Source: an uncultured Acidobacteriota bacterium (GTDB taxonomy: Bacteria > Acidobacteriota > Thermoanaerobaculia > Multivoradales > UBA5704). Taken from it: a stretch of DNA of 64,000 bases. The stretch spans positions 1,355,170 to 1,419,169 of the forward strand of contig CAWCYZ010000004.1 in assembly GCA_963799925.1 (NCBI GenBank). Direction: 5' to 3'. The position numbers and the translations under genes were made by a program. Positions 1-64,000 of this stretch are shown piece after piece. Position 1 is the first letter of the stretch. The number at the start of each line of letters is the position of its first letter. The notes beneath the pieces were generated by a model that worked only from the letters and a program-made list of their open reading frames with translations, was not told the origin of the DNA and ran no database searches.

Positions 1-3000
1 CCTCGGCGACCGCCGGATGCGCCGCGAGCGCCGCCTCGATCTCCCCCAGCTCGACGCGCACGCCGCGGACCTTCACCTGATGGTCGAGGCGGCCGAGGTA
101 GTCGAGGCTGCCGTCGGCCAGGAAGCGGGCGAGGTCGCCGGTCCGATAGAGCCGCCCGCCGGGGGGCGCCGCGAGCGGATCGGGCACGAAGCGCTCGGCC
201 GTCAGGTCCGGCCGCCGCCAGTAGCCGCGGCCCGGCGCCAGGCCGCCGATCGCGAGCTCGCCGGCGGCGCCGACGGGGACGGGCCGGAGCGAGGGGTCGA
301 GCAGGCGGATCTCGACGCCCGAGATCGGCCGGCCGATGGGCACGCTCCCCCCCTCGCCGTCGCCCGCCCCCTCGCGGCAATCCTGGAAGGTGACGTCGAC
401 CGCCGCCTCGGTGGGGCCGTAGAGGTTCCAGAGCGGCGCCGGATTCCGCTCGGCGAGGCGGCGCGCCAGCTCGCGCGGCAGCGCCTCGCCGCTCGCGACG
501 ACGCGGCGCAGCGCGGTGCAGGCTTCGACGCCCGGCGCGGCGAGGAAGGCCCGCAGCATCGACGGCACGAAGTGCACGGTGGTGATCCGCTCCTCGGCGA
601 CGAGGCGGGCGAGATAGGCCGCGTCCTGGTGGCCGCCCGGCCGGGCGAGGACCAGCCGCGCCCCGGCGAGGAGCGGCCAGAAGAGCTCCCAGACCGAGAC
701 GTCGAAGGAGATCGGCGTCTTCTGCAGCACCCGATCCTCGCCCGTGAGGCCGAACGCCTGCTGCATCCAGAGCAGCCGGTTGACGACGGCGCGATGGCTG
801 TTCATCGCCCCCTTGGGCTTACCCGTAGAGCCCGAGGTGTAGATGACGTAGGCGAGGTCGTCGGGATCGGCCGCCGGCAGCCGCGGCTCGGACCGGTCGT
901 CCGGTCGACCAGCCGGCCGAGCCTCCGGCTGAGCACCGGGGCGATCTGGCGCGTCGGCGAGGAGCGCCGCGAGGTCGAGCTCGATCACCGCCGCCACCGC
1001 CGCACCATGCGGCGGCAGGGCGCGCGCCGCGGCGCCGTGGGTCAGGAGCACACCGACCGCGGCGTCCTCGACCATGAAGGCCAGCCGCTCGGCGGGGTAC
1101 GCGGGGTCGAGCGGCACGTAGGCGGCGCCCGCGGCGAGGATGGCGACGAGCCCGACCATCAGCTCGAGCGAGCGCTCGGCGCAGAGGCCCACGAGGACGC
1201 CGGGTCCCACGCCGAGCCACCGAGGCCGGCGAGCCGCCGCGCCAGCCGCTCCGCCGCGTCGCCGAGCTGCCGATAGGTCAGCTCGTCGCCCGCCAAGGAG
1301 ACCGCGACCGCATTGGGCGTGCGCTCGATCTGCGCCGCGATCAGCCCGTAGAGGGTGGTCCCCCCGACCGTCCCCGCGAGCTCCGCGGGCAGGGCCGGGG
1401 TGTCGTTCCACTCGCGGAGCTGCTGCCGCTCGGCGGCGGAGAGGAGGGGCAGGTCGTCGAGCCTGCGCCCCGCCGCGGCGCCCTCCAGATCGACGACGGC
1501 GCCCGCGAGGAGGGCGGCAAACCGCTCGGCCAGGCGGGCGATCGTCGCCCGGTCGAAGAGGTCGGTCGAGTGCTCCCAGTAGCCGATGGCGCCGCCGTCC
1601 GCCTCGACGAGGCTCAGGGTCAGGTCGAGCTTCGCGGCGCGGCCGGCGAGCCGCAGGGGCTCGAGGGTCAGGCCGGGCAGGGCGAGAGCGCCGAGCGGGG
1701 CGTTCTGCAGGGCGAGCATCACCTGGACGAGCGGCGAGCGGGCGAGGTCGCGCGCCGGCGCCAGCGCCTCGACCAGCTTCTCGAACGGCAGCTCCTGATG
1801 GGCGTAGGCGGTGAGCGCCGTCTCCCGCAGCCGCGGCAGCAGGGTCGCCAGGGTGTCGTCCGCGGCGAGCTCGCCGCGGAGCACGAGGGTGTTGACGAAG
1901 AGGCCGATCAGCCCCTCGGTCTCGCCGCGCGTGCGGCCGGCGATGGGCGAGCCCACCGCGAGGTCGCGCTGCCCGGTGAGGCGGTAGAGCAGCACGTCGA
2001 AGGCGGCGAGGAGGAGCATGTAGAGCGTCACCCCGGAGCGCCGCGCCGCCGCCCCGAGGCCGCTCCACAGGGCCGGCGGCAGCGGGACGCCGAGCTCGGC
2101 GCCGCGGAAGCTCTGCACGGCGGGGCGCGGCCGGTCGGCCGGCAGCTCGAGCGCCTCGGGCAGGCCGGCGAGGACGGCGCGCCAGTGGGCGAGCTCGCCC
2201 GCCAGCACCTCCCCCGCCATCCAGCGCCGCTGCCACGCCGCGTAGTCGGCGTACTGGATGGGCAGCGCCGCGAGCGGTGCCTGCCGCCGGGGCCGCCGGT
2301 CGACCGCCGCCGCGTAGAGCGCGCCGAGCTCGTGGACGAGGATGCCCATGGACCAGCCGTCGGAGACGATGTGGTGCATCGTCACCACCAGCAGGTGATC
2401 GGCCGCCGACCGGCGCAGGAGGACGGTGCGGAGCAGCGGACCGCGCGCGAGGTCGAACGGCCGCTCCGCCTCGTCGGCTGCCAGGGCCGCCAGGGCCGCC
2501 TCGGCGCGCGCCGGCCGCCGCCGCCGGCCGCAGGCCGCTGAGGTCGGCCGCCAGGCCGCTGAGATCAACCCGCGGCAGCTCGGGGTCGGCCCCGGCGCCC
2601 GCCCGCTGGAACGGCCTGCCGCCGCTCGCCCCGTAGGTGGCGCCGAGGACCTCGTGGCGGCGGGCGATCTCGCGGAAGGCGGCGGCCAGGGCGGCGACCT
2701 CGAGCCCGCCGCGGAGGCGCACCGCGGCGGCGAGGTTGTAGGCGCTGCCGCCCGGAGCCAGGCGGTCGAGGAACCACAGGCGCTCCTGGGCGAAGGAGAG
2801 CGGCAGCGGCGTCCCGTCCGGAGGCCGCGGTGTCGGAGAGATCGGCGGCGGGATCGGCGCCCCGATCGAAGCGGGCGCGCCAGCGGCGGGCTCGCGGCGC
2901 GCCGCCTCCAGCCGCCGGGCGAGGCCGGCGACGGTCGGCGACTCGAAGAGCGCGCGGAGGGGGATCTCGACGCCGAGCGCCTCGCGGAGCCGCGACACCA

Positions 3001-6000
3001 GCCGCGTGGCGAGGAGCGAATGGCCGCCGGCGGCGAAGAAGTCGTCTTCGAGGCCGACCCGCGGCAGCCCGAGGACCTCGCTCCACAGGCCGGCGACGAG
3101 CTCCTCGATCGGCGTCCGCGGCGTCCGCGGCGTCCGCGGTCCCGCCGTCTCGCCGGCCCGCCACTCCGGCGCCGGCAGGCGCCGGAGGTCGAGCTTGCCG
3201 TGGGAGGTCAGCGGCAGCTCCGGCAGCGCGACGAAGGCCGCCGGGACCATGTAAGCGGGAAGGCGGAGGGCGAGGTGGGCGCGGAGATCCGCCGCGAGGT
3301 CCGGGGCGAGGGCGGCGGCATCGGGTAAATCCGCGGCGAGCGCCGCGGCAGGGCCGCCGTCCTGCCGCGGGACGACATAGGCCACCAGCCGCGGGCCCTC
3401 GCCATCTCCGGCCCCGGCCCCGGCCGCCGCCGCCACGACGGCCGCCACCGCGACCGCCGGGTGCTCGGCGAGCGCCGCCTCGACCTCGCCGGGCTCGATG
3501 CGGAAGCCGCGGATCTTCACCTGCTGGTCGAGGCGGCCGAGGAACTCGAGCTCGCCGGAGGCGAGGAAGCGCGCGCGGTCTCCCGAGCGCAGCCAGCGCC
3601 GGCCCTCCGCGGCGACGAACCTCTCCGCCGTCAGCTCCGCGCGGCCGAGGTACCCGCGCGCCACGCCGGCGCCGCCGATCCACAGCTCGCCGGCGACGCC
3701 GATGGGCTGCGGCCGGCCGCCGGCGTCGCGCACGCCGACCTCCACGTTGCCGAGGGGCCTGCCGAGGAGCGAGCGGGTCGGGGGCTCGCCCGGGCCGATC
3801 GTCCAGGAGGTGGCGAGGATCGTCGCCTCGGTCGGCCCGTAGAGGACGCGGATCGCCGCCGCCGGGAACGCCGCGCGCATCTCGCGGAGGAGGTCGAGCG
3901 GCACGGTGTCGCCGCCGACGAGGAGGGTCCGCAGGCCCGCCGCGGCGAACCCGCGGCTCCGCACTGCCGCGGCGAGGGCGCGGCGCCGCGCCGCCGCGGC
4001 GACCTGGCGCATCAGGGCCGGCACCGCGTGGAGATGGGTGAGCTCCGGGAGGCCGCCGACCAGGGCCTCGACGTCGAGCGCCGGCAGGAGAGGCACGAGG
4101 ACGGCCGAGCCGCCGGCGACGAGCGGCGCCAGCAGCTCGAAGAGGAAGATGTCGAAGGAGAACGGCGCCACGACGGCGCCGGCGTCGCCCGCGCGCCAGC
4201 CGAATTCGTCGCGGCTCGCCGCGAGCAGGTTGGCGAGGCTGCCGTGCTCGACGGCGACGCCCTTCGGCCGCCCCGTCGATCCCGAGGTGTAGATCACGTA
4301 GGCGAGGTCGGAGGGCGCCGGCAGTGCCGCGCCCTCCGGCGCGGCGAGCATCGGAAGCTCCGCGCCCTCCGGCGCGGCGGGCATCGGAAGCTCCGCGCCC
4401 TCCGGCGCGGCGGGCATCGGAAGCTCCGCGCTCTCCGGTGCGGAGGCCGCCGAGAGGTCCTCCGCGTCGTCGAGCGCCAGGGTGGCGGCGCCGTGCGCGG
4501 GGAGCGAGCGGAGGAGCGCCTCCTCGCCCACGACGACCGACGGCGCGGCGTCTCCCAGGACGAAGCGCAGGCGCTCGGCGGGATAGCCGGGATCGAGCGG
4601 CAGGAAGGCGCCGCCCGACTGGAAGATGGCGAGGAGGCCGGCGGCGAGGTCGGGCGACCGCTCGGCGCAGAGGCCGACGCGATCCCCCGGCCGCACGCCG
4701 AGCCGGCGGAGGCGCCGCGCCAGATGCCCCGCCCGCGCCGCGAGCGCCCCGTAGGTGACCGCCACGGCGCCGGAGCGCAAGGCGACGGCCGCCGGCGTCC
4801 GCGCCGCCTGGGCGGCGAAGAGGCCGACGACGGTCTCCGCCGCCGCGGATGGCCGGAACGAGCTGTCGCTCCACTCGACCACGAGCTGCGCCCGCTCCGC
4901 CGCGGAGAGGAGCGGCAGGTCGGCGGCGCGCCGGCCGGGCTCGGCGGCGAGCCCGGCGAGCCGGCGCGCCAGATGGCCCGCCAGGCGGTCGATCGTCGTC
5001 GCGTCGAACAGCTCGCGGCGGTAGCGCAGGCGGAGGACGAGGCCCTCTCCCGCCACCTCCTCCGCCTCGATCTCCAGCTCGAGCTTGGCGAGGCCGCCCG
5101 CCTCGGGCAGCCGCGCCGGCGCGAGGCCGGGGAGCGCCAGCCGCTCGGCGGGGGCGTTCTGCAAGGCGAAGAGCGCCTGCACGAGCGGCGCGCGGCCGAG
5201 CTCGCGCTCCGGCGCCAGCGCCTCGACCAGCCGCTCGAAGGGCAGCCGCTGGTGCGCGAAGGCGCCGAGGCTCGCCTCCCGCGCCCGTGCCACCAGCTCG
5301 GCTCCGGTGGGCTCGCCCGCGAGGTCGGCGCGCAGCACCAGGGTGTTGACGAAGAGGCCGATCAGCCCCTCGACGTCCAGCCGCCCGCGGTTGGCGACCG
5401 GCGTGCCGAGGAGGAGGTCGTCCTGCCCGCAGTGGGCGCCGAGGAGCGACTCGACGCCCGCCAGGAGCATCATGAAGAGCGTCGCCCCCTGGTCGCGCGC
5501 GAGCGCCTGGAGGTCGGCCGCCAGGGCGTCCGGCAGGGTCAGCCGGCGGAGGCCGCCGCGGAGGTCGGGGGCGGCCGTGCGCGGCCGGTCGGTGGGCAGG
5601 TCGAGGACGGCGGGCGCTCCCTCCAGGCGCTCGCGCCAGTAGGCGATCTGGCGCTCGAGCGCCGCGCCGGCGAGCTCGCGGCGCTCGCGGGCGGCGTGGT
5701 CGGCGTACTGGAGCGGCAGCTCCGGCAGGACGCCCGCCAGGCTGGCGGACTGGCGGCCGGATTGGTAACCAGGTTCGAGGGCGGCGCCGTAGAGCGCCGA
5801 CAGCTCGCGGACGAAGACGGCGATCGACCAGCCGTCGGCCGCGATGTGATGGAAGGTCGCGAGGAGGACGTGCTCCTCGTCCGCCAGACGGAGGAGCGCC
5901 GCGCGGAGCGGCGGCCCGGCCGCGAGGTCGAACGGGCGGAGCGCCTCGGCGGCGGCGAGCCGCGCCGCCTCGCCGGCGCGGCGGGACGGGGCGAGCGGCG

Positions 6001-9000
6001 CCAGGTCGACGACGGCGAGCCAACCCACGGGACGGGCGGCGACGACGGCGAGGGGCTGGCCGTCGCGCTCGCCGTAGGAGGTCCGCAGGATCTCGTGGCG
6101 CGCCGCGATCGCCGCCAGGCTCGCGGCGAGGGCGGGGACCGAGAGGCGGCCGCGCAGCTCGACCGCGGCGGGCAGGTTGTAGAGCGCGCTCCCCGGCTCC
6201 AGGCGGTCGAGGAACCAGAGCCGCTCCTGGGCGAAGGAGAGCGGCGCCTCGCCGACGCGGCGCTCCCCCCGCACCGGTGGCGCGTCGCCGCCGGCCCCTT
6301 CGACCCCATCGACCCCGTCCCCGGCGCGCGCCGCCCGCTCCACCGCGAGCGCCAGCGCCGCGACGGTCGGCGACTCGAAGAGAGCGCGGAGCGGCAGCTC
6401 GAGGCCGAGCTCGGCGCGCACCCGCGCGAGCGCCCGCGCGGCGAGGAGCGAATGGCCGCCCAGGGCGAAGAAGCTGTCGTGGATGCCCACCGCCGCGATC
6501 CCCAGCACCTCGCCGAAGATGGCGGCGAGGCGCGCCTCGAGCGGCGTCCGCGGCGCGACCGGGGGCGCTCCGTCGCTCCACTCCGGCTCCGGCAGCCGCC
6601 GGCGGTCGAGCTTGCCGTTGGGGGTCCGCGGCAGCTCGGGGAGGAGGACGACGGCGGCGGGCACCAGGTGCTGCGGCAGGCGCAGGGAGAGGTCCCGGCG
6701 GAGCGACTCGGCCGTCGCCGCGGAGCCCGGCTCGCCCCCGGGCGCGAGGACTGCGTAGGCGACGAGGCGCAGCTCGGCAGTACCCGGCGGGCCCGCCGGG
6801 CGCGCCACCACCGCCGCGGCGCCGACGCCGGGGAGGGCTTCGAGCGCCGCCTCGACCTCGCCGGGCTCGACGCGGAAGCCGTGGATCTTCACCTGGTGGT
6901 CGACGCGGCCGAGGAACTCGAGCTCGCCGTCCGGCCGCCAGCGGGCGAGGTCGCCGACGCGATAGAGGCGCCGGCCGGGGGCGGCGGCGAAGGGATCGGG
7001 GAGGAAGCGCTCGGCGGTCAGCTCGGGCCGGCCGAGGTAGCCGCGCGAGACGCTGCGGCCGCCGATCCACACCTCGCCGGCGACGCCGGCGGGCACCGGC
7101 GCGAGGCCCGGGCCGAGGAGGTGCACGCGGGAGCCGGCGATCGGCCGGCCGATGGTGGGCGCCGGCGGCTCGCCGCCGGCGGCGAGCGGCGCCGCCCACC
7201 AGGTCGAGCAGGTGGTGGCCTCCGATGGTCCGTAGAGGTTGACCAGGCGCGTCGCCCGCGTCCGCCGCCGGATCGCCTCGGCGAGGCTCGGAGTCAACGG
7301 CTCGCCGCCGAGGCTCACCGTCCGCACCGAGGCCGGCACCCGGCCGCCACCCACCAGCTCGGCCATCGCCGAGGGGACGGTGTCGACGAGGGTGACGCGA
7401 TCGGCGGCCGCCAGCTCGGGAAGCTCGAGGGCGCTCGCCGCGAGCACCACGGCGCCGCCGCTCGCGAGCGGCACGAAGATCTCGAAGATCGAGAGGTCGA
7501 AGCAGATCGAGGTGGCGGCGAGGACGCCCGCCAGCTCCTCGGCGGAGAAGACGCTCCGCGCCCACTCGACGAAGACGACGGCCGTCGCGTGCTCGATGGC
7601 GACGCCCTTCGGGCGGCCGGTCGAGCCCGAGGTGTAGATGACGTAGGCGAGGTTGCCGGGGAGCGGCCCGTGCTGGGCACCGGCAGCGAGGGTCGGCGGC
7701 GCCGCGGCGGCGGCTTCCGCCTCCTCGATCACGATCACCCGCAGGCCCTCCTCCGGCACCCGGCCGCGGAGCGCCGCCTGGGTGACGAGGACGGTCATGC
7801 CGCTGTCGGCGGCGGTGAAGGACAGGCGGTCGCGCGGATAGGCGGGATCGAGGGGGACGTAGGCGCCGCCCGCCGCGAGCACCGCCAGGAGGGCGACGAT
7901 CATCGCCGGCGTGCGCTCGAGGCAGATCCCGACGCGCACCTCGGGGCCGACCCCCGCGGCGCGGAGGACCGCCGAGAGGCCGGCGACCCGGCGGGCGAGC
8001 TCGCGGTAGGTCAGCTCCTCGCCGGCGGCGACGAGCGCCGTCGCCTCCGGCGTGCGCGCCGCCTGGAGGGCGAACAGCTCGTGCAGGCAGACCGCCTGGG
8101 GCGGCGCCTCGCCCTCGCCGCCGCCCCAGGCGGCGAGCTGCGCCCGCTCGGAGGGCGAGAGGAGGGGCAGCTCCCACACCCGCGCCGCGGGGTCCGCCGC
8201 CATGCCGTCGAGGAGCGCCGCGAAGTGCCCGAGGAGGCGCTCGGCGGTGGCGCCGTCGAAGAGGTCGGCGTTGAAGGTGAGCGCCGCGGCGAGGCCGGCC
8301 GGCTCGCCGCCCGCCGTCTCGCCCGGCAGGAGGCCGCAGGCGAGCGTCAGGTCGAGCTGGGCGCCGCGCGGGGCGAGCGGCAGCGGCGCCAGGCGAAGGC
8401 CGCCCAGATCTAGCTCGAGGCCGCCCAGCTCGAGGTCGAGGCTCCCGGTTCCTCCGGCAGCCCCCGCGGCGCCGAGCGCCAGCGCGGCGAGGCGCTCGCC
8501 GAGCGGCCCGCGGCCGCCCTGGAGCACCAGCATCGCCTGGAAGATCGGCGACCGCGAGGGATCGCGCTCGGCCGCCAGGCGCTCGGCGAGGAGCGGAAAG
8601 GGAAGCTCCTGATGGGCGAAGGCGGCGAGCGCCGTCCGCCGCGTGCGCGCCAGGAGCTCGGCGGCGCTGGGGTCGCCTGAGAGGTCGGCGGCGAGGACCA
8701 CCGGATTGACGAAGTAGCCGACAGCGCCGGCGAGCTCGGCCGTGCCGCGCCCGGAGGTCGGGGTGCCGAAGAGCGGCTCGTCCTGCCCGCTCGTCCGCGC
8801 GAGGAGGGCGCCGAAGCCGGCCGCCAGGGTGACGAAGAGGGTGGCGGACTCGGCGCGGCCGAGCTCGCGCAGGCGGCGGGTGAGATCGGCCGGCAGGCGG
8901 GCCGTCCGCCAGTCGCCGCGGAAGCTCTGCGCCTTGCCGCGTGGGTGGTCGGTGGGGAGCTCGAGCACCTGCGGCTTGTCGGCCAGCGCGGCGCGCCAGA

Positions 9001-11770
9001 AGGCGAGGAGGCGCTGGGTCTCGGCGTCGGTGGAGCGATGCGCCGTGGCGTAGGGGGGCCGCGGCGCCGGCGGCAGCGCGGCTTCGGCGGCTTCGGCGCC
9101 TGTCGGCGACGGCGGCTCTCCCCGCGCCGCGGTACAGCCGGGCGAGCTCGCCGAGGAGCACCTCGACGGACCAGAAGTCGGCGGCGATGTGATGGACGGC
9201 GAGCCACAGCACCGGCTCCCGGCGGCCCCGCGCGACGAGGCCGGCACGGAGGAGCGGCCCGGCGGCGAGGTCGAACGGCCGGTAGGCGCGATCGGCGAGG
9301 CGCCGCGCCAGCTCCTCGTCGCTCCAGGCGGCGCCGTCCTCCTCCAGCCATTCGACGGGCGGTCCGGCGATCGGCCGCGGCGCCGGCTCGCCGGCCGATT
9401 CCGCGAAGACCGTGGAGAGCGCCGGATGGCGCGCCGCGAGAGCGAGGAGCGCGGCATGGAGGGCGTCAACGTCGACGTCGCCCACGACGCGCGCCGCGCC
9501 GGCGAGCACGTAGGCGGCGCTCTCCGGCGCCAGGCGATCGAGGAGCCAGAGCGCGCGCTGGCCGGGCGAGACGGCCCCCGGCGCGCCGTCCTCAGCACCG
9601 GCTCCGGCGGCCGGCGGGTCGTCGGCCAGACGCCGCAGCACCTCGCCGGCGAGGTCGGCCGGCGTGGCGCCCTCGAGCAGCCAGGCCATGGGGAGGGCGA
9701 CGCCGAGCTCCGTCTCGACGACATGGGAGAGCTCGATCGCCTTGAGCGAGTCGAGGCCGCTCGCGGTCAACGGCCGGTCGTCTGCGAGCTGCCCGGAGGG
9801 AAGGCCGAGGATTCGCGCCAGCCGACCGCCGAGCACCGCGGCGAGCGCCGGCCGCCGCGCCTCGACCGGCACCGCGAGGAGCATCTCCCGCGCCGCGGGA
9901 AGGGCGGGCTCGTCCGCTTTCCGCTCGGCCGCCGGCGCCGGCTCGGCAGCTCTCTCCCCCCCGCCGGCCGGCCGGCGAGCTGGGAGGCCAGGCTGCCGTC
10001 GAGATAGGCGGCGCGACAGGCGCGGCGCTGTACCTTGCCGCTCGAGGTCTTGGGGACCGCGCCCTCACGCACCAGCAGGAGGTCGTAGAGCTGCGCCTCG
10101 TGCTCGGCGGCGACGGCGGCGCGCGCCGCGTCGGCGATCTCGCCCAGGTCTTTCGCGTGGCGGTCGACCTCCTGCACGACGACGAGCCGCTCGGCGCCGT
10201 CGAGGTCGGCGGCGAACGCCGCGCCGCAGCCCGGGCGCATCGAGCGATGGCTCGCCTCGACGGTGCGCTCGATGTCCTGCGGGTAGAGGTTCCTGCCGCG
10301 CAGGATGATGAGGTCCTTGAGGCGGCCGGTGACGAAGAGCCCGCCGGCGGCGTCGGCGAAGCCGAGGTCGCCGGTGCGGAGGTACGGCTCGCCGTCCCTG
10401 GTGCCCGCGGCGCCCGCGGCGGCCGGGTCCGCCGTCCGATCCGCGGCCCGATTCGCGGCCCGATTCGCGGCCGACACCAGCCGGCCGCCGAAGTCGCGCG
10501 CCGTCTCCTCGGGGCGCCGCCAGTAGCCGCCGGCGACGCTCGGCCCGCGCACCCAGATCTCGCCCACCTCGCCGGCGCCGAGCGGGCGGCGCGACTCGGG
10601 CTCGACGATCGCCACCTCCTGGCCGAGCCAGGCCGTGCCGCAGCCGACGAGCGTGCGCGCCGCCTCGCCGTCCGCGGCCGCGACGGCGCGCCCCTGCTCG
10701 AGCGGCGCCGCCGCGACGCTCGCGATCGGCGGCCCCGTCGAACCGCGGGGCGGCCCGGCGACGAAGAGGGTCGCTTCGGCCAGGCCGTAGCAGGGGTACC
10801 AGGCGCCGGCGCGGAAGCCCACCGGGCCGAAGCGCCGGGCGAAGCGCTCCAGGGTCTCGGCGCGCACCGGCTCGGCGCCGTTGAAGGCCACCTCCCAGCT
10901 CGCGAGGTCGAGCCGCGAGCGCTCCTCGTCGTCGATGCGGGAGGCGCAGAGCTCGTAGGCGAAGTTCGGGCCGCCCGAGGTCGTCGCCCGGTAGCGGCTG
11001 ATCGCCTGCAGCCAGCGCGCCGGCCGCTGCAGGAAGGCGACGGGCGACATCAGCACCGCCCGCGCGCCCAGGTAGAGGGGCTGCAGGACGCAGCCGATGA
11101 GGCCCATGTCGTGGTAGAGCGGCAGCCAGCCGACGACGACCGAGCGCACCGACTGGCCGAAGGCGCGGCGGATCATCTCCTCGTTGTGGAGGAGGTTGCG
11201 ATGGCTCACCATGACGCCCTTGGGCGCCGCGGTCGAGCCGGAGGTGTACTGCAGGAAGGCGAGGCTCTCGGCGGTGATCGCCGGCTGGCGCCAGGCGTCG
11301 GCCGCCGCCGGATCGAGGGCGTCCGTCGCCACCAGGGTCAGGGCGTCGAAGGCCGCCGCGCCCGGCCCCATCGCCCGCAGCTGGGGGAGGAGCGAGGACT
11401 CGGTGAGGGCGAAGCGCGGCCGGGCGTCGGCGGTGACGGCGAGGAGGCGAGGCAGGGTGCGGGCGGAGCGCGGCGGGTAGGCGGGCACGGCGACGACACC
11501 GGCATAGAGGCAGCCCAGGAAGGCGGCGACGAACTCGAGGCCGGGGGGATAGAGGAGGAGGGCGCGCTCGCCGGCGGCGCCCCGCGCCTGGAGGTGGGCG
11601 GCGATCGTCCGCGCCCGGCGATCGAGGTCGGCGAAGGTGAGCGTCGCCGCCTCCTCGCCCGCCGCGTCGAGGAAGGTGTAGGCCCTCGCCTCCGGGCTCT
11701 CCGCGGCGCGGGCGCGGAGCACCTCGACGAAGGTGGGAAGCGCCATCCGAGAGCTTGAAGAGGGAGTCAT
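1..11770 (-). CDS. FAAL-initiated NRPS, partial at the window start and interrupted by several frameshifts. Domain order FAAL-ACP-C-A-T-C-A-T-C-A(partial); lipopeptide-type loading module.
   Basis: FAAL segment is ORF 9767..11770, aa 1-590 ([47 protein letters not shown]). ACP (SGLDSLKAIEL) and the start of a C domain (HHIAADFWS) form the N-terminal ~300 aa of ORF 2565..9884; the rest of that ORF is off-frame. Hand translation of the reverse strand gives the A3 core LAYVIYTSGSTGRPK at 7607-7651 and 4262-4306, and LAYVIYTSGSTGKPK at 821-865. T-domain cores: FFALGGHSLL at 6449-6490 and FFAAGGHSLL at 3009-3052. C1 motifs: LSFAQERLWFLD at 2765-2806 and 6203-6235. GLIGLFVN at 5345-5371 and QRLLAFWRAAL near 9000. 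C-domain HHIVSDGWS lies in ORF 1159..2568. Frame changes occur near 9960 (C8 run), about 9085 (gcttcggcg duplicated), about 2540 (caggccgctgag duplicated) and about 1230. The true frame runs open to the window edge, so it is not in the ORF track. Confidence 0.85.
4328..4445 (-). repeat. In-frame 33-bp tandem repeat, about 3.3 copies, encoding AELPMPAAPEG repeats in the variable loop just upstream of the A3 core of NRPS module 2
   Basis: cgccctccggcgcggcg(a/g)gcatcggaagctccg occurs three times, at 4328-4360, 4361-4393 and 4394-4426, followed by a diverged partial copy. The equivalent position in module 1 (about 7690-7740) has no repeat. Confidence 0.75.
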
Positions 11771-12136
11771 TCAGCCGCGGCCCGAAGGCCTGTAAGTCTC
11801 GAGAAATGTTCTGTTTAGTAAGGGCAATCGACGTCTCTCGCCTCGCCAAGAGCACAGTGTCCAAAAGGAGTCAAACGTGACAGGGGCGGCCCGGTGGCGG
11901 GGGCGTCGCCCACCCCGGCCACGAGCTGCGAGTCTACGGCTGGACGGCGCGCGAGCGGCCGCTCGTCTGCGTCCCACCGACGGCTCGGGCTACGCCGCGG
12001 GCTCGCGCTTCGGCGGGACAGTGAGGCCGCCGTTCACGCTCAGCGAGCCCGACGGAGCCCCCCGCCTGGGGTCACCGGGGCGTCATGGATGTTGGAGCGA
12101 TGGACAACACTCCCCCGTGTTGTTATCATCTCCAAC

Positions 12137-12418
12137 ATGAAGGCCGAGCCGCTGTTCCGTGAGCGGCAAATCGTCGCCGCAGACGCGTTCGTGGAATTGG
12201 TGGTGTGGCAGGTTCCCAGGCCAGCGCCTGGCAGTGCGCACGGTTTCAAGTATCGGTTGGCTCTCGTGGTGAACGGCGTGTGTGTGCTGCGCTACGACAA
12301 CGAGGCGGGCAAGGGTGATCACAGGCACCTCGGTGGGGAGGAAGCTCCTTACTCTTTCACCACGCCGGCACAACTGCTCGCCGACTTCTGGAACGACGTG
12401 GACCCGTGGAGATCCTGA
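12137..12418 (+). CDS. DUF6516 / TumE-like small protein (putative toxin-antitoxin-like toxin component), 93 aa
   Basis: ATG at 12137 inside ORF 11894..12418. Sequence VVWQVPRPAPGSAHGFKYRLALVVNGVCVLRYDNEAGKGDHRHLGGEEAPYSFTTPAQLLADFWNDV resembles the conserved YDNE-GKGDHRH core of DUF6516/TumE proteins as I recall them. Stop codon lies 2 nt before the next gene. Local GC about 58-60% versus about 72% in the flanks. Confidence 0.5.
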   Translation: MKAEPLFRERQIVAADAFVELVVWQVPRPAPGSAHGFKYRLALVVNGVCVLRYDNEAGKGDHRHLGGEEAPYSFTTPAQLLADFWNDVDPWRS

Positions 12419-12419
12419 T

Positions 12420-12761
12420 ATGCATACCGTGACCCTGGAAGTCTCAACTCGCGAGGAGGCCGATCGCCGTTTCCTGCGCGCCGTCGAGGGCCAACCCCAA
12501 GGGGCGTTCATCAGCTTCGAGACCCCAGCGTTATTGTTCAAGGTGTTGACGCAGAAGCGATGGGAGCTGCTTTCAGCCATGACGGGTGAGGGTCCCATGA
12601 CCTTGCGTGAGGCGGCCCGCCGGGTCGGGCGGGACGTGAAAGCCGTGCACGGCGACGTTCATGCGCTGCTCACCGTCGGAATCCTGCAAAAGACAGCTGC
12701 AGGCCGGATCGTGTTCCCGTTCGATGCCGTGCGCGTCAATTTTGTGCTGCAGGCGGCCTGA
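12420..12761 (+). CDS. Small HTH DNA-binding protein of the HVO_A0114/TumA type (putative partner of the TumE-like gene), 113 aa
   Basis: ATG at 12420, in frame with ORF 12282..12761. Candidate helix-turn-helix segment MTLREAARRVGRDVKAVHGDVHALLTVGIL. Tight coupling to the upstream gene (1-nt spacer) is typical of two-gene toxin-antitoxin-like cassettes. Confidence 0.45.
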   Translation: MHTVTLEVSTREEADRRFLRAVEGQPQGAFISFETPALLFKVLTQKRWELLSAMTGEGPMTLREAARRVGRDVKAVHGDVHALLTVGILQKTAAGRIVFPFDAVRVNFVLQAA

Positions 12762-12846
12762 TCCATGGGGCTCGGGCGGCGCTGGCGCCCCGACCATCTC
12801 TCTGCTGGATGGTGGAGGAAGCGCGAGGACGGCCTGACGAGAGCGG

Positions 12847-13212
12847 TCATCCCGGATCGTTCGGGTTGGGCTTCGGGGCGGCGTCGCCTTCGGGGGGCGG
12901 CAGGGGGATGGCGGCGAGGCGGCAGCCGGCGGCCAGGATCGTGGCCAGGAAGGCCACGGTGATCGCCAGGCTGGTGCCCTGCCAGAGACCGCCGAACCAC
13001 CGGCGGAGCTCGTAGGCGAAGACGTTCGCCTGGCCGCCGTACATCTCCAGCTGCCGGAGGGACTGTTTGCTGTCCTCCATGTTGCCCAGGGGATCTTCGG
13101 GCGGCGGCGCGGCGGTCCGGTAGATCACCAGGGCGGCGAGGAGACCGGCGATCAGGATCGCGTGGCTCAGGATGCGGAGCGTCCTGGTGCGCGCGGCTGG
13201 TGTGACGCTCAT
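12847..13212 (-). CDS. Small membrane protein, 121 aa, two predicted transmembrane helices; hypothetical
   Basis: ORF 12847..13560 trimmed to Met MSVTPAARTRTL at 13212. The longer N-terminal extension would overlap the start of the LanB-like gene. Hydrophobic stretches ILIAGLLAALVIY and LAITVAFLATILAAG. Transcribed divergently from the first LanB-like gene. Confidence 0.35.
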   Translation of the reverse strand: MSVTPAARTRTLRILSHAILIAGLLAALVIYRTAAPPPEDPLGNMEDSKQSLRQLEMYGGQANVFAYELRRWFGGLWQGTSLAITVAFLATILAAGCRLAAIPLPPPEGDAAPKPNPNDPG

Positions 13213-13457
13213 GCTTGGGTTCCCCCTCGCCGCGTCGCCGGTCGAGAGATCTGCCCGGCGTCCGGCATGCGGGGGGATTCTATGGGGCTCGCAGATCCAG
13301 CGGACCGGGTCGGTCGATTTCCCGTGGGACGGCTCGGCCCGGCCCCGGGCCGCGGCAGCGCTTACGCTCGGCGCGAGAGGCTTACCGGGGGTCGGGCAAG
13401 GCTCATGCTCCGCGCGATAGGCTGACCTCTCCGCGAGGACGGTCAACTTGACGAGGC

Positions 13458-16157
13458 ATGACGACCATGAAGCGCAGCCGAGAACTGCCGGATCCCTCCG
13501 ACTCGCACCTGGAATCTGCGGGCGACCACGCTGCCGGCCGGGGCGATCCCGGTCGCTCACGGCCGGACGCCCCGCTCCCCGGCCATCTCCTGCCGCTGGC
13601 GGGCGAGCCCACCGGCCAGTGGGCGCTCTGGCGCACCTTCGCCGTGCGCGGCGCCGGCTTCCCGGCGGCCGATGTCCTGCGATTGGCGGATGCCGCCTGC
13701 GCGGCGGCGGCCGATCGGCTGAGCGCGGCGGAGGCGGCGGCGGAAAGGCTGCGCCAGACCGCGCTCGAGGTGCTGCGCGGCGAGCTGCCGAGCGTGGGCA
13801 AGAGCCGGCTCGATCCCCGCGTCAAGGCGATCCGGCGCCTCGAGCGGCGGCAGCCCGCCGCGGCCGCGGGGCTCGGCCGGTCCGCGGCGGCGGCGCTCGC
13901 GGCGTGGGAGGAGGCGGCGGCGCGCGCCGCCGCCGAGACGACAGTCTATGAGGCCGCCTTCGCGGCGGCTGAGGACCGCCTCGAACAGGAGCTCCGCGGC
14001 GTCGCCACGAGCCCGCGCTTCCGCGAGGCGGTCGTCTGGCAGAACCGCCATGCCGTCGAGACGGGGCTCGAGCCCTTCCTGCGCCGGCGAGAGGGGGCGG
14101 CCGGCGCCTCGGCCCGTCGCCGCGGGCAGGTCCAGATGATCGCCTCCTATCTCCAGCGCTACTGCACCAAGAACGACTCGATCGGATTCTTCGGTCCGGT
14201 CGGTTGGGGCCGGCTGGGAGAGGGCCGCGAGGCGATCGCCGTCCAGCCCGGCGAGGACCTGCTCGCCTCGCGGCAGGTCTACTTCGAGGAATGGGCGATC
14301 GACGCCATCGCCCAACGGCTCGCGGCGGACGTGGCGATGCGCCCCTGGCTCGCCCCCCGGCGCTCGCCGTACCTGCGGCGGGAGGGCGATGGTTACCTCA
14401 CGCCGAACGGCGCCAGGATCGAGCTCGGTCCGCTCTCCGGCGCCCTCATCGCCGCCTGCGACGGCACGCGCTCGGCACGCGTGCTGCTGCGGGAGCTGGG
14501 TCCGGCCCTCACCCCCGACCAGGAGGCGACCCTGTGGGGGCTGCTCGCCGACTTCCACGCCAAGGGCCTGATCCGCTGGTCGTTCCAGATCCCGCTGTCG
14601 ATGACCGCCGAGCGCACGCTGCGGGACCTGCTCCTGGAGGTCGAGGAGGAGCCGCTGCGCGAGGGCGCCCTCGCGCTCCTCGACGAGGTCGTCCGCGCGC
14701 GCGACGAGGTTGCCCGTGCGCGCGGCGACGCCGAGGCGCTCGGGCGCGCCCTCGCCGAGCTCGAGGCGACCTTCACGCGCGCTACCGGCCGGCTCGCGAC
14801 GCGCGGCGACGGCCAGCTCTATGCGGGACGCACGCTGATCCACGAGGACTGCCGGCGCGACCTCGACGTCGAGCTCGGAGCGCCCTTCCTGGCCGAGATC
14901 GCTCCGGCCCTCGGCCTCGTCCTCGATAGCGCCCGCTGGATCACCCAGCTCGTCGCGCGGAGCCACCGGGAGCGTTTCGAGGCGACCTACGCGCAGCTGA
15001 GCCGCGACCGAGGCACGCCGCAGGTCGACCTGCTGAGCTTCGCCCGCGCCGCCGTACCGCTCCTGCTCAACCGGGAGACCCGCCAGATGCTCGAGCGCGA
15101 GATGCAGGACCGGTGGGAGAGGGTCTTGCAGATCCCGGAGGGGGCGCGGCGGATCGTGCGCAAGAGCGCCGAGCTCGGCCCGCGGGTGGCCGAGGAGTTC
15201 GCCGCGTCCAGCGCCGGATGGGTCAAGGCGCGCTACCACAGCCCCGACCTCCTCATCGCCGCTCCCAGCGTCGAGGCGATCCGGCGGGGCGACTACGAGG
15301 TCGTCCTGGGAGAGCTGCACGTCGCCATCAACACCCTCGATCGGGCGGTCCTCTTCTCGCAGCACCCCGAGCCCGAACGGCTCCGCGCCGCCATCGAGTC
15401 CGATCTGCCGGAACCGTGCGTGATTCCGGTGCTGCCCAAGTGGGGCCAGGAGGAGGCGGTGGCGGGGCTCGGCTTGCCGATCTGGGCGGCCAACGGCCGG
15501 CTGGACCTCGCTCTGCGCTCGCCGAAGGACTTCTACCTCGACCTCTCGCTCGACCCTCCCGGCTTCCCGCCCTCGCAGGTCCTGCCGGTCGGCGAGCTCG
15601 TCGTCGAGGCGGCCGACGGCGGCCTGGTCGTCGCGACCCGCGAGGGCGGCGCCCGCTTCGACGTCATCGACTTCTTCCAATTCGTCCTGATGGCGCAGGT
15701 CATCAGGGCCTTCCGCGTGTCGCCCCCCGGCAGCCACACGCCGCGGGTCACCATCGACCGGCTGGTGGTCAGCCGCGAGAGCTGGAGCTTCGCTACCGGC
15801 GGGCTCGGCTGCGCTCAGGAGCCGACCGCGCCGCGGCGCTTCGCCGCGGTCCGGCGCTGGGCGGCAGAGCACGAGCTGCCGCGTTTCCTCTTCGCCAAGC
15901 CGCAGAACGAGGGGAAGCCGTTCTACGTCGATCTCGAGAGCCCGGTCCTCGTCGAGGTCCTCGCCAAGGCCGTCCGCGGCGCGGCGAAGGCGGACCCGCG
16001 AACGCCGATCCACCTCTCCGAGATGTTGCCCGGCCACGATCAGCTCTGGCTGCCCGATTCCCAAGGCAACCTCTACACCGCCGAGCTGCGGATGGTGGCA
16101 CTCGATCTGGCGCGTCCAGGGGAGCCGGGAGTGCGGACGACGAAGTCGGAGGGGTGA
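13458..16157 (+). CDS. LanB-family dehydratase N-terminal (glutamylation) domain protein lacking the C-terminal elimination domain; PEARL (peptide aminoacyl-tRNA ligase) / split-LanB-like, 899 aa
   Basis: Intact 899-aa ORF. LanB-like signatures: N-terminal WALWRTFAVRGAGFPAADVL (compare the FxxRTPLLP region of LanB) and YLQRYCTKNDSIGFFGPVGWGRL (compare LanB RYxxRxxxRxTPFGLFAGV). The size matches Lant_dehydr_N-only proteins such as TglB-type PEARLs and thiopeptide split dehydratases, with no SpaB_C-like C-terminal part. A paralog lies 2.2 kb downstream. Confidence 0.6.
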   Translation: MTTMKRSRELPDPSDSHLESAGDHAAGRGDPGRSRPDAPLPGHLLPLAGEPTGQWALWRTFAVRGAGFPAADVLRLADAACAAAADRLSAAEAAAERLRQTALEVLRGELPSVGKSRLDPRVKAIRRLERRQPAAAAGLGRSAAAALAAWEEAAARAAAETTVYEAAFAAAEDRLEQELRGVATSPRFREAVVWQNRHAVETGLEPFLRRREGAAGASARRRGQVQMIASYLQRYCTKNDSIGFFGPVGWGRLGEGREAIAVQPGEDLLASRQVYFEEWAIDAIAQRLAADVAMRPWLAPRRSPYLRREGDGYLTPNGARIELGPLSGALIAACDGTRSARVLLRELGPALTPDQEATLWGLLADFHAKGLIRWSFQIPLSMTAERTLRDLLLEVEEEPLREGALALLDEVVRARDEVARARGDAEALGRALAELEATFTRATGRLATRGDGQLYAGRTLIHEDCRRDLDVELGAPFLAEIAPALGLVLDSARWITQLVARSHRERFEATYAQLSRDRGTPQVDLLSFARAAVPLLLNRETRQMLEREMQDRWERVLQIPEGARRIVRKSAELGPRVAEEFAASSAGWVKARYHSPDLLIAAPSVEAIRRGDYEVVLGELHVAINTLDRAVLFSQHPEPERLRAAIESDLPEPCVIPVLPKWGQEEAVAGLGLPIWAANGRLDLALRSPKDFYLDLSLDPPGFPPSQVLPVGELVVEAADGGLVVATREGGARFDVIDFFQFVLMAQVIRAFRVSPPGSHTPRVTIDRLVVSRESWSFATGGLGCAQEPTAPRRFAAVRRWAAEHELPRFLFAKPQNEGKPFYVDLESPVLVEVLAKAVRGAAKADPRTPIHLSEMLPGHDQLWLPDSQGNLYTAELRMVALDLARPGEPGVRTTKSEG

Positions 16158-16216
16158 GATCGCGGCGGGTCGACGCGGGTGCGGCCACCTGGGAACCAGG
16201 CTTCAGAGCCGCTCCA

Positions 16217-16981
16217 CTAGCGCCTCCGCCACGGCAGCGAGTCCGCCACCACCCAGGCGGCGCCCATCACGGTGAGATTGAGGACATTCTCGCTCAGGAC
16301 CGTATGGCTGGAGGGAGCGGCCAGGAGCATCGGCCCGTGCACCAGCAGGGTGAAGGACGCGAACATGGCGGTCAGCAGGATCGTGGCGAGGCGGGCTTGC
16401 ACGCCGGTCAGGATCGCAATGCCCGCCGCGATGAGGCCAACCCCGGTCGCATAAGCCCAGAACTCTTGCGAAGGCGGCAGCCATTTGGGGACCAGAGGGG
16501 CGGTGAGGTTCAGGTAGAAAAAATGCGCTCCGCCGAACAGCAGCGCGCAGAGCCCGAAGGCCAGTTGGCCCAGGCGCGTGAGGCGTGCGGCCAGGGCCGC
16601 ATCGATCTTGGCGCTGGCGGCGTAGACGATCAGGCCGCCCGCCGCGATCGCGAGCTGCTCGGCGGCGCCGCTGTAGGCGCCGAACTCGGCGTAGTGGGCG
16701 AGCACCACGCGGCCGTACATCAGGATGACGACGATGAGCGCGTAGTAAGCGGTGAGCGCCGCGGCGCCCCAGGCCGTGGTCCGACGCCACTCGACGGCCG
16801 CGCCCGCGACGAGCAGGAACGCAGCGGCGGCATAGGCCAGGGCGGTGCGGGCGGGAAAGTCCTTGGGCACCGGCTGCCCGAGGTCGAAGTTCCCCCACGC
16901 CAGGCAGACCATGCCCAACGCCATCACGCCCAGGCCGTACACGCGCCAGCCGAAGGCCATCGGCGTCTTTTCCGCGGTCAT
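16217..16981 (-). CDS. Polytopic integral membrane protein, about 254 aa, 7-8 predicted TM helices; unknown family
   Basis: ORF 16217..17077 trimmed to MTAEKTPMAFGW at 16981, with a GGTGA 8 nt upstream. Hydrophobic segments throughout (GLGVMALGMVCLAW, LAYAAAAFLLVAGAAV, YYALIVVILMYG, LAFGLCALLFGGAHFFYL, GVGLIAAGIAILTG, LTAMFASFTLLVHG). Convergent with the first LanB-like gene. Confidence 0.55.
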   Translation of the reverse strand: MTAEKTPMAFGWRVYGLGVMALGMVCLAWGNFDLGQPVPKDFPARTALAYAAAAFLLVAGAAVEWRRTTAWGAAALTAYYALIVVILMYGRVVLAHYAEFGAYSGAAEQLAIAAGGLIVYAASAKIDAALAARLTRLGQLAFGLCALLFGGAHFFYLNLTAPLVPKWLPPSQEFWAYATGVGLIAAGIAILTGVQARLATILLTAMFASFTLLVHGPMLLAAPSSHTVLSENVLNLTVMGAAWVVADSLPWRRR

Positions 16982-17129
16982 GAATTTTTCACCCGCGACT
17001 ATACAACTAGCCGGCCAGCTCTGACGTCCCCGGCCGGTGGGCCGCACCATGACCTTGATCGCCTGGCGCTCGTTCATCGCCCGGTAGCCGTCGGGAACCT
17101 CGTCGAGGCGGATGGCCCGGGAGAGCTCG

Positions 17130-17640
17130 GCGCGCGGCGTGGTAGCTCGGCGCGCGGCGCGGTAGCCCAGCGCATCGAGCGGAAACCCGGCGCGCGGTGC
17201 GGTAGCCCAGCGCGCGGCCGGGAAGGCGAGCGCATCGAGCGGAAGCCCAGCGCGTGAACGGGAGAACGAGCGCGCGGCCGGGAAGCCCGGCGCGCGAACG
17301 GGAAGCCGGGCGCGTGAACGGGAAGCCGGGCGCGCGAACGGGAGAGCCGAGCGCGCGGCCGGGAAACCCGGCGCGCGACGGAGCGAGCGGAAGAGTGCGG
17401 GTCTTCCGGGAAGAGACGGCGCCTAAGAGGAAAAAATGAGTTTTTCCCGGAAGAGGGAAGGGCGCAACCGGAAGGCGTCAACCCTTCCCGGAAGAGCTCG
17501 CGAGCGGCGGGAAAACCCCGGCTCTTCCCGGATAACCACGGCTCTTCCCGGAAAAGGGCGGGCGGGAAGGGGAAGAGCCGGGCCCTTCCCGGAAGAGGGC
17601 GCGCGCCGCGGGAAGACGCGAGCCCTTCCCGCCGGCTCAG
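17130..17640. repeat. Non-coding degenerate tandem-repeat array made of two repeat families
   Basis: Family A, 17130-17400: about 20-bp units such as gcgcgcgaacgggaagccgg and gcgcgcggcgcggtagcccag, repeated about 8 times. Family B, 17400-17640: 7 copies of CTTCCCGGAAGAG-like units spaced about 25-35 bp apart, with core palindrome TTCC-C-GGAA. An AT-rich hairpin ggaaaaaa-tgag-tttttcc sits at about 17449-17470. The only ORFs across this region are Arg-rich repeat artefacts. Confidence 0.7.
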
Positions 17641-18017
17641 TTCACCGGCGGCCCGTCGGCCTTCGCCGCGGCGGCGGCCGAGCGGCGGCGGCGGGGGTGG
17701 CGCCGCCGCGGCGCGACGCCGAACGCGACCAACCGGTCGCTCTCGAGCCCCAGGGAGCCGCGCAGGAGCGCCGCGAGCTGGTTGCGCAGGGCGCGGCCCT
17801 GGGCGAGCGCGGTCCTCCGCGCGTGGTGGGTCTCCCGCAGCCTCGCCTCGTGCTCGAGGCTCTCCTCCTCGAGCGCGAGGGCGCGCGCGACGGGCGCCGA
17901 GAGGGCGGCGTGGAGCTCCCGCAGGTGGGGCATCTCCGCGAGCACCGCCGCCATGTTGTCCACCGTCACCCGCCAGGCGGCGATGCTCTCCTTGTAGGTC
18001 AACGGCCTGACCGGCAC
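17637..18017 (-). CDS. Hypothetical small protein, 126 aa, predicted coiled coil with an Arg-rich C-terminus
   Basis: ORF 17637..18017. High GC3 codon bias and a non-repetitive sequence (MPVRPLTYKESIAAWRVTVDNMAAVLAEMPHLRELHAALSAP...) argue that it is coding. No recognisable family. Confidence 0.35.
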   Translation of the reverse strand: MPVRPLTYKESIAAWRVTVDNMAAVLAEMPHLRELHAALSAPVARALALEEESLEHEARLRETHHARRTALAQGRALRNQLAALLRGSLGLESDRLVAFGVAPRRRHPRRRRSAAAAAKADGPPVN

Positions 18018-18412
18018 GGCGCCTCCCTCCTCCTCGCTCGCGGTACAGGATCGACCGCGGGATCGTCGCCGAAGAGGCCGTGCGTGTCAACCGGAGTTGG
18101 CGCTGAAAAATCCTCCGGCCGCGGGTGTCTTAAGCTGGGGTTCGCTCTCGCTCACCCCGGCCTACGCGCCTACGGCCGCCCTCGCCCGTAACCCCTCCTC
18201 GCCGCCGCCTGCCAGGCGCTCCGCGGCCGGGCGCTGCCGCTCGACGCCAGCCCTCACGCCGGGGCCTGGCTCGCGCTCTGCGGCGGCTTTCGGATGTCAC
18301 GTCTGGACTCGGTTGCCCACTATCCATAGGTAGATACAGCGGATGACGGCCTCTCGGCACAGGAGAGGCCGGATCAGGGGCGCGCCGCCCGCCTTCACCC
18401 TCCGGACGAGGC

Positions 18413-20984
18413 ATGGTCATCATGAATCGAAGCGCAGATCATCTCGTGCCGCTGCCCGGCGAGACCATCAGCCCATGGGCGCTCTGGCGCACCTTCGCCG
18501 TGCGCGGCGCCGGCTTTCCGGCGGCCGACGTCCTGCCGATGGCGGATGCCGTCTGCGCGGCGGCGGCCGACCGGCTGGGCGCGGTGGAGGAGGAGGCGGA
18601 GAGCCTGCGCCAGGCCGCCCTCGAGGCGTTGCGCGGCGAGCTGGCGAGCGCCGACAAGAGCCGGCTCGATCCCCTCGTCAAGGCGATCCAGCGCCTCAAG
18701 CGGCGGCAGCTCGCCTCTACGGCCGGGCTGGCCGGGCTGGCCCAGCCGACCGGCGGCGGCGCTCGATTCCTGGGCGGCGGCGGCCCGGCGCGCCGACGCC
18801 GAAAAGGCCGCCTATGAGGCCGTCTTCGCGGCGGCCGAGGACCGCCTCGAGCCGGCGCTCCGCGGCGCCGCCGAGGACCCGCGCTTCCGCGAGGCGGTCG
18901 TCTGGCAGAACCGCCACGCCATGGAGACGGGGATCGAGCCCTTCCTGCGCCGGCGGGAGGGGGCGGCTGGCCGCTCGGCCCGTGATCGCGGTCACGCCCA
19001 GATGGTCGCCTCCTATCTCCAGCGTTACTGCACCAAGAACGACACGATCGGGTTCTTCGGTCCGGTCGGCTGGGGCCGGCTGGGAGAGGGCGACCAGCCG
19101 ATCGCCGTCCAGCCCGGGGAGACTCTGCTCGCCGCGCGGCAGATCTACTTCGAGGGCTGGGCGATCGACGCCATCGCCCAACGGCTCGCCGAGGAGGATG
19201 CGATGCGCCCCTGGCTCGCCCCCCGGCGCTCGCCCTACCTGCGGCGGGAAGGCCAGGGTTACGTCACGCCGAACGGCGCGCAGATCCAGCTCGGCCCGCT
19301 CTCGAGCGCCCTTTTGGCCGCTTGCGACGGCACCCGCCCCGCCCTCGTGCTGCTGCGCGAGCTGAGCCCGGACCTCGCCCCCGACCAGGAGGAGGTCCTC
19401 CTGGGGATGCTCGCGGGCTTCCATGACAAGGGCATGATCCGCTGGTCGTTTCAGATCCCGCTGTCGATGACCCCCGAGCGCACGCTGCGGGACCTGCTCC
19501 TCGCGATCGAGGAGGAACCGCTTCGCGAGCGCGCCCTGGCGCTCCTCGACGAGATGGTCCGCGCGGCCGACGAGGTGGGCCGCGCCCGCGGTGATGCCGA
19601 GGCGCTCCGGCGCGCTCTCGGCGCGCTCGAGGCGACCTTCACGCGCGCCACCGGCCGGCTGGCGACGCAGGCCGACGGCAAGCTCTATGTGGGACGCACG
19701 CTGGTCCACGAGGACTGCCGGCGCGACCTCGACCTCGAGCTCGGAGCGCCCTTCCTGACCGCGATCGCTCCGCCCCTCTCTCTCGTCCTCGCCAGCGCCC
19801 GGTGGTTCACCCAGCGCATCGCCCGAGGCTACCGCGAGTGTTTCGCGGCGACCTACACGAAGCTGAGCGGCGAGAGGGGCTCGCGGCAGATCGACCTCTT
19901 GAGCTTCGCCCAAACCGCGTTGCCGCGCCTGGTCAACCGGGAAACCCGGCAGATGCTCCAGGGCGAGCTGCAGGCCCGGTGGGACAGGGTCCTCGCGATC
20001 CCGCCGGGGGAACGGCGGATCGTCCGCCGCAGCGCGGAGCTGCGAGCGCTGGTGGCCGAGGAGTTCGCGGCGCCCGGCCCCGGCTGGGTCAAGGCGCGCT
20101 ACCACAGCCCCGACCTCCTCATCGCCGCTCCCAGCGTCGAGGCGATCCGGCAGGGCGACTACGAGGTCGTCCTGGGAGAGCTGCACGTCGCCATCAACAC
20201 CCTCGATCGTGCGCTCTTCTTCGCCCAGCACCCCGAGCCCGAACGGCTCCGCGCCGCCATCGAGGCCGATCTGCCGGAACCCTGCTTGATTCCGCTGCTG
20301 CCCAAGGCGTGGAGCCCGGAGGAGGTGGTGGAGGGGCTCGGTCTGCTGGTATGGGCGATCAACGGCCGGATGGACCTCGCCCTGCGCTCGCCGAAGGACT
20401 TCTACCTCGACCTCTCGCTCGACCCTCCCGGCTTCCCGCCCGCACAGGTCCTGGCGATCGGCGAGCTGGTGGTCGAGGAGGCCGAGGGCGGCCTCGTCGT
20501 GGGGACCCGCGAGGGCCGTGTCCGCCTGGACGTCCTCGACTTCTTCCAATTCGTCCTCATGGCGCAGGTCATCAGCACGTTCCGCCTGCTCCCCTCCGGG
20601 AGCCACGCGCCGCGGGTCACCATCGATCGCCTGGTGGTCAGCCGCGAGAGCTGGGTCCTCAAGGCCGGCGAGCTCGACTTCGCCCGGCAGCCGACCGCGC
20701 CGGGGCGTTTCGCCGCGGCCCGGCGCTGGGCGGCAGGGCTCGGGTTGCCGCGCTTCCTCTTCGCCAAGCCGCAGAACGAGGGGAAGCCGTTCTACGTCGA
20801 TCTCGAGAGCCCCATCCTCGTCGAGATCCTCGCCAAGGCCATCCGTAGCGCGGCGAAGGCGGATGGGCACGATCTGGTCCATCTCTCCGAGATGCTGCCC
20901 GCCCATGGCCAGCTCTGGCTGCCCGATTCCCAAGGCAACCGCTACACCGCCGAGCTGCGGATGGTGGCCCTCGATCTCTCGTGA
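18413..20984 (+). CDS. Second LanB-N-terminal-domain-only (PEARL/split-LanB-like) paralog, interrupted by a 1-nt frameshift near 18745
   Basis: ORF 18413..18817 carries the N-terminus (MVIMNRSADHLVPLPGETISPWALWRTFAVRGAGFPAADVL). The gene continues in ORF 18546..20984 from about 18760 (AAYEAVFAAAEDRLEP...). Roughly 75-80% amino-acid identity with the 13458..16157 protein along the whole length, including YLQRYCTKNDTIGFFGPVGWGRL. The frameshift lies in the ggccgggctggccgggctgg repeat. Confidence 0.6.
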
Positions 20985-21224
20985 GCACGAGCTCGCGGGC
21001 CGCCTTCCCCTGCACAGCCGGCGCGAGTTTCCGCGAGCTCTGAGCGGAGCTCGCGCCCCCCTGGCCGCAGCGATGAAACCGTGGGCCCTTAGCCCAGTCT
21101 CTGCGCATACATTCCTTGTCACGATTCGTCGATGCCCGAGCACTCTGGGTAGGAGGAGATAACCGGAGATAGAGACGACAAGGCTCGTTCCAGGTGGCCC
21201 GATCCCTCCCCGACGACCGCTCGC

Positions 21225-40413
<19,189 letters not shown>

Positions 40414-40577
40414 ATGGCCGGCCGGCGCGGCCGAGCTCCCCGTCTCACCCTTGCGGCCGCGGAGGACGCCTGGACGTGAACCCGCTGCCGATCGCTACCG
40501 ACTCGCCTCACCGGGCGATGCCCGCCCGGCGTTCGTGGATTGAGTGCAACCTTCCCGCTGAAGAATGGAGATGAGAG

Positions 40578-42296
40578 ATGTCTGACGAGAGAGACCAGAA
40601 ACGAGGCAGACTGGCCCGTGTCGCCGTGCTGCTGATCGCCGCCTGTGGGACGATGGCGGCCGGCCGGCTGGCCGCCGACGGCGGTCCCCGCGTCTCGCCG
40701 GAGGTGCGCGTCAACGCCCCGCAGCAGCTCTTCCCCAACGACAACCCGACCCGCAGCACGACGACGATCGCGGCGAGCGCCGACGGCCAGAACCTGCTCG
40801 TCGGTTTCGAGGACTTCCAGGGAGTCTGCGGGCCGCCGTCGAATTTTGCCTGCCCGCCGCCGAACCCGCCGGGGGTCGTCGGCTTCTCGTTCTCGACCGA
40901 TGGCGGCAGGAGCTGGACGGATGGCGGCGCCCCCTTCCCGACCGGTGCCACCATCACCCAGGGTCACCCGTGGGCCGATCGGTTGTCGGCGCGGGGAGAC
41001 GATGAAGATGGAGAGGAGGGCCACGGAGACAGCGAGCACGGCCACGGAGATAGTGAGCACGGCCGCGACCGCGACACCTATTTCCTCAGCACCGTGCTGG
41101 AGAGCGCGACCGCGCCCAGAGCCGTGGCACTGGGCATCTATCGGGGTCACTTCGGCGCCGGCACGTTCGCCTTCGACGATGTGAGGACCCTCGCTCCGGC
41201 CAACCCCTTCGACCAGTTCACGCGCGCGGCGCTCGCCGCCGCCAAGGACGGACGCCAGGACGCCTATGTCGCGCTGATCAACATCGACGAGATCTGCGAG
41301 GTGCCCTTCGCCGGGTTCGGCCAGGTCGAGGTCTTCAGCACGCACGACGGCGGCAACACCTGGACGGGTCCGGTGATCGTCAGCCCCGAGACCGCCACGA
41401 TCCTCGATCCCAACGATCCCGATTGCGGCAATGCGGGATTCCTGCAGATCGCGCCGGCGGTGACGATCGGGCCGCGCGGCGAGGTCTACGTGGTGTGGCA
41501 GTACGGCCCCGAGTTCCTCCTCGACGGGACCAACACGGCGACCGATCGGATCGCCTTCTCGCGCAGCACCGACGGCGGCCAGACCTTCTCGGCGCCGGCC
41601 TTCATCGCCGGGCTCAACGACATGCGGGCCAACCCGCCGGTCGGCCTGGGGCAGAACCGCATGAACGACCAGCCGCGCATCGCGGTGGCGGCCAGCGGGC
41701 CCCACCGCGGCCGCATCTATGTCACCATCTTCCCGGCGGTCGCGCCGGTAGCGGTGCCCGCCACCGTGCAGTCGACCGTGTCGTCCCAGGCGTACATCCT
41801 CTTCTCCGACGACCAGGGCCGCACCTGGAGCGCGCCCCAGGCCCTCGCGCCGCCGGTGCCTCCGACCGGGGTCAAGCGCATCTGGCCGACCGTCAGCGTG
41901 CGGCCGAACGGCGCGGTCGACGTGGTCTACCTCGAGAGCCAGGAGGTCGCGACCGGCACGCCGTGCAGCGTGCCCATCGGCACGGTGGCCAAGCGCACCG
42001 GTCCGGCGAGCTCTCTGGTCGACACCTTCTGGGTGCAGTCGCGCGACGGCGGGTCTTCCTTCGGGCCGCCCGTCCGGGTGTCGTCGCAGACCAGCAACTG
42101 GTGTACCGCTCCCTATAAGTTCGCCAGCGCTCTGCTCGCCAACTTCGGGTTCTACATCGGAACGGCCTCGGTCGGCGACCGTACGTTGGCGGTCTGGCCC
42201 GACGACGGCAGCGGCGGCCCCATCGACGTGCTGTTCGCCACCATCCAGGGGGAAGAGAAGAGCGGCCGGCACGACGACGATTCGCACCGTCGCTGA
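40578..42296 (+). CDS. Secreted BNR/Asp-box repeat protein (sialidase / glycoside-hydrolase-like fold), 572 aa, with an acidic His-rich insert
   Basis: Intact ORF. N-terminal signal-like LARVAVLLIAACGTMAAG. At least five Asp-box motifs (SxDxGxTW/F): STDGGRSW, STHDGGNTW, SRSTDGGQTF, SDDQGRTWS, SRDGGSSF. Insert DDEDGEEGHGDSEHGHGDSEHGRDRD is encoded by a 21-bp tandem duplication at about 41019-41060. Confidence 0.6.
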   Translation: MSDERDQKRGRLARVAVLLIAACGTMAAGRLAADGGPRVSPEVRVNAPQQLFPNDNPTRSTTTIAASADGQNLLVGFEDFQGVCGPPSNFACPPPNPPGVVGFSFSTDGGRSWTDGGAPFPTGATITQGHPWADRLSARGDDEDGEEGHGDSEHGHGDSEHGRDRDTYFLSTVLESATAPRAVALGIYRGHFGAGTFAFDDVRTLAPANPFDQFTRAALAAAKDGRQDAYVALINIDEICEVPFAGFGQVEVFSTHDGGNTWTGPVIVSPETATILDPNDPDCGNAGFLQIAPAVTIGPRGEVYVVWQYGPEFLLDGTNTATDRIAFSRSTDGGQTFSAPAFIAGLNDMRANPPVGLGQNRMNDQPRIAVAASGPHRGRIYVTIFPAVAPVAVPATVQSTVSSQAYILFSDDQGRTWSAPQALAPPVPPTGVKRIWPTVSVRPNGAVDVVYLESQEVATGTPCSVPIGTVAKRTGPASSLVDTFWVQSRDGGSSFGPPVRVSSQTSNWCTAPYKFASALLANFGFYIGTASVGDRTLAVWPDDGSGGPIDVLFATIQGEEKSGRHDDDSHRR

Positions 42297-42312
42297 GTAG
42301 GTCCGCGGCCGA

Positions 42313-42370
42313 TCCGGCCGGCGCCGCCGCGCTGCAGCTCGCGCGGCGGCGCCGGCCGGGCGGCTTTTCA
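42313..42370 (+). terminator. Rho-independent-type terminator candidate downstream of the BNR gene
   Basis: Perfect 18-19 bp GC stem, ccggccggcgccgccgcg(c) at 42314-42331 paired with cgcggcggcgccggccgg at 42342-42359, about 8-nt loop tgcagctc, followed by cggcTTTTc at 42362-42368. Lies 17 nt after the stop at 42296. Confidence 0.55.
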
Positions 42371-42429
42371 CCGCGTCTTACGGCGAGCCCGCAGAGGGGA
42401 TCTCATCGCCCTATGATGGAGAACGACTC

Positions 42430-44880
42430 ATGAGAGACCTTCTACAGGACCTGCGGATCGGGCTGCGCCAGCTGGTACAGGACCGCGGCTTCTCGCTGGC
42501 GGCCATCCTCACCCTGACGGTGGGCATCGGCGCCACCGCGGCCATGTTCACCATGGTCGACGCCGTGCTGCTGCGCGAGCTTCCCTACCGCGACTCCGGG
42601 CGGCTGGTGATCCTCGGCGGCGCCCTGGTGGAGAAGGGGGAGACCAAGCCCTATCCCATCTCTCAGGCGGACTTCGCCGACTGGCGGCAGAAGAGCACTG
42701 TGTTCACCGACAGCTCGGTCTTCGGCAGCCTGGCCTTCAATCTCGAGCAGGGGCCGCAGTCGCAGCGGCTCTGGGGGGAGCTGGTCAACGACCGCTATCT
42801 CGCGCTGCTGGGCCTGAAACCCTCGCTCGGCCGGTTCTTCGATGCCGCGGAGGACGCCAAGCCGATGGAGCGCTATGTCGTGGTGCTCGCCTACGATCTC
42901 TGGCGCAGCAGCTTCGGCGGCGACCCGACGGTGATCGGCCGCCGGCTGCGGCTCAACGACCTCACCTACGAGGTCGTCGGAGTCGGGCCGCGGGGCTTTC
43001 GCGGCCTCTCGGGCAAGGCCGATCTATGGGTCCCCTCCATGGTGCCTCCCGTCCGCGTTTTCTTGACCTCTCGCCGCCTGCGCTGGCTCGACGGCGTGGC
43101 GCGCTTGCGGCCCGGCGTGACGATCGGGCAGGCGCAGCAGCAGATGAAGAGCATCGCCGCCGCCCTGGAGCGGGAGTTCCCCGACTCCAACCGCGGGGCC
43201 GGGGTGACCGTCACCTCGCTCGCGGACTACTGGTTCGGCGGGCTGCGCACGGGCCTCCTCATCCTCACGCTCGGCGCCGGCATCATTCTGCTCATCGCCT
43301 GCATCAACGTCGCGAGCCTGCTGCTGACGCGGGCGGCGGCCAAACAGCGCGCCTTCGCGATCCGTGTCGCGCTGGGCGCCAGCCGCCGGCGGCTGGTCCG
43401 CCAGCTGCTCGTCGAGAGCCTGCTCCTCTCGCTGTCGGGTGCCGCCGTGGGGATCCTGCTGGCGCAATGGGCCCTCGGCGCTCTGGTCGCCGAGAGCGGC
43501 GTCGAGTTTCCGAGCTTCGTCCAGGTCTCCGTCACGCCGCGGGTGATCGTCGCGACCGTCTGCCTGGCGGTCCTCTGCGGCCTCGTCTTCGGCCTCGCGC
43601 CGCTGTCGACCAGCTTCGGCAGCGGGCTCGTGCAGAGCCTCATGCGGGATGAGCAGCAGGCGCGCGGGCACGGCTGGCGCCGCTTCCAGCGGGCCGTCGT
43701 CATCGCCCAGGTGGCGCTCGCCCTCCTCCTCTCGGTCGACGCCGCGCTGATGGCGAAGAGCTTCCACGAGATGGTCGGCGAGGACCTCGGCTTCCAGGCG
43801 GACGACCTGCTCACCTTCCGCATGGACCCGCGGGGACCGAAGTACAGCAAGGACGAATCGGTGACCCGGCTGCTGCGCGAGGAGTACCTGCCGCGGATCT
43901 CGGCGGTGCCGGGCGTGCAGCAGGTGGCGCTCTCCGACCCGACGATGCCGACCGACGGCTGGGCCGGCGGCTTCATGACCATCGAGGATCACGACAGCGA
44001 CCTGCCGGACGGCACCTATCTCGCCATGTGGCACGCCGTGACCCCGGCGTTCTTCGGCGTCCTGCGCATCCCGCTGCTCGCCGGCCGCGGCTTCAACGCC
44101 GAGGACACGCGGTCGAACGTGGTCGTGGTGAGCAAGGCGCTCGCCGACGCGCAATGGCCCGGCAAGGATCCGCTCGGCAAGCGCCTCAAGCTCTCGGCGC
44201 GGATCGACCGCGGCGCTCCCTGGCTGACCGTCGTCGGAGTCGTCGCCAACGTCCGTCACGAGGGGATCCAGCGCGAGCGGTCGCCGGCACCCGACCTCTA
44301 TCTGTCCCTCCTGCAGTTCATCCGGCGGCCGCCTCTGACGATCAATTTCCTGGTGCGTCCGAAGCCCCAGGCGTCGACGGCCGAGCTGCGGTCGGCGCTC
44401 CATCGGGAGATGGCGGCGATCGATCCCGAGCTGCCGGACTATGACGTGGCGAGCCTCGCCGAGAGGCTGGTCAAACAGACCGACAAGCCGAGGTTCGAGG
44501 TTCTCCTGATCGTCATCTTCACCGCTCTCGCGGTGATCCTCGCGGCGATCGGTATCTACGGGGTGATGGCCTACAGCGTCGAGCAACGGCGGCGCGAGAT
44601 CGCCATCCGCATGTCGCTCGGCGCCGACCGCGGCCGCGTCGTCCGTATGGTGGTCGGCAGGGGAGCGGTGCTGGCGGTCGTCGGCCTGGGCCTGGGTCTC
44701 ACGATGGTCCTGGCGCTCAGCCGCCTGCTGATCGACCTCCTCTACCGGACCAGCCCGACCGATCCGCTGGTCCTCGGCGGCACGGCGCTGGTGCTCTTCC
44801 TGGTGACCCTCGCCGCCAACTACCTGCCGGCGCGCCGTGCCTCGAGCGTCGATCCAGTGGATGGGCTAAGGCTTCAGTAA
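42430..44880 (+). CDS. ADOP-family duplicated ABC-transporter permease (two MacB_PCD + FtsX halves), 816 aa; orphan, with no adjacent ATPase gene
   Basis: Intact ORF. N-terminus MRDLLQDLRIGLRQLVQDRGFSLAAILTLTVGIGATAAMFTMVDAVLLRELPY and C-terminus ANYLPARRASSVDPVDGLRLQ match the canonical ADOP/MacB termini. Two repeated halves, each with a 4-TM FtsX-type C-terminal part. Confidence 0.8.
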   Translation: MRDLLQDLRIGLRQLVQDRGFSLAAILTLTVGIGATAAMFTMVDAVLLRELPYRDSGRLVILGGALVEKGETKPYPISQADFADWRQKSTVFTDSSVFGSLAFNLEQGPQSQRLWGELVNDRYLALLGLKPSLGRFFDAAEDAKPMERYVVVLAYDLWRSSFGGDPTVIGRRLRLNDLTYEVVGVGPRGFRGLSGKADLWVPSMVPPVRVFLTSRRLRWLDGVARLRPGVTIGQAQQQMKSIAAALEREFPDSNRGAGVTVTSLADYWFGGLRTGLLILTLGAGIILLIACINVASLLLTRAAAKQRAFAIRVALGASRRRLVRQLLVESLLLSLSGAAVGILLAQWALGALVAESGVEFPSFVQVSVTPRVIVATVCLAVLCGLVFGLAPLSTSFGSGLVQSLMRDEQQARGHGWRRFQRAVVIAQVALALLLSVDAALMAKSFHEMVGEDLGFQADDLLTFRMDPRGPKYSKDESVTRLLREEYLPRISAVPGVQQVALSDPTMPTDGWAGGFMTIEDHDSDLPDGTYLAMWHAVTPAFFGVLRIPLLAGRGFNAEDTRSNVVVVSKALADAQWPGKDPLGKRLKLSARIDRGAPWLTVVGVVANVRHEGIQRERSPAPDLYLSLLQFIRRPPLTINFLVRPKPQASTAELRSALHREMAAIDPELPDYDVASLAERLVKQTDKPRFEVLLIVIFTALAVILAAIGIYGVMAYSVEQRRREIAIRMSLGADRGRVVRMVVGRGAVLAVVGLGLGLTMVLALSRLLIDLLYRTSPTDPLVLGGTALVLFLVTLAANYLPARRASSVDPVDGLRLQ

Positions 44881-45041
44881 GACGTTGAGCGGACCTGACA
44901 ATTCTCGGCGCGGCTTTGAGCCGGCGGCGCACTGGATGCTTTGATGATCACCGCGCCCAAGGTGTGTCCGGCGGGGGCTCCTCGGGGGGGAGCCGCCGGC
45001 GAGCCGGTCGTCGTGCCGACGTCCACCGCGAAGGGGATGGG

Positions 45042-46568
45042 ATGAAGCGCACTCTAGAGCTCACCCGCCGCGATCTGCTGAAGTCCCTGGCGGTCGCGGC
45101 TCCGTCGCTCGCCCTGCCCGGCCTGGCGAGCGCGCTCAAGCCGCCGCCGGCGAAGAGCGAGCGCGGCGCGCCGAAGTCGGTGATCGTCGTCGGCGCGGGC
45201 CTCGCCGGGCTCGCCGCCGCCTACGAGCTGGTCGCGCGGGGCCATACCGTCACGGTGCTCGAGGCCCAGAACCGCCCCGGCGGGCGTGTGCAGAGCCTGC
45301 GCGAGCCCTTCGCCGACGGCCTCTACGCGGAGGCCGGGGCGGTCGAGTTTTCCGGCAGCTATCGCAATCTGGTGCGTTACGTGAAGGCGCTCAACCTGCC
45401 GGTCTCCCCGCCGGAGCCCACGCCGCTCGCCTCGGTCTATCACCTGCGCGGCCGGCGATTCACCGCCCGGTTCGGCGGCAAGGCCGCGGAGCCCGCGTGG
45501 CCCTTCGCGCTCAGCGACGAGGAGCGCAAGCTCGGCGTCAATCGAATGTTCCAGAAGTACTTCGGGATCGTCGACCAGATCGGCGATCCGACCCTGCCCG
45601 GCTGGAAGCTCGATCCCTGGAAGAGCTACGACCAGATGACGATGGCGGACTTCCTGCGCCGCCAGGGCGCCACGCCGGGTGCCGTCGAGCTGCTCGGAGA
45701 CGTCGTGCCGTTCGGCAACGACTGGTCGCGGGTCTCGGCGCTGCATCGGCTGCTCTCCGACGTGACGCTCTTCTACCTCGGCGACGACAGCGCCAAGAAG
45801 TCGATCCCGGGGGGGCTCGACCAGCTGCCTCGAGCGTTCGCCAAGTCCCTCGGCGACCGCATCCGCTATGGCGTCGCGGTGACCAGGATCGTCCACCATA
45901 CAGGCGGCGTCCGCGCCGTCTTTCAGGACCACGGCGCCGAGCGGTGGCTGGAGGCCGATCGCTTGATCTGCACGGCGCCGTGCCCGCCGCTGCGCAAGAT
46001 CTCCTTCGAGCCGGGGCTGTCGGCGGCCAAGAGCCGGATCCTCGAGCAGCTCGAATACCTGCCGGTCTCCCGCATCTTCCTGCAGGTGAATCGCCGCTTC
46101 TGGGCCGACGCCGGCGAGTCGGGCTTCGCCGCCACCGACCTGCCGATCCAGAAGGTCAACGAGGCCCCCTTCGTCCGCACCGGCGTGCGCGGCGAGCGCG
46201 GCATCCTAGAAAGCTACCTGCGCGGGCCCGAGGCGGTGCGCTTCGCCGCCATGGACGAGCCGGCGCGGATCGCTCTCGCGGTCGACAACATGGAGAAGGT
46301 CCATCCGGGCTTCAAACGTCATTTCGAGGTGGGCACGTCGGTGATCTGGGGCGGCGAGCCCTGGGCGGGCGGCGCCTTTGCCTGGTGGCTTCCAGGACAG
46401 CTCACGGGCTGGATGCCGGAGCTCGCGAAAGCGGAGGGGAGGGTCCACTTCGCCGGCGAGCACACCTCGCTCCTCGGCCGCACCATGGAGGGGGCGCTCG
46501 AATCCGGCAACCGCGCGGCGCTCGAGGTCCACGCGGCGCCTCGCCCCTTGAGTCCGTTCACCAGCTGA
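45042..46568 (+). CDS. Tat-secreted flavin-containing amine oxidase (L-amino-acid / monoamine oxidase family), 508 aa
   Basis: ATG at 45042, in frame within ORF 44916..46568, with aagggga 6 nt upstream. Twin-arginine signal MKRTLELTRRDLLKSLAVAAPSLALPGLASA. FAD dinucleotide-binding motif VIVVGAGLAGLAAAYEL...VTVLEAQNRPGGRV. C-terminal FAGEHTS motif typical of amine oxidases. Confidence 0.75.
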   Translation: MKRTLELTRRDLLKSLAVAAPSLALPGLASALKPPPAKSERGAPKSVIVVGAGLAGLAAAYELVARGHTVTVLEAQNRPGGRVQSLREPFADGLYAEAGAVEFSGSYRNLVRYVKALNLPVSPPEPTPLASVYHLRGRRFTARFGGKAAEPAWPFALSDEERKLGVNRMFQKYFGIVDQIGDPTLPGWKLDPWKSYDQMTMADFLRRQGATPGAVELLGDVVPFGNDWSRVSALHRLLSDVTLFYLGDDSAKKSIPGGLDQLPRAFAKSLGDRIRYGVAVTRIVHHTGGVRAVFQDHGAERWLEADRLICTAPCPPLRKISFEPGLSAAKSRILEQLEYLPVSRIFLQVNRRFWADAGESGFAATDLPIQKVNEAPFVRTGVRGERGILESYLRGPEAVRFAAMDEPARIALAVDNMEKVHPGFKRHFEVGTSVIWGGEPWAGGAFAWWLPGQLTGWMPELAKAEGRVHFAGEHTSLLGRTMEGALESGNRAALEVHAAPRPLSPFTS

Positions 46569-46632
46569 CCAAGGTCCCGGAGGCAGGTCGATGGAGCTCA
46601 ACAACGCCTGCGGCGCTCCGCTCCAGCGCGCC

Positions 46633-47403
46633 TCAGAGCACGCCCATGCTGGCGCCGCCGTCCACCTCGACCGTCCGGCCGGTGAAGAAGTCGCACTCCA
46701 GGATGAAGCGGACGGCCTGCCAGATGTCGCGCGGCTGGCCCAGCCGTCCGAGCGGGATGGCCGCCTTGAGGCGGTCGAGCGCGCTCGCCGAGAACCCCTC
46801 CAGGAAGCCGGTCTCCGTCACCCCGGGGGCGATGCCGCCGACCCGGATCCCGTGCTGCGCGAGCTCCAGCGCCCAGGTCCGCGTGCAGGCGTCGAGCCCG
46901 GCCTTCGAGGCCGCGTAGTTCGACTGGCCGGGATTGCCGGCGCGGGCGATCGAGGAGAGGTTGACGACGACCGCGTCGCGCGTCGCCGCGGTGACCACCC
47001 GCGCGGCGAACTCGCGGGTCATGAGGAACTGGCCGGTCAGGTTGACGTCGATCACCTTGCGCCATTGTGCCAGGTGGAGCCTCTTGACCTCGCCCTGCTC
47101 GGGATGGATGAGGAGCGCGTCGCGGGCGATCCCGGCGCTGTTGATGAGGACGTTCAACCCGCCGAGCCGCTCGGCTGCCGAGGCGACGAATCCGGCGACC
47201 GACGCCTCGTCGGTGATGTCGAGCTTGGCGACGAAAACGGTGCCGGGAAGCCCCTCTGCTCGCGCCGCCAGCTCGCGCAGCCCGGCGGCATTGGCGTCGC
47301 CCGCGGCGACGGCGGCGCCGGCCCGCGCGAGCTCCAGGGCGAAGCACGCTCCCAAGCCGCCGGCGCCGCCGGTCACGATCGCCTTCGCCGCGGAAAGCTC
47401 CAT
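46633..47403 (-). CDS. Short-chain dehydrogenase/reductase (SDR; 3-oxoacyl-ACP reductase FabG-like), 256 aa
   Basis: ORF 46633..47772 trimmed to MELSAAKAIVTGGAGGLGACFA at 47403. TGxxxGxG cofactor motif, NSAG, catalytic S...YxxxK (SNYAASKAG), PG motif (IAPGVTETGF). Convergent with the amine oxidase gene and adjacent to the downstream FAAL. Confidence 0.8.
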   Translation of the reverse strand: MELSAAKAIVTGGAGGLGACFALELARAGAAVAAGDANAAGLRELAARAEGLPGTVFVAKLDITDEASVAGFVASAAERLGGLNVLINSAGIARDALLIHPEQGEVKRLHLAQWRKVIDVNLTGQFLMTREFAARVVTAATRDAVVVNLSSIARAGNPGQSNYAASKAGLDACTRTWALELAQHGIRVGGIAPGVTETGFLEGFSASALDRLKAAIPLGRLGQPRDIWQAVRFILECDFFTGRTVEVDGGASMGVL

Positions 47404-47442
47404 GCGCCGAGAGCGTAATACAAAACCCCATCGAAGCGAGCC

Positions 47443-64000
<16,558 letters not shown>

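Follow-up and report, generated by a model that had tools for sequence, protein, structure and literature searches.

The DNA analysed here, a stretch of 64 kb referred to below as the window, raises the question of what two neighbouring genes for LanB-like proteins do among NRPS genes. An earlier note had described them as tandem, LanB-N-domain-only paralogues of PEARL-type architecture in a non-RiPP context between FAAL/NRPS genes. It suggested either amino-acid addition or Ser/Thr glutamylation for them, a combination that it regarded as undescribed.

Domains, predicted fold and diagnostic residues of the two proteins

An HMM check of both proteins found the Pfam family Lant_dehydr_N (PF04738) in each and SpaB_C (PF14028) in neither, in agreement with the LanB-N-only architecture proposed for the pair. 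PF04738 was the sole Pfam match of copy 1 (E 1.3e-32). The ORF at 18546-20984 in copy 2 matched the same family at E 5.4e-35, and its other Pfam match, Terminase_5, was sub-threshold (E 0.11, 12.9 bits against a cut-off of 20.3). NCBIfam gave no match for copy 1 or for ORF 18546-20984. According to tblastn, the initial ~65 residues of this ORF are out of frame and the remainder is copy 2, while the true N-terminus of copy 2, including WALWRTFAVRGAGFP, is encoded in a different frame (ORF 18413-18817). Deletion of one base near 18744 gives an 856-aa product with 77% identity to copy 1. The two genes are thus tandem paralogues as claimed, with the correction that copy 2 starts at 18413 and is frameshifted near 18743.

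The AlphaFold2 model of copy 1 (pLDDT 83.6, pTM 0.83) was compared with known structures using Foldseek. It matched TbtB (6EC7) over the full length (E 5e-23; TM 0.61 query-normalised, 0.68 target-normalised), as it did GodF (9JHQ), a stand-alone glutamylation domain. These two were the best structural matches, with target-normalised TM values of 0.64-0.68 at 16-19% sequence identity, and the N-terminal parts of MibB, MadB and NisB also superposed on the model (E 1e-15 to 1e-20). A sequence search of the PDB gave a weak match to TbtB, covering the C-terminal ~85 residues of copy 1 only. Judging from the model, copy 1 has a LanB glutamylation-type fold without the elimination domain. An internal RRE-like winged helix was also recognised in the model at residues ~299-375 (RRE 8t19, prob 0.99), and the family invariants C334, G336 and L363 fall inside this span.

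PEARLs, including the NRPS-associated SnaE, carry QRxxxKN(D/E)xxxF(F/Y) and WL...E(L/I)R, and dehydratases carry RxxxR/KxTPFGLF (Fig. S12, PMC11212132). Both copies have SYLQRYCTKND(S/T)IGFF and LWLPD...ELR in place of the dehydratase block RxxxRxTPFGLF; ASYLQRYCTKNDSIGFF and LWLPDSQGNLYTAELR are the PEARL motifs of copy 1. Y231, Q233, R234, K238, N239, D240, E876 and R878 were invariant in an alignment of 18 family sequences. Residues with experimentally established importance in TglB/BhaB7 are Tyr205, Arg208 and Glu813/Arg815 (PMC11962472). Counterparts of BhaB7 Tyr205, Arg208 and Lys212, in the helix that binds the tRNA 3'-CCA and 5'-phosphate, are present and family-invariant, the Lys212 equivalence coming from our own alignment within QRxxxKN(D/E). 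The PEARL-specific phosphorylation residues comprise TglB Glu801/Arg803, which correspond to BhaB7 Glu813/Arg815, and an Asp. The Glu/Arg pair has family-invariant counterparts in E876 and R878 (ELR) of both copies, and the invariant D597 and D649 are candidate counterparts of the Asp (BhaB7 Asp558).

Scored with BLOSUM62 in two blocks, copy 1 reached 112 and 71 against SnaE, 58-81 and 28-49 against the other PEARLs, and 18-25 and 14-26 against dehydratases. SnaE was the closest of the published fragments, with 42-45% identity in the helix block and 50% in the C-terminal block, in a comparison that covered its two published fragments. The features of a class I dehydratase are missing, the glutamylation block being replaced by QRYCTKND(S/T)IGFF and the elimination domain being absent in cis and, in the window and among the frequent neighbour families, in trans. 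By homology, both genes are of PEARL type and their products would use ATP and charged tRNA. The PEARL-type architecture read by the earlier note is borne out by the motifs, the invariant tRNA/ATP residues and the superposition of copy 1 on TbtB, GodF and the N-terminal part of NisB. Because the PEARL residues for tRNA and ATP are present in both copies and the TPFGLF block is missing, the sequences favour amino-acid addition over Ser/Thr glutamylation. The database label 'lantibiotic dehydratase' is misleading for both genes.

Gene neighbourhood in the window, in a close relative and across the family

The surroundings of the pair agree with the placement between FAAL/NRPS genes and with the non-RiPP context described earlier (Table 1). 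A Pfam scan of every window ORF with coding-like codon bias found neither LanC nor the elimination domain (PF14028), and the window contains no YcaO, azole/pyridine synthase, LanA-type precursor or conserved small ORF. The six-module NRPS starts 240 nt 3' of copy 2 on the same strand. Its opening C domain is truncated, as had been noted, covering profile positions 194-454 only and lacking HHxxxDG. It ends with a T domain and a short tail, without a thioesterase, and its frame is broken in the assembly at ~23085, 27596 and 35550. None of its C-domain motifs, at 24493, 27779, 31016, 34364 and 37618, is the ureido signature EHHxxHDG. Across the window, 13 catalytic C-domain motifs were found, all of them without this signature; the 14th C domain, with which the same NRPS opens, is truncated and motif-less. 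NRPS genes extend past both window ends, and the negative result for EHHxxHDG refers to the window only. A sna-like ureido mechanism for the window was rejected on this finding.

Table 1 Features of the PEARL-like locus in the 64-kb window.
Feature	Position	Strand	Remarks
NRPS, left	~9884 to 2	-	runs off window end
FAAL	9767-11770	-	left of PEARL pair
PEARL-like gene copy 1	13458..16157	+	899 aa; Pfam PF04738 only
DoxX-like membrane protein	16217..16987	-	~256 aa; between the copies; weak Pfam DoxX match (E 8e-4), below curated cut-off
Repeat array	17124-17631		between the copies
PEARL-like gene copy 2	18413..20984	+	frameshift near 18743 in assembly; repaired 856 aa
NRPS, six modules	21225..40413	+	truncated C, A-T, (C-A-T)x5; Pfam on four overlapping ORFs
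MacB/FtsX-type ABC permease	42301..44880	+	Pfam MacB_PCD 2.6e-38, FtsX 1.3e-28

The MacB/FtsX permease is likely the exporter of the cluster product, and a MacB-family protein adjoins the LanB-N gene in 18 related loci. The DoxX-like protein has a 259-aa orthologue in a close relative (L088) and no matches in the other 81 loci. The space between the copies also contains repeat arrays and the remnant of an ADH-like gene. Since a toxin-antitoxin pair, the gene remnant and repeats occur in and around the PEARL pair, the region is rearrangement-prone. The sole tRNA prediction in the window, a tRNA-Gly at 62903-62988 that is probably false, falls inside NRPS coding sequence.

In L088 the block of first PEARL gene, membrane gene, second PEARL gene and NRPS is kept at 96% DNA identity. 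The counterpart of copy 1 (P0121) has 899 aa and is at least 90% identical, copy 2 is intact (P0122, 853 aa), and the NRPS is a single 6415-aa ORF with the same start as in the window; MacB, amine oxidase and SDR genes also belong to the block of the relative. Only the right-hand NRPS is syntenic and all sequence left of ~12830 differs, so that the left FAAL/NRPS was discarded as a conserved partner. The three accessory parts that the earlier note had listed, none of them conserved at other loci, were given up as well. The 126-aa ORF (17637-18017; open frame to 18086, 149 aa) was considered as a precursor, and it has no Pfam match, was found at 0 of 81 loci and is missing in this relative. The peptide at 21073-21162, another candidate precursor, is not kept as a reading frame there, and the repeat array, considered as a part of the system, is missing.

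The family comprises 1,935 representatives (50% identity) at E ≤ 1e-30 against the family profile, and its hosts are largely uncultured. Flanks were fetched up to 10 kb per side around each family locus. NRPS/FAAL matches were found in the flanks of 58 of 81 loci, as expected from the claim that homologues co-localise with NRPS genes elsewhere, and an initiating FAAL or A-T module was the next downstream gene in 6 of the 9 cases checked. The other neighbours in the family are accessory genes of NRPS clusters (ABC, MacB, MbtH, type II TE, PPTase, TauD, CmlA-like and SbnA/SbnB-like). Fusions of the Rosetta-stone type, C-A-T-Lant_dehydr_N, occur in some actinomycetes; P0231, P0234 and L061 have this domain order, in line with the T or TE fusions mentioned in PMC11212132, and P0231 and P0234 match the family alignment at E ~1e-270. 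EHHxxHDG was present in the fetched flanks of 3 of 80 related loci (L046, L047 and L054), adjoining the gene, and sna-like contexts therefore exist inside the family; most contexts examined are without the ureido-forming domain behind the role of SnaE. The close relatives L001 (70%), L003 and L087 have no NRPS within 10 kb, and no common alternative context for NRPS-less close relatives was seen among L001-L004 and L087. No conserved small ORF was found within 1.5 kb of the gene in 80+ loci, and PF14028, LanC and azole/pyridine synthase are absent from the 25 most frequent families of 136 neighbour proteins at related loci.

Proposed role and rival explanations

We consider it probable that both genes encode SnaE-like PEARLs tailoring a non-ribosomal, not a ribosomal, peptide. 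By analogy with characterised PEARLs, we infer that ATP and aminoacyl-tRNA are used, and likewise what the substrate is, where it is extended and with which amino acids. The free carboxylate of the substrate would be phosphorylated with ATP, the acyl phosphate would be attacked by the alpha-amine of an aminoacyl-tRNA, and the tRNA would then be hydrolysed off, leaving a substrate longer by one amino acid. This substrate would most likely be the product of the adjacent thioesterase-less NRPS, and the paralogues would most likely add two residues or work at two sites. [quoted passage not shown] Points that weigh against this role are the missing EHHxxHDG signature, through which the substrate logic established for SnaE does not apply, the close relatives without an NRPS within 10 kb, the frameshift in copy 2, the dN/dS between the copies and the rearrangement-prone region.

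A more specific proposal, which we advance as a doubtful one, is that the PEARLs act without ureido chain reversal, in trans at or after the last T domain of the TE-less NRPS, in the position of the fused domain of the C-A-T-PEARL proteins. The two paralogues would then act in turn, extending the C-terminus with tRNA-borne amino acids and perhaps releasing the peptide. If this is true, tRNA-dependent C-terminal extension or off-loading would be a general NRPS termination route, widespread in Acidobacteriota, Chloroflexota and Myxococcota.

The RRE-like winged helix is kept, with the invariants C334, G336 and L363 in its span, and would also suit canonical PEARLs. In that case an unrecognised ribosomal carrier peptide, with its gene at another place, would be the scaffold on whose C-terminus a small molecule is made from amino acids, and the NRPS would be coincidental in this genome. 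Further points in this direction are the three close relatives that are NRPS-free within 10 kb, the non-syntenic left flank with mobile or defence-type inserts in the region, and the duplication itself, as carrier-peptide pathways (AmmB1-4 and BhaB, for example) typically have more than one PEARL paralogue in a cluster (PMC12945691). However, even carrier-peptide PEARLs can do without the RRE (PMC11962472), flanking small ORFs are not conserved in 80+ loci, and neither the 21073-21162 peptide nor the 149-aa ORF is kept in the 96%-identical relative. With the NRPS linkage in 58 of 81 loci, the C-A-T-PEARL fusions and SnaE as the nearest of the published fragments, we judge this role quite unlikely. 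A split-LanB function is very improbable; here the enzymes would glutamylate Ser/Thr from Glu-tRNA, to give dehydroalanine/dehydrobutyrine in an NRPS product or a RiPP, and an unrecognised partner would carry out the elimination. The Pfam family and the fold are indeed common to the stand-alone TbtB and GodF, but QRYCTKND replaces RxxxR/KxTPFGLF and the PEARL-specific Arg of ExR is present and invariant. In addition, PF14028 was found neither in the window nor among the frequent neighbour families, and LanC, YcaO and a precursor are missing.

The locus might also be decaying or inactive, with copy 2 and the NRPS genes as true pseudogenes and the pair without current function, which we regard as unlikely. 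About 11 apparent frameshifts are spread over the 64-kb window, throughout the NRPS/FAAL genes as well. They include a 10-bp insertion at 18743 in copy 2 relative to L088, and single-base insertions at 23085 and 27596 in the middle NRPS, both at non-homopolymer sites; the ADH-like remnant and the repeat arrays between the copies likewise fit decay. Against it stand the intact copy 1, copy 2 and 6415-aa NRPS of the relative, the retention of all catalytic motifs with no stop codons outside the indels, and the three frameshifts within one ~1.8-kb FAAL gene, which resemble long-read consensus errors more than mutation. The frameshift in copy 2 is likely an assembly error, because the relative has this gene intact and similar frameshifts occur across the NRPS/FAAL genes of the window; copy 2 could also be a real pseudogene. 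The dN/dS between the copies is ~0.6, a rough estimate at a GC3 of 92%.

Comparison with known systems

To our knowledge, SnaE is the sole NRPS-associated PEARL tied to a product, and this by gene deletion only. SnaE is similar to the window copies in being a stand-alone protein of ~850 aa with Lant_dehydr_N only and the same PEARL motifs, and in belonging to an NRPS cluster that has neither a gene for a precursor peptide nor LanC or an elimination domain. It extends the carboxylate provided by a ureido-forming C domain (EHHxxHDG), whereas the window has no such C domain. Unlike SnaE, the window has two paralogues, nearby FAAL-primed NRPS lines and a TE-less six-module NRPS, and its host is apparently acidobacterial, while that of SnaE is actinobacterial. 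SnaE (ADD43711.1), from the threopeptin cluster of Stackebrandtia nassauensis, was characterised in 2024 by Yu and van der Donk, who also reported such genes from ~2,000 NRPS/PKS clusters, in some cases fused to T or TE domains (PMC11212132). The combination that the earlier note held to be undescribed was thus already on record, and the pair directly before the giant NRPS is a further example of a known, barely studied arrangement. A second route to amide bonds in non-ribosomal peptides, by way of PEARL-type enzymes of NRPS clusters, has come to light recently. The window brings no new principle to it and provides a compact test case, with two paralogues, a TE-less six-module NRPS and an intact locus in a close relative.

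The carrier-peptide PEARLs (TglB, BhaB1/5/7 and AmmB1-4) share with the window copies the fold family, the tRNA-CCA-binding helix YxQRxxxKN(D/E) and the ExR residues for ATP and the carboxylate. They also occur as several paralogues per cluster, each for a different residue. Their ribosomal scaffold peptides of 40-60 residues are encoded alongside, whereas no conserved counterpart is found at the family loci, and in the diagnostic blocks they are less similar to copy 1 than SnaE is. The split LanB enzymes TbtB and GodF, of thiopeptide and goadsporin, glutamylate Ser/Thr from Glu-tRNA and always have a separate elimination protein, and their block is of the RxxxKxSPYSTF type, unlike that of the window copies. 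NisB, MibB and MadB have the same N-terminal glutamylation fold as copy 1, but they come with a PF14028 domain, LanC and a LanA precursor, all three of which are missing from the window. In the C-A-T-Lant_dehydr_N termination modules, which are likewise uncharacterised, a domain that shares the family profile of the window copies is fused to the NRPS module, whereas in the window it makes up two separate proteins.

Domain content and superfamily branch of the two PEARL-like genes

Codon-position G+C analysis of the window (G+C ~75%) showed that the reported interval contains two genes on the plus strand. Copy 1 (899 aa) matched solely Lant_dehydr_N (PF04738) in Pfam with an E value of 1.3e-32, and ORF 18546-20984 matched the same family (E 5.4e-35), with one further, sub-threshold match to Terminase_5 (E 0.11). 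Neither protein matched the SpaB_C elimination domain (PF14028) in Pfam or any NCBIfam model, consistent with the earlier note's description of both as N-domain-only. Both genes that it proposed are present, but copy 2 occupies more than one ORF in this assembly, as its N-terminus with the WALWRTFAVRGAGFP motif lies in the frame of ORF 18413-18817 and the remainder in that of 18546-20984. Taking out one base near 18744 yielded an 856-aa protein of the usual family length, with 77% identity to copy 1.

An AlphaFold2 model of copy 1, built with 18 family sequences as input, was confident (pLDDT 83.6, pTM 0.83). In Foldseek it matched the stand-alone glutamylation domains TbtB (full length, E 5e-23; TM 0.61 query-normalised, 0.68 target-normalised) and GodF (also over the full length), the N-terminal domains of the dehydratases MibB, MadB and NisB, and, as a separate match, an RRE winged helix. 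As modelled, the window proteins are therefore of the glutamylation type, contain an RRE internally and lack an elimination domain. The decisive point for the assignment is the branch within the superfamily, PEARL/SnaE versus dehydratase. Dehydratases carry an RxxxR/KxTPFGLF block, while PEARLs and SnaE, the NRPS-associated PEARL of the Stackebrandtia nassauensis threopeptin cluster, carry QRxxxKN(D/E)xxxF(F/Y) and a C-terminal WL...E(L/I)R (Figure S12 of Yu and van der Donk 2024, PMC11212132). The window proteins read SYLQRYCTKND(S/T)IGFF and LWLPDSQGN(L/R)YTAELR. Comparison of copy 1 with the published fragments gave scores of 112 and 71 for SnaE, 58-81 and 28-49 for the carrier-peptide PEARLs TglB, BhaB and AmmB, and 18-25 and 14-26 for NisB, MibB and TbtB. 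Residues Y231, Q233, R234, K238, N239, D240, E876 and R878 were invariant in the 18-sequence alignment (identity down to 41%) and correspond to positions where mutation impairs TglB or BhaB7 (PMC11962472). Motifs, fold and the missing elimination domain thus bear out the PEARL-like reading first proposed. The RRE is reported to be dispensable in PEARLs (PMC11962472), which makes its presence in these proteins a poor guide to what they act on.

Gene neighbourhood and a close relative

A Pfam scan of every coding-like ORF of the window revealed no LanC, elimination domain or credible precursor, in agreement with the earlier note. The six-module NRPS after copy 2 starts with about 60 low-complexity residues (window 21225-21420; L088 12815-13000) and a C domain reduced to its C-terminal half (profile 194-454), without HHxxxDG, followed by A-T and five C-A-T modules, and ends in a T domain and a short tail; it contains no thioesterase. 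This truncated start, already noted from the sequence, is identical in L088, the 96%-identical relative, and is therefore a real feature rather than an assembly artefact.

Features of the window around the two PEARL-like genes
Feature	Position	Strand
NRPS, beginning ACP-C(starter)	~9884-2	-
FAAL	9767-11770	-
TumE / HVO_A0114-type pair	11894-12761	+
Uncharacterised ORF	12847-13560	-
PEARL 1 (copy 1)	13458-16157	+
DoxX-like membrane protein	16217-16987	-
ADH-like gene remnant	~17030-17120	-
Tandem repeats	17124-17631	
Uncharacterised 149-aa ORF	17637-18086	-
PEARL 2 (copy 2)	18413-20984	+
NRPS	21225-40413	+
BNR-repeat protein	40575-42296	+
MacB-type permease	42301-44880	+
Flavin amine oxidase	44889-46568	+
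SDR	46633-47772	-
Second FAAL-ACP-C... NRPS, extending past the window end	47443 onward	+

The block PEARL 1, membrane gene, PEARL 2 and NRPS is kept in L088, which differs from the window everywhere left of about 12830. Between the copies it carries instead a Cys-rich secreted 96-aa ORF (8189-8479, +; signal peptide, 12 Cys in the C-terminus), which matched nothing in Pfam and lacks a counterpart in the window and the other loci, and a CRISPR array (8990-9557) of eight identical 37-nt repeats (GTCGGAATTGCCCTGATCAGTACGGAGGGATTGCGAC) with spacers of 36-42 nt. The window lacks this repeat, the fetched 22 kb of L088 contain no cas genes, and the window's own repeat array is missing there. Since L088 differs at these places, the conserved unit does not include the left FAAL/NRPS, the 149-aa ORF or the repeats. 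In the window FAAL and NRPS genes do lie on both sides of the PEARL pair, but the left line is not shared. The candidate small ORFs, a 126-aa ORF extended here to 149 aa and a peptide at 21073-21162 whose reading frame is lost, are not preserved in L088 either.

Several other features were recorded. The TumE/HVO_A0114 pair, between the left FAAL and copy 1 at the border of the stretch non-syntenic with L088, is toxin-antitoxin-like (Pfam TumE toxin E 3.6e-15, HVO_A0114 E 2.3e-28). The ADH remnant, the C-terminus of a zinc alcohol-dehydrogenase-like gene (...IRLDEVPDGYRAMNERQAIKVMVRP), is joined in frame to sequence derived from the repeats, upstream of the DoxX-like gene, which points to an earlier rearrangement. 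The intergenic repeats comprise a 20-bp unit in about 13 tandem copies (17124-17378) and five copies of the near-palindrome CTCTTCCCGGAAGAG at ~40-bp spacing (17403, 17443, 17484, 17544, 17585), with 10 matches at <=2 mismatches versus 2.6 expected. An 86-nt tRNA-Gly(CCC) called by ARAGORN within NRPS coding sequence (62903-62988, -) is probably a false positive in G+C-rich DNA.

NRPS linkage in relatives

A word-indexed search gave at least 811 matches, chiefly in Acidobacteriota and Chloroflexota; 1,935 50%-identity representatives were found at E<=1e-30, and at least 563 loci were confirmed on one-genome-per-species contigs, also from Myxococcota, Actinomycetota, Cyanobacteria and Proteobacteria. 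Co-occurrence was surveyed in 81 loci with up to 10 kb of flank each side, and an NRPS or FAAL match (E<1e-10) lay near the homolog in 58 of them, often 0.1-3 kb away on the same strand. Frequent neighbours were MacB and other ABC exporters, MFS, MbtH, type II thioesterase, PPTase, TauD, CmlA-like hydroxylase, M28 peptidase, SbnA-like PALP, SbnB-like OCD and OTCase genes. The gene directly 3' of the PEARL gene was an initiating FAAL (L048, L051, L071) or A-T loading module (L018, L047, L034) in six of nine cases checked; in L082 an M28 peptidase gene intervenes before the FAAL-NRPS. Tandem copies are common (L010, L023, L035 with three copies, L039, L045, L048). Some actinomycetes encode C-A-T-Lant_dehydr_N fusions of 1,900-2,000 aa (P0231, P0234, L061 6728-12532; probably also L057, L073 of Salinispora pacifica CNR114 and L080) with the PEARL-like domain at the NRPS module end, the usual thioesterase position, which ties it physically to the last carrier domain of the assembly line. 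Members of the closest clade (57-72% identity) show this linkage too, though less strongly: an NRPS lies 2.4 kb (L082), 7 kb (L086) and 8 kb (L084, with an inserted restriction-modification system between the two genes) away, and L001, L003 and L087 have no NRPS within 10 kb.

Many Pyrinomonadaceae/Acidobacteriota loci, including L019, L030, L012, L020 and L051, place the PEARL gene among SbnA-like PALP, SbnB-like ornithine-cyclodeaminase, OTCase-like and TauD genes, in L019 and L030 directly between PALP and OCD. Such genes serve 2,3-diaminopropionate and carbamoylated or hydroxylated building blocks, and this setting may hint at the PEARL substrate. Four myxobacterial loci (L050, L060, L067, L076; Sorangium, Myxococcaceae, Kofleriaceae) have no NRPS within 10 kb. 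Their PEARL-like gene adjoins an HlyD-like protein and an ~840-aa protein that by eye resembles an M50-type membrane peptidase, both with PqqD/RRE-like N-terminal segments (likewise by eye), and L060 and L076 carry a second, divergent LanB-N gene of 1,000-1,050 aa on the opposite strand. The context in these loci is a different one and may be RiPP-like.

Proposed action, alternatives and comparison with SnaE

The window enzymes are likely NRPS-tailoring PEARLs. By homology, the enzyme would phosphorylate a carboxylate with ATP, the activated carboxylate would be joined to the amine of an aminoacyl-tRNA, and the tRNA would then be freed by hydrolysis. The best candidate carboxylate is the C-terminus of the adjacent NRPS's product, since that NRPS lacks a thioesterase and related domains directly follow a terminal T domain; the two paralogues would then add two residues. 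The chief alternative would be an acidic side chain. A hidden carrier peptide is improbable, and no conserved small ORF adjoins the PEARL gene in related loci. Glutamylation for dehydration, the activity of the TbtB and GodF type matched by the fold, is very improbable; in a set of 136 neighbour proteins, neither PF14028 nor LanC was one of the 25 most frequent families.

A decaying locus would be suggested by ~11 apparent frameshifts in 64 kb (~1150, ~2580, ~9100, 18743, 23085, 27596, ~35550, ~47970, ~48400, ~50600, ~55200), which affect FAAL, NRPS and PEARL genes and divide single Pfam domains between frames: the break at about 9100 splits the left NRPS in its first C domain, the second FAAL lies in three pieces within about 1.8 kb, and a C domain is broken near 50600. 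However, the broken genes contain no stop codons and retain every motif. At 90% identity, the truncated public copy-2 product clusters with an intact 853-aa protein, P0122, from another assembly, in which P0121 is the counterpart of copy 1. Their contig, L088, shares 96% DNA identity with window 12830-17045 and 18194-30950, and relative to it three of the breaks are insertions, of 10 bp at 18743 and of single bases at 23085 and 27596. The latter two coincide exactly with frame changes of an A domain and the next NRPS region, and this NRPS, the one at 21225-40413, is a single 6415-aa ORF in L088. Decay is thus unlikely; the density of breaks, with motifs kept and no stop codons, points to consensus errors of an error-prone long-read assembly as the probable cause.

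The combination, which the earlier note took to be undescribed, has been reported: about two thousand NRPS/PKS clusters, mainly from Actinobacteria, encode "lantibiotic dehydratases", mostly stand-alone and some fused to T or TE domains, with a precursor peptide in none (Yu and van der Donk, ACS Cent Sci 2024, PMC11212132). The window genes fit this class. In the same work, heterologous expression and deletion established that SnaE adds Thr to a carboxylate made by a ureido-forming C domain (EHHxxHDG). Within the fetched flanks, EHHxxHDG occurs in three of 80 related loci (L046, L047, L054), where a sna-like A-T-C(urea) order adjoins the PEARL gene, so sna-type contexts belong inside the window-gene family. 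The locus adds an acidobacterial-type member to a class named in 2024 and still almost uncharacterised, and its interest would grow if a non-ureido, possibly chain-terminating role were shown. Whereas the partner of SnaE is a ureido-forming C domain, none of the 13 catalytic C-domain motifs of the window, whose NRPS genes extend past both its ends, is EHHxxHDG.

What the first reader, a model, noticed from the sequence alone, without database searches (positions are those of the whole stretch)
17130..17640. A 0.5-kb intergenic array of degenerate tandem repeats with seven TTCC-C-GGAA palindromes and an AT-rich hairpin, lying between the two LanB-like genes
The region has two juxtaposed repeat families: GC-rich ~20-bp units (gcgcgcgaacgggaagccgg), and CTTCCCGGAAGAG-like units repeated 7 times at 25-35-bp spacing. 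Together with a ggaaaaaa/tttttcc hairpin, a rare AT island in 72%-GC DNA, they lie directly upstream of the polytopic membrane-protein gene (start 16981, minus strand) and downstream of the 126-aa ORF. Clustered identical palindromes suggest cooperative binding of a dimeric regulator, or a recombination or slippage hotspot. The ORFs the track calls over this region are Arg-rich artefacts of the repeat.
Basis: seen in the sequence. Interest (0 to 1): 0.55.

Follow-up and report, generated by a model that had tools for sequence, protein, structure and literature searches.

The report
Phased repeat array partnered with small protein
The 0.5-kb repeat block is real and is one continuous array of about 26 twenty-base units that belongs with the small basic protein gene next to it, a gene-plus-array pairing that recurs in unrelated soil bacteria and looks like an undescribed protein/DNA-binding-site module.

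Summary
Window 17118-17632 is a non-coding array, but it is one continuous array of about 26 units with a strict 20-bp period, not two families at 25-35-bp spacing. Five TTCCCGGAA palindromes are exact and two are degenerate. The AT-rich hairpin is a degenerate unit.

The array starts at the stop codon of the 126-aa ORF (17637-18017, minus). That ORF belongs to a large uncharacterised family: 612 representative clusters, all-helical, median pI about 10, with an Arg-rich tail.

In 8 of 10 independent loci encoding a family member, an array of 5 to 26 units with a 20-21-bp (or 40-42-bp) period lies within about 0.7 kb of the gene. No other neighbouring gene is conserved. Unit sequences differ between subfamilies, but most units carry a 9-11-bp palindrome. 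Close orthologues share the GGGAAGAG/CTCTTCCC motif. A CTCTTCG half-site is invariant in the gene's own promoter spacer.

Best reading (about 0.5): a phased array of binding sites for the adjacent protein, analogous to plasmid centromeres or iterons. It is not a promoter for the DoxX-like membrane gene, from which it is separated by a truncated alcohol-dehydrogenase remnant. Binding itself is inferred, not shown.

The parts
17118..17632 (.). The whole array: about 26 units of 20 bp. A GGAAG-type core (CTTCC on the gene strand) recurs every 20 bp.
   Evidence: TTCCCGGAA occurs only here in the window.
17118..17385 (.). Part B, distal to ORF126: about 13 direct-repeat units GCGCGCG-NN-CGGGAAG-CCNG, with a partial 60-bp higher-order period. 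The period is exactly 20.0 bp from 17160 to 17340.
   Evidence: L092 has an analogous CGCGCG..AGCY second part at 841-1022.
17386..17632 (.). Part A, abutting the ORF126 stop codon: about 12 units built from inverted half-sites GGGAAGAG / CTCTTCCC. These give 5 exact and 2 degenerate TTCCCGGAA palindromes and GGGAAGAG-N5-7-CTCTTCCC interrupted palindromes.
   Evidence: The start and the A/B junction align with L092.
17429..17449 (.). AT-rich hairpin GGAAAAAATGAGTTTTTCC: a degenerate array unit in which both arms changed together.
   Evidence: register print-out. The GC dip to 0.58 is.
17637..18017 (-). ORF126: a small basic all-helical protein (pI 11.4) with an FG-x-x-PR motif and an Arg-rich tail. 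It belongs to an uncharacterised family and is the proposed trans-acting partner of the array.
   Evidence: 612 representatives; AF2 pLDDT 84-88. No Pfam, NCBIfam, PADLOC or PDB match.
18060..18090 (-). Promoter-like block TTGACA-N17-GACGAT upstream of ORF126. A CTCTTCG half-site (18070-18076) in the spacer is invariant in three orthologues.
   Evidence: The consensus promoter scan does not call it because the -10 hexamer matches only 3 of 6.
17045..17137 (-). Remnant of the last ~31 codons of a Zn-dependent alcohol dehydrogenase. It marks the distal boundary of the array and shows that the module arrived by, or caused, a rearrangement.
   Evidence: tblastn to ADH C-termini, E 2e-4; residues 315-345 of 347; nothing else of the ADH in the window.
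16217..16981 (-). DoxX/YphA-family membrane protein gene, the downstream neighbour. It is not part of the conserved module.

Best explanation
The block is a phased array of protein-binding sites on double-stranded DNA. It is the cis partner of the adjacent ORF126 gene.

Shown: the array is built from a 7-nt half-site (CTCTTCC / GGAAGAG and weaker forms) that recurs every 20 bp, about two helical turns, and so falls on one face of the helix. In part B the half-site occurs as direct repeats. In part A it occurs as inverted pairs.

Inferred: ORF126 encodes a small, very basic protein with one 60-residue helix and a conserved FG-x-x-PR motif followed by an Arg-rich tail. I propose that it oligomerises through the long helix, binds the half-sites as dimers, and spreads cooperatively along the array into a large nucleoprotein complex. 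The single half-site in its own promoter spacer would give autoregulation. The array would then act as a high-capacity platform, as the sopC, parC or iteron arrays of plasmids do. Its cellular role could be titration sink, anchoring or centromere-like site, or transcription or replication roadblock. That role is not determined.

Inferred from the truncated ADH gene and the truncated paralogues in the same genome: the module reached this site by a rearrangement that removed about 94% of an alcohol dehydrogenase gene.
For: (1) Linkage. In 8 of 10 independent loci encoding a family member, an array of at least 5 units with a 20-21-bp or 40-42-bp period lies within about 0.7 kb of the gene:
- window
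- L092
- L093
- L094
- L001
- L098
- L100
- L099, where the array is upstream

The other two loci (L095 and L101) have only 2-copy repeats. TRF arrays with a period of 18-45 bp number 7 in 12.5 kb near the genes against 4 in 101 kb elsewhere. No other neighbouring gene is shared.

(2) Period conserved, sequence not. Core-motif spacings are 20-22 bp in every array. The cores differ: TTCCCGGAA, CCCGATCGGG, TTGAnTCAA, GGGTCGACCC and GCGCCGGCGC. All are 9-11-bp palindromes.

(3) The motif follows the protein tree:
- Window, L092 (61% aa identity) and L093 (about 45%) share GGGAAGAG/CTCTTCCC, and window and L092 share the A-then-B layout.
- L001 and L094 share CCGTyAgCCCC.
- L099 and L095 share TTGyGCGy.

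(4) A CTCTTCG half-site is invariant in the -35/-10 spacer of the gene's promoter in three orthologues. In L001 the only copy of the array core outside the array lies about 160 bp upstream of the gene.

(5) The family is strongly basic: median pI 10.2, net charge +7, and 6 K/R in the 14 residues after FGxxP.

(6) There is no consistent strand preference for RNA folding. An intrinsic-terminator-like hairpin separates gene and array in L001, L094, L098 and L100 (read from the sequence). Both points favour a DNA-level role.
Against: - There is no experimental evidence of binding.
- The protein has no recognisable DNA-binding fold (no HTH, RHH or winged helix). It matches nothing in Pfam, NCBIfam, PADLOC, PDB or BFVD.
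- Only 10 of the 612 representative clusters could be examined in context, and 2 of those lack a real array.
- A second, unrelated 20-21-bp phased array lies in L098 (9240-9410) with no family gene beside it. Such arrays are therefore not exclusive to this family.
- Window and L092 are still 75% identical at four-fold degenerate sites. Similarity of their arrays alone does not prove selection.
- No partner ATPase or other machinery is adjacent, so the centromere analogy is functional only.
Confidence: 0.5

Rival explanations
1. RNA-level element. The array is transcribed, as the 3' UTR of ORF126 or as a separate transcript. It would act as a series of hairpins (terminator or stabiliser) or as a repetitive RNA bound by the Arg-rich tail of the protein. 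This would resemble the ToxI repeat RNA of type III toxin-antitoxin systems or a CsrB-type sponge.
For: - In the window, L092 and L093 the array starts at the stop codon with no intervening terminator.
- Part A folds better than shuffles (z -3.7 to -4.6).
- The AT-rich unit keeps its pairing through changes in both arms.
- Arg-rich tails are typical of RNA-binding peptides (established knowledge).
Against: - The two strands fold about equally well. Several arrays (L001, L092 part B, window part B sense strand) do not fold better than shuffles.
- In L001, L094, L098 and L100 a terminator-like hairpin plus T-run lies between gene and array.
- In L099 the array lies upstream of the promoter-like site.
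- Contiguous 9-10-bp palindromes cannot form stable RNA hairpins.
- There is no Rfam match.
- ToxN-like toxins are not helical, and their repeats lie upstream of the gene (established knowledge).
Confidence: 0.15
2. Neutral minisatellite. This would be a slippage or unequal-crossover product that happens to lie in a long intergenic gap and has no function.
For: - Units are degenerate (about 75% matches), with a 60-bp higher-order period in part B.
- Unit number differs between window and L092.
- An unrelated phased array exists in L098 without a family gene.
- Four-fold-site identity of 75% between window and L092 leaves room for shared ancestry without selection.
Against: - The pairing with the family gene recurs in five different repeat-sequence classes and in unrelated genomic contexts.
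- The 20-21-bp period is conserved while the sequence is not.
- The half-sites are kept while the spacers between them differ (window against L092).
- The same half-site sits in the promoter.
Confidence: 0.12
3. End of a mobile or integrated element. The gene plus array would be cargo or a terminus of an element, and the repeated units would be multiple binding sites for a recombinase or transposase, as at Tn7 or Mu ends.
For: - The array ends exactly at a truncated ADH gene.
- The source genome carries two further truncated copies of the gene, P0004 and P0189.
- Family members sit next to toxin-antitoxin, restriction-modification, Abi and TIR genes in L001 and L099.
Against: - No transposase, integrase or recombinase lies next to the module in any locus.
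- There is only one array per module and no matching second end.
- The family has no hits in the plasmid or phage collections. One viral-contig scan, using two narrow peptide patterns, also found none.
Confidence: 0.1
4. One reading: an operator or promoter array through which a dimeric regulator controls the downstream DoxX-like membrane gene.
For: - The array lies 140 bp upstream of, and is co-oriented with, the DoxX-like gene.
- Palindromes are clustered.
Against: - A dead ADH gene fragment separates the array from the DoxX gene, so the juxtaposition is secondary.
- DoxX is absent from every other locus that carries the module.
- No sigma-70-like promoter is found in 16800-18500.
Confidence: 0.08

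Closest known systems
Plasmid centromere arrays next to the gene of their binding protein: F sopC (12 x 43-bp units, each with a palindrome, just downstream of sopB) and R1 parC / ParR (10 x 11-bp iterons)
   Same: - Tandem, helically phased units, many carrying a short palindrome.
- The array lies immediately beside the gene of a small or medium DNA-binding protein.
- Unit sequence is specific to each protein variant.
- A site in or near the promoter would allow autoregulation.
   Different: - ORF126 is unrelated in sequence and predicted fold to ParB/SopB (HTH) and ParR (RHH).
- No ParA or ParM-type NTPase gene is adjacent.
- The loci appear chromosomal, and the family has no hits in 72,556 plasmid records.
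- The number of units (26) is larger, and the units are more degenerate.
Iteron arrays of theta-replicating plasmids and phage lambda ori: P1 incC/incA 19-bp iterons flanking repA; lambda O-protein 19-bp palindromic iterons next to an AT-rich stretch
   Same: - Units of about 19-22 bp at roughly two helical turns.
- Arrays can lie upstream or downstream of the gene of the binding protein.
- An AT-richer patch lies within or next to the array.
   Different: - Rep and O initiators are 25-40-kDa winged-helix proteins. ORF126 is a 14-kDa helical protein.
- No DnaA boxes, rep, par or other replicon genes are nearby.
- The AT-rich patch here is simply a degenerate unit.
BldC of Streptomyces: a small MerR-like protein that binds variable numbers of direct repeats as head-to-tail cooperative multimers (PMC5859096; title and abstract seen)
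   Same: A small protein proposed to multimerise along a variable number of short repeats.
   Different: - BldC is a MerR-type HTH protein without a coiled coil.
- Its target repeats are scattered in promoters, not in a 26-unit array beside its own gene.
Type III toxin-antitoxin loci (ToxIN): tandem-repeat RNA plus adjacent protein gene
   Same: A short tandem array next to a small protein gene, with a terminator between them in several loci.
   Different: - ToxI repeats are 36 nt and lie upstream of the toxin gene on the same transcript.
- ToxN is a beta-rich endoribonuclease.
- The arrays here show no strand-specific RNA structure.

Membership tests
ParB/SopB-type or ParR-type plasmid centromere | Binding protein with a ParB HTH or ParR ribbon-helix-helix fold | tested here: not met
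   No Pfam or NCBIfam hit. The AF2 model is helix 8-25, a 60-residue helix 30-89 and a disordered tail, with no fold match.
ParB/SopB-type or ParR-type plasmid centromere | Adjacent partition NTPase gene (ParA, ParM or TubZ) | tested here: not met
   None is called next to the module in any of the 10 loci.
ParB/SopB-type or ParR-type plasmid centromere | Tandem phased repeats, each a binding site, beside the gene of the binding protein | tested here: met
   for the repeats and their position. Binding itself was not tested.
Iteron-type replication origin | Rep initiator gene (winged-helix, about 250-350 aa) adjacent to the iterons | tested here: not met
   ORF126 is 126 aa and helical. No Rep family hit.
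Iteron-type replication origin | DnaA boxes and an AT-rich unwinding element next to the iterons | tested here: not met
   The only AT-rich patch (17429-17449) is a 21-bp degenerate unit. No DnaA-box search was run separately.
Type III toxin-antitoxin (ToxIN-like) | Repeat array upstream of the toxin gene, co-transcribed, and forming strand-specific RNA structure | tested here: not met
   The array is downstream of the gene in 7 of 8 loci. Both strands fold equally or not at all. No PADLOC hit.
CRISPR array | Conserved repeats of 23-50 bp separated by unique spacers of similar length | tested here: not met
   Units are contiguous 20-bp repeats without unique spacers.
CsrB/Rsm-type sponge RNA | GGA motifs in hairpin loops on one strand, and a known RNA family | tested here: not met
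   No Rfam match at E<=1. GGA-type cores are absent from the arrays of the other subfamilies.
Dispersed intergenic repeats (REP/BIME, MIRU-type VNTR) | Many copies of the same unit dispersed through the genome | tested here: inconclusive
   No other copy lies in the 64-kb window, and no related array was found in GTDB representatives. The rest of the source genome could not be read.
ORF126 protein family (uncharacterised) | Profile match over the full length, with conserved P30, G74, G90, L96, F99-G100 and P103 and a basic tail | tested here: met
   (window ORF E 1e-41 against the family HMM).

The most novel reading that the evidence does not exclude
ORF126-family proteins and their adjacent 20-21-bp phased palindromic arrays form a previously undescribed, self-contained protein/DNA module. 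The family is widespread in soil bacteria (at least 612 clusters at 50% identity). It would define a new class of sequence-specific, filament-forming DNA-binding protein with its own cognate 'landing pad'. Possible roles are chromosomal anchoring or centromere-like site, local silencing or insulation, or a mobile-element function.
Probability: 0.35. Interest if true: 0.75.

Novelty: new variant of a known kind. Interest (0 to 1): 0.6.

Why it matters
If the inference holds, a family of hundreds of 'hypothetical' small proteins gains a testable function, and a new DNA-binding architecture is defined: a long coiled-coil helix plus an FGxxPR/Arg tail. The family would also offer a natural set of orthogonal protein/array pairs. 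At least five different unit sequences share the same 20-21-bp geometry. Such pairs are useful for studying cooperative nucleoprotein assembly and as synthetic-biology parts.

For this locus, the result means the repeat block should not be read as regulatory DNA of the LanB-like or DoxX genes. It also flags a rearrangement (a truncated ADH gene and a frameshifted second LanB-like copy) inside a biosynthetic gene region.

Tried and rejected
- Coding repeat: rejected. A 20-bp period is not a multiple of 3, and all six frames give Arg/Pro/Ala junk.
- Known RNA family: no Rfam hit.
- Sigma-70 promoter or intrinsic terminator in 16800-18500: none beyond chance.
- Finding the source genome or the 91% sister genome: failed. 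Exact look-ups found nothing, the genome contigs protein scan found nothing, and cluster look-up gave no names. Array variation between strains and genome-wide motif density could therefore not be tested.
- Searching 596 Gb of reference genomes for TTCCCGGAA-N(11-41)-TTCCCGGAAGAG: 90 loci holding a match. These were mostly single chance matches, coding repeats (18-, 21- and 42-bp periods) or unrelated arrays (Verrucomicrobiales). None lies beside a family gene.
- A viral scan found nothing. The metagenome scan gave only 2 loci.
- Plasmid and phage tblastn: no hits.
- A simple fixed-lag autocorrelation was too sensitive to 20/21-bp alternation to be useful outside the window and L100. It was replaced by core-motif spacing.
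- Literature searches found no description of the module. TTCCCGGAA is otherwise known only as the eukaryotic STAT/GAS site.

Full report
**1. What is in the sequence**

Window 17118-17632 is a non-coding block.
- TRF reports periods of 20, 40 and 60 bp across 17124-17631.
- The repeat finder reports families with 20-bp start-to-start spacing across the whole block.
- Printed in a 20-bp register, it resolves into about 26 consecutive units.
- A GGAAG-type core (CTTCC on the minus strand) recurs at 17160, 17180, 17200, 17220, 17240, 17280, 17300, 17320, 17361, 17388, 17408, 17448, 17469, 17489, 17509, 17549, 17570, 17590 and 17610. The period is 20 bp, with one 27-bp phase break.

The block has two halves.
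- The distal half (part B, 17118-17385) consists of direct repeats GCGCGCG-NN-CGGGAAG-CCNG, with a partial 60-bp higher order.
- The proximal half (part A, 17386-17632) uses the same half-site in both orientations (GGGAAGAG / CTCTTCCC). This produces the TTCCCGGAA palindromes and the GGGAAGAG-N5-7-CTCTTCCC interrupted palindromes.

TTCCCGGAA or its complement occurs five times in the 64 kb, all in the block. The expectation is 0.2, and 0 of 100 shuffles reach 5. Two further copies are degenerate. The 20-bp unit matches nowhere else in the window. The AT-rich hairpin at 17429-17449 is a degenerate unit in which both arms changed together. All six frames translate to Arg/Pro/Ala-rich nonsense.

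**2. The surroundings**

Both flanking genes are on the minus strand.

*Upstream: ORF126.* The 126-aa ORF (17637-18017) ends with its stop codon touching the first unit.

*Downstream: DoxX-like gene.*
- It has more than 3300 homologues.
- The listed ones are 80-91% identical.
- 254 aa is the commonest length, which fixes the start at 16981.

*Between array and DoxX gene: an ADH remnant.*
- 17045-17137 encodes the last ~31 residues of a Zn-dependent alcohol dehydrogenase.
- tblastn to ADH C-termini gives E 2e-4.
- The remnant corresponds to residues 315-345 of a 347-aa Streptomyces enzyme.
- Nothing else of that gene is in the window.
- The array therefore ends at a rearrangement junction. Its position upstream of DoxX is secondary.

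*The LanB-like genes.*
- The two genes are an 86%-identical duplication.
- The second copy is split across two reading frames.

No sigma-70-like promoter, intrinsic terminator or Rfam family is detected in the region.

**3. ORF126 is a real gene of a large unknown family**

A word-indexed search found only five relatives, including two truncated paralogues in the same 2.06-Mb contig. A profile search of 1.84 billion representatives found 612 proteins at E<=1e-3 and 187 at E<=1e-10. Nearly all of the 150 listed are about 105-165 aa.

The alignment is ungapped over residues ~6-100. Its conserved features are E-M-P-H-L, L-R-E-x-N, G-x-x-L-R-x-R-L-A, L-R-G-x-x-G and F-G-x-x-P-R, followed by a K/R-rich tail. 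The family is strongly basic: median pI 10.2 and net charge +7.

AlphaFold2 gives helix 8-25, one 60-residue helix 30-89, a short helix 94-99 and a disordered tail. Mean pLDDT is 84-88, and about 97 in the long helix. Nothing significant matches in Pfam, NCBIfam, PADLOC, PDB sequences, PDB folds or BFVD. The plasmid and phage collections gave no hits. One viral-contig scan with two narrow peptide patterns also found nothing.

**4. The gene-plus-array pairing is conserved**

I could read the DNA around nine other family members.

| Locus | Relation to ORF126 | Array |
|---|---|---|
| L092 | 61% identity | 5.6 x 40-bp units GGGAAGAGCCGG..CTTCCCGCTAGCGG..TTTAGT starting 18 bp after the stop, then a second CGCGCG..AGCY repeat family |
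| L093 | about 45% identity | GAAGAG-N5-CTCTTCC units at 20-bp spacing right after the stop, until the contig ends |
| L001 | P0005 subfamily | Terminator-like hairpin, then 21/42-bp units containing CCCGATCGGG and CCGTCAGCCCCAAA |
| L094 | P0005 subfamily | Terminator-like hairpin, then a related but more diverged 21-bp array, cut off by the contig end |
| L098 | more distant member | Terminator-like hairpin, then 11-13 units with core TTGAnTCAAATCT; all 11 core matches in the 12.3-kb locus lie at 6480-6703, spaced 20-21 bp |
| L100 | more distant member | Terminator-like hairpin, then 21-bp units around GGGTCGACCC |
| L099 | more distant member | At least 8 x 20-bp units TTGTGCGCCGGCGCTTCGCG upstream of the gene, cut off by the contig end |
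| L095 | more distant member | Only a 2-copy repeat, plus weak ~21-bp units upstream |
| L101 | more distant member | Only a 2-copy repeat |

L001 is a whole-contig palindrome and was counted once.

That is 8 clear arrays in 10 independent loci. TRF arrays with a period of 18-45 bp number 7 in the 12.5 kb within 800 bp of the genes, against 4 in the other 101 kb. No other gene is shared among these loci.

The period is conserved at 20-21 bp, about two helical turns, while the sequence is not. Most units carry a 9-11-bp palindrome.

The motif follows the protein tree:
- Window, L092 and L093 share one motif. Window and L092 also share the A-then-B architecture and near-identical start and A/B-junction sequences.
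- L001 and L094 share another motif.
- L099 and L095 share a TTGyGCGy core.

**5. A half-site in the gene's own promoter**

Upstream of ORF126, the block TTGACAC-N7-CTCTTCG-N2-GACGATCC is conserved in the window (18060-18090, minus), L092 and L093. The -35 hexamer, the CTCTTCG and the -10 region are invariant in all three. In L001 the only copy of the array core outside the array, apart from its fold-back mirror image, lies about 160 bp upstream of the gene. This suggests that whatever reads the array also reads the promoter of the gene.

**6. DNA or RNA?**

Part A folds better than shuffles on both strands (z -3.7 and -4.3; -4.6 and -3.7). Across eight arrays no strand is consistently favoured, and three arrays do not fold significantly at all. 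Terminator-like hairpins separate gene and array in four loci, and one array lies upstream of the promoter. Contiguous 9-10-bp palindromes at two-turn spacing are what a dimeric double-stranded-DNA-binding protein would use. I therefore favour a DNA-level role. The RNA model is not excluded for the window subfamily, where the array directly follows the stop codon.

**7. Mechanism proposed**

*Shown:* the array geometry; the conserved linkage to the family gene; the covariation of motif with subfamily; the promoter half-site; the basic helical nature of the protein.

*Inferred:* the protein dimerises or oligomerises through its long helix. It contacts half-sites through the FGxxPR/Arg tail and possibly the variable N-terminal helix. 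It assembles cooperatively along one face of the DNA and autoregulates through the promoter site.

The cellular role is unknown. Candidates are titration sink, anchoring or centromere-like site, roadblock or insulator between genes, or mobile-element function.

The truncated ADH gene, the truncated paralogues, and neighbours such as toxin-antitoxin, restriction-modification, Abi and TIR genes hint that the module moves or is gained and lost. No recombinase accompanies it.

**8. Caveats**

- Nothing here demonstrates binding.
- Only 10 contexts were available, and two lack arrays.
- L098 has a second phased array (9240-9410) without a family gene.
- Window and L092 are 75% identical at four-fold sites, so their shared array features are not by themselves proof of selection. 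Window and L093 are 68% identical, against 45% expected by chance.
- The source genome and its 91% sister genome could not be retrieved. Genome-wide motif density, array variation between strains and assembly correctness remain untested.

**9. Comparison with known systems**

The module works most like plasmid centromere or iteron arrays placed beside the gene of their binding protein (F sopC/SopB, R1 parC/ParR, P1 incA/RepA, lambda ori/O). It fails the membership tests for all of them: the protein fold is different, there is no partition NTPase or Rep, and it is not on plasmids. It is also not a CRISPR array, a ToxIN-type locus, a Csr/Rsm sponge or a coding repeat. Literature searches found no description of it.

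**10. Verdict**

This is a real, non-random feature.

- Novelty: new variant of a known kind (a protein gene plus cognate phased site array) built on an uncharacterised protein family.
- Interest: 0.6.

Noticed in passing
window 18413-20984: The second LanB-like gene is split over two reading frames. Copy-1 residues 43-139 match frame 2 at 18440-18730, and residues 172-885 match frame 3 at 18837-20981. The copy is 86% identical in DNA to copy 1 over 2541 bp. It is a frameshifted pseudogene or a sequencing error in a tandem segmental duplication.
   Followed up: partly
window 17045-17137 (minus): Remnant of the last ~31 codons of a Zn-dependent alcohol dehydrogenase. The other ~94% of the gene is absent from the 64-kb window. 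It marks a rearrangement junction at the distal edge of the array.
   Followed up: yes
window 4327-4443: A 33-bp x 3.5 tandem repeat, 96% identical (CCGCGCCCTCCGGCGCGGCGGGCATCGGAAGCT), lies inside the long minus-strand ORF 1-9766. The length is in frame (11 codons), so it is probably a recent coding duplication. A 27-bp x 2.4 repeat lies at 3937-4002.
   Followed up: no
L001 1-14461 (ENA ERZ25039588 contig_73476): The whole 14.5-kb contig is an inverted repeat around position ~7190 (arms 85-100% complementary). This is a fold-back assembly artefact of long reads or a hairpin-ended element. It was treated as one 7.2-kb locus.
   Followed up: partly
L023 40-340, L069 340-720, L081 1310-1600 (Verrucomicrobiales MAG RYN_621) and L088 400-580: Several contigs carry 4-9 tandem 41-42-bp units GATTTCCCGGAAAGAAAAGTTAACGAAGCATGCTGTTGGAC, each with TTCCCGGAA and GTTAAC palindromes. 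This is a dispersed, non-coding-looking array family unrelated to ORF126; no family gene is in those loci.
   Followed up: partly
L098 9240-9410: A second phased ~20-21-bp array (core CTTATCCAGC, about 6 units) lies downstream of a 341-aa gene and upstream of a histidine-kinase gene. By eye the 341-aa product resembles an ATP-grasp enzyme, but it has no Pfam hit. No ORF126-family gene is beside the array.
   Followed up: partly
source genome outside the window (proteins P0004, P0189): Two truncated paralogues of ORF126 (107 aa and 68 aa, 82-87% identical over the C-terminal half) are encoded on the same 2.06-Mb contig. The N-terminus of P0004 is a read-through of the conserved promoter block. 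Their loci could not be fetched.
   Followed up: no
window 16217-16981 (minus): The DoxX/YphA-like membrane protein has more than 3300 homologues, and the 120 listed are 80-91% identical. The only named one is from a gammaproteobacterium (Rudaea). This is unusually high conservation for a membrane protein across metagenomes.
   Followed up: no
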